Source of the DNA: Stylophora pistillata
Taxonomy: Eukaryota
DNA length: 64,000 nucleotides
Direction: 5' to 3'
Assembly: GCF_002571385.2 (NCBI RefSeq)
Contig: NW_019217897.1
Location: forward strand, 490,793-554,792
Shown here: in pieces, positions 1 to 64,000 of the stretch
How the letters are laid out: the number at the start of each line of letters is the position of its first letter
Position numbering within the stretch: position 1 is the stretch's first letter
Notes under the pieces: generated by a model
What the model saw: only the letters and a program-made list of their open reading frames with translations
Told to the model about the DNA's origin: nothing
The model's database searches: none
Translations under genes and position numbers: made by a program

Positions 1-256
1 GAGTCTCAGTGACCGCTATAATATCAAAGTTTCTTGAATAAACATCAGCATCGAGGAATGCAGACTTGTTCACTAAACTTCTAGCATTAAATAAAGCAAC
101 TTTAAGTTGTTGGTTTGGGCCTGGATTTGGTTCTATGTCTCCTCCAAGCATCAGTAAACTTGATCGGAAAAGCTTGATTTGATGCCGTAATCGAAGCGAC
201 GCCTTCTTGTAAGTTTGGAGTAGAGTTGAATATCGAAGTCTAGAGCGCACCAAATA
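1..256 (-). mobile_element. 5' part of a CR1/L2-group non-LTR retrotransposon ORF2 (2A-like peptide followed by start of APE endonuclease); runs off the window
   Basis: Minus-strand translation ...LLMLGGDIEPNPGPNQQLKVALFNARSLVNKSAFLDADVYSRNFDIIAVTET. NARSL and DIIAVTET are APE endonuclease N-terminal motifs; DIEPNPGP matches the 2A consensus. Confidence 0.85.
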
Positions 257-937
257 CTAGTCGTGGTCGAATCTTGATCGAATGACCGAGAGTGTAAAAA
301 CACTGTTGCCAGCATTTTTTGGAGGAAAATCAGTTAAAAGAGTCCACAGAATATAAATTAAAAGATACTTTGGGAAGAGAGCTCTGAACCGTGCAATTGC
401 TCAAGCTTCACCAACCTGATAAGTTGCACCAACCTGAAAACGTTCCCTTCCTCTAAAGCCACTTGGATAAACCATGACGGTTTATGTAGAACAATGTCAA
501 TAAGTTGATTTTCAAAGCTATCAATGACAAAACGTAATTATGTTATCCTTATGCTTATGAACACAATATATTTATAGCAATCATGTTTCATTTCACTGTT
601 TTTTTCCACAGGCTGCATAGCTAACCATCCTCGCGAGTTGGTTCCAGTCGTACGAGAGACAAATTAAAGAAGAGTTCAGAGGCTGCCTACAGGATGATCA
701 AAACACTTACCAACTCTAAATCCTCTTAAGAATTTCTTCACTCCAGATGCACATGTACATTGTCCTGTTATCTGAGTTCTTGTAGACAATTAGTATAGAC
801 TCTTTGGAACTTTTCAAAACCGAAGCGATGGCCTCTGAAATGCAGCTGTGTTCAAAGACTAAAAATGACTGAAAAAAATTCAAACCTGTAATAATAACAA
901 TACATATAACACGGCTGTTCATTTGTGATAATCATTG

Positions 938-1372
938 AAAACGTATATGTGCACGATCCTCGAAGTAAAGCATCATTTAAGCAATAGTGAAAATCAGACC
1001 TGAAAAAAATTCAGGCCTGTACGGGATTCGAACCACATAAACCCGTAAGATGATAAATCAAACACAACGAATATATGAAATACCTATATCTAAACTGAGG
1101 TTATGAAACGTATATGTCCACGATCCTCGCAGTAAAGCACTATTATGTCGAATTGATTTAATCGCCTGCTCCCAGTTGGCTTGTTAGTTCAATTGATAGA
1201 GCGCTGCATTAGTATCGCAGCGGTCAGTGGTTCGAATCCCGTACAGGCCTGAATTTTTTCAGCTCTGATTTGCACTATTGCTTAAACAGTGCTTTACTAC
1301 GAGGATCGCGCACATATCCGCTTCATAACCGCAGTTCAGATATATGTATTTCATATATTCGTTGAGTTTGAA
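938..1372. mobile_element. Cluster of tRNA-derived SINE copies: one near-full + copy at ~1165-1372 and truncated - copies at ~938-1145
   Basis: tRNA-like head at 1178-1250 (GGCTTGTTAGTTCAATTGATAGAGC...GGTTCGAATCCCGTACAGGCC) followed by a tail. The reverse complement of the head/tail occurs at 938-1145, and another copy at 38656-38771. Confidence 0.75.
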
Positions 1373-1743
1373 TCATTGACAAGATTTTTCTTTGCTTCAC
1401 TCCTAAAAAAGATTACTCTTGAAATGTTTGTTGCTGCCCAGCTAAAGAAGTAACTCTAATTTAGATTATGGTATATTTGCCAATTCTTACTTCAGGCTCA
1501 ACTCGTGAACTTTTTTATTTAATTCGGAGCTGTTGAGTGTAAACCAATGAAAGCCATGCTCGTGATAACCTGTTAAAAAGCGAAACACATCGAAATTATT
1601 CGAAGTGATTTAAGTCATTCGGCCGGTTTGCTTTCGTTACAACAAATCGTTTGTAATGTAAAGACGGTTTAGTTTTGTTCAATTCACTTTTTGGTGGGTT
1701 ATCACGAGGATGGTTTTCGTTGAATGGAAACCATGCTATGATT

Positions 1744-2384
1744 GCTTACCAGTCGTTTCGTACCCATGGATCTTTCGAGACGAACCAAGACGATTCGTAC
1801 CCAGGCTCAGACATTTCGTACCCACTTTCGATCAGTTCGTACCCAACCCTCTGGTCGATTCGTTCCCAACAAATTATGACACAAAATTTTTAAAATAAAC
1901 ATAGACATTTATTTCGTTTATCCTAGTAGTCGCAAAAAAACTAATTTCTAATCACAGAAACTTTGAAAAGTTATCTTTTAGTTAATACTCTTGAAAAATC
2001 GTGACCTGGTTGACCCATCCTAATATATTTTGCCTACAACTACGCAGCGCCTACGACTAAACGTACCTATTCTACTCATTAAAAAAGCTAGTTTCTAAAT
2101 CATAGTAACGTTGAAAAGATATCTTACTCTTGAAAAATTGTGACCTAGTTCCCCCAGCTGACCTATCCTAATAAATTTTGTCCATTATCACGGAGCGCCT
2201 TACGCAGGCCACTGACACTTTTATTGTTAAGTAAAGTTCAACAATATAACAAATGAGATCACACTTATGCCTTGCGCGTGCGAGCGTGCATATTAATTTG
2301 TTGGGTACGAACTGATCGAAAGTGGGTACGAAACGTCCGAGCCTGGGTACGAAAGATCCATGGGTACGAAACGACAGGATACCC
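1744..2384. mobile_element. Foldback/MuDR-like non-autonomous DNA transposon with tandem-subunit TIRs
   Basis: Left arm has repeated TTCGTACCCA units (~1750-1872); right arm has the inverse TGGGTACGAA units (~2296-2378). Flanked by the 8-bp direct repeat CTATGATT (1736-1743 and 2385-2392). Confidence 0.8.
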
Positions 2385-2554
2385 CTATGATTACCTACCA
2401 AGAAAAGTGACAGAAATTGGAAATGAACGTAATATCCGTATTCGTTACATCTCCACAATAAGAAGAAATATGTGTATGAAGTAGATGTTCACGGTGCACA
2501 TGCTAGAGTTCACCAAGCAGAGTGGAATGGTTGATCAGTGGGGAAGTATAACAA

Positions 2555-2746
2555 GGTAATTATGATTTTTGATAATGTAAATTGGCCAGCTTCAAAGCTG
2601 ACGTTTCGGGCGTTAGCCCTTCGTCAGAACCCTTCACTCTGATGAAGGGCTAACGCTCGAATCGTCAGCTTTGAAACGTCAGCTTTGATAATCTTTACGG
2701 TGGTCAATTTGCGTTATCAACTAAGTTGACAAAACCATAAATTACC
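2555..2746. repeat. Palindromic Penelope-derived repeat with two opposed minimal hammerhead ribozyme motifs
   Basis: Minus strand CTGACGA-A-GGGC-TAAC-GCCC-GAAA-CGTC at 2594-2628; plus strand CTGATGA-A-GGGC-TAAC-GCTC-GAAT from 2639; inverted flanks. Confidence 0.75.
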
Positions 2747-2747
2747 C

Positions 2748-3640
2748 TCGAAATTTGGCCAAGTCGCGCGATTGCAATCTGGCTCGGTGCTCGCCTATGC
2801 AAGGGTCTGCTTGGAATCGTCCTGCACCTATTCCTAGCGGCTCCGATGGTTTGCTTACTATGATATCTCCTTAACTAATACAATATCCAAGGTGAGAGGA
2901 AAGTGTTTTTTCTTATAATAAATGCCCACAGTCTTATACATTCCTGTTATTTTAAGTAAGTTTCAAATGCCTCTTATCTTCGTACGAGAGACAAGATGGG
3001 AGCTCAATTTTTACAGCACTTTCCTCCTCGACATCGTTCTTTTGGTCAGCATCGTTATCAGGACAATTTTCGTCTTTCTCATTATTTTTCGCTTGGTTGT
3101 CGTACGTTACTGAAATAAAAGAGCCAGCAATATTTGAGCCACTGATGTTGAAATTGAATCGATATATATTCACCACTGCAACTCTAAACAAACAAGACCC
3201 AAGTAAGGAATCAAAATCAAGCTACAGGTACCTGATTCAGGAATACTGTTTCCCAGACAATCCTTCGCTCCCATCATCCAGATAAGGGTACTTGGCGCCA
3301 CATCAGGTTCATACCATGATTCAGTGCGCACCTTGGGTGTAAAACACTGAATCCTTGTAAGGTGAAGTTTGTCCTTTGTTGGTAAGTATCATCACGCGGT
3401 CATGATACTTACCAACTTACTGTTAGTCTGAGGAATAAAAAGAAAAACAATATTGAATAACCTTTATCGCACAGAAACGTCTCGCAGACTTGGAGCCTTC
3501 CTCTAGCGCCAAATGAAAACAAGAACCTCGGATTTTATCGAAGGAATGAATGCAGTGCGTCTTATTACAGCACTGGTCAGGTCAAGGTCTTTTTTTTATA
3601 CGTTACATTAACGACGAACTCAGACTTGTTCACAATCGCT
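2748..3640 (-). pseudogene. Fragments of an uncharacterised spliced gene divergent from FARSB, probably degraded
   Basis: Exon-like segments, some with AG/GT ends: ~3353-3232 IQCFTPKVRTESWYEPDVAPSTLIWMMGAKDCLGNSIPES; ~3110-2952 acidic VTYDNQ...; ~2870-2748 GDIIVSKPSEPLG.... Stops and frameshifts occur in neighbouring segments and no family is recognised. Confidence 0.3.
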
Positions 3641-4011
3641 AAAAATAAACATTTTTGAGGCAAAAGGACGACTATACACCTCAGGTAAAGTAATTCAACG
3701 TTTATTTATCATTTATTTATATACATAGTCAGCAATATATCACTATAGGTGAGGCAAACGGTAAATCTGGTACATTCACTATAAAACAACACACGGCTAC
3801 ACAAACAGACTATATTGGCCTGTGGTGTTTCGCGAGTTTCCTAAAACTGGAGACCTCTGTCTAACTTGAGCCCGCGTTCTGAGGAAGTTTCAGAAGACTA
3901 AAAAGACTGGGAACGAGTATAAATGAGGATTGGCTGATGAAATTGCCTTTAGGATTTATTAATTGATTCTTATGATTTTAAAATCTTTTCGTGAAAGGTT
4001 ATTCTTATGAC

Positions 4012-4890
4012 ATGCCGACCGTAGACGTTAAGCGAGACTTGCTATTCAAGGCCATTGGAAAGGTGTATAGTAAGTATTATCGGTTCAAATCGAATACACG
4101 TGGAAGGAATTTTCGAACGAATAGCTAATGAAGCAATGGGAAAGTGAACTAAGTCAGGAGTTGTTTGTTACTTGTTGCAGCTGATGAAGAGTTTGAAGAA
4201 CTGTGCTTTGACTTTGGACTTGAACTGGATGAAGTGGTAGGCATCATCTGCATTATATTTGTGCCGTATATTCTCCATTTTCCGTAGAAAAGAGTCTCGT
4301 TGTTAGTATTATTTGGGATTAAGAGAGTTATCTGGGCCTCCATTAATGGTTGGCTAAAAATTTGCTGTGCACACTATTTAATCAGGGATAAAATGCCTTA
4401 GGATGAATTCTTCTAACAATCAAACTGAGTAGAATCTGACCGTCAGATCTTACAGAGAAATCATGCGCACTTTAAACAAAAATCTAATGAAAGAATGATC
4501 AAAAATATATTTAAACACTCGCTGATTTAGTCACAACCCATACAGGAAATGGATACTGGGAGCTGCTTTCTGCACATACTCCATACCTCATTTTGTTAAT
4601 GTTGTTTTTGTTGATGTTTCTTTTGTGTGTGTGTGTTGTTGATGTTTTCTTTGTGTTGTCCACCAAGTTTCACATGGTGTGATTCTGAAATACACACAGG
4701 TTGAGGGGGAAGAGGAAGGTGATGAAGGAGTTATCTACAAAATTGAAATCCCAGCCAACAGGTGAACTTTGTCATATTTAAATTATGAGCAACTTCTGGA
4801 CTTATCATCTTGCAACTCTTCATAAATCCAGAAACATTCTTTTCAACTTTTATGCTCAAGGCCGTACTCTTCATCCCTTGTAGTACTAAT

Positions 4891-4927
<37 letters not shown>

Positions 4928-7900
4928 ATGTGTGTGTAAGTGTGTATGTGTGTTTCTATTTTGTGTCAATTATTTCCTTTGTTCATGTTGATGTAAATTA
5001 GTCCATCAATTTGATTTTAATTTTGATTACACAGATATGACCTTCTATGTCTGGAAGGAATCTCTAGAGGAATTCAAGTTTTTCTTGGAAAGTGAGTTTA
5101 TGGGAGAATTCTGTTATCTAATTGTCACAAAAGTTTTGTTAAAATGTTTTTTTAATTGATACAAAAAAAGAACTTCCTTGATGAATGCTGCTACAAAAAT
5201 GAATCAAATTTTTGATCTACAAACTATTTCAGCCAACAGAATTTGGTGGCAAGTTTTGAATTTTGTTGCAATGTCCTCTGTATTTCTCTTGTCTTAAAAA
5301 TTCACATTGAAACTAACACCAATTGAGAGCTTAAGGCAGTGAGTTAGTAGATGTATTATTTATGTACAAGGTAGTTGGTTTTGTCAATGTAGTTGATAAT
5401 ATAAACTGGCCACCATAAGGAGTTTCTAAAGCGGAGGTTTCTAATGTTGGCTCTGTTAGAGGACTTGACGAAGGGCTAATGCTCTGACGAAGGGTCAACA
5501 TTCAAAATGTCAGCTCTAGAAAGTCTTTGAGGAGACCCCCCACAAACAGTACCACCAACAGATTCTTCTGAAACTCACCCCCTTACCTAAACTTGCTTTG
5601 ATTAGTGGTCCTCCTTTATTCCTTTTATTTCAGGATAAAGGCACCTAGATACAAAGCTGTGAAACCCAGTGGTGCTTTGCAGAGGTTGAAAATCTCAAAA
5701 AATGTATGTATTTTCTCCCCTGTCCATTTTTATATTATGTAGTTATAGGGTTTGCTTAGAAATGTCTCTGAGTCTGATTTAAATGATTCTTTGGTTCTAA
5801 TTAAAGTCAATGTATGGAAAAAGTGTATTAAGCTATGGTTCCTTGAGGTTACCTCTTATTTTCACTTTTAAGCAGGAAGAGAAGAGAATAACAAAAAAGA
5901 GACTGAAGTGACTTATAGAGGATGTTTTCTTGATAAACCACAGAATTCAATTAAAATGAGGAAACTCTTCAGTCATGGCAGTGAAGGGTTTGAAATTGCT
6001 GCTCTTAAGTCCATTATGAAAGGACAAACATTACTGAGATGCTATCAAAATCCGTGAATTATGTTTTGCATGAATTACATGTTGGAGGTTGCAACCTTTT
6101 AATGAAACTCTAGTACATGTCAAGCAAATAGAGAACTTCTCACCATTTTGGACATTTTACTTAGTTTGAAATCCCATGGAATTCTGAGTTTCCCACAGAG
6201 TAGACTTCTTTATTTTTGAATTCCATGTAAATTTAAGTGTAATTCTTCAACTACTTTTGTTATATCAAGGCTGTGCTCTAAGAAACTTGAAGGGAGCCCA
6301 GTGCTCAGAAACTGTGAAATCCAGGGTGCCCAGCATATGCTTTTTATGAAAAACCTAAGATTCCTGGGTCACCCAAGAACAAATGTAAGGCTCCAGGGGC
6401 CACCGGGCGCTACTAGACCACAGCCCTGTATATGTCTACCAAACAAATGTCTCTTGATGAGTCATTTGGCCATACATGTCAATTAGCAAAGAGATATAAT
6501 TTTGTCAGAGTACAATGTAGATGAAGTGTTTTTTCTCTGTTTTTACAGACAGCTCTTGTCAGACCTCACTGTGTTGCTGCTCTCATAAGAAATATTACTT
6601 TCACTCAGGTAGTGCCATTTATTTTTTAATAATAAAAGTTCTAAATTTAGGCTTCAAAAAATCAATAAGAAAAATGAGAAAAGTGATGGAGATGAAAGAA
6701 GTCAACCAATCAATTACTTGTGGATTTAAAAATCAAAATCATTAATGAAAAATAATGTTTGATGAAAAATTGTAAACATATTGTTTTACAAATACATACA
6801 ACAAAACATCATTAGTCAATTACATACATCACCTGTCATTTATTCTCTGTGTATGAAGAAAGTAACGTGTGAGCTTTTTCTCATTATAACTTCTTTAACT
6901 CAAGGAAAGTTATAACAGCTTCATTGACCTTCAAGATAAACTCCACCACAATCTTTGCCGGCGTAGAAGTCTTGTTGCCATAGGAACTCATGATTTTGAC
7001 ACCCTGCAAGGACCATTTTTGTATGATGCCCTTCCTCCTCAAGAAATCAAATTTATACCTCTTAATCAGGTGAGGCATATAGATTTATTTACTTCACTGT
7101 ACAACATTACGAAAAATAACATTAATTTTCATTCAGTCATTGTAAGGATGCCCCATTACATTCAACAATTAAATTAGATTTGAGATTTGAGATTTGAGAT
7201 AGTTTTGATTGATGAGCCCTACTGAACAAGATTGTATCTGCCTAGACATTTGATGATGTAGTGAAGTACCCAGATTTGTGCACCTGTTGCCCATCTAGGG
7301 TACTTGCTCCCTGCATATCCTTCAGTGCAATTCTGTACTACAAGACTTAAAAATGTATTCCTAAAACTGTAAAGTTTGTGCCAATACCCATTTTTAACAA
7401 AGGTTTATACCAATCCCCTTGAATAGGGTATAGCATAATGGGCCATCACAATGAGATATCCTTGTATGGACCAAGTTTTAGGTAGCAGAACTATTTTTGA
7501 GTCTGATTTTTGTCCTTATAGTCTCCTGGGGTGTCTTGTTACTGAAAAAATGACAATCTACGCAAATGTAATGCAACAAATGTAGCACTTTGATTTGGAA
7601 TTTTTATAAGTTCTCTTTCAATAAATATAACTGTGTACAAGTATATGATGTGCTCCATTTAAGAACCAGCTAAATGGAATGTAAGTTAAGCAAGTGAGAA
7701 GCATTTTATTTGTCTCATTGGCAGAGGATTGGATAATAAGAAGGCAAGCCTACAAGTCTTAGTCCAACTCATTTTCTTTCAGACTAAAGAATTTACTGCT
7801 GTTGAATTGATGGACCTGTATAAGGTAGGAAGCTGCGGAGTTCTTTTGGGAATGTCTTCGTTTTCCTTCCACAAGGTCTTTCACGGTTTTAATCGTTTTT

Positions 7901-10900
7901 GTGCATCAAGAATTGTTGTAAATTTACATTATTCTTACAACAACAAAATTAAAAAATGCCATTACTTAGTGTACACAAATTTTGGTATCTTCCAACCAAA
8001 GATTACTATGAGAGATGTTGAAAATTTGATTAATGAAAATAATTGTTTATATTGTGGAGTGGAAATCTTGTTATACCTCACTGTCTGCAATAAGTTTACA
8101 ATATTATTGTAATTTTTGTTAAACCATTTTTTTTGCCTTCTCTTTTTGCCTGTTTGCATAATTTTGTTTATTCTGTTTAAAGGGCGAAAGCCACTTAAAA
8201 CAGTACCTGTCAATCATCAGGGACAAACCAGTTTATCCTGTTATATTTGATGCCAAAAGTGTTGTGCTGTCAATGCCACCAATTATTAATGGTAAGCTTC
8301 AAAATTGATATGAATTGTTGTGATTTCTTTATGATACAGCTGACATGTAGCCAAGGGAATGTTGAGGGTGCAACATTCATTGGTGAGAAGGACAATTCAT
8401 TGGATGTCAGCCATGATTAACGATGACCAAGACAAAAGAACGTGTATACCAAGAAGTGATTTCTCTGTGTCTTTGGTTTGTACTTAAGTTTGTAAGATTG
8501 TCCTATGGATATCAAAGTGAGGCATAGTTTTATTTTACAAGTGTTCAGTTTTCAGTTATAAACTACTGGTAAGGCTCTGTGGATTTAGTAATGCTTAACT
8601 GACCACAGAAACAATATGCTATTCAAGACTACTCTTTTGGCACAAACCATTTTGTTATTATAAACTTGGTTCACATAATCCATTTTTTAATTACAAGTCT
8701 GATGTTGAATCATTTATAAAATACCTGTTATTTAACAACCTGCCTCCTACATCAGGTGAACATTCCAAAATAACACTCAACACAAGAAATGTCTTCATTG
8801 AAAGTACAGCTACAGACCTTCACAAGGTAAAGTGTTATTACTGATAAGAATGAATACTGTGTTTAAAGTTAACATGACTGAACTTTATGTGTTGCTGTCA
8901 ATCAGGTGATCATACATGTCTACAGTATTTCATATTCAAGACTCCCTCTGTTAACCAGAATGATTTACACCTGAGCAGGGCTCGACACTAATGATAGACA
9001 GTTGGTCACAGACCAGTAGAAATAAAGTTTGGCTAGTGCTTTTAGATTTCCACTAGCCAGTTTTGCTAGTAAACAAACTGAAATTGTCGTAACATCTAAG
9101 TTGTCACTAGCCACTTAGCTTGGAAGTTGGAAAGTTAGTGTTGAGGCCTGCTTGAGGTAACTTTGTTTAACATATCATGCACTAAGTGCATTGGGATATC
9201 CTTTCATTCATAAATGTAGCTAGAATTACCGCAAATGGTACGTACGACCTCAAACTCTTTTGTGGAAGCATCTTAACATCCCTGAACCTAACCTTGCACT
9301 TTAAGAGAAACGTTATGTTTGTTTCTTTTTTTTTTTTTGTTTTGCCTCTGTACATATTTTAAATAATTATGTTAAACAAAGTTACCTCTTAAAAGCACGA
9401 TCATTTCTTTTCATTATTAGGCCAAAATAGTCCTGGATACACTTGTGACAATGTTTAGTGTCTACTGTGATGAACCCTTCATGTAAGTATGGAAGGAGTA
9501 GTTTAAAGATCAATTGAAAAAGCAGACCCAAATTATTTTTTTATCTAAATGTGATTTTTGAAGAACAATGACATTATTTTGAAACACAAGCACTCTTTTG
9601 CATAATAAATATTGCAATGTATCAATCCTCCAGATTTTTGCCACAGTTTCAAGCAAGATGTTAAGACAATTTTGATTCATCAATATTTTTTGTTTTACTA
9701 TCCTTAAAAAAATATGGCAGATCATCTGTAGAAAATAAATAGAAGTTGATTTTAATGATGTAAAAACAAGTCACTAGAGCAAAATTTGGTTTGATTTCTC
9801 AGAAAAAAAAAGTTGGCTCTAAAGAAGTGACTGGTTTGGCTTCAAGTCACTTTCAATAGATATCCTGTTAACTCAAATTCCTTTAATTTCTTGAAGTTTG
9901 AGACAATATCAGTGAATTGTAGGTACATTTATGGCATAGCCATCCGTGTATAGACTTTGCCTAAGTGGTACCAGTAAAACTCACAGGGTACATTTGATAC
10001 TGAAAAAGGCCAAAACACTGTGGCAATGATACAGTAAACTTATTACCAAACCTTTAATGATTAAAATGTGAACCTTTTCTGTCATAGGGTGGAGTCTGTT
10101 GAAGTTGAGCAGTCAGATGGTTCAGTACTTGTTTATCCAGTATGTTACACATCAAACTCACTTTTGCATCACAGGAAGCTAATAAACTACCCTAGCCTGT
10201 CCACAGACCTGTTTTCTCTTGTCCATAGAACTAGAAAAATGAAAGCTGCCAGCAAAATCACCAAGTGGATGTGAATGCCACCGTATTGAAGCTCTTTCAT
10301 GCTCACGTTTCACTCAAAAAAGACAGTTGTGGGCTTACCGTATATTGCTACCCCTTAGTTGATCATTTCTGATATTTTGACCAAGGTTTCATGTGACACA
10401 CAGCAGCACTGTAGGCTATCTCATCAGCCCTTTGTGTGTGATTACCTGTTTGAATCTGCACAAAATGTTGCCTCATGATTTTTCCCATCCTTTTTTTTTT
10501 TTTACACTAGGAACTTAAATATCGCCATGAAGTGGTTAGTGTAGAGCAGATCAACAAGAAAATTGGAATCAAGTAAGATGTTGTTGTAAATCAATTATAT
10601 ACATGAAGCAAGATGACCTATTTCTTAAACTCCATTTATTGAGCTGATTAAATTTTTTTGCCTGTTCACAGGGAATCTCCAGAGAGAGTTGCAGAATTGT
10701 TGACAAGAATGTGCCTTCAAAGTGAAGTTACCGAGGGTGGAAAAAATGTCACAGTTGAAATTCCTCCAACAAGAGCAGATATCCTTTCATAGGACTTCTT
10801 AATCTCGTTTTGAACTGTATACAGTTTTTATCTAAAAGAAAGATGTACTTTAACCACAGCATTGTTGGCATAACCATTGTTCATTTGCCATGTACATCCG

Positions 10901-13900
10901 GGCTTTGTGAGCACACTGTGAAGCTTGCTAGTTACCTCTACATTTCCCATGATTCGTTTTGTTCCCATTTCTTAGCCTTGATGCATTTAATTTATGCCCT
11001 CTGAGTATGTTGGAGAACATTCTTCCACATTGATTATTGTTTGAACAGCACCTAAAAATGCACCAGGTTACATTGATCTTATTACATGACTTGGATCTTT
11101 TAGAGACTCAGATTCACTTGTCATCTCTAATGTAATGTAACAAAGAAGGTGAACATTTTGAGTCTGTTGTTAATTAATGCACCAGGTTATATTGATCTTA
11201 TTACATGACTTGGATCTTTTAGAGACCCAGGTTCACTTGTCATCTCTAATGTAATGTAACAAAGAAGGTGAACATTGTGAGTCTGTTGTTAATTAATGCA
11301 CCAGGTTACATTGGTCTTATTACATGACTTGGATCTTTTAGAGACTCAGGTTCACTTGTCATCTCTAATGTAATGTAACAAAGAAGGTGAACATTGTGAG
11401 TCTGTTGTTAATCTCTTGAAATGTTACATTCAGCTTACTGGAGGAAGGTTTGTTGGTCTTTGGTTACTGACGTCATTTACCTTGACATTTTACAAACATG
11501 ATCCATGAGTGTGATATCATTGAAGATGTGGCCATTTCTCATGGATTTAACAACGTTGTAAAGAGAATACCTCCGACCAATACTATTGCTAATCAGGTGG
11601 GATGAGCACAGCTTCATTTAAACTCTCTGAATTGGAATGAATTTGCAAGTTAGCTTGCTTGTTTTAAGATACCTGTCTATCTGTATGCTCCTGCGTAAGG
11701 AAATGATATTGTAGATTGATAGATTGTACATAGATCTTAGATTAGAATAATCAATGTGTAGTTGATAAAAGCCTCTCGATTCCTTTTTGAAAGTTTTATT
11801 GTCAGTTAAATTAGTGAGCCCAATTAGCATGTACCTGTACAGCTAATTACATTTGACACAAAAAAAGGTTTTTCTTCTTTTTCGTTTTTTTTTATTAATC
11901 CAAGTATATGTCGTAGTTCAATTTTATCCTTGGTTCAAATTTTATTTTCCTTTGTTTCAAACTCATTATCATACATTAACATGACCGAGAACAAAGGAAA
12001 ATAAAATTTGAACCAAGGATAAAATTGAACTACAACAGATACATATGTTATCACTTATTCACTTCTTCCTTGTACATTTTACATTTAGTGTAAGTTACGC
12101 ACAGCTGTAGTTGCAGTCGCAGTCGTAGCAATCGTTCTGATCACATAGCAGGGAACCTAAGGTGTTTAACTTCTGCCGCACTAAACTTCTTTTCCAGTTC
12201 AAGCTGAACACGCTTTGTGATCTGCTGAGACAAGAAATAGCCCAAGCAGGGTTCACGGAAGTTTTAACCTTCGCTTTGGTAAGCATGAGATGCTTTTTCC
12301 CAGATAGCTTTACCCAGTGATTTCGCGAAGCTTTGTTTGTTTCCTGTGTTTGAATGTTTTGCGTGGCTAAATGCTTCTGTTTGTCATAAGAGAAGAACAG
12401 AATTCGACTAGACCTCATTTTGGCTCTGGTGTTCTTTACGTAAATCTGTTTGTCACAAATCATGTTAAAAAATTGACGCATCAACCCGACAAGTCAGTGT
12501 TTTAGAGCTCTTCTTAGAATTGGCCTCTGTTTGTAGATCTTTGGCTACAATTTATCTGAAGTCCTAACGACCTCTCTTTTCGTTTTCCAGTGTTCCCGCG
12601 ATGATGTCTCGGAGAAACTTAAAAAGCCTTTGTCATCTTCCAAGGCTGTTCACATCGCAAATCCAAAAACACTGGAATTCCAGGTTTACTATTTTTTTTC
12701 GTATTGTCCATTGATACTTAATTTTTTTTTCACATTAATTTTAAAAGCATGACTATGTTTTCTTGTGCGAGAATCTCGCCTTTAAACCGGTGAATTAAAA
12801 ATAATAGAAATAATGGGGTTTTCTCCCGCTCTATTATTTGTACTTATGATTCTGGCTTGTTTTAAAGAACTTAGAGGTAAATCAGAACTTGGATGGTGCA
12901 AAGAGCGACCTGGTCATTTGCGCTCTGCTTTGCCTTACGCCAGTTATCACTGGGCTCTAGTGATATTTTTCTTTTTAATTGGCTGTTGCTAGGTTTTGAT
13001 CTTACGGCACTCATCAATAAGCACTTTGACCATTTCAATTCCTTGCAGGTCGCAAGAACAACACTTATGCCCGGTATCCTAAAGACCATTAGCTGTAACA
13101 AGAAGATGCCACTCCCAATGAAACTGTTTGAAATTTCAGACGTGGTACACAGTGATGATCAGAAAGGTGCAGTGCCTGCGTCTTGTTGATAATATTTGCA
13201 CATCTTATATGCTCAAAAAATAATTGAAATGATATTTGACTGCAGATGATAAAGAAACAACGAGGTGATCCTTAAATGAGTGCTACTACCATGTGACCTA
13301 CGACGCCACATTTTGGGAGCGAAGCACACCTGTTATAGTCACTGTTAAAATCTTTTTTTCTGCGGTTGTGAACAGAGTAGCTCATACTTCGTGTTTGTTT
13401 GTTTGTTTGTTTGTTTTCAAGATGTTGGTGCTCGAAATCACCGTCGCTTCTGTGCCGCGAATTACAACAAGACGCCGGGATTTGAGGTAAGATCACTGAT
13501 GCTATATGGGAGAGGTAATGATTAACTGAGCACACAAAGCCTTGTTCGTCAAGTCTCGCGGTAATTCTAGCACCTTCCCACAATTTCCCTCCGAAACTCG
13601 TTTGATATTATTTTTTACTTGTGCTTTAAGTAAAGACTTCACCACTCTTCAGGTCATTCATGGTTTGTTAGACCGCACCATGCAGCTTCTCGAAGTACCT
13701 TACGCAGAGGATAAAACATCACCACATGGATATTATCTAAAGGCTCATGAAGGTATCTGTGTACCTCCATGAAACATTATTTGAACGACCAACTGACTGA
13801 CAGACAACTAACTAACGTAATGTCTTAGTAAATGTCTCAAGTAATGCTTTATGCTTGTTTACCATCAAGCTCGTTCCCGCGTTTATTAATTTATTCATTT

Positions 13901-14065
13901 GATGATATTTCAGATGAGACTTTCTTTCCTGGTCGATGTGCGCAGGTGATTGTGAACGGAAAGCCCATTGGCATCATGGGTGTATTACACCCTGAGGTTG
14001 TCAGCAACTTTGAGTTGAATTTGCCATGCGCAGTGCTGGAACTGGACGTGGAAGAGTTCCTTTGA
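4012..14065 (+). CDS. FARSB: Phenylalanine--tRNA ligase beta subunit (cytoplasmic), 21 exons
   Basis: Spliced translation is colinear with animal FARSB: [16 protein letters not shown] (4012), [17 protein letters not shown] (4181), [17 protein letters not shown] (4700/5035), [26 protein letters not shown] (6905), [10 protein letters not shown] (8183), [22 protein letters not shown] (10672/11496), [11 protein letters not shown] (12198), [18 protein letters not shown] (12591/13049), FFPGRCA...GVLHPEV...LDVEEFL* (13914-14065). Confidence 0.97.
4893..4953. repeat. (GT)n microsatellite in FARSB intron
   Basis: Directly visible GTGTGT run with a few interruptions. Confidence 0.95.
5368..5586. repeat. 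Degenerate copy of the hammerhead-bearing Penelope-derived repeat
   Basis: TGACGAAGGGCTAATGCTCTGACGAAGGGTCAAC...AAAATGTCAGCT plus flanks shared with the copies at 2555, 26476 and 60192. Confidence 0.6.
6266..6428. mobile_element. Small MITE with CAG/CTG-type TIRs
   Basis: CAAGGCTGTGCTCTA ... TAGACCACAGCCCTG; TATAT on both sides. Confidence 0.5.
8976..9150. mobile_element. Small MITE with CAGG-type TIRs
   Basis: CAGGGCTCGACACTAA ... TTAGTGTTGAGGCCTG; flanks CCTGAG and CTTGAG. Confidence 0.55.
10779..11495 (+). other. U12-type (minor spliceosome) intron of FARSB with AT-AA termini
   Basis: Donor ATATCCTTT at 10779; branch-like TTTACCTTGAC at 11476-11486. Only an acceptor after 11495 restores the frame PPTRA-D-MIHECD. 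Confidence 0.8.
11057..11412. repeat. 119-bp tandem repeat, 3 copies
   Basis: Unit AATGCACCAGGTTACATTG...TCTGTTGTTAATT starts at 11057, 11176 and 11295. Confidence 0.95.
11904..12042. mobile_element. Hairpin MITE-like element
   Basis: Perfect 44-bp inverted repeat 11913-11956 / 11990-12033. Confidence 0.8.
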
Positions 14066-16188
14066 GGGAATCAGTAGCTCCTGAAATTCAAACCTGAAGT
14101 TTTCAATATTTAACTGCAAAGAAAAATGAATTTAAGAAATGTTTCTGAAGTCAGCGAATTGCACAAATGCTTGTTGCATACAAAGTATGCTATAACACTT
14201 GACTTTGCACGACCCTGGCGATAAAGCTTTTGCAACTGAGTAATACGCGCTGTGTGATCTTTCGTTTCCTTTAATCTCACCATAATGGCGCGCAGTTTGA
14301 AAGTTTTGCTAAATTTTTTCACATGTTAAGAAAGTGAAGGTTTCGAAGGAAGCCTAGCAGAAAAAACAAGAAATGAACTAGAATACCTAAAAATACCTAA
14401 ATTGGAACAAATTGGAATTCTCGTTATGTTGCTTTGTTTGTTCTTTCATTAATTTTACTTAAACGATAGTTTTTCATTTGCCCCTTTGCTTGCTCAGTAA
14501 GTTACAAGTTACAAGCAATTGACAGAGACTCGCTTATGTCGTCCGTGCCTCTGGTTAGTTCTTATCATTTTTACGTCTTCTGTGTCTCTCGCTTGTTAAT
14601 AGAAAAATAGAATCTATTTGTGAAATAGATTCGGCTGTATGTGCACGTTACTTTTCAAGACCTAAAGGTAACAATTTTTAAGCGAACGATTAGTATTCAA
14701 ATCCATAAATTCCAAGATAGTTTAAACAGGCCCGGTGTGTTTTAATAACAAGGCCCTGAGGAATGTCAGGTCTTTTCTTAGATCAGCAAATTCCATGTCT
14801 GGTTCCTACATCGCTCTGTTGTATCACTGGTCTGTACATTTTATGCCTCCGTTGTGCTGACTACCTTACAAAAACTAATCCTAAAGGGGACTATAGAAGA
14901 CCCAAATTTTGTTTGTGTTCATGAAAGAGAGGAGATCTAGACGGACTTTTTTTTCAGGCATAATAAACAACTGTAAACAACTTAACGTGCCGATAAATTT
15001 TTCGCCAAAGTAGCTGTTTGTGGTGTATATAGATGTCGTGAGTGTGAAAATGAACTGCAATTTTCAGTGTTGGATTATAAGAATGAAAATAAACAAGGTT
15101 ACTCGTGGGTTTGTCTTTGGGATTTATTATTAACCGCAAAGGTCAGATTGAGGAAAACCCGTTTTTGTGGTCTGACACTCGATTTAGGTACCATTGGTCT
15201 CTTGATGGATTGGTGGATTCACGTGTTTTTTTCCTTTTGAACTACCCAAACCTCCAGAACCGTAGAGAAAGGAAAAAGGAAATTGTTGAAGGTTACTCTG
15301 TGAGCGAAGGGAGACGTGACAGTCCTGCCTACTGGGTCGTCCGTTCTACTCGATTTGGCCGCCCTTCCCGCAGTGTGTGGTAATTTCAAACATTTTTTAG
15401 AACATTTTAAACGAAGAATCCTAACAAGATTTCTTAGGGATATATAATGACCTTGGAAACTAAACCCGTTCGAAACTATTGCAGCTTTTAAGTTTCCAGG
15501 AGAAACAAGACATGGACAAGTATTGCTATTTATGAAATGGAAGTTTGAATCGAGTGTACACCCTTGCGCACAAAGGGGGGCAATAACGCATTAGCTGGGT
15601 AAAAATGGTCTGCAACAAGGTGTGGACATGCAACCCCGACAATTGATAGCAACATGGACAGCTAACAGGAAACAAATTACAACTGAAATCGAAACAGCGT
15701 ACGACTTAAGCCAACAACAAACTTCAAAAGGTCATGCAAACTGTCCATCGAGATAAGCGAAGGAGTTCTACAGGTGGACGAAATATTTACCATAATTTCG
15801 CTATGTACCGTCTGTACAACGCACGCCGAAATCAAAATTTTTTCTTTTGCGGTTAATAGCGATATAAAGTTTATTTTTTGAGACCCGGTCTGTTGCCATA
15901 ATCCGTGGATATAAGCTTTTTCACCTGTCAGTTTATCGTTTTGGTTCGCAATTGAGTAAACCTTTCCGCGAGAAATTATCGGACTTCCGTTTCTGTGCTT
16001 TAAGATCTGAGCGGTAGGCGGTTCCGTCGATATCGTGATCTTGCAAGGTCAAAGATAACGCGTAAACGATATCTCTCGCTGATTAGATACTTTGATCGAA
16101 CTGAAGTCTGCAAAAGAATTGAACCTTTGTTTACAGTTTCTTTACCCCCATGGTGCAGCAAACACACGAACATTGCATAGTGGACGAC

Positions 16189-19100
16189 ATGTTGCCGCGA
16201 TTTTACGTTAGATTGGAGCATATCTTTGGTTTCCTGGCTGTGCTGTTGTCTACCATCAGCAGATCTTTGGAGGTGAGCAATACTTTTTTTGTTGTGATTC
16301 GTTTAGTTAGGTATTACAGGTCTTTTTAACAGAAAAGGGGAAACCCAACCCAGGGGTATGGATACACTATAGCTATTTTAATTCTTCAGTTTGGGGAAAC
16401 GTTTCGATAAGCTTGAATATACCGAGAATGGTCTCATTTCTTTAACTTGGGGAATTGCGCCAGTACAATTACAAACGTGTTGTGGGTTAAAATGGATTTT
16501 TAATTTTCTCCGTGAATGCGTCAAAAGCGAAGTGGACCAACTTAGATGCGCGGCATGATTATTAGGCTATTACCTGTTATGTCTAGAGTAGTGCGCACGA
16601 ACGTTGAGGCAGTCAGGAAGCTCTCACAAGACTAAGTTTTCATACAATTTTCCAATTGATGGAAAAATGCCTGGCTAAGTACTCTACAAATGATTTTCGT
16701 TTTCATTTACGAGAGTAAAAAGATAAACATTTTAAGATATTTTCAGTCTAAGGTCATATACTTTCCAAACAGTGGCTCTAAAATACCCAGAAACGAGCGT
16801 GTCTCATAGAATTCGTGTTTTAACGTTTAGGAAAATAATTCTTCCAGTCGATCTATTATTTCCTTGGCAGTCGAAAAATATGAGAATCTAATTTGTTTTG
16901 ACAGACTTGTAATCAAGTGCATTCCTTTGATGATTTATTTATTGAACCCTTTCGATGGAGAATTCCATCCAACCCATTTGGGAGTTCTTATCAAAACTGT
17001 CGGAAATGAATTCAAGATTGCATTCCCTGTGTCGATATTCAACGAAATTTAGCTTCAGAGAGATTTTGAGCGTTTGTTTTATTGAAACAGTTCGTGTCAT
17101 TTTCTTTTTCGTGCTCTGCCCGGCGTCCAGCCGTAAGCCACGAGTCGGATCAGACAGATTTTTGCAGAATTCTTCATCCTTTTATACCAGTTTTTTAAAA
17201 CATACTCCACATTTTCAAATGTCTCGTTTTCTTCTTATCCAGAACCCTGATATCCAATCTGACAGATGGAATTTGCCAGGAGAAAGTTATGAATCAGCCA
17301 TCTGGGAAAGAAGACCTTCAGTGCGTAAGGGGAGACCACCGGGTTAGTGAGCTGTCTTTGACTTCCAGCGGGAATCTCATCAGTTGATGTTTCTTTGTTC
17401 CAGATATACTTCAGAAACACCTGCTTATTCACACCCGACAACACACCCCATTCGAACAAAATTTATCTGATCGATTATTAAGGGACTGATAAAGACTGCT
17501 TTCCTTAACGTCCATCGCATACTTCATGGGTGAAATTTAAGACCCGACGAGAGTCAAACTACACTAATCTGTCATAAATACCTCGCTGTAATGCTGAAGT
17601 CCCCATACTCTTAGCGGGAGATTTTCATCTCCGGGGAAGGAGATCAAAAACGTCACGAGAAAATTATGAAATGTCAGAGTCCTTAGTCACCATTTCAAGG
17701 ATGCTTTTTCCACGAGTTTCTTCCTGTGTTTGGGATTTGATTCGTGCGTTTTGAACCAAATATTTTATAGATTCTCCAACCCTTACCTCCTCACGATGGA
17801 TTTTTGGCATACAGTGTATGAAACTTGAAAGGTCATGTTGGGTACAACTCGCTCACTTGTTCTGCTTATATTCGCCACACGTTGCATCCCCTCAAGCTTT
17901 ACTCCCGCTCCCGCCACTCGACATAGCCTTATTTGAGAGGCGAGTCCAGGTTTTCACCTGACTGATAGAGTAGTTTTCGTCCCATCATACCCGGGGGTAG
18001 ATTTTATGAAATTGGAGAAGCCAAATGCTGGGGATGGTCGACACACGTGGAGTTTACTAAAATCCAGTTGACTCGGTTGTATTACCTAAGAGGAGTGAAT
18101 ATGCCTTACGGTCACTTACCCCATGCTTCCGTTAGGCGCTTTATCAGTAAAGGACACTAATTTTCGCACAAAATGTAAAATCGGCACTGTGTGTGTTTCT
18201 CTAATTTCGCCTATAAAATTCTAACGGTGTATTTTCATATCGATAATCATCACTGAAAGACCTGAAAGAATGTGACAGTTTACATTTTCACACTTCTCGC
18301 AGAATCACCAACCTTTCATAGCGAGTGCATTACACGGCAACAGTGAAACAACTTAAAATAAGATCCTTGCTAATCATTCTTGTCTTAGTTATAGAAAGCT
18401 TGTCTTATTTTGACAGGTTGCTGCCCTCCTGAATTGTACCTTGGGTTTGGAAGCGCCACTTCATACAGTGATCATGACAGTAGTGTCACAACTGCTGATG
18501 CACCCTGCAGCAACCACGCCGACTTGGATCTACAGGAGGTTCAATTTAGGAGTGATAAATTGGGAAAGATGACTGATGCCATCACAATTGCCGTCTGGGT
18601 TAACTTGCGAACCATCCAAGGCATTCAGCCAATTCTGGTCGTAAGAGGACAAAATGGCGAGCTTCGATTTGAGGTTGCTGAAGGTCACGTTACTTGGTTA
18701 CACACCACGTTACGTTCACAAATACCAACATTTGCACTAATAAGCAGTGAACAAGTTTTAGAAAATAAATCGTGGACGCATATCGTAGCGCTATACGATG
18801 CTTACAACAGTCGCGCCGCGGTATTCGTGAACGGAAAGGAAATACTTCAGGGCCCTAGTGCTGGTGGATCACTGGAACTAACGTGGGATGAACTCCATGC
18901 TATCGGTCGATATAAAGTCAACGAGGGACTAGAGTTTAAATTGAAAGGGCTTCTTGACGAGTTCTACATCTACTTCTGTGCTCTTCCAAGAATGGTAATT
19001 CATAGACTTTTCCAAATCTGCCACATCGATGGAAAATGCGCTCCCTCGCGACCAGGCAAGTTTGAAATCATTTCGTTAGCAATCCGCTCTAATGTATTGG

Positions 19101-22100
19101 AAAACGTCAATGAGTTTAAACTCTTCAGTCTCTCTTCTCAGTTTTATCTAAACATGGCATCGATTTTGCAGTAACAGCTAATGTTCTTCATGGAATAGGA
19201 ATAGGAAAACGTTAACTAGCATATTTATTCTCGGCAATCTCCTAACACTTCGTGATATAGAGGTTGCCCTACAGGAGATACTTCCTCATTTCGGTGCAGA
19301 AAACTTTTGATGGAGCCTTTAAATATAATTCGTCCACTTTACTTTCTTTCCTAGGTCTCGATAGGGTATGTGACGTCAGGGCATTCCGTTGTTGGAATGG
19401 ACGATGCATAAGGCAGGAGTGGAAGTGTGACGGAGAGAATGACTGTGGAGACTGGAGTGATGAAATTGGATGTGGTTAGTTAATCTGCTTTCACTCCTTT
19501 TTCAGTTTTGTCTGCAGATCTAAATTAGGTTTAGTTTCATCCCTCCTCCGGTTCAGGAAGTAGCAAGGTTTGTGCTACTTCATGAACGGAGATCTCGAAA
19601 ATCCCGGCTACAAAAACGAACCTTCATTGTTTGACCTCCTCATCCAATCGTTTTCCCGTGATCAATTGGGCTATGTAAGATTAAGGTATAGCAAAGCTGA
19701 ATGACATTTTCTGATAAATAACAGCAATAATAGCATCAAGAAGTTACTCGATGTAAGAGGATTTTTTCTCATTCGATGATGATGATTTTAAATTTCCCCA
19801 ACAGATGGCTTTTGTGAGCCTGGGGAGAAATTCTCGGTCTTTCAAGGACGATGCATATCGTGCTTTTGTATGGGACGTTCTCAGAATTGTAGCAGTGCAA
19901 GAGTGTACCGTGGCAGGGTAGGTTTCAAAACCTGGTGTGATTCAAGAATTTTGAGGCCAGGAAAAAGGTGTTTATTCGTGATACACTTTGCTGATATTAT
20001 TTAATCAATTACTCCACATCTTAATAATAACTTTATTTTTTCCAGCTCGCTCTAGAATTGAAAACTGATGCCCGTCTCACTGATGTGCCATTGGTGGATG
20101 TGCATGGATCTTAAGTGTCCGGTATTACCTATAAACGGGATCCCTTTAGCAATGTGATATCAGCCCTGGTTACGTCGGAAGGAAAATTACATTTCTGGGC
20201 TTTGCCAAAAAAGTTTATGGGCAACAAAGTAAGGTTAACATCAAAGTTTGCAATGCATACTATGTCACGCTGTTGATTTAAGCAATTTTCATACTAACAG
20301 AGTTGTGTTCTTTCATTCTGTATCTTTACTGTCAATTAAACCTGAAAATTTGTACGGGTGTCGCGTCTAGGTACTGAGGGATGGCTTACTGTAGAGATTT
20401 TAATTTAGCTGGCTGTGTAAAAAATATATACCTTCTAAGAAATTGAATTGCTATATTTTTTTTATCGCAGCTATCAAGTTATGGCGGAAAACTACGTTAC
20501 ACTGTCAAGAATGTCATTGGCAATGCATCGGCGAATGAGGAAAATGTTCCATCGAGAAAAGTGAGAAGTGCAGGAGAAATGCTCAGTTTAGAGGCTTTAA
20601 TAGACAAATATGCCACCGATGATGTCCGCGACGTAGAAGACACTGACATTGACATCGACACTGACGCATCAGGAACAGAGGACCCTTCTTTGGATGTTTC
20701 AGAAAATACTTTGTCTATTCTTACGACGCAGCTTACACCCAGTAGAGTTAAAGAAACTCCACCTATTTTACCCGAAACTAACGCAACGTCAAAACATCCT
20801 ATCAGTTCCGATGACTCCAGAAACGTCACAGAGAATTCTGGAGCCCCAACTGCAGCAACAAACTCCGCAACTGAACGAACAGGAACAAAACCTCCACCAA
20901 CCATCGACACGGGAAATATTTTGACAACACCAACTGTAGAAACAACACCCTCTGTAGAGGTTGACGGAGACACCGACCTAAATATTCTCTCGGAAAATGA
21001 AGAAACAAAAAGAGTTTTTAGGATAGTTTCCACTAGGTCCGAGCTGCCGGCAACCACAGCAACTCGACTGACGAAAGGGGAAACTGTACCTTTTCAAACA
21101 ACTCGAGCAGTTTCTGACGGGTTAATCGCGACATCGGCAACTCACACTTCTCTCACAACATCGAATCCTTTGCCTCAAAGTCGCGACGAAACAACCCCAA
21201 CTGTTTTCTTTTCATCCCTAAGTACCCCGGAACCTACCTCGAAAGCTATCGCAACTACCCCAAACACGTATGACACAACAAAGAGTGCATTAATAGGCAG
21301 TGAAGAAGCCAAAACAACATCCTCAACTTACGGCAGTGACAGTCCAACATTAGAAATGGTGACAACAATACCAGACATAGCTTACACGACAACTAATTTA
21401 ATATCCTCGAGGAGTAATTTACTAGAAACTTTTCCCTCCGAGCCTAATGCACCGAACAATGGTCAAGATGGGCCACCCACCAACGTACCTTATTCGACTT
21501 TCAGCACTTCTACAAAGACGAGACCACCAGAAACGTTTTCCACAGCACCTAGTCGAGTCACCGATATACGAGAGGATTCAACTACTGCCGCTGCAGTGCC
21601 TTCAGCTCACACCACCACGGAGCTTACTGATCATCCATTGACAGAAATGTCGCAAACTCCCCTCCCTAATACGGATCACAACAGCATCGAGAGGGCTACC
21701 ACGGAATACGTTTCAGTATCTCCACATACGTCTGGAACGACAATGATAACATCGAGTGGTGCGAATCAAGAAATAATTAACACCGAGTCGGTTTCAGCTG
21801 ACATTACTGACGTTCCTACTTCGAGAACCGCCACAAAACCAAATACGTTTCACAGTACAACTCCTGAATCAGCTGTCACCAAAAGTGATACAACTGGCAT
21901 TATATCTTCTTCCCAGTATGTTTTCAAAACCGCTTCCCATAAAATTAGGACATTGTCAGGCGAGGCGAATGATAGCGAAGATGTCATTACCACTGCGATA
22001 TCTCCTTCGGCTTACAGCAACGAACAACTTTTTTCGGAATCTTCGCCATCCGTAACAGATTCGTCTTTAACCAAAATATCACCGGACGGTGAAGATACAT

Positions 22101-25100
22101 TAACTGCCTCTGATCTTCTTCCTGCTTCTATCACACACTCGCCTTCCACACAAATACCAGATACTTCTCATACAAGGAGAGTATCAGACACCTCTTACAC
22201 ATTAACAACTTCAGTCGGTGATCGAGATGAAACCACTTACATCCCGAGATCTTCAGACTACAAAACTGATATTCCTTCTTCAAAAACCGTGAGATCGACC
22301 ACAGACCCTTCTTTCACAACAACCAGTGAATCAACCAATGTCCAATTTGAAACAAGTACCTCGATGCCTCCCTTATCCTACAGTACTGAGAGATCACCAG
22401 ATGTATTTCACTTAACAACGAAAAAATCAACGGATAGTCCAGATGGACCTCTTACCGCCGATGTACAAGTACCAACTACTTCTTACAATTTGACGGGTAC
22501 CTCTACTGCTGGCAAAGATGAAGCAACCACTTTCACTGATCTATCAGTTATTAGAACGGAAATGCCAGCTGCTAAGAAAGAAATAACAATAGCACCTAGA
22601 ACGGATGCAACTTCTGTAGATGGTCAAGATGAAACAACCACTGCTTTTCCTTCTTCAGCCTATCGCAGCAGCATTCCGCCCTTCAAAACCGGAATAACTG
22701 GCGCTGCAGATGAAAAAAGGAACACTGTACCTCCTACGACGTACAGTTCCAACCAAGTAGCCCCAGAATACACCAAACAGTTACCAGATGGAACAGACAC
22801 AACATCTGTCGATGGTCAAGATGAAACAACCACTGCCTTCCCTTCTTCAGCCTACCGCAGCGGCATTCCACCCTCCAAAACCGGAATAACTGGCACTGTA
22901 GATGAGGAAAGGAACACTGTACCTCCTACGACGCACAGTTCCAACCAAGTAGCCCCAGAGTACACCAAACAGATACCAGATAGAACAGACACAACATCTG
23001 TCGATAATCAAGATGAAACAACCACTGCCTTTTCTTCCTCACCTTATGGCAGCAGCATTCCACCCTTGGAAACCGGAATAACTGACACAGTAGATGAAAC
23101 AAGCACCACTGTGCCCCCTACGACGTACAGTTCTAACCGGATAGCCCCAGAATACACCAAACAGGTACCAGATAGAAGAGACACAACATCTGTCGATGGT
23201 CAAGATGAAACAACCACTGCCTTTCCCTCTTCAGCCTATAGCAGCAGTATTCCACCCTCGAAAACTGGAATAACTGACACAGTAGATAAAACAAGCACCA
23301 CTGCACCCCCTACGACATACAGTTCTAACCAGGTGGCCCCAGAATACACCAAACAGGCACCAGATAGAACAGACACAACATCTATCGAAGGTCAAAATGA
23401 AACAACTACTGCCTTTCCTTCTTCAGCCTATAGCAGTAGCATTCCACCCTCGCAAACCGGAATAACTGACACAGTAGATGAAACAAGCACCACTGTACCT
23501 CCTACGACATACATTTCTAATCAGATAGTCCCAGAATACACCAAACAGGTACCAGGTACATCTTACACAGAAAGAGGTGTACCTACTGATAGCGTAAATG
23601 TCAAAATCATGACTGTAGTTCCATCATCCTATATAAGGGAAGGACCAACAACAGACTCTGTAACAACCAAGTCGAGTACGTCTTATTCGAGTACAACACC
23701 GGTCCCTGGTGAAGATGGAACAGCCACTAACGTGTATCCTACACCCCACAGTACTGCTGGACCTTCCTCGAAAACGACAAGAAAGAAACCAAGCACGTCA
23801 CCTTCAGACGTGGTGTTAGTCGATCGCGGAGATGGCTCGACCACCAAGCTTCCTTCTTCAGGTTATAGTACTGACACGACTACCTTGACAAATGAAAAAT
23901 CAACGATGCCTGATACATTTTACACCCCAACGAAATCGTCAACAGGTCAAATCGATGGTGGGGATGAAGTGACAACTGCTGCACCTGCTTCATACCACAG
24001 TACCGATAGAGTCACTCGGAAAACGGTGTCAGCTATCTCCGGCGAATCCCACACGAAAACAGTGGTAGCCACCACTAGTTACGGAAAAAAAACCGATGGA
24101 ACGGGGAAACCAACCTCAGAATCCGTATCGACCTTATCTGTTGCCTCCTCTACAGGTCAAACATCGGTCGATGGTGATGATGGAATAACCACTGAAATCC
24201 CTCCTTCAGCATACAGTACCGTTGAGACTACCCCGAGAACAGATGGGGTAGTAACGGTCGATCGCGAAGATATATTGATCAGTACTGTCCCTCCTTCAGG
24301 CTACAGTACTGACACAAATATCATGACAACCGTAGCAACGATACCAGCAACATTTCATTCATCAATGAAAGTGCCGACCGACCAGACCGGCACTAGCGAT
24401 GAAAGAACCACCACTGCGCCCTCCACATCCCGCAGTACTGAGACAACGATGGCACCTACCACTGGTGACGAAACAGCAGCATACGTAGCAGAGAAGCAGA
24501 CCTCAGAAACCCTGACAACATTATCAAGTGTGTCTTACGCAAGCGCACCACCTGTCTATGGTGAGGGTGAAACAAACACTGGCGAGCCTTCTTCTGGCTA
24601 CGGTGCTGATGGGACTACCACGACAGTAGCTAAGCTGCCAAGCTCTCGCACAACGGCGACAGCAACTGCAGAGGCATCGAAAACGAAAAAGATAATGGCC
24701 ATCATAGGTAACGAGGAAACAACCAAGGCTGTGCCTAACGTGACTTACAGCAGAAACAGCCCTTCCTTTACAACAGTGTCGACAATCACGAATATATTAC
24801 AAACAAAATCAAGGGTACTGACAGGAACAAATGATTTTATCACCACATCTGTGCCTTCGACAGCCTACGGTACTTCGACGGCTACTACGGAATCCACATC
24901 GTCTACCGCGACATCGACAAGAGAACCGACGTCGCAAAAAACAACACAAGGTTCGTGTTTATTTAAATACAAAAAAAGACACTCACTCAACGACATTATG
25001 AATTATCGTATTGCTTACCAGGTTATTTAATGGCTCTGTACCGTTTACTCCTTTAATTTTGTGCACTTCAGGTGTTTCCAATCTTAAAGTTACCCTTTTT

Positions 25101-26579
25101 ACAGGTGATGTTTCAGAGATTAAGATTCTTTTCCATGAAATAGTGTCTTTTAACGACCACAATAACTTGTAGAGTCGGCGAAGATTTTTATCCAGCAAAT
25201 AACATGTTCGCCACTTAGTGTTGTACATCCCGTTGCTTGTGTAATGACGATGGGACTGTGCGTTGCGCTCCACTCTCTATCGATGATTTTCTTATTTTTG
25301 AAGATAACGAAAGAGAGTTAGTGTCCCGTGCACTGGTGGAAAACAATAATTCTACTTATGAAAAGAAAATATTCATATTAACATGATAACTTCTGTACAT
25401 GACACACAAGCAGATCCCTCTCCTTTTAACATCGCTGAAATGTTAGATTCACTGATCATTATGATGCAATGATCTCTTAGATATAACACCCTCAACCCCT
25501 GTAACTCAGCCCACAGCCTCTCCACCTTCCATGGTTGGGAAAGGAACAGAAGCAGTACGGATCATGGTATGGATTATATAAAAAAGTTTGTAGTGCATTC
25601 GAACTACAAGGCTAATTCTAGAAAATCGTTCAGGTGACTTCAATCATCCATGGCGCTTGAGAACCCAAGTAGATATCATCTGGAGAATCAAGTGAAAGTA
25701 ATGCTCAGCTGATGCGTTTAGATCAGGCAAAGTTTGAGTGATTGCAAAATAAACAGGGAAAGAGAGTTCGTGCATGATAAATGAATAATTTTTCTTTCCA
25801 ATATTTCACTTAAAGGGAAGAGATGGAAGCGTAATTGTCTATCATGGAATCCAACCGGGCTCTGGGAATGACAAGGCTACTATTGAGATCAAGCTCACTG
25901 AGGTATGAACAGTTATACTGAAATTAGAAGATATTTTTATCTAAATCATTTTACTAGTGGAGTAAGTCGTTGTGCAAGAACATTTGACCATATTTTTAAT
26001 TACCTCGCGGATTAAGGATAGATTGTTTATTCCGCTCTTTCTTAGGAGGGATGGCGTTCAACTGATGGAGTGCCAGCCTCCAGGGAAAGTTTCATGAGGG
26101 TATTGTCAGATGTTCAGGGAATATTCATAAGGGCCTCTTATGACCATCGACGCTCCACTTTAGTCGAGTCAGTTAGGTACGTGATTACTTCGTTGTGACT
26201 ACAACGGGAGATATCTATTTATTTAAGAGTCTAACGCTGACGTCTTTTTACTCTTTGGCAAGCATTAAAGATGTCTCTCTCGATGTGGGATCTCAAGAAG
26301 ACGCAGGCCACGGCAAAGCGTTATTGGTAGAGAAGTGCGAATGCGCAGAAGGCTACGATGGACTTTCCTGCGAAGTAAGTTATCGATCCAGTTTTCATTT
26401 TATCTATGAAGCAAGGAATCAAAATTTGTATAAAGCAATCCCCACCTAGTCCCTAGTCGCAGCTATCTTTAAATTCGCTCTGACGAAGGGCTAACGCTCA
26501 AAACGTCAACTTTTTAACTCTTTATGGTGGCCAATTTACAATTTCAACTTAGGTAATATTTCCAAATTACCTTGTTACC

Positions 26580-26618
<39 letters not shown>

Positions 26619-29600
26619 ACCTTTATCCTTAAATAGTTTAACCTTCGCGCGGGTTATGCAAGTGACAAACTGTTCGCTCGAATTCACAAGTGATCACAAG
26701 TGACGTTACGTTTTATGCTGTTTTGCCGTAGTCCCAAATCGTCAAGCAAAGGTCTACTTTCATCGTTTTATTCTTATTTCCTATTTTATTCCTACGTTAT
26801 TTACAATTTTGTAGGTAGTTGTTCCATTCTTCATACGCGATTTTTGTAACATTTATTATAGAAACCACCGGTAATGACGCGTATAGTTTAGAGTTTAAAT
26901 CCAGAATTAAACTCCTTTACGTCTTGAGATTGTTTATAGTGCGTTGGTTATAGAATGCTTTTAAGTTAATGCAGAATTAAAGTTCTGCATTAATTTAGAT
27001 ATTGGGATATGAATCACCCTGCGTGGCTAGCGCAGATTTTTTTCAACGCTATTCTTCAGTTTGTTTTTCTGAAAAAGAACGCGATGAGTAATACTTTGCA
27101 AAGTTTTGAATGAACCCGTTTCGTCTGCCATTCTACAAAAGGAACTGCGATGAGGATTCAGAGGTGTTTAATGCTTTAAAGGGTAACCAGAAGAGATGCT
27201 TATTCCGGCGAAAAGACGGCTTACTAAAGAGTGTTGCTTCTTAAAAACGCACCAAGGGACAAAATACGATACATTATTTTTCTCCTGAGTTTTTTTTGTT
27301 ACTTCATTTGCACTTATTTTGTGCTAAACCTAAGATATTATAGCCTTTTAGTTGTAAGAAAATTATATCCAGAAACGCAACGTCATACCAAGAAAATTTA
27401 TAGCGATTTCCTTGTTGGAAATAAGCTTATAACAAACTTGAATTCTCGGACGGGTGCTTCTGAGAGGGGCATGTAACAGGTTGGTTTCACACCAGTTGAC
27501 AGTTGACCTGGTCAAAATCGTTGCTCTTACTCCTCCTCTTCATAATGGTTTCTTTTTATAGTATTGTTCCCCAGGCTACACGCGGACTAGTGATGGACTT
27601 AATTGTACGAAGTGTTCTTGTAATGGACATTCAGATGTTTGTGACCAGGAAAACGGCACTTGCATCGTAAGTTACTTTGTTTCCTCTAGAGTCTCCGTTG
27701 TAATCTATTATCGAGATTTTAAATATGTTTGGGCCATCTGAAGTGTGCTTTTTGTGTTAGAGATTATTAGTAATCATCAAGATCACACAAAGACTAACGA
27801 GAATAAATTTTTATTAACTTCAAACGATAGTTATTTGAGTCTACGCTGTTATGCATTCCCTGATTGGCCTTTTGCCACTATTTTCGTTTCTCAATGATCT
27901 CACGGCCAAATTTTCCATTCAGGACTGCCGTTACAACACCGAAGGGTCGAACTGTGAAAGGTGTCGACCGGGTTACTTTGGAAACGCCTTGACAGGAACG
28001 TCCACTGACTGCAAGCCATGCCCTTGCCCGCTGACCATATCTCCAAACCAGTACGTCACCATTTTTTTTCCTTCAATTTTCATATATCCTCTGTCTCACG
28101 TGGTATTGTATGAGCCAATGCGAAATACCAACATGCGACGAACGCAGCAACATATGATAAACAGCAAATTTCGTCTATTCTAGTGGAACTTTTGCTCGGT
28201 TCTTGCAGAAGTGAAATAACTTGGTCACGATTTGGTCTACATCTTCGTGATGTGGCCGTTTGTAGTATGAAAATACTGAACGAATATCTTTCACTAGCGT
28301 ATGTCTATAGAAGCTGACGTTTCGTCTAAACCTCCTGATACCTGTTTTCCAGGTTTAGTCCAACTTGTTTCTTGGACAGCGACGGTCTTCCAACCTGTGA
28401 CGCATGTCCTGTAGGATATTCTGGACGAAATTGCGAGATGTAAGTGTCATGTGTTCAGCGGTGCCTCTGGGGACTCACAACTCAATCAAAGTGCGAGGAA
28501 CGCCCTTCGTGCAGTTTCTTCGTTTATTCCTGATGCGCTTCAAAATCTATTAAATTGTATTGTAATTTTTATGCGTTTGATAAACAGTCGATCGCACAAC
28601 TTTAGCCAGTTTTCATTCATTATATGAAACTTGAGAAGTTTTAATGAAATCCGCGTACTTTGTACTTACTTATAGATGTGCAATGAACTACACAGGAGAT
28701 CCCATGATACATTATTCCAGATGTGAAATAGCAGGTAACGCCCGAATTTATCTGTTCTTCAGCACCATAAATGTTTTGAATAAGTGAGAACAGAGATATT
28801 GTAAACATAGTTGCTATGTAAAAGGTGGTTCTTAGGCTGACGATGCAACTCGTCGAAGGAGCTTTTGTAACCTATTCACCCTTGTACTTAGGTCAAATTG
28901 ATTTTTTTTGTTCTATATTTTTTCAATTCTGTTTCATTTTCTTTACTCTCACTTTTCTTTTTCTCTGCTGATGCCAAATCAGCCAATTAAGATTTATTAA
29001 TTTTCATGACCAGTTTAGTGACATACTACAACCATTATTATCCTTTTCCGCTACTTCTTCATGTAGCACCAGTAGAGTGCGACACTCGCGGCAGTTTAAA
29101 CCCTGGCTCTGACGCTCGGAAATGTCTGTGCAAGGTAAAAACGTAATGTCTCTGCATTTTTCGCCTACTGTTTTTTTCATGTTTTAGGTTGAGATCATGT
29201 TGAAAGTTCCCAAAAATTTGTATTTTTAGTAATACTTTTTTGGGCCTATTTCTAATTCCCCGCATTCATATGAATCTCGACTACTCAATTGTCGGAATTA
29301 AATGTCCAGTTTTGTGATGTTTTATCCTATGTGTGGAGCGGCATTTTTAGGTTTCTTAAGGATTTCCATTCCATTTGCGGTGAAGAGAAACTTTACAAAA
29401 TAGATAAGTTTTCAAAGTTTCAGAGAGTCCTTAAGTGAGTCTTAACTCGATCCTTCTTTACGTAAACTATGACTCCTGATAACACGAGCGTTCTCTTCAT
29501 TTGAAAAGTGTTTATGAAAGCTATCCTTCTGCATCGTTTACAGTTATAGCTAAACGTCCGTGGTGATGCCTGTGACACTTGTAAACCAGGTTCTTTCAAT

Positions 29601-32600
29601 TTACAAGAGGATAATCTCGATGGCTGTACACCATGTTTTTGCAGTGGAGTTTCTGACAGCTGCGAAGGTGCTAAGCTAAACAAAACTCAGGTTAGCAACA
29701 AATGCATCCATTGTTATTGAGGAATTGAAGACAAAATCGAATATTAGAGTTTCAGTGGTTTTGAGGGTTGAGGCTTTAATTCTGAAGGAGTCGTAGGAGT
29801 GCACAGAACTCCTTTAAACTACAATAATGTGTATTCTATAAAGTAAAAACTATTACAACATATAGCATATACTGAAAAAAACGAAAGGATGTACTTTTAC
29901 GTTCGTATAGATTATGATGTGACTACTCATTACTGCTATATTGTTGCAGCATCCAATTCGTTAAAACGATTTCCTGCAACGCAACTTAATTGAATCACTG
30001 TCGTATTAATACAGTGATAAACGTCCTCTTTTTTTAGATACGTACTACATTCTCTGTGGATGAGCTGAAAAATTTTACTCTGGTCACATCAGACCGTACC
30101 CCAGTAAACTCTTCAGATCTCTTTGTTAATCCCCTGACGAAGGAACTGACTTTTCAGTCTTTTGTGGAGGAGGGTATTCAGGGGGAGATTTTATACTGGA
30201 AACTGCCTCGAACATACACTGGGAATAAGGTAAGTTAAGAAAGACTTTAAAACGCGGGCGTGAACGAAATTTAAAGTTTTTCTCATATTTCTGTTTACAG
30301 CTTACGTCATATGGAGGTTTTTTTAGCTTTGTTGTCTCGCACGAGGCTAGTTCTGATGGAAAAACACTGTACGCGCCAGATATCATCTTAATTGTGAGTA
30401 CGACCAATAAGTAAAACAGACTAGGCCATCTACCCAGAAATTCATAGCCTCCCAGTCAAAATTATGACTTTGGAATGTCATTAATTTTTTTTTGTTTTTT
30501 GTTTTTTGTTTTTTTTGTTTTTTTGTTTTTTTGTTTTTTTATCTAGGGGACAGACATAACACTTCATCACTACAAAAGAAGTCCTACAGGAAACAACCGG
30601 GAAGGAGGTTACCAAGTCATGTTTGAAGAGGTTTAAGGCTCAATTCTTTTACTATCTCCTGAAGGTCACTTTAATTTACTTGATACGGAAATAAAAAAAA
30701 GGATTTCTGACATTAAATCTCACTCTTTCAGAACTCCTGGACTGACAGCACCAATAGAGAAATATCACGAGACCAAGTTATGAAGGCTTTGCACCATATC
30801 GAGGCACTTTTGATCAGAGCTTCTTATACTACTGGGATGCTTCAGACAACGTATGATCAACAAAATACTTTTCTATCCATTAGTTATTCGTTTGTTTTTG
30901 CACTAATTGCCCTTTCAAGCCTCTTTAGCAAGTGAAAATTAACAATTTGGCTTAAAAAAGTTCAATTTGCGTTTACTTATGGAAATAACGGTTTTGTGTG
31001 AGCTGTTCTTTCGAAAAACATTTCCATTTTCATTAGTTGTTAAATATTTGATCCAAACTTGTAGAAAATTTGGATGGTGGTAGAAACATGCTTCCATGAA
31101 ACACTTTGTTGTGAATAACACGAGTATCCTTTCCCATTCCTGATTTCCCATCCTCTGAAAGAGCCACCTGTAGAACTTTTAGGAACACAAATCAACTCCA
31201 GACCCTAATTTCAATTTGATATCCTGTCTCTTTTCTTGGTTTGTGTATGTGTTCTTTGCTTTCTTTCGCCCCAGCCTTCGGGAAGTTTCCATGGACACTG
31301 CAACTAATGCGGTCACTAATCAGCCTCGTGTTAGCTCGGTTGAGCGATGCGCATGTCCAGCAGAGTACCAAGGTTTATCTTGTGAGGTAAGTTCGACTCA
31401 CCTTGATAACATCCCTTTCAGAAAACTGGTCACACAATCCTTGATGTTTCCTTTGAATTCTCATCAATAGCATATTTGTACACCACGTTAATTTTTTTGT
31501 CGTGAAAACGTTACAAATTTGTCTTCCTTTTCAAAAAAGATAAACCCGAAAAAATAATTTAGCATTCAATGATACTCGCACTCCGAGTTCGATGGATAAG
31601 TTGCTGCCTTGTTGCAGCCTTGTTACTGTTTTGTCACTAAAAACTGTCTATTCAGTGATAACTATTCTTTCTTACGTTCGCCAGTCTTGTAAAGCAGGTT
31701 ACTATCGATCACGTGGTGATCCACACTTTGGCGACTGCATTAAGTGTGACTGTAACGGGCACTCTCGCGATGAGTACTGTGATCCTGAAACAGGAGAATG
31801 CAAGGTAAGCCAGTCCAATATATCATGTGGCCTCATGATTACCCAGAGGCTGGACATATTACTTTTCTTGATGTTTACTTCAATAGAATTGCCAGCACAA
31901 CACAGAAGGGTTTCGCTGTGATAAGTGCGTGACTGGTTTCTATGGAAACGCAACAATTGGCCAACCATCAGATTGTAAGCCTTGTCCTTGCCCCATGACA
32001 TCACCACCAAACAGGTAAGAAGGGTGAAATTAATAGAACTTCTCATGAAACTTGATCCCTTGATAACTTGTGCGCCGTGCTGGCTCGAAACAATTTCGAC
32101 CTCTCCGAAACTTCCGGCATACATTTACGGAATTACCCACCGAAACTCGAAACTCTCGATAATTCATAAAGGGGGTAAGTCTCTAAAGAAACCGTGGTGT
32201 TGGTGTTGATAATGTAAATTGGCCACCGTAAAAGTTTAATAACTAAACCTTTACGCTAGCCAATTTACATTATCAATTTAGTTGATAAAGCCAAATCATC
32301 TCGATAATTCAGTTCATGTTTCTCTTCAGTCATTAAGAAATCCTTTATAACTCGCACCAGGTTTGTCCTTTCGAGTCAAAACAAACAGAATTGTAATCTA
32401 AAACATTAAAAGATATTTTTAGCAGCTGTGCATTTTTTCTTTACTTTACATATTGAACATTTTTATTGTCTTTGAATTCTCTTCCAGGTTCAGTCCTACA
32501 TGTTTCATGGCAGAGGATGGAGAACCGACCTGCGATGCATGTCCACCAGGATATGGGGGTAGAAACTGCGACAGGTGTGTTAAAGAAGAAAAAAGTTCTT

Positions 32601-35600
32601 ATACTTGCCCTTATATCACTTGTAACTTCTCATGAAGACTCACCTCTCCAAACTCGTGCTAATACTGGATGAAGGTTAAGATTGACATTTTGTTATTGTG
32701 TTCAGGATTGAGAAGTATTAGCGAATGTTACTTTATGAATTAATGCAAGTCCACTAACGACGTCACTTGCCTGCGTTTTAACACCGTTGCTTCCCAGCAT
32801 TCTTCAATCAATTCTGGTCAGTAATGTTCGTGCTCCGTACATAAATTTACTTTCTTCAATGCACAGTGAGCTCTTTTCCAACCATTCCTCGTGTCCAATC
32901 TTCGATCCTGTCCATCTCCCGAACAGTGTCTCGTTATCGAGCTAATGAACAGTTGACAGTTAATAAGAAGACATTCATAGTAAACATATTCACATTATTT
33001 CAAGGTGCGTTAAACCTTATGTTGGTAATCCAACCGAGCCAGGAGAAAAATGTAACTTAGGTGAGAATTTAACAGATGTTTATTTTTTTTTAAGTTTTCC
33101 TATATCAGATAGAATTGTTAAACATGGAATTTTTTAACTAAATGTATATTTTAAGACAAAAAATGGTCAACTGACAAGCTGTTTTACCATCTGCAAAGTT
33201 GATGCAACATTAAAACGATTGGTATATTTGCCTCAAACATATTTTTTAAGTATACCACATCATTAGGGATATTCAAGGCTTAAATTTGTTTAATTCCAAT
33301 AATGACCAGAAAGGCACCCTTATCATACTGAATCAGTGATTGTTATCATTTCAATTAGGAATTCACTCTCACCTTTTTTTTATTTTATTTTGTTTTGCTT
33401 TGCTTTTGTTGTTGTTGTTGTTGTTACAAATTTAGAGGTCGACTGTCTATGTGATGTTCGTGGCTCGATCAACAGTTCTTGTGATCCTATTACCTCGCAA
33501 TGCTTTTGCAAGGTGGGTGATAGAAAAAACAAATCCTATTTAAGGCAACCCGCGTAGTGAGCGGTTTTGTGTGTGTCCCTAAAAACAATGAGCGACCAAG
33601 CGGCCAGCGGAAAAATATGCTACCTCTCTTTTCCGTCTCAAGCCTCTCCCGGCTTTGCCCCTTGATCACGGCCACGCCGCTTGACGCTTTAACTGTGGTA
33701 TACCGAGTCTTGCAAGATATGACCATGTGTTGGGGGAAAAGAATGGGTGTAAGGAACAAAATAAGCCTTACCACTACAGAAAATCAAAACAGGTGTGTTC
33801 TTTATTTCGAGACGGACTTCGTTTGGCTGAGTCACGACTTCATGATGTCATAAGGGCACACGCTAGTGCTGAGAAGACGACACGACCCGTTCAACTTCAT
33901 ATTTCACTTTTTAGCAGGATACTGTTACATTTGGCACGCGACTTGCGTCCGAAGTTATAGTGGTCAGTTTAGCAAGTGGTGATATGCTCTGTTGACCTAT
34001 AATATCGAATAATATTTTTGAAGTGTCTCAATGACGCTCGCGCACTTTTTAATTCAGCGCGTTGTTTTACTGTTCGAGTGTTGTGTCGGGAATTTCACCA
34101 AAAAAAAAGAGGTAGTGAAATTTCTAATGAACTCATCTCTTTCCCATTCTATCGGCCCTTTCTTAGCATGTCAGTGTATTTTCAAATTTTTGATTTCTGG
34201 TGACACACCTTCTTAAATTGGAATCATTCATGCGGCGTTTAAAACCGTTAGAAGTAATTTTTTCAAGCCTTGTTTCCACTACTACATAAGTAGGGTTTAT
34301 TACTGCGAGGATCGCTTTCATACATTCCGTTAGAAGGGTGTTAGAAGAATAATTTATATAGACTTTTATTTTAACTAAAAAGTTTCGCGTGCTGAGCATT
34401 TGTTACCCACTGCAGACCTCCTAAACCTAACTCCATTTCTCATCTGTAGTATACATTTTTTTTTCTGTTCAATTGAATAGCGCCAAATATAGATTGCTCT
34501 TTTCCTTTTCTTTTTCGATCTCCCTGTGTATGGGGCTTTCCGTCCATCTAAAAAGCGTTCTTTTTGTGATTGACGATACGAAGTTTAAAAAATTAATGTA
34601 ACACGAGCTACCAGTCTTCAAGACGTTTTTTTTCGACCAGATAACCGTGACTCGCTCGTCAAAAGGACTTTCGAGAAATTAGCATTTCGGACAGTGTGTA
34701 AAGTTCGTCTCCCATACAGACATCCTTGTTATCGCATCCTTTGCTGTGTGGAGGGTAATTTGCTTCTTCCGTACTTGATAATCTTTGAAAGGTAGATATA
34801 GCAGTAAGTAAATAATCTGGGCTCAGTTTTGTTGGTTGAAGTTCAGATTTCTTATGTTACGCTGCAGTTAACTTTCATCCAAGACGTGACCCGAGGAAGT
34901 TGTAGACGCAAAAAACGGTATCTCAGGGATCTTTTTAAACCTATTATCGTCATTATGTACCATTAAATGGGTATTTCTTATCCACAGCACAAATGTTTTA
35001 CGTTTAATTGTATGCCTGTTATTTCTTCCAATTAGTAGTATCGTTTTGTTTATAATAACCGAAGATTTTAGCATTTGAGTTTCCTTTTCAGTATCCTTCA
35101 TTAAATGTTTTTCGCTATTTAAAAACGCTGTTCTACACAATAGCCTGTAATTTCGTTGACATTCATTTTCGTTCTAGCTAAGTTTTAGATAGCATACCTG
35201 GTCTGTAAGAAAAGCAACTCTAAAAGGTAGGCAAATATTGGTTTGTTGTAAGCAAAACAATGCATTGTCTTTCTTTTCAAATTGTCAATTTATAATGTGA
35301 TCACTTCAGTGAAAGCATGTTAGCTGTGATAAGATCGGATGAGAGCGAAATTCCACAGGAGCAACAAAAGTTGTCGTTCCCATGCATCGAGATATCAACT
35401 TCCTGAGAAACCGGACGTTCCCACGATCCTTGATTTGAAAAATGTCTTTTTTCGGCTGGGCCAAAACCTAACTATGTATACAACTTTTCGGGAGTGTAAA
35501 ACATTGTCTGGATTTTTGAATTCTTCAATCACTCTTTTTCGTGACCGAGGGTTAGGTTAGGAAGGCCATTGATAACCTTTCCATCATTAATTTGATCTAG

Positions 35601-38600
35601 TAATTGAAAGTTACTCGTCTAAAACTCTTCTCAAGCTGTTCTTAAAAGAAAATTATTTTTGAACGCTGTGGATAATTTGCGTAATGCAAACCAATACGTA
35701 AACTTAACGAAAGTTTCTTTCAACTTAGTTTCCTCCTGACTTTGTCTCGTCGGGCGCTTTGTTGTGCAAACGAGGTGCGAAGATGCCGACAACGTAACCA
35801 GATCATCACTTATCTTGCGTGCTTTTATCACACAGACAGACCATGGCAAGAGCCAAAGGCTGTCGGATTGAATTTCAATTGACACTTTCCTTAGTTGTCA
35901 TGCTCATCAACTGTGACGGGATTTGAGAATCTTTCTGTCGATCAAACTATTTCCAGATTGAACTCCTATTTCAAGGAACTGAACTCTCCTAAAGAGCCTC
36001 AAAAACGGATTGTAATCTTGAGTGTCATCTAGTCAGCTATCTGTCATAGAGACCGTTTGGGAAATCTTCCGAGGGAAAGCTGCTTATCCATTTAGACATA
36101 AAATGAATCACTACTTCTTTCTGATTACTGCTGCTTTCCTGCTTTCTCTGGTTTGGATTTCGCCCATTTCATCCAGGGTAAGCTAAGCCACTTATTGATA
36201 GATTAGCCCTCCTAAACCTAAAGTCATGTTTCTGAAACAACTAATGGTACGGCCGGAAAAGGTTGTATACCAGATACTAGTGAATTCGCGAATTAAAGGG
36301 CATCTACAGCTGCTCCATATTACACTCTCAAAGAGTGTTACGACTGCATGATGTTTTATGTAACGTAAGTAAGGTTTTTCCTCTTACACCATTTGAGGAG
36401 CTGTTCTTACAGAAGCAGAAATTAAAGATTAAGCTTTTAATTAAAACCCGTACATGCCCACCCAGACAGAGGTGATTTCTCGAACAGATGGGATAATTTT
36501 CAGATCCATCGTTTAGTTTTTTTCCAAACTAGGGAAAGCTTCGTTGTGCTCATGTCTCCAGTTGAGTTTTAAACTAACTCCGTGAAATTGAATGGTTGTA
36601 ATTTTTTATTGGTGAAGTATGCGTGCTCCATTGAGAGTGACCTTTCACCTGCTTGGTTCTGTCAGTTTAATGAAATGAATGGAAGAAAACTCAGACTTTT
36701 TGCTGTCATATATTTATGTTGTAACATTAACCATCACTTCCTCTTTGCTATGGCATTATTCCATTTTCCCTGTACCTTATGGTTCCTTCATGGATCTCTT
36801 CCTCCCTGTTTTATGTAAATGGTTTTATACACGCACTTTTTCCTATCTTCTTTTCACATTTGATCAATCTTTGATTTCGCAAGGACCTTGAGCTAATGCC
36901 CAATGATTGCCATTTAGCAGAGGCCAAAATAAACCTAGTATTGTGACATAAGCTTATCTTACCACCCGACAGGGCCGACATGTTGTTTGATAGGAAGTGC
37001 TCGTGCATTATTATCGTTTACAATGTTGAGTGCCTTCTGACAAGTGACAGATTAATGTAATAGTTTAGTTGACGACACTTCGCTGTTCCCGGTGAAATAG
37101 TACGCTGGGACTAAAAAACAAGATCAACAATAATTACGAGAAGCTCTAATCTATTTATAGCAACGTTTGCTGGAGGTAACGTTGGCTGGGGGCAAGATAT
37201 ACCCTATAAAATATTTGGTGGATATTTACAGGGGCCGATATCTCTCTTTCGTTAGAAATTGGATACGAATCAAATATCAATTTTCCGAAGCAAAAGCAAA
37301 GCCAGCAGCACCAACTTTCTTCATATTAGAGCCCAAAGCCCAAAGGTTTCTCTTTGAAACAAAAAAAAAATAATCCCCTTGGCTCCATCTTCTTAAAATG
37401 ATGTTTAATAATAGGATGAAAATATGCTGATGCTGTGAGATCTTTAAAACGAAAGATGACTCCACTTGGCGTCAAAGGATGATTTTTTAGAGCCAAGAGC
37501 TAATTGATGACTCGTAATAGGTCATAGTACAGTGTCAAGTACAGCCGGAGTCCAATGAGTAGAGAGAGGCGACTATTTTATGTTACAAGATCGATAACTA
37601 TTTGGCTTTTACCTGCACAGATATACTGATTCTTAGATAGAGATGTTTCTTTAGTTTCTCGTCAAGGAACAAGGAGCAAGACTGGAACAATATCCTACAA
37701 ATGAATCAGTCGATTCATGTAAATGTAACAATTTCAGTGCAGAGCCCGAAATATCACGCAATTTATTGTCACTCGATCTCGCTCAAACAACTATTAAGGT
37801 GATTCCCACGAATGGCCCTTTCGGCTACAGCTACTTTCGTAGCCCTCAAGTGGATCAATCACTTGATGACAACGTCCAACTTGACCTCTAAGACAGGTTG
37901 ATTTTGGGATCCTCTTGAATTTTAAAGCAACTACAAACCAATGATTTTTTGATATGTCAAATGGCTCCTTCATTCTATCAGAAAGAAAAAAAATCGTCGA
38001 AAAACATCGTAAAATTTACACTGAGACTGGGGTCTCCTTCATGAAGGATTTTTTTCTAGATCAAAGAAATGAACTTTCCACTTTCATCAAGTTATTTTCA
38101 CGGTTTCTGAACAGCGTAGTCAACATACAACGCATTGAAAACAGCTAAAATTCCATCAACGCCGGAAATAGCGCAATAACCTGACTTATGTTGGATTGCA
38201 TAACCAACAAAAATATCGCCATGTTTGCAGAAAGGTTGGTTAGAATTAATATCTAGCAAAATGCATTGCAACTCTTTCATATTGCCAGTCTCTGTTGTAC
38301 TCATGCAATTATTGCTCGCCTCTTGTCTCCACAGAAGCATGTTGAAGGAAGTAAGTGCGACAGGTGTAAGCGATCCTTCTTCAATTTGCAGTCGGACGAT
38401 CCCGAGGGATGCGTGCCTTGCTTCTGTTTTGGAGTCTCTGCTGTTTGTAAATGCGCTGATTATTACAAAGACATAGTAAGTAAATCATGACTGCTATAGT
38501 ATTATTAACCGTACCCAATTCGCAATTAGCCAATCAAAAGCTGGAGATGAAAAATAATTTTCAGGTCAAAGGCTTCGCACACTCTGTCGCTATAAAGAGG

Positions 38601-41600
38601 CATACAGCATTTCGGAAATAGCCTATTGTTTTCAGTCTTTTAAAAAGCTTGAGCATGAGAGTAATCTTCGCAGTAAAGAACACTACTTAAGCAGAAGTAA
38701 AAATAAAGCCTGGAAAAAATTCAGGCTCGAACGGGAGTTGAACCCATAACCTTTGCGTCGATACCGGAGCATAAAAAAAATTGGCTTCTAAACTTGATTT
38801 TCACCGATCATTTGAGGTCTATTTGATAATTCCTTTAGGAGACCGCTGAAGTAAATTCCCTTTTGCAAAAGAGTTGAGAATTGGGTTCTTTGAAACTTTC
38901 TCCAGGTTCTCTCTCTCAAGGCGACCTGTTTTATACCAAAGGAAGAAACGATTCGGATGCGATTTAAAAAAAGCTTAGCAATGGCGGAATCTTGATGGAA
39001 AATTCTTCCAGAAAACATTTTTTCTCGTACCTTGCTATACTACGCAAAATGTCCTTAGTTCCTGCAACTTGGTAATCTCTTAATTACACTTCAAATTTAT
39101 ATTTCAGATTGGCTTGCGCATCGCCCTGTTGGACGGTCCAAACTACTTACGTCTCTCGGACTTATCACAGGACTCTATTATAAATTCTGGCTACAAAATA
39201 GAGGATGATCCGGGACATTATGTTTATAAGTTTGACAAACCACCGGCAAAGACCTATTACTGGTTTTTGGGAGAGGAATTTAGAGGGGACATGGTGAGTT
39301 CACTCTGTAGCTTTCCAACCTCGACTAGTCGATTCCTTTTGCCGTTGACTTGTTGGCGACGGAGGCGAGTCACCTTTCAAAACGTCTTAAACTCCTGTTG
39401 TTCGTGTTCACTTGATAACGTGGTATAGGCACTGCTAACTACGGCCTTCAGTAGGAGCTCTGAAAGCTCCACCATCTATTTTTGTTTTCCGCAGAGGGAA
39501 CTCCGACCGTAAACATCCCTTTCCCGCTTCATATGATAACGTTTCTACTCGTAAAGATCAAAGGTAAATTGACTGATCTCTTTTGATTTGTTTAGATCAC
39601 AAGCTATGACGGTATCTTACGATACACAGTTTCTCACGAAATGCAGCCCGGTGGTGAGCTGACCTCTGAAATTGACGTCCAGTTGAAGGTATTATTTGAA
39701 TTTTAACTCACCAATAAGTGGTGCTGTCGTTCGTAAATTCACGGTGCATGCTCTTGATTCTTGAATGCTCTGTAATGTTAATCAAACGTTTTTAGTCCAA
39801 TCTTCATTCTTGGTCTCGTTTTGTTTGTCGGTCTAGTTTCGAAAATTATTGTGCTGGAGGTATCAGTTCCAAGTTTTGCGCTTTTCAGACAAATCTGGTT
39901 TCCGTTGCCACTAGTGTAATTTCGTGTTTTGCGCAGAAACGCCAAACGTTCACAGCTACAATTATTATCAATTTTCTTTCTTTTTAAAGCGAATAGATTA
40001 TTGCGGCTGTGTGAAAAGTTGCGCTTCTCGTCGGTGTATTGCGCTCAAACGCTGTTTTTTCCAATAGAAAAAAAAAAAAAAAAAAAAAAAAACAGGAAAG
40101 AGCAGAAGAACTCGCTTCCAATCAAAAACGCATAATGCAGATTGCCTTGGCTAAGAAAATGGAATTATTTCTAAAATGGGTCGCACACCTGCAACTCGGT
40201 AAAAGAACCAGAGAAGCGTACCCGCTAATTTTAAGTTAACAGTAACGCTTCTTTTTCGATTTACATCTGAATTTGTTTCGATGGTGTGTATGGCGAATTT
40301 TTTTTTTAGGGAAGAGGGAGAGTTCTAATATTTAATCGTAGAAGAAAACGAGAGGCAGGAAAAACATTTACAGAGGGCCTTAAACTATCAGAGGTGAGGA
40401 GTTAACCAAATAGTCCATGCAACGTTACAGACCTATTACATGTTCCAAGCAAGCAATCCATTTTTCGACATCGAAGGCAATCTGTTGACTACAGGTATAT
40501 CCGAACGAATAATCTTGTCAGTTGCTCTGATTCATGGTGTTAGTCATCAATTGAAGGTATTTAAAGTTAAAGATAACATTTTTTGTCAGGAGGAAGGAAC
40601 ATAACAACTACGTACAAGCTAGTCTCTTTTCTGTAAAAGTCAAAATATCTTGTTCAATCATACAGGGTTGGCTGAGGTACCCGGATAACGCTAGAACGAC
40701 CAGAGATGTTGTGATGACAGTTTTGTCCGCTGTGGAAAGCATCTTGGTCCGTGCGACATACAGTACAACTACTACACAAGCCAGGTCACAATTTAGTTAC
40801 TTTAACTGTAACATATCTCTTTTTACTCTACTGTAACATGTTCACTCATAATTTTACACCCTCTAATCAGTGAAATACTTCATATTCCATATATTATTTA
40901 CACTAATATTTACTGCAAGAACAAAATAACTTACGCAACTAAGATTACACGCAACGCTATAAAAAGGTTCTCGAGTTCCCTGTGTTACCTTTTTTTTACC
41001 TGTAGGTAGCCTTGCGTTCACGATGTGAATCAGATCAATAACGTTATTTTTATTTTTCACCAGCCTTTATGCAGTCAATTTGGAGAAAGCTGTACCTCAA
41101 GAAACGGGTCATAGAAAAGCTGAGAAAATCGAACTATGCACATGTCCACCGGAGTACACTGGAACATCTTGTCAGGTAATCTTAGAAGCTCACAATAGAA
41201 AATAGTTATGTGAAGCGTTAGAGAATTCTAGCATTCGTTTATTTCGTTGTTTCAAATCTCGAAGACGCACCTTTGTTCGTTTGAACTTCTTTCTACTTAA
41301 GAAAAATGAGATTCGATGCTCGACTTTTCGAACTTATAAAGAATTTTTTTCACTCAGTGAAAGTTGATAAGCAAGCTTTTATTTTGGAATATGTGTAGAG
41401 GTCCATTCATATGCAATGACAAATTAAAAAATCTGAGCAATGTCTTGCTTAGACGTTACGCAAATCCTTCTGTACGAAGTGCGGTCATAAGACCATGTCA
41501 GTTTTGGTATCATTTTATTTTGCAGCGCTGTGCTCGTGGATACACTCGGACTTACCCTGCAGGCTCAGATTTCTCCCCTTGTGTTCCATGTACTTGTAAT

Positions 41601-44600
41601 CAACACTCAAAAGAATGTGATCCAGAGACAGGAAAATGTTTAGTAAGTAAATACCACTTAAGCGGTAGTAATTGCGAGGAACTGCATTAAATTGCCGGTA
41701 CCCATTTAAACACCTGGGTGGAGAGAGAGGCAGTGTGAGAGTAAAGTGTCTTGCCTAAGAACAAAACACAGTGTTCCGGCCGGGTCTCGAACCCGGACCA
41801 CTCGATCCGGAGTCGAACGCACCAACTATGAGGCCACCGCGCCTCTGCTGAGGGTAACTCTGCGAGGGACTGGCATCACATCCAGGGGGAGTATAAATAC
41901 TCCTAGTCTCTTCATGCTACAGAAACCGGAGTTAAGCACCGGCCTGATGGGCCACTACGCTCGTAAACAGACTTTACCAATTGCGAGGAACTGCAATGCC
42001 TCAAATGTAGTCCGATACACTGATGCATATCCCAATATGCATCAACAGATTGGGAGCAGGTTAATTCTTACAAATGCAAAGGCTATATACTTTTTCATTA
42101 GAATCTGTCCAAAGACAGTTACTCGGCACGTTATGAACTAAGTAGGCTTCTAAACCCTCGGGGTCGGTTATTGAAACAAAGTTTAGCTGTTGTTTGACAA
42201 AACCTCGTCCTAGGGAATCCTCAATTTCGCTGAACCTTTGATTGGAACGTTTTTTTGGGTGTTAAGAGGGCTGAAAGCTAATACTAATAGTAGAAGGACT
42301 TTTATCTAATCTAATCATCCCTCTTCTAGACAAAGCCTGAGGTCCACTGATTCCGTAAAATCGCGGTTTGGGTTAGACCTCGTGTAAATAACCGGTCCTA
42401 AGTACTTTCAATTGCTCCTCGATCGTCTCGGCCGTCATTTCTCATTTAATGAAATGAATGAAATCTTTATTTAAAACATGGTAAAAATATCAGTATGACA
42501 ATAGAAAACAAAGAAGAAATTCATCTTAAGTAAAATTTTCTATTAACTGGTTTACATATTTGCCGTGCGGGAGCCCAATACAGAGAGCCATTTATCAATT
42601 CTTCTCTTGAAGATGCGTAGAGATTTTGTAGTGCGAATATGCTCAGGAAGATCGTTCCAATGAGAAGCTCCGCTATAACTGAAGCTACGTTTCAGGAAGT
42701 CAGTTCTTGGTCTCGGCAAGTGCAACCTTTGGCTTGCGCCATGAAGATCAAAGGACAAGGTTCTCGGGGTGAACATGTTACAAAGATAATTTGGGGCGAG
42801 CTTATTAACGCATTTATACATTAAATTTGCCGTTTGCTTCGTCCTTCTTATTGAGAAGTTATCCCAGCGGAGAGAATAGAGAAGATAGCTGGAGTTCGTA
42901 TTATAACTTGACTTAGTAATTACTCTGGCAGCGCGATTTTATAGTTTTTGTAGTTTCTTACTCAGCTGTTGAGACAGGCCATCCCAAACAACACTACAGT
43001 AATCAAAATGGGGTTCGATAAGACCTTTGTATATTTTGATAGCGGTGTGCATTAAAACGAAAGGTCTAATTCGCTTCAGTGCACCGATACTGGAAGAGAC
43101 TTTTTTTGAGATTGCGTGTATGTGCTCCATCCAGGATAGGTTTTCATCTTTTATGATAGATAACTATTAGAGATAGTTTTTCGAGGTGGGACATTCTATA
43201 TCTAAATATTCGCTTTTTTGTCAGAAATGTGATCACAATACCGCAGGCTCCAGGTGCGGGAGATGTGCAATCGGTTTCTATGGCGACGCGACTAAAGGCA
43301 CACCTCAAGATTGCCAACCATGTCCATGCCCTTTAACAGTCGCTTCGAATCAGTGAGTAAAGAAGTGGATTAAAAAAATTGGTGCCGGTTACAAGCTTTC
43401 TCCATCAATAATTTCCTCTCTTAAACAGGTTCAGCCTGACCTGCAAAATAGAGTCAGACGGTCTACCTACCTGCACTGGGTGTCAAACTGGTTATACAGG
43501 CAGAACATGTAATAGGTAAAGTCGTCTTAGTTAAAACTATGAAGTTTGTAAATACGAAATGTATAATTTTGCTGATAATTTTCTTGTGATGTTCGCCTAT
43601 CAGATCACTTTTTTAGATCGTTTGGCGATCGTTGTAATGTCAAATTTATCCTGTTTAGATGTGCTAAGGGATATTCCGGGGATCCTAAAAAACCTGGCCG
43701 AAAGTGTATCAAGCTACCAGGTAAGATAACTGGTCATTTAGATAGAATCTAGTGTTCGGTTGTTGGAATGCTACTAATGAGAACATTGTGCACACGAATA
43801 CAATGAACTGAATGTTGTCATTTCCTGGTTAAAAAATAAATAACCGAAACTCGTAAATAGGCGAGAAAATCCTTTTACAACCATTTGGTTTTCTATGAAG
43901 TTGACCATGCACAGATCCTTTGCTATATTCAGTAAAACCGCTCACTTCCATGATAACCAGGGTTAAGGTAAAGGTATCTGAGTGGTAATCTCTGCTCAGA
44001 GTCTGATTACAAATTAGTATGCCTATCGAAAAACAATAACATGTGTCTCGCAAAAAAAAAGCCTTTTATGTTCTCTGTCAGTAACTTTGTATTGCTTGCT
44101 TCCGTAGTAACGAGATGGGTATTCCTCGAAATATGGTTTTAGATTAATATCTTAACAAAGAACACTAAAAAATATCCCTTATACCAAAAAATTGACAGTT
44201 TGCTGTGTCATTCTTTTTTTTTAAGCGGGATTCTTACCAATTGTTATGATCAGGCCAATGAAAAGAACCAAGACAGAGGGAGATGACGTTAGGTTTTACT
44301 GCTTTGCCAAGGGAAAGCAACAACCAAGAATAAGTTGGTCTCGAGAAAATGGCAAAACGTTACCCAGCAGGGCTGTTGTGTCTGGAAAAATCATGTCGAT
44401 AAGTAGAATAAGGAAAGAAGATGAAGGAGAATACGCGTGTACTGCGAGAAACATATATGGCTCTGAAACTGGTACAACACAGCTGAGGGTAGAAGGTTAG
44501 ATGCACAAATTATTTTTAGCTCGATTTTATTTACGTGTTCAACCTTTTCAGTCACAACCCCTTATATAGTGTTATTAAAGTGGCTTCTTGTTTTTTATCA

Positions 44601-47600
44601 AAATGTAGTTAAGGTGATTTTTACACAGGTCTTTTATCGTTATCTGTTAAAGTCTTCCATAACCATTAGATAGATGATCGTTTTCCTAAATATTTGGAAG
44701 GATGGTTTTGATTGCCTTTCTCTTTACCTCCTATATCGTGTTCTGGAATTAGCTCGCCGTGTGGATCCCATAAGCGTAACAGTTTCGCCAAAAGTCCTTC
44801 ACGTTCTTTTGGACCAAAAAGCTCAGTTCAAGTGCAGAGCAAAAAGTGTGACCGAATACACCTTACAGTGGACCCAAGGAGTGTACGGAGCACTTCCTGA
44901 TGGGGCCGAAAATGATAATGGTGTTCTAACGATCGATCGCGCGCGGGCCATCCATGGAGGGTCCTACACATGTACCGGTAAAAATGCCAACAACGAAGAT
45001 ATGGTAACCGTCCAACTGAGAATAGGAGGTAAGAATGATTCATACCTAGTTGCATAGCTTCGGACATATTATAGTCTATATTAACCTATTTCTTTTTTCC
45101 TTGTCAGTAACAAAGCCTCAGGTCCTTATAAGCCCTGCCAGTTTGAGCGTGCAAGAGGGAGATTCTGCTCAATTCCGCTGTTCGGCGTCGGGATTTCCAG
45201 CTCCGGAACTTCAGTGGCATGGTGGTCCTGGCGGTGAATTGCCATCGGAAGCGAATACAGCCAACAGTAATGGGCTTTTGATCTTTGACGCGGTGAAAAA
45301 AATTCACAAAGGAGAATACTTTTGTACAGCATCTAATTTGGGCGGAATCTCCAGCACTGGAACGTTCTTAAATGTCTCAGGTACGACGGTATTTTAAACT
45401 AAATGAAATTTTCATGGTCACTCTCTCCCTGTGACAGCATGCTTTCATTTTCACCTGTTTTCGTAGCTTCTGGTTCTCCCCCTATAATTTCGGTTGTGCC
45501 CAGTTTGATGACCGTTTTGGAAGGTGAAGAAGCCTCGTTTCAGTGTACGGCAATAGGGGACCCACCACCCACAATTCGATGGTCACGTGAGAAGGGCCAG
45601 CTTTCTCCGTCCTCTACTTCTTTAAATGGTGTTTTGAGCATTTTCCCGACAAAAGTTGAAGACGGCGGTGCATATGTTTGTACAGCAGCTAATAAAATCG
45701 GAGTGGATGGGGGTTTGGTCACTCTCACTGTCGAAAGAGGTAAGTGAACACCATTGAACAAAATCTTTTCTGTGTCCTTTTGGAAAAGCGGTAAATACGC
45801 GAGTTAGACGGAGACATACGAAGGCATGTTGCAAAAGGTAGTAAAAAATTGAGTCCTAGACAATTCCTTAGATAAACCCAGAATATTAAGTCAAATATCA
45901 CAAGTGCGCGTCGAAAATAGGCACTAGGGAGTCAAAATTAAAATAAAAATATTTTTCCTAATAATTTTGAATGGCGTGTTGACCCTTGACAGTCCGCCCT
46001 CGACGTTTTAATGTCGACCCTTGAATCTTGACAAAAAGGCAAAATAATCATAAACGACCTTTTAATTAAGACATCTGTTTCTCAACGTGCCCTTTAACAC
46101 ATGTTTTTTCATTCATCATCTCCCGTTTCAAAGCGGATTAGCTGTGCAGCTGTTTGCCCTCTTGTCTCTTTCACTCAGCATAAACAGGAAAAAGGAAACG
46201 ACTGCAAGCAGGATGATTGAATATGAGTCGTGTGTGCACAGTTGCACGTAGTAAAAAGCATGGCATCGGTATGCTTCAGCATCTTTATCGTAAATGGAGC
46301 GCTTGTGTCGCTGAAAACTGCTATAAGAAAACAAAGTTTTTCTGTGATATTCAATTTTTCGGACCTAGTCGTTTGAGTAATGGGTCGGAAATATAATCCC
46401 ACGATTTTAATACTAGGTTTGGGGAGACCTGCTTTAGACTTTTTCAGATATGTTTTGAGTATTCTCGTTACCTGTTTGCTGTATAATGTCTGGATATTAT
46501 AAGGACAAGTTACATGTCAATCACTTCTGGGAATTAAAAGGTTAAAGAAAAGCTTAAACATTTTCAAGGTAATGTGAAACAATAATTCTTGTTTTTAGGA
46601 GACTGATTATTAACTAATTTTTGTTCCTTTGAACGAGATTAAGGGGAAAAGGATTATAATAAAAATGTTAGCAACAAAAGGATACTAATTGGAAAAGGAA
46701 AAATAAATAATATCGGCTCATTCAGGACATAGTTAGTCTAAAATGTTCCTTATCTTCAGATACCTCCGTGCCTCCAACTGCGTTGGTGTCACCAGCAAAT
46801 CAAACTGTCGATGAAGGTTCTTCTACCAGCTTATCGTGCCAAGTGACAGGAGATCCTTATCCCTCCATAGAATGGAGGAAGGTTGGTGGCGAGTTACCAA
46901 ACAACCACTCTATTCTCGGTGGATTATTGGTAATCCAGGAAATAACGAAAGAGGATGAAGGCATGTATCTATGCTTAGCTCAAAACAAAAAAGGTGTCAA
47001 ACAAGTTACCGCCTTTATCAATGTCAGAAGTAAGTAAATAATTCAATCTTAAGTTAAGAGTTATGACCAACCAAACATTGTTTGATATTAATGATGGGAT
47101 AACAACGAGCTTTACTTTTGTTTCGCAATCGTGAAAGGAAGGTCGTCATGTAAGGGGACCTCTCATATTTTTTCTTTACCGGTGCAATTTGACCAGACAT
47201 TACTTAAATTACATTACAAGTGATTAAGCATTTTTCTAATGTGGTTCGCTCAGAAAATTTCTCTATCGGTGATACTACAACTCTCTTGATGGAATACATT
47301 GTCTGTTTTTCACAAACATATCTCGACAGCGCGTTTTGTTTCTGAAACAACCGATTAAGTTGCAGCAATGATGGTATGTCATACGTACCCTTTCAGGTAA
47401 AGTGTCGCCAAAGATAGAAATCATGCCGGCGAGAAGGTTAACCGTCACTGGAGGGGAAACAGTCATTTTCAAGTGTGTAGTCAAAGCCGGTAATCCTCCT
47501 CCTGTGGTGGTTTGGGAAACAGAAGAGAGTCAACTATTGAATAGTAGCGATGATGGGGCGTTGGTGATCTCCCCAGCAAACGGTAACAGCCAGGGAAAGT

Positions 47601-50600
47601 ACATTTGCAAGGCAACAAACGCCATGGGATCTGCTGAGGCTGTTGCTCTGCTGATTGTTCAAGGTGATCAACATAACTGCGGGTCATTAGTACCCTCCCA
47701 GTAACATAAGTTGCAATGCAATCTCGCGTGATTAGAGAGATTTGGTTGCAACTGGATACTTTTCACATTGCGTGGATGTGATATGTCGCCCCCATTAAAA
47801 CATGAAATTATTGACAATGAGTTTCTCACTTCCAGGTGAACCCAATATCATTACGACTCCTTCCAGTCCTGTTTCGGTGACAACTGGTAGTACAGTCACC
47901 CTGGAATGCGTCGCCGCTGGAGATCCCCCTCCGTCTGTTGAGTGGATAAGTCCAGAGAGCTCTCAATCTAATATTCAAATAATAGAAACAAGGGTGGGTG
48001 TATTAAAACTGACCATCGAAGATGTGAGATTGGAAGACCAGGGAAACTATACCTGCCAGGCGACAAACATCGTGGGAATCAAAAGAGAAAGTGTCCAGTT
48101 GCTAGGTAAATATCTAACGTAGATGGGGACGGTTTACCAGTTACATGCTAGATATCTTTAATAGGCTCTTTCCTACAACACCCAAAAATTTCCAAACTAC
48201 GTTTTTGTTTAGTTACTGTGGCCAACGAAGCTCCAGAGGTTGTTGTGGAAGCTATTTCTGAAATTGTGATCGAGGGTGACAAGGTTGTGCTCCGCTGTAA
48301 CGCGTCTGGTGTACCAACACCAAGTATCACTTGGGAAAGAGTGGGCTCTGATTTACCCAGTGATGCTTTGGATAGAAATGGAAATCTAACCATCCCATCT
48401 GTTGGCGCACGTGACGCAGGAACATACGCGTGTAAAGCTGCGAATAGTGAAGGAGTAGACGTCGCGAATGTTCAGTTGGAAGTGATAGGTAAGAAGATTC
48501 CATTCAACCCTAAAGAAAAAAAAAAACATCCAGCCGATTTAAAGGGATATTTGTTTAAAATGTTTTTGATTTTAAGTATCTCTCATTAAATGAGACAAAT
48601 GTTTGGTTGGGCACTCAAGGCTACTCTATCCCCATCGATAGTTTCATCTCCTTTATCGTCTAAAGGACAAAGCTCAGACAGCTTCCTGAACACACGGTTT
48701 TGCGAGAATACACAACAGACACGAAAGGACGCAAATTAGTTCAAGATTTGCCGTTTCAAAAGTCAAACCCAAGTTCGAATCCCAGCTATTTCGCCAGGAC
48801 TCGAAGGTTACTCCTTTTGTTGTGTTACAAACCTAGTACTACCTTTTCTTTTCGATCGATTGTAGTCCCTCCTCAAGTAGAAGTGACACCTTCCCAGATA
48901 GCCGTGAATCAAGGAACTTCTCTAAGCCTTTTTTGTGTTGCCACACCATTACTTCCGGTCAAATGGTCGAAAATGAATGGAAGCATCCCTGGCGAAAGTG
49001 AAACAGACAAGGGAAAACTAATCGTTAAGAATGTGAGTGTGGAACACGCAGGGAAGTACCGTTGTCAAGCTACCAATGCTGCAGGCTTCAGTGAAGATTT
49101 TGCAAGCGTAACGGTATTTGGTAAGACACCATTACAGTTCTCTCTTTTAGGAAAATTGCTTCATGTTTATGGTTTTCTACGCCAAATATCTATCTCGATG
49201 TCCAGGGAGAGATAATGGATGGATTAGTGGAGAAGAAATAATCTTCCGTTGATTTTCTGATACAGGAGAGAAATCGGAAGAGTTATGATAAATTTCCTTT
49301 TTTCTACAAGTACAAGTGGATTTAAGAAGCAACATCGCAAAGATTCGTTTTTCCTTCGGAAATGGGTAGAAAAGGTGATGTTGAAACGTCCGGATACGGC
49401 ATTTAATCTGTGTTTTTTGGGCCCCTGGATATCCCTTTAAGCCCAAAACTCTGGCAAACTGGTAAAGGAGTGAAGTATAAAGTTGGCAGAAAGTTTTCCA
49501 TTGAGTTCGCTTCATCGGTGGTTGCACAGTGTAACGGCGTCCGGGAAGTTTACAACAGTATGGTCACTATGGGTTTTTCATTATCAAATTTCTGAAAAAG
49601 GGTTTAAGGTGATTCCTCAGTAAAAAGAAATGATCGAACAATTTTTCTTTCTGTGAAATGTTCAATGTCTGTTTGAAAATTCAACTGAAAAGATAGGTCA
49701 CCGTGTTGTTTAAGAGATACGGTGAGCCAAACTTACCCAATTTATGCCTGTGCTGGCACTTATCACGCGCGTCTTTTCATCGGGTCACGGTTAATGTTTT
49801 GGCTCCTGAAAGCAAAGGTTTTTGAATTGACACTTGAAAAAAAAATTGATAGGTAGAAGGCATATGGAACAATTTCATATATAATTTGTGGAAAAATCAC
49901 GCAATTTTAAATGACATTGACTCAAAACGTTCTTTGAGTCGTTGCATTCGAGGTCACAATTTGCATCATCGAGTAGCGGGCTTCGTGCACGCTTAAGTTA
50001 TATCTTTTTTTCCATTCGATGAATTTTTTAAAATTTCTCCTATATTTAAACGGAATAATTTGTACACTAAAACTATGTAATAAAAAAAATTCGCCATGCT
50101 CGTTCTGGAGCTTAACACCATCGTTCTTGTTTACCTGGTTCATTTATTGAAAAGCAATAACGTGTTATCGGAATGCGTGCGTGCTTGTTCGCCTGGTTAT
50201 GTGATTTTTATGCGCAGTACTGGCAGGGTGCGCAGTGCAATACTGAGGAATCACCTTTAAAGTGGAAAACTTAAAACAGAATAAATTCAAATCCATTTCA
50301 TCACCGAGTGCGAGATTTATACTTTTTGCTTGGCCTTTTTACATTCCTCTTAGTTGCACCACAAGTAAGTGTCTCGACTGAGTCCATGATAGCCTCACCT
50401 TTTTCCAATGTTACTTTTCGATGCAATGCAACTGGCATACCAGAACCTGTGATCACGTGGACAAAAGAAGGCGTGAGGCTTCCTACGAAACACTCGCTGT
50501 TGCGTAATGAGTTGACGCTGACGCGCATTGTTAGCTCAGATGAAGGGCGCTATATTTGCACAGCTACCAATGCGGCAGGGACTTCACAAAGAGCTGTATC

Positions 50601-61124: not shown

Positions 61125-64000
61125 CTCTTTAAATTCTATATGTGACTAACAACCCATGCTACCTGAGGATAAATTCTTTAAATTAAGCAGCTGTAGGGTT
61201 GTTTTTCATTCTGGAATATGAATGGTAAACTTGAACGCGTTTTTCGCGTTTCAATTTGTTTAGCCTTGTAAGCTCTACGGATAATGCCTAGCATGTCAAA
61301 ATGTTCAACGCTAACTTAATGATGCTTTAGGCTGGGCGTTTAAACTAAGGAAAATCGAGTTTTCCATGTTTTTCCGAGTTTTTGAATTTTCCATTTGGAG
61401 AAAGTGAATTATTGATGAAAGTCTTCGGTGGAATGAACACACCGATGGAAGGCACGGTTTATCATTAATCTTGCTAATTTTAGCCATTAATATTTGAAGT
61501 AGTGTTTCCTTCCGCACTTCAGCCAGAAGTCGAGGCGTTGGGCCCCTTTTGCTAGACTTTAAAAATCTTAGGATCCGCTGATGGAGTGTCGTGCGAACAT
61601 CAATTTTTTAATTTGTTCCTTTTGAATTCTATATCATTGTAACCATAAGAAATTCGCTATAGATTCATACAAAAAGAAATACGATATGAAGAGATTGTTC
61701 GCTTTTTTTTTCCTCAACCACAGTGCGCCACAAGATGTGCAACCTACCTATCGCTTGCCGGTATATTCATGTATATCTTAAATACTAAATACTAGGAATT
61801 CTTCTTGTGTATTATAGATTTCATTTCAACGACTTTTGAAAATGCAGAAGGCCTCGAACATTCAAAAATGTTAAAGCCGTTAACCGTGGCTAGTTACAAC
61901 AAGCAATTAATTGTATCAGGATGGGTGTACTTTTTATAGCTCGAAGTGTAATCGTCTTATTTTGTAAAGGTAACTGGTGGAATGTGTCTCCAAGATTTCC
62001 GCTTTCTATTTATGTTGGCTTTTCCATGTTGATTATAGGCTGAGCATGTTATCTATCACCAGGCGAACATGTTTTCTCAAACGATTTATTAGAAGTCAAT
62101 ATCCCTCTGTACATGTACCTTATGAACACTGGGGTCTCGTAATCAGCTTTTGCTTTTGTTGTCTCCACCAGAAATATTCTTGTCTATGTATACTCTCGAA
62201 TGCAGCAATTTATAAATATTTCAAACAAATAAAGCAAAAAAAAAAAGACAAAATCATAATAACAAGAGGAAGTGAGAAGAAGTGGAGTCAACGTTTTATC
62301 AAGTTAATAAAAGGAGTATTTCTATTAGAAATGAGTTAACAATGTATAGCTCTCCCATACCTAGTCACACTTCCCCTTTCAACTCACGCCCTGCTGTTTA
62401 GAGAATTATAAGAAGAGAAAGGTTTTAAACTATGAAAAGCTAGAAGCTCACGTTTAAAAGTATAAAATAAATTCACACTTGTAGTGTCCAGGTAGTCGTT
62501 CTAAGGGAGGAACATCATTAAATCTCAACCCAATGCTGGCTTCACTAAAAGAAGATGTTGAGAGTATTTGGGAGCGTCTGAAAAACTCCAAGCAGTCCTC
62601 TGGTGAATGGAGGAATTGTAAATCGAGGACAACGGGCTTCGCGATTTCATTTCGTCCTTGAGAGAGGGAAACAAGATATAAAGTAAGGGACACCTTTTCA
62701 TTTGCCTTGCAAATCTTTTCGAGAGCTGAAAGCAGTCAACCAAACTCCTGGTCATAGTCGATCAAAACGTCAAACATTTCTAACAGAGTAGAACAGATCC
62801 AGTTAATGACGAGGAGTCAAAAAATACCTTTCGCCAATACAAATTCTGATCATAACAAATGGCAACTCGTTAGCCATAAAAAGAAAAATAATGAAACACG
62901 AAAACAAAGGAACAATAAGGATGGGGCACAGTCGGATGTCAATGTCTTTTTGTCAAGTTTTTTGTGGAAGATTGTACTGTTGCCGGAAAAATTTCGTTTG
63001 GCGTAACCTATTACCAATTCTTACTCTTCTTTTGTTGCATTTTCATTTAGGCCTTTTGTTCTACGCAAATAACTTTCATCAGTATTCTGTTACTTTTTTC
63101 CTGTATATTTTTCTTTTGTTTATATCGCTAGTGCAAGTTCTTCACCGCATATTTTATTCGTTCGAATCTAACGTTCAACAGTTTACACTGTGTCGATCAC
63201 CGATTTTACATCTTAATTTTCGATTGGTCCCGGATCTCTTACAACGTTTGGAAGTGTCTTTCGCTGTCCTTTATTTTTGTTTCCTCTTTTGTAAAATTCT
63301 TTTCATAATTGCAGTAGCTTATAACTTTTAATCTGGTCATAGCAACCCCTTCGATTTGAATGACGTTTGGTTTTGCCGTTTTGGAGGTGAATTTGGACCG
63401 AAACTAGTATTTTTGGCTAGCTCATGTAAAGTCCTGTTAACTGGAGACTCCATGATAAAAAATATCCATGGTACCAAGCCAAAAAAACCCTTTGGCCATT
63501 GAGTGGTGGTCAATTTATTCTCTGGCGCCACTATAATAGATGTGAAGGATCTCCGGAGTATTCAGCGGACCGAGTTGTTCCTTACGTCGGCACTAACGAC
63601 CTTAGAGGTAAAGAACCGTTGGAAATTGCCAAAACGATCGGAGACCTCATCTGATGCCACTGAGGACTGAATTCAATGGAGCAGCGAAAAAAGTGAACAA
63701 GCATCTTAAACATCACAGAAAATGAACCAAACAAAGGTGGGCCGCATCTCGATTTTAAGGTAATAATTTTTTTTGATAACTTTAAAAAAAGTCTAGTTTT
63801 GAAATGTTACGTACTCTCCATGAATCCCGTACCTGCTCATTGCACTAAATCCAACACTGAATCCCGTAAACTGAATGAAAATGGTGTAAAGAGCCTACCT
63901 CACTAGTGCCACCTCAACGTGGTTTTGAATTAGTCTCTTTGAATATCAATAAACTAACATCTCAGAAGAGCTAAGAGTTTTTCTGGCACTAAACGAAATG

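What the first reader, a model, noticed from the sequence alone, without database searches (positions are those of the whole stretch)
20471..25902. A ~1,500-aa mucin inserted inside the first laminin-B domain of perlecan
Seen: LamB1 reads ...[11 protein letters not shown] / [12 protein letters not shown], then ~1,500 aa of S/T/P-rich sequence (4.48-kb exon plus exon 25481-25566), then resumes with EAVRIM / [11 protein letters not shown] / EGW...[21 protein letters not shown] / SIKDVSLD...VEKCEC. In LamB2 and LamB3 of the same gene the equivalent loop is only ~12 aa ([31 protein letters not shown]). Splice phases are consistent throughout. Inference: a globular domain folds around a giant O-glycosylated loop, giving a mucin-perlecan hybrid that could link basement membrane or mesoglea to mucus or skeletal matrix. 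I do not know this architecture from bilaterian perlecans.
Basis: partly seen in the sequence, partly recalled or inferred. Interest (0 to 1): 0.85.

Follow-up and report, generated by a model that had tools for sequence, protein, structure and literature searches.

The report
Giant mucin loop inside coral perlecan
In the coral Stylophora pistillata, the basement-membrane protein perlecan carries a transcribed stretch of about 1,490 sugar-acceptor-rich residues inside a surface loop of one small folded domain; other stony corals share this layout, and the papers I searched do not describe it for perlecan.

Summary
The window is from Stylophora pistillata. Exon 20471-24950 is one open frame of 1,493 codons: 35.5% Ser+Thr, 8% Pro, no Cys or Trp, and five 64-aa tandem repeats.

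**Where it sits.** The exon starts with a laminin-B (L4) strand, [12 protein letters not shown]. The domain resumes in exon 25481-25566 (EAVRIM) and the exons after it. Pfam places the break between Laminin_B profile positions 33 and 39.

**Size of the insert.** The matching exons of LamB2 and LamB3 are 93 nt each. Here the equivalent is 4,566 nt, which is 1,491 extra codons plus one new intron.

**Transcription.** Coral RNA contigs show all three splice joints. In two of the three studies laid, depth over the mucin exon is similar to the flanks and zero in the introns. No contig skips the insert.

**Conservation.**
- The insert is syntenic and open in Pocillopora (dN/dS 0.66, in-frame indels).
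- It is also open in three contigs of a second stony-coral lineage. One comes from a Cyphastrea metagenome.
- An octocoral perlecan has about 65 extra residues in the same loop.
- All 516 other LamB domains surveyed have a normal loop.

**Function.** O-glycosylation, a conserved RxxR-S site and a DASG site are inferences, not shown. I rate this a new variant of a known kind.

The parts
19804..19917 (+). First half of the laminin-EGF (LE) module that hosts LamB1 (...[19 protein letters not shown])
   Evidence: tblastn with the Pocillopora model P0240. The loose end of an X1 RNA contig at 20045 matches 19887-19916, so this exon is spliced to exon A.
20046..20228 (+). LamB1 exon A, the N-terminal part of the domain (...[15 protein letters not shown]). 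The reference has an in-frame TAA at 20112-20114.
   Evidence: RNA contigs of X1 and X6 read G at 20112, giving GAA (Glu). Pocillopora has CAA.
20471..24950 (+). Giant exon. It holds the LamB1 strand [12 protein letters not shown], then a conserved acidic head of about 80 aa ([21 protein letters not shown]), then the Ser/Thr/Pro-rich mucin-like body.
   Evidence: Open frame. Composition. RNA contigs from three studies, with joints at both ends. 100% identical to NCBI XP_022788382.1.
20555..20572 (+). S-R-K-V-R-S, an RxxR-Ser motif that is invariant in five stony-coral sequences. It is a candidate proprotein-convertase site. It overlaps a cryptic GTGAGA donor at 20561.
   Evidence: Alignment A1 and DNA comparison. 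The GT is lost in the second lineage (CTTAGA) while the peptide is kept.
20663..20686 (+). D-A-S-G flanked by acidic residues ([11 protein letters not shown]). D, A, S and G are invariant in five stony-coral sequences. It is a candidate glycosaminoglycan attachment site.
   Evidence: Alignment A1 and motif list. The function is inferred only.
22597..23555 (+). Five tandem copies of a 192-nt (64-aa) unit. Pocillopora has about one copy.
   Evidence: Tandem Repeats Finder, 88% matches. Stylophora/Pocillopora alignment.
24951..25480 (+). Phase-1 intron inside the insert. It has no counterpart in the LamB2 or LamB3 exons.
   Evidence: GT..AG joint in X1 and X2 contigs, with zero depth in those runs. 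Exon comparison. The intron is also present in Pocillopora.
25481..25566 (+). End of the insert ([22 protein letters not shown]) plus the LamB1 strand EAVRIM, which resumes the domain.
   Evidence: Joints on both sides. Its end matches the ends of the LamB2 and LamB3 exons (PDIILI, EIDVQLK).
25816..25902 (+). LamB1 exon D ([11 protein letters not shown]...)
26046..26176 (+). LamB1 exon E (EGWRSTDG...IFIRASY...)
   Evidence: Pfam Laminin_B positions 76-113, E 1.5e-8. The X1 and X2 contigs run on into it.
26263..26374 (+). End of LamB1 and second half of the host LE module (...[18 protein letters not shown])
30301..30393 (+). LamB2 exon homologous to 20471...25566, 93 nt with a 13-aa loop (comparison)
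39596..39688 (+). LamB3 exon homologous to 20471...25566, 93 nt with a 12-aa loop (comparison)

Best explanation
The apparently single perlecan (HSPG2-like) gene of Stylophora pistillata encodes, as its main or only detectable mRNA form, a protein with a split first L4/laminin-B domain. About 1,491 residues are inserted in the loop between the strand SYGGxLxYxV and the next strand.

**Origin.** The insert arose inside one ancestral 93-nt exon. It grew by sequence expansion, which is still going on: the 64-aa unit has 5 copies here and about 1 in Pocillopora. It also acquired one intron.

**Structure (inferred).** The two domain halves still fold into one beta-sandwich. The insert projects from it as a Cys-free, acidic, Ser/Thr-rich and probably disordered chain.

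**Function (inferred).** The body is probably densely O-glycosylated and so works like a mucin brush: space-filling, hydrating and protease-shielding in the basement membrane or mesoglea.

The conserved non-mucin head may add a convertase cut (RxxR|S). A cut there would turn the closed loop into a tethered tail. It may also add a glycosaminoglycan site (acidic-DASG-acidic). Together these would supply a glycan-bearing module to a perlecan that has a ConA-like domain rather than a vertebrate-type SEA/GAG domain I at its N-terminus.

The confidence given is for the architecture (a transcribed mucin-like insert inside LamB1 of perlecan). The glycan function is about 0.6, and cleavage and GAG attachment about 0.2-0.3 each.
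For: **Shown: sequence and domain position**
- The frame, phases and splice sites are as described.
- Laminin_B profile 1-33 lies before the insert and 39-136 after it.
- In the solved perlecan fragment 9i5a, the two flanks align to chain residues 124-140 and 157-372, so the insert replaces a 16-residue loop.

**Shown: transcription**
- RNA contigs show all three joints.
- In X1 and X2, intron depth is zero and mucin depth is similar to the flanks: X1 9.6-24 against 8-24, and X2 5.8-9.9 against 2.3-6.8.
- An upstream LE exon is spliced to exon A.
- The NCBI models XP_022788382.1 and XP_027049481.1 both include the mucin.

**Shown: conservation**
- The Pocillopora orthologue is syntenic and collinear at about 65-70% aa identity.
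- dN/dS is 0.66 over 1,232 codons. There are no stops, and in the 5' 2.1 kb that I checked every internal gap is a multiple of 3. Exon identity is 77-83% against 70-78% for the gap-rich introns.
- A second stony-coral lineage is represented by L002, L004 and L005. L005 comes from a Cyphastrea metagenome (bioRxiv 10.1101/391565).
- L004 and L005 have the same upstream exons, then an open mucin exon of at least 462 and at least 848 aa.

**Shown: rarity**
- In 516 LamB domains of 206 perlecans and laminins, the loop spacing is 16-30 residues. Here it is about 1,512.
- The octocoral Dendronephthya perlecan has about 65 extra residues in the same loop.

**Supporting model**
- The N half (Pocillopora) and C half (Stylophora) were predicted to assemble with ipSAE 0.82, against a best control of 0.00. 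There were about 306 contacts, partner pLDDT was 81-82, and the runs agreed on at least 96% of contacts.
- That mark was reached by 51 of 78 solved complexes and 2 of 108 mismatched pairs.

**Head motifs**
- SR..RS, VRD and DASG are invariant in five stony-coral sequences.
Against: - Glycosylation, cleavage and GAG attachment are all untested.
- Pro content (8%) is low for a classic PTS mucin domain.
- dN/dS of 0.66 shows weak constraint on the residues themselves.
- Contigs cannot exclude a minor isoform without the mucin. The one raw-read run gave no reads at all, so it was no test.
- The reference assembly has an in-frame TAA upstream in exon A, so in that individual one allele may be null, or the base may be an error.
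- The complex-prediction pass may be memory of the solved perlecan L4 fold, and it used halves from two species.
- I obtained no sequence from complex-clade corals (Acropora, Porites), sea anemones or hydrozoans, so the age of the insert is bounded only loosely.
- The octocoral insert comes from a predicted gene model that I could not check against DNA.
Confidence: 0.85

Rival explanations
1. The mucin is an optional, alternatively spliced segment. The common perlecan isoform has a compact LamB1, made either by using the GTGAGA donor at 20561 joined to 25816 (in frame) or by skipping both exons 20471-24950 and 25481-25566 (4,566 nt, in frame).
For: Both routes keep the frame. GTGAGA is a good donor and Pocillopora keeps it. 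Assembled contigs drop rare variants, and no raw reads were laid.
Against: - No contig shows either joint.
- An X2 contig reads from exon A through 20561 to 20752.
- Mucin depth equals flank depth in X1 and X2.
- Both routes delete the EAVRIM strand, which the LamB2 and LamB3 exons place inside the same ancestral exon. The skipping route also removes the SYGG strand.
- The GT is lost in the second coral lineage while the peptide RxxRS is kept.
Confidence: 0.1
2. It is a separate mucin gene, as NCBI names it ('mucin-2-like'), that merely overlaps or borrows perlecan exons. Alternatively, this perlecan copy is a decaying pseudogene, as the in-frame TAA might suggest.
For: NCBI's Stylophora model starts at MGNK, just after the TAA, and ends at 28440. 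The reference reads TAA at 20112-20114. The Pocillopora model ends by reading into the intron after the mucin exon.
Against: - RNA contigs splice the upstream LE exon to exon A, exon A to the mucin, and the mucin to about 3.6 kb of downstream exons.
- Two RNA studies read GAA instead of TAA.
- The Pocillopora model joins signal peptide, ConA-like domain, LDLa, LE and the LamB1 N half to the mucin.
- The frame is kept open in at least five coral taxa.
- The locus is single copy, and no other locus in the genome has three tandem LamB domains.
Confidence: 0.04
3. The insert is translated but is only a tolerated, nearly neutral disordered loop with no glycan role. It would be a by-product of repeat expansion at a permissive hairpin.
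For: - dN/dS is 0.66.
- Repeat copy number differs between genera.
- Identity between the two coral lineages is low, 36-44% in the head and not alignable further on.
- The head folds poorly on its own (pLDDT 52).
Against: - Frames of 848 to 1,493 codons stay open in several lineages, with in-frame indels only.
- Composition is maintained in both lineages, with Ser+Thr at 35-37% and no Cys.
- A recurring DGxDE-TTT-PSSAY motif is found 9 times against 0.16 expected. The pattern was chosen after seeing the data.
- Head motifs are invariant.
Confidence: 0.15

Closest known systems
Perlecan / HSPG2 domain III (LE and L4/laminin-B modules; solved fragment PDB 9i5a/9i5b)
   Same: The gene order is LDLa, then three LE/L4 units, then Ig repeats, then LamG/EGF. 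The LamB1 C half plus LE aligns to bilaterian perlecans at 44-51% identity, and to 9i5a at E 9e-52.
   Different: The loop is 16 residues in 9i5a and gives a spacing of 16-30 residues in 516 surveyed domains. Here it holds about 1,491 extra residues. The N-terminus has a ConA-like (Laminin_G_3) domain and one LDLa. No SEA domain was found in the Pocillopora or octocoral models.
Ser/Thr-rich mucin-like regions of other basement-membrane proteins (agrin, alpha-dystroglycan; Nematostella collagen XVIII-like with a 'Mucin-like insertion', PMC12549020)
   Same: A Cys-free, Ser/Thr/Pro-rich, probably O-glycosylated stretch inside a basement-membrane protein. The Nematostella case shows that cnidarian matrix proteins do acquire such inserts.
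   Different: By my own knowledge, the inserts in agrin and dystroglycan lie between folded modules. This one lies inside a beta-sandwich domain, so the two halves must find each other across about 1,500 residues.
Nested domains (the L4 module is itself inserted in an LE module)
   Same: The principle is the same: a loop whose two ends lie close together tolerates a large insertion. Here there are three levels, with the mucin in L4 and L4 in LE.
   Different: The guest is not a folded domain. It is a long low-complexity chain with variable repeat number.
Gel-forming and membrane mucins (MUC2-type PTS domains), the name NCBI gave the protein
   Same: Composition (Ser+Thr 35.5%, Pro 8%), tandem repeats whose copy number varies between species, and absence of Cys in the repeat region.
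   Different: No VWD, C8, TIL, CK or SEA domains were found. There is no sequence relative outside corals and no paralogue in the genome. It is not a MUC2 homologue.

Membership tests
Perlecan (HSPG2 / UNC-52 / Trol orthologues) | Domain III: LE modules interrupted by three laminin-B (L4) domains | tested here: met
   Three LamB units lie at 20046-26374, about 30179-31386 and about 39596-41175, with LE exons between them.
Perlecan (HSPG2 / UNC-52 / Trol orthologues) | LDL-receptor class A module(s) upstream of domain III | tested here: met
   An LDLa exon lies at 19354-19473. Pfam Ldl_recept_a hits the Pocillopora orthologue P0240 at 284-318. Only one LDLa was seen, and no Ig module between it and domain III.
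Perlecan (HSPG2 / UNC-52 / Trol orthologues) | Domain IV: a long run of Ig modules downstream | tested here: met
   Ig-like exons run from 44231 to at least 53955, matching the Ig repeats of the octocoral perlecan P0055.
Perlecan (HSPG2 / UNC-52 / Trol orthologues) | Domain V: LamG modules separated by EGF modules at the C-terminus | tested here: met
   Exons at 54155-56978 match the C-terminal LamG/EGF part of a sea-star perlecan.
Perlecan (HSPG2 / UNC-52 / Trol orthologues) | Best reciprocal similarity to perlecans rather than laminins | tested here: met
   Apart from one amphioxus LE-array protein, the top hits of the LamB1 C half plus LE are perlecans at E about 1e-160. Laminins score far lower. 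The best PDB hit is perlecan. A formal tree was not built.
Perlecan (HSPG2 / UNC-52 / Trol orthologues) | Heparan/chondroitin sulfate chains on the core protein | not testable with these tools
   Only a candidate site was found: the conserved acidic DASG motif.
Laminin_B (Pfam PF00052) domain, for LamB1 specifically | Full-length match to the profile | tested here: met
   The match is in two pieces: profile 1-33 (P0240 406-438) and profile 39-136 (P0001 1521-1622). Both pass the curated cut-off. The halves are predicted to assemble with ipSAE 0.82, against a best control of 0.00.
Mucin (PTS/mucin-like domain in the functional sense) | Long Ser/Thr/Pro-rich, Cys-poor region, usually with tandem repeats | tested here: met
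   Ser+Thr 35.5%, Pro 8.3%, no Cys, and five 64-aa repeats. Pro is on the low side.
Mucin (PTS/mucin-like domain in the functional sense) | Dense O-glycosylation of that region | not testable with these tools
   No glycoproteomic data were available.
Gel-forming mucins (MUC2 family, as the NCBI name implies) | VWD-C8-TIL assemblies and a C-terminal cystine knot | tested here: not met
   Pfam finds only Laminin_B and laminin-EGF in P0001, and LDLa plus Laminin_B in P0240.

The most novel reading that the evidence does not exclude
Stony-coral perlecan is made as a two-chain molecule. A convertase cuts the conserved RxxR|S site about 20 residues into the L4-1 loop. The domain halves stay together through the beta-sandwich and the disulfides of the host LE module. 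The ~1,470-residue chain then hangs from the domain as a free-ended glycan brush, carrying O-glycans and, at the DASG site, a GAG chain. That would be a new way of building the glycan-bearing arm of perlecan, replacing the vertebrate domain I. It may be ancestral to anthozoans, because an octocoral has RRSRR in the same loop.
Probability: 0.2. Interest if true: 0.8.

Novelty: new variant of a known kind. Interest (0 to 1): 0.66.

Why it matters
**A gap in what is known about perlecan.** Perlecan is a core basement-membrane proteoglycan of animals, and how early-branching animals give it glycans is poorly known. In the Nematostella study (PMC4398486), the sea-anemone perlecan was reported to lack the SEA/GAG domain I.

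**What this locus offers.** It shows a different and very large candidate glycan carrier, built into a loop of a folded domain. The carrier is kept open across at least two stony-coral families, and it makes a concrete, testable suggestion about glycan attachment.

**An extreme natural example for protein architecture.** The insert is about 1,500 disordered residues in a domain of about 140 residues.

**A practical annotation point.** Public annotation splits and misnames the gene in both species:
- Stylophora: 'mucin-2-like'.
- Pocillopora: 'uncharacterized protein'.

As a result, matrisome and skeletal-proteome surveys of corals will miss or misassign coral perlecan.

Tried and rejected
**Runs and searches that gave nothing useful**
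- The raw-read RNA run X22 laid no reads on the stretch, so junction use could not be counted. This is no test.
- The third protein search, with octocoral LamB1, returned only bilaterian perlecans and laminins in its top 120. No further cnidarians appeared. The tool's length window also excludes very long proteins.
- The HMMER search of 1.84 billion representatives with 1,200 aa of the insert found only coral sequences. One hit, P0239, is a bisulfite-like Logan contig and I discarded it.
- The ESM Atlas gave no usable hit.
- Folding the conserved head alone gave a low-confidence, mostly unstructured model with one short helix.

**Readings tested and set aside**
- Alternative donor at 20561: I considered it and it is not supported.
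- Origin from a duplicated mucin gene or mobile element: there is no other copy in the genome.
- Skeletal-matrix role: no paper in the library names either accession, and acidity is moderate (D+E 12%).

**Flawed numbers I do not use**
- My first dN/dS figure for exon A was spoiled by the stop codon shifting the alignment.
- The pooled LamB1-exon figure from that call includes exon A, so I do not use it either.

- I did not build or search a joined exon model of my own. Where a spliced protein was needed I used NCBI's models as returned by the search tools (P0001, P0240).
- Proteins over 1,200 aa could not be folded whole, so no single-chain model of the split domain was made.
Full report
**What is in the sequence.**

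Exon 20471-24950 has a strong acceptor (ttttttttatcgcag|CTA) and a GT donor (CAAG|gttcgt). It is one open frame of 1,493 codons plus one base. The other five frames of the same stretch contain 48-97 stops. From base composition, the chance of an open frame this long is about 1e-32.

The product begins [12 protein letters not shown]. It is 21.2% Thr, 14.3% Ser, 8.3% Pro, 12.3% Asp+Glu and 7.2% Lys+Arg, with no Cys or Trp. It contains five 192-nt (64-aa) tandem repeats at 22597-23555.

The remaining base of the split codon joins exon 25481-25566. That exon encodes (D)ITPST...[10 protein letters not shown] and ends in phase 0. Next come 25816-25902 ([11 protein letters not shown]...), 26046-26176 and 26263-26374.

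**It is a split laminin-B domain.**
- Exon 26046-26174 alone hits Pfam Laminin_B positions 76-113 (E 1.5e-8).
- In NCBI's own spliced model of this locus (P0001 = XP_022788382.1, 'mucin-2-like', 100% identical to the exon), profile positions 39-136 match residues 1521-1622.
- In the Pocillopora damicornis model (P0240 = XP_027049481.1), profile positions 1-33 match residues 406-438. The insert therefore lies between profile positions 33 and 39.
- Against solved structures, the flanks align to a perlecan fragment (9i5a) at chain residues 124-140 and 157-372. The insert replaces a 16-residue loop.

Where a spliced protein was needed, I used these public models as the tools returned them.

**Exon homology shows how it arose.**

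The LamB2 exon (30301-30393, [31 protein letters not shown]) and the LamB3 exon (39596-39688, [31 protein letters not shown]) are each 93 nt, phase 0 to phase 0. In LamB1 the same boundaries enclose 20471-24950 plus 25481-25566. That is 4,566 nt, also phase 0 to phase 0.

So 4,473 nt (1,491 codons) and one intron (24951-25480) were added inside one ancestral exon. The extra sequence has no paralogue elsewhere in the assembly, and the locus is single copy.

**It is transcribed and spliced as predicted.**

I laid four runs on 20040-26030.
- The polyA RNA run X1 and the RNA-like run X2, from two different studies, cover the whole mucin exon. Both have zero depth in the bins that lie wholly within the introns: 20240-20439 and 25240-25439 for both, and 25040-25239 as well.
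- A third run, X6, covers most of the exon. It also shows some intron signal, so it counts for less.
- Joints 24950>25481 and 25566>25816 appear in X1 and X2. Joint 20228>20471 appears in X2.
- The X2 contig with that joint runs on to 20752. It therefore passes through GTGAGA at 20561, the only early donor that could give an in-frame compact domain.
- A 5,310-nt X1 contig starts in the mucin at 23467. It crosses both joints and continues about 3.6 kb into downstream exons.
- An X1 contig also links exon A to the upstream LE exon (19887-19917).
- Mucin depth is about equal to flank depth in X1 and X2.
- The raw-read run X22 laid nothing, so minor isoforms cannot be excluded.

**The gene is perlecan.**

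Within the window the gene has these parts:
- a signal exon at about 16177;
- a ConA-like domain at 18416-19057;
- one LDLa at 19354-19473;
- three LE/L4 units up to 43516;
- Ig repeats from 44231 to at least 53955;
- LamG/EGF exons at 54155-56978.

Apart from one amphioxus LE-array protein, the best hits of the LamB1 C half plus LE are bilaterian perlecans at E about 1e-160 and 44-51% identity. Elsewhere in the genome, Laminin_B hits lie only on four other contigs, and none of them shows three tandem copies.

**The insert is conserved in Pocillopora.**

P0002 comes from a TARA coral metagenome and sits in the same 90% cluster as the P. damicornis protein. Its locus L001 is syntenic over 24 kb and holds every LamB1 exon. 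The comparison with Stylophora gives:
- The mucin exon is collinear at about 65-70% aa identity, with about one copy of the 64-aa unit instead of five.
- dN/dS is 0.66, with dS 0.30, over 1,232 codons.
- There are no stops, and in the 5' 2.1 kb that I checked every internal gap is a multiple of 3. Exon identity is 77-83%, against 70-78% for the gap-rich introns.

**The insert is conserved in a second stony-coral lineage.**

A scan of 1.84 billion representative proteins found a second, much more distant lineage at 36% identity (P0238, locus L002). A DNA-pattern scan of JGI metagenomes found two more contigs of it, L004 and L005.

Those two contigs carry the ConA-like domain (about 60% identical to Pocillopora), the LE half and the LamB1 N-half exon upstream. 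A mucin exon follows, open to the contig end for at least 462 and at least 848 aa. L005 comes from a metagenome that a preprint calls 'Cyphastrea sp. 2' (10.1101/391565). That is a coral genus outside the family of Stylophora and Pocillopora (family placement from my own knowledge).

**Outside stony corals.**

The perlecan-like protein of the octocoral Dendronephthya (P0055) has about 65 extra residues in the same LamB1 loop, and normal loops in its LamB2 and LamB3.

I built a local profile and surveyed 516 LamB domains from 206 perlecans and laminins, mostly bilaterian. The spacing across this loop is 16-30 residues, with a median of 22. Here it is about 1,512.

**Can the domain still fold?**

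I gave the N half (Pocillopora P0240 333-434) and the C half (Stylophora P0001 1514-1644) as two chains. They were predicted to assemble with ipSAE 0.82 in three runs, against a best control of 0.00. There were about 306 contacts, partner pLDDT was 81-82, and the runs agreed on at least 96% of contacts. That mark was reached by 51 of 78 solved complexes and 2 of 108 mismatched pairs.

Because a perlecan L4 structure is solved, this pass shows likeness to the fold rather than independent proof. It also mixes two species.

**The head of the insert.**

The first 80 or so residues are not mucin-like (Ser+Thr+Pro 26%), and they carry motifs that are invariant in all five stony-coral sequences:
- S-R-x-x-R-S;
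- Y....VRD;
- D-A-S-G flanked by acidic residues.

The GT of the cryptic donor that overlaps RKVRS is lost in the second lineage while the peptide is kept. Selection therefore acts on the peptide, not the donor. The octocoral has RRSRR at a similar place.

By my own knowledge, RxxR is the minimal furin-type motif, and an acidic-flanked Ser-Gly is the usual GAG acceptor context. Both readings are inferences. Folded alone, the head is mostly unstructured (pLDDT 52).

**Known or new?**

Full-text searches found no paper that describes a mucin or other large insert in a perlecan L4 domain, and none that names either accession. The Nematostella perlecan paper (PMC4398486) does not mention one.

A Nematostella matrisome study notes a 'Mucin-like insertion' in a collagen XVIII-like protein (PMC12549020). 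That is a parallel case, but by my reading the insert there lies between modules.

Public annotation hides the architecture. The Stylophora model starts just after the reference's in-frame TAA and is named 'mucin-2-like'. The Pocillopora model stops by reading into the intron after the mucin exon.

**Verdict.**

This is a new variant of a known kind.
- Mucin-type glycosylation is the most likely function, at about 0.6.
- Cleavage at RxxR|S and a GAG chain at DASG are about 0.2-0.3 each.
- A minor mucin-less isoform remains possible.

Noticed in passing
window 20112-20114: The reference reads TAA in frame in LamB1 exon A. RNA contigs from two studies (X1, X6) read G at 20112, giving GAA (Glu), and Pocillopora has CAA. 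This is either a nonsense allele or an assembly error. It explains why NCBI's model starts at MGNK and is called 'mucin-2-like'.
   Followed up: partly
L002 871-873: The second-lineage contig has a single in-frame TAG in the mucin exon, and the frame runs on for about 350 more codons. A sister contig's protein (P0256) reads Glu there. This is again a G-to-T difference that turns a Glu codon into a stop.
   Followed up: partly
window 18416-19473; P0240 1-318; P0055 230-521: Coral and octocoral perlecans start with a ConA-like (Laminin_G_3) domain followed by LDLa. The octocoral model also has an Ig module before domain III. No SEA domain was found in the Pocillopora or octocoral models. L004 and L005 also carry the ConA-like domain.
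   Followed up: partly
P0240 C-terminus; window 24951-25030: The Pocillopora NCBI model ends by reading 16 codons into the intron after the mucin exon. The Stylophora intron would give 27 codons and then a stop. X1 and X2 show no depth in the bins that lie wholly inside that intron, so a truncated isoform is not supported there.
   Followed up: partly
window 22597-23555 against L001 about 12180-12371: The copy number of the 64-aa unit differs between the genera: five in Stylophora and about one in Pocillopora. RNA contigs break inside the repeats. Copy number may also vary within the species.
   Followed up: no
window 21900-24800; L002, L004, L005: A degenerate motif DGxDE-TTT-x-PSSAY[ST] recurs through the insert's body in both coral lineages. 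In Stylophora it occurs 9 times against 0.16 expected from shuffles. The pattern was chosen after seeing the data.
   Followed up: partly
L003 (Logan SRR15101732): This contig looks like the Pocillopora mucin head with C-to-T conversion throughout, probably from a bisulfite library. It enters protein databases as a spurious Phe/Ile/Leu-rich 'protein' (P0239).
   Followed up: no
P0003, P0122-P0149: Amphioxus proteins of 2,500-4,000 aa, made almost only of laminin-EGF modules, outscore true perlecans in region searches because many repeats each match. They are not orthologues.
   Followed up: no
window 25566-25972 in run X6: The random-primed metatranscriptome X6 has contigs that run across unspliced exon-intron borders. 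It holds pre-mRNA or DNA and is weaker evidence of splicing than X1 and X2.
   Followed up: no

What the first reader, a model, noticed from the sequence alone, without database searches (positions are those of the whole stretch)
36103..36183. Second signal-peptide exon in a perlecan intron: possible internal promoter and short isoform
Seen: within the unusually long intron 33513-38334 there is a 25-codon ATG exon with a hydrophobic core and a consensus phase-0 donor (GTAAGC), matching the phase of exons 38335 and ~39108. Inference: a second promoter makes a secreted LamB3-12xIg-3xLG mini-perlecan lacking the mucin half, or the locus is splitting into two genes. Splicing to 38335 would leave half an LE module with an unpaired Cys, whereas splicing to ~39108 would not.
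Basis: partly seen in the sequence, partly recalled or inferred. Interest (0 to 1): 0.75.

Follow-up and report, generated by a model that had tools for sequence, protein, structure and literature searches.

The report
Conserved alternative first exon, coral perlecan
A short start-codon exon inside a long intron of a coral perlecan-like gene is conserved in two other corals and is spliced onto the next shared exon in one of them, so it probably starts a shorter secreted form of the protein, although four RNA data sets from this coral showed no use of it.

Summary
ATG 36103 to 36177 gives 25 codons with a hydrophobic core, followed by a GTAAGC donor in phase 0, inside the RNA-confirmed 4,822-nt intron 33513-38334.

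The pattern alone is weak evidence: a loose scan finds 7 such ORFs in the window. In this coral, 4 laid RNA runs show no depth at 35001-36400 and no joint from 36177. The joint 33512->38335 appears in 3 of the 4 runs.

Comparative data change the reading.
- A genomic contig of another coral (L011) aligns to 35706-36238 (68% over 550 nt, E 3e-47). At the aligned place it keeps ATG, a 22-codon hydrophobic ORF and a GTAAGC donor. Six other introns give no match.
- A spliced transcript contig of a third coral (L013) carries the homologous upstream sequence, an ATG and 22 hydrophobic codons. These are joined in frame to the homologue of exon 38335-38475.

Best reading: a conserved alternative first exon giving an N-terminally truncated perlecan, as in LAMA3A. 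The start site, secretion and use in this species are not shown. It is a new member of a known kind, of moderate interest.

The parts
35706..36102 (+). Conserved non-coding block just upstream of the start codon. It is a candidate promoter and/or 5'UTR of the short form.
   Evidence: blastn finds window 35706-36238 matching L011 1226-1741 at 68% over 550 nt (E 2.6e-47), and window 35709-35930 matching L013 90-310 at 70%. In alignment A2 the upstream part is 280/395 identical to L011 and 237/406 identical to L013. The sequence is present in the L013 transcript contig. Six other introns (4,032 nt) give no hit. There is no ATG in the last 203 nt before 36103. The start site is not mapped.
36103..36177 (+). 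Alternative first coding exon: ATG plus 24 codons with a hydrophobic, signal-peptide-like core.
   Evidence: Homologues lie at the aligned place: L011 1615-1680 (22 codons) and L013 487-552 (22 codons). All are open, their lengths differ by multiples of 3, and their 12-residue hydrophobicity maxima are 2.63, 2.56 and 2.85. There is no RNA depth here in the 4 laid runs of this species.
36178..36183 (+). Phase-0 splice donor GTAAGC.
   Evidence: L011 has the identical hexamer and a similar intron start at 1681. L013 is joined exactly there to the exon-B homologue. Use of this donor in this species has not been observed.
36178..38334 (+). Intron that the short form would remove (2,157 nt).
   Evidence: This is inferred from the L013 junction and from the acceptor used by the long form. 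The L011 counterpart is 1681-3642, 1,962 nt.
38335..38475 (+). Shared exon B (141 nt, phase 0 to 0). It holds the last part of one laminin-EGF module and the start of the next.
   Evidence: The joints 33512->38335 and 38475->39108 are seen in RNA. Its homologue is 79-83% identical in L009-L011 and L013. In L013 it follows the hydrophobic start directly.
39108..39293 (+). Shared exon C (186 nt), the start of the laminin B (domain IV type) region.
   Evidence: See for the joints and the loose end behind 39293, and (Laminin_B at L013 ORF residues 121-246).
33436..33512 (+). Exon A, used by the long form only and skipped by the short form. Its 5' end is not resolved to the base.
   Evidence: An X7 contig piece covers 33433-33510 and is joined to 38333 (cut +2, GT..AG). 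The joint appears in X7 (depth 30.4), X21 (2 reads) and X24 (2 reads).

Best explanation
36103-36177 is an alternative first coding exon of the coral perlecan-like gene. It sits with a conserved upstream control/5'UTR block (about 35706-36102) inside the long intron 33513-38334.

Proposed mechanism: when transcription starts in this intron, the exon's GTAAGC donor is spliced to the acceptor at 38335. Translation from ATG 36103 then gives a hydrophobic leader followed by the end of one laminin-EGF module, the last laminin B unit, the Ig array and the laminin G/EGF tail. The long form skips this exon, going 33512->38335.

Shown:
- the sequence features;
- skipping of the exon by the long form in this species;
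- conservation of the ATG, frame, hydrophobic core, donor and upstream block in two other corals;
- an in-frame splice of the homologous exon to the exon-B homologue in one other coral.

Inferred:
- that transcription starts inside the intron;
- that the leader works as a cleaved signal peptide;
- that this species uses the exon, perhaps in a stage, tissue or condition not sampled by the laid runs.
For: (1) Transcript evidence. L013 is an unnamed JGI contig of 3,761 nt found. It has one ORF, 487-3051, whose first 22 codons are hydrophobic and run in frame straight into the exon-B and exon-C homologues. Its ORF matches 14 collinear window exon segments from 38308 to 47034 with no intervening sequence, so it is spliced RNA.

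(2) Positional homology. L013 90-310 and 391-430, upstream of its ATG, match window 35709-35930 and 36006-36045, so its start is the positional homologue of 36103.

(3) Genomic conservation. L011 keeps ATG 1615, 22 open hydrophobic codons and GTAAGC in phase 0. This lies 1,962 nt upstream of its exon B, which has an AG acceptor.

(4) Specificity control. The same scan over both strands of L009-L012 (43.5 kb) finds 1 hit, and it is this one.

(5) Pattern of change. Nucleotide identity in the coding part is only 40/66, 34/62 and 31/62. Even so, the frame, the length in multiples of 3 (75, 66, 66 nt) and the hydrophobicity are kept.

(6) Background. Six other introns (4,032 nt) show no blastn match at E<=1e-3 to L009-L013. 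The intron holding the exon matches L011 in 7 patches, the largest around the exon.

(7) The region is single copy, so it is not a transposon.

(8) Precedent. LAMA3A starts at an internal site in intron 38, and the long form skips its exon 39 (PMC2790989, introduction passage).
Against: In this species, 4 laid runs show zero depth in every bin from 35001 to 36400 and no joint from 36177. The runs were X1 contigs (RNA by guess), X7 polyA RNA contigs, and X21 and X24 raw RNA reads.
- Intronic contigs of depth 2.3-3.9 were reported beside exon depths of 30 (X7) and 77 (X1). A form above roughly 3-8% of the long form should therefore have shown up in those two runs, unless the tool's filter dropped it.
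- The raw-read runs have only 2 reads each on the long-form joint, so they have little power.

The L013 contig runs 486 nt upstream of its ATG, collinear with genomic L011 from its 7th base, and holds 3 upstream ATGs (-194, -132, -81). Its 3' end also runs into an unspliced intron. The upstream part may therefore be pre-mRNA of the long form, and no start site is shown.

The leader has no Lys or Arg before the hydrophobic core in any of the three species.

The non-coding block is more conserved than the ORF, as expected also for an intronic enhancer.

Two protein-collection searches found no transcript-derived ORF with this start. Those collections hold only exon-sized genomic ORFs for this gene, so the blank says little.
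Confidence: 0.68

Rival explanations
1. The conserved block is an intronic regulatory element (an enhancer of the long form). The junction in L013 is then a minor or aberrant use of a strong donor in partly processed long-form pre-mRNA, and the ATG ORF makes no protein.
For: Conservation is highest in the non-coding part: 71%, 58% and 63% upstream against 61%, 55% and 50% in the ORF. L013 continues 486 nt upstream, collinear with the genome, and has upstream ATGs. Its 3' end keeps an intron, so the assembly holds pre-mRNA. No use was seen in 4 runs of this species. A second conserved non-coding block lies at about 36890-37075 in the same intron.
Against: This reading does not explain why three diverged species keep an ATG at the aligned column, an open frame to a phase-0 donor, length changes only in multiples of 3, and a hydrophobic core, while 39-50% of the aligned bases in the ORF differ. 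It also does not explain why the only hit of the scan in 43.5 kb of other coral contigs is the orthologous one.
Confidence: 0.14
2. The exon is real in other corals but is silent or decaying in this species. Its intact look here would then be residual.
For: There was zero depth and no joint in the 4 laid runs, 2 of which have a detection floor of a few percent of the long form.
Against: The ATG, the 25 open codons, the donor and the upstream block are all intact. Neutral intron sequence at this divergence is not alignable at all, so the lineage has been under constraint. Only 4 of 24 listed runs were laid, and their stages are unknown to me.
Confidence: 0.1
3. The feature is a chance intronic ORF next to a chance donor, with no function.
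For: Seven look-alike ATG ORFs occur in the window by loose criteria. There is no RNA support in this species.
Against: The feature is conserved in position, frame and donor in L011 and is spliced in L013.
Confidence: 0.03
4. There are two genes. The downstream unit would be an independent gene with its own promoter, and the long transcript would be read-through or a fusion, as the reader's second option has it and as reported for Trichoplax perl 1 and perl 2.
For: L013 shows a transcript that begins, as far as it was assembled, with the internal exon. Trichoplax perlecan is transcribed as two genes (PMC4398486, sections 14, 15 and passages).
Against: In this species the joint 33512->38335 is in a polyA RNA contig of depth 30 that continues 445 nt further upstream, and in raw reads of 2 more runs. 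The Trichoplax split lies within the Ig array (domain IV), not at this place.
Confidence: 0.04

Closest known systems
LAMA3A / LAMA3B (laminin alpha3 short and long forms)
   Same: In both cases a large basement-membrane gene with laminin-type modules has a short form that starts at an internal site in an intron with its own first exon. The long form skips that exon, and the short protein lacks the N-terminal half (PMC2790989, introduction passage).
   Different: This is a different gene family member and a different phylum. Here the internal start site is not mapped, and use of the exon is shown only in another coral. That LAMA3A's first exon encodes its own signal peptide is recalled, not read.
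Perlecan isoform diversity in other animals (Drosophila trol, C. elegans unc-52, human HSPG2 'miniperl' and mast-cell forms)
   Same: The same gene family makes several size forms. Trol has 25 predicted variants of 2,853-4,489 aa (PMC10328508 passage). unc-52 has several isoforms, and human short forms are reported (PMC6266596 passages).
   Different: In the passages I read, none of these is described as starting from a signal-peptide exon in the intron before the last laminin B unit. The unc-52 forms are described by length only, and 'miniperl' concerns domain I. I found no description for cnidarians: and a term search of PMC4398486 that found no 'isoform' or 'signal peptide'.
Trichoplax adhaerens perl 1 / perl 2
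   Same: A perlecan locus has two separate promoters, shown by 5' RACE (PMC4398486, section 15).
   Different: There, two genes lie 13 kb apart and could not be connected by PCR, and the split lies within the Ig array. Here a continuous long transcript exists, and the internal start lies in domain III.

Membership tests
Alternative first exon driven by an internal promoter (LAMA3A type) | Transcription starts inside an intron of the long form. | tested here: inconclusive
   No start site is mapped. L013 reaches 486 nt upstream of its ATG, collinear with the genome, which could be 5'UTR or pre-mRNA. There are no reads in this species.
Alternative first exon driven by an internal promoter (LAMA3A type) | The exon's donor is spliced in frame to the next shared exon. 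| tested here: inconclusive
   This is met in another coral: L013 codon 22 is joined to the exon-B homologue. It is not seen in this species in 4 of 24 listed runs.
Alternative first exon driven by an internal promoter (LAMA3A type) | The long form skips the exon. | tested here: met
   The joint 33512->38335 appears in 3 of 4 laid runs, with zero depth on 36103-36177.
Alternative first exon driven by an internal promoter (LAMA3A type) | The exon and its flank are conserved across species beyond the intron background. | tested here: met
   See for the conservation, (6 other introns, no match; 1 hit in 43.5 kb, the orthologous one).
ER signal peptide | A hydrophobic core of about 7-15 residues lies near the N-terminus. 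| tested here: met
   The 12-residue Kyte-Doolittle maxima are 2.63, 2.56 and 2.85. Runs free of D, E, K, R, H, N and Q are 21, 11 and 16 residues.
ER signal peptide | A positively charged n-region comes before the core. | tested here: not met
   There is no K or R before the core in any of the three sequences. As recalled, this is common but not obligatory in eukaryotic signal peptides.
ER signal peptide | A predicted cleavage site exists and the protein is actually secreted. | not testable with these tools
   No signal-peptide predictor and no experiment are available here.
Perlecan / HSPG2-like proteins | The module order is laminin B with laminin-EGF, then an Ig array, then laminin G with EGF. 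| tested here: met
   The L013 ORF has Laminin_B at 121-246, 2 EGF_laminin stretches and 5 Ig stretches. The best solved relative is a perlecan core protein fragment, 9i5a, at E 1e-83. Of 8 window ORFs scanned, 5 matched: Laminin_G (2), EGF, and Ig (2).

The most novel reading that the evidence does not exclude
Stony corals may have kept a switchable internal promoter in perlecan across the divergence seen here (exon C is only 54% identical in protein between two of the species). The roughly 400-nt block, unusually conserved for an intron, would then be the control region. Its product would be a mucin-less mini-perlecan whose mature N-terminus carries a partnerless cysteine, able to cross-link or dimerise. 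It would be made only at a stage or in a tissue missed by ordinary colony RNA, such as larval settlement, the skeleton-anchoring epithelium or wound repair.
Probability: 0.15. Interest if true: 0.7.

Novelty: new member of a known kind. Interest (0 to 1): 0.5.

Why it matters
Perlecan is a core basement-membrane protein, and cnidarians are used to infer how animal matrices arose. A conserved internal start would mean that corals can make two very different perlecans from one gene. One carries the long mucin-bearing half; the other keeps only the last laminin B unit, the Ig array and the cell-binding laminin G tail.

This gives a concrete, testable handle. The junction 36177->38335 and the 35.7-36.1 kb fragment can be used to ask where and when each form is made. 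It also matters for annotation, because gene models and expression counts for this locus should allow two starts.

The general mechanism, an alternative first exon, is ordinary.

Tried and rejected
Chance ORF. This was my first reading after (odds stated). I rejected it.

Transposon or repeat. The own-genome search with the whole intron listed 49 matches: the intron itself, and 48 matches to one roughly 70-nt repeat at 34252-34342. None fell at the exon.

Known RNA family. Rfam, at E up to 1 over 33513-38334, gave 0 matches.

Second conserved block (about 36890-37075) as a structured RNA. The fold z-score was -0.78, and 1 of 35 predicted pairs was compensatory in a two-sequence alignment. This gives no support.

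Cassette-exon reading. The only nearby AG (36094-36095) would give an 82-nt exon out of frame (read by eye), and L013 shows no upstream junction.

Searching for annotated or transcript-derived coral proteins with this start:
- The representative search with exon C found 16 proteins at E<=0.001. The best 7 are exon-sized ORFs read through into introns of coral genomic contigs, from ENA and Logan and without names.
- The search for homologous proteins with the L013 ORF, region 1-140, scored 0 of 89 candidates.
- The same tool with the first 200 residues gave 5 proteins, all exon-sized genomic ORFs.
- These blanks say nothing about long annotated proteins.

The first metagenome scan, with exon C alone, gave 595 pattern matches and 0 relatives.

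Literature:
- Searches.
- Passages read in PMC4859157, PMC10328508, PMC6266596 and PMC2790989.
- Sections 14 and 15 plus passages of PMC4398486.
- I found no description of an internal start in a cnidarian perlecan.
- Supplements were not opened. Figure 1 of PMC4398486 is not held.

Not done:
Exons were searched one by one.
- The identities of L011 and L013 are unknown to me.
Full report
**What is in the sequence.**

At 36103 an ATG opens 25 codons ([25 protein letters not shown]) that end at 36177. They are followed by GTAAGC.

The neighbouring exons were read directly and confirmed by RNA.
- An exon ends at 33512 before GTGGGT.
- Exon B runs 38335-38475 (141 nt, before GTAAGT).
- Exon C runs 39108-39293 (186 nt, before GTGAGT).

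The intron 33513-38334 is 4,822 nt. It is the longest gap among the 14 collinear exon matches mapped downstream (approximate boundaries).

**Is the pattern more than chance?**

On its own, barely. I ran a loose scan: ATG, at least 15 open codons, a hydrophobic 12-residue window, and a GTRAG donor in any phase. It gives 9 hits from 7 distinct ATGs on the two strands of the window, 6 of them on the + strand.

Dinucleotide shuffles of the intron give 0.063 per intron, with at least one hit in 5.3% of 300 shuffles. Shuffling removes the T-rich tracts that make hydrophobic ORFs in real introns, so I take the empirical rate as the fairer null.

The stretch is single copy. The own-genome search with the whole intron listed 49 matches. 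One was the intron itself, and 48 were to a roughly 70-nt repeat at 34252-34342.

**RNA of this species.**

The look-up of sequencing runs listed 24 runs. I could lay 4 of them once, on 33401-39400: X1 (contigs, RNA by guess), X7 (polyA RNA contigs), and X21 and X24 (raw RNA reads).

- The long-form joint 33512->38335 is in X7 (contig depth 30.4), X21 (2 reads) and X24 (2 reads).
- The joint 38475->39108 is in X1 (depth 77), X7 (30) and X24 (1 read).
- Every bin from 35001 to 36400 has zero depth in all four runs, and no joint leaves 36177.
- Intronic contigs of depth 2.3-3.9 were reported elsewhere in the intron. In X1 and X7 a form above a few percent of the long form should therefore have been visible, subject to the tool's warning that a filter drops some records.
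- The two raw-read samples are too thin to say much.
- In X1 a 7,551-nt contig starts exactly at 38334 and exon A has no depth. I cannot interpret that.

**Related corals.**

A representative search with exon C returned only exon-sized ORFs from coral genomic contigs.

A first scan of JGI metagenome contigs found nothing. A second scan, with an alignment of those ORFs (A1), gave five loci.

*L011* is genomic: it has introns, with exon B at 3643-3783 behind a TAG acceptor and exon C at 4237-4425.
- blastn aligns window 35706-36238 to L011 1226-1741, at 68% over 550 nt (E 2.6e-47).
- At the aligned place L011 has ATG 1615, 22 open hydrophobic codons and GTAAGC in phase 0. The first bases of the intron are also alike.

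*L013* has a single ORF, 487-3051 (854 aa).
- It matches 14 window exon segments in order, from 38308 to 47034, with nothing between them, so it is spliced RNA.
- Only its 3' end runs on past a GTGAGT into an unspliced intron.
- Its ORF begins with 22 hydrophobic codons that continue in frame straight into the exon-B homologue, then exon C. Next come the same residues that the loose end behind 39293 shows in this species.
- Upstream of its ATG, L013 90-310 and 391-430 match window 35709-35930 and 36006-36045.
- The L013 start is therefore the positional homologue of 36103. There it is spliced to the 38335-type acceptor, not to the 39108-type one.

**Controls.**

- Six other introns of the gene (4,032 nt) have no blastn match at E<=1e-3 in L009-L013, which cover several of them.
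- The same ORF scan on both strands of L009-L012 (43.5 kb) finds one hit, the L011 homologue.
- Within alignment A2 the upstream block is 280/395, 237/406 and 248/394 identical. The ORF is only 40/66, 34/62 and 31/62 identical. Yet the ATG column, the open frame, lengths of 75, 66 and 66 nt, and the hydrophobic core are kept.
- A fast-changing but frame-keeping and hydrophobicity-keeping pattern is what signal peptides show (established knowledge, recalled).

**What the product would be.**

- The L013 ORF carries one Laminin_B domain (121-246), two laminin-EGF stretches and five Ig stretches.
- Residues 22-394 align to a solved perlecan core-protein fragment, 9i5a, at E 1e-83.
- Of 8 downstream window ORFs scanned, 5 matched: laminin G (2), EGF, and Ig (2).
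- The short form would therefore be the last laminin B unit, the Ig array and the laminin G/EGF tail.
- Exon A ends just after what I read as the fifth Cys of a laminin-EGF module, and exon B starts before the sixth.

**What remains open.**

No start site is mapped.
- L013 extends 486 nt upstream of its ATG, collinear with genomic L011 from its 7th base.
- It holds upstream ATGs at -194, -132 and -81. The nearest upstream ATG is at -203 in this species and at -131 in L011.
- This fits either a long 5'UTR or long-form pre-mRNA reads assembled onto a shorter true first exon.
- A start within about 80 nt of the ATG would give a clean leader in all three species. That is inference only.

The leader has no basic residue before its core. 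Use in this species is unobserved.

The main rival is an intronic enhancer with an incidental donor. It explains the non-coding conservation and the silence here, but not the conserved ATG, frame, phase and hydrophobicity.

**Comparison with what is known.**

The closest architecture is LAMA3. There the short LAMA3A transcript starts at an internal site in intron 38, and the long form skips its exon 39 (PMC2790989, introduction passage).

Perlecan genes of flies, worms and humans make several size forms (passages in PMC10328508, PMC6266596 and PMC4859157).

Trichoplax perlecan is transcribed as two genes, split within the Ig array (PMC4398486, sections 14 and 15 and passages). That is a different place and a different state from this locus, where a continuous long transcript exists.

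Four literature searches and these readings gave no description of an internal start in a cnidarian perlecan. Supplements and figures were not seen.

**Verdict.**

A short-isoform first exon is probable, and the 38335 acceptor is favoured. The promoter is not shown, use in this species has not been seen, and the two-gene idea is not supported here.
- This is a new member of a known kind.
- I did not build or search a joined exon model of this species.

Noticed in passing
window 34252-34342: This is a roughly 70-nt dispersed repeat. 48 other copies are listed in the genome, out of 542 first-look candidates. The same spot has RNA depth of about 80-480, with loose ends on both sides and a strand bias opposite to perlecan. 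The reads therefore probably come from other, expressed copies rather than from this intron.
   Followed up: partly
window about 36890-37075 (L011 2388-2530): A second conserved non-coding block lies in the same intron: 78.5% over 149 nt (E 2e-29), with 83% column identity. A low-depth X1 contig lies at 36900-37050. There is no Rfam match and no fold signal (z -0.78). It may be a regulatory element.
   Followed up: partly
window 34725-34779, 35300-35358, 36367-36408, 36590-36649: Smaller patches of this intron also align to L011 at 75-83%, whereas six other introns do not align at all. The whole intron looks unusually constrained.
   Followed up: no
window 38334 (run X1): A 7,551-nt contig of run X1 starts exactly one base before exon B. 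X1 shows no depth on exon A although exon B has depth 77. This may be a branch in the assembly graph, an allele below the 95% threshold, or a dropped record. It remains unexplained.
   Followed up: no
window 35809-35830: Two GATA-like motifs (CTTATCT and TTTTATCA; the motif names are recalled) sit in the most conserved part of the upstream block. Both are kept in L013, and the second is kept in L011.
   Followed up: no
L013 3045-3761: The transcript contig runs on past a GTGAGT donor into about 700 nt with no match to the window or to L011. This is a retained intron, so the 854-aa ORF end is not the true protein end.
   Followed up: partly
window 16189-16272 and 53971-54045: These are other ATG, hydrophobic, donor-flanked ORFs on the + strand found by the loose scan. 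They were not examined further.
   Followed up: no
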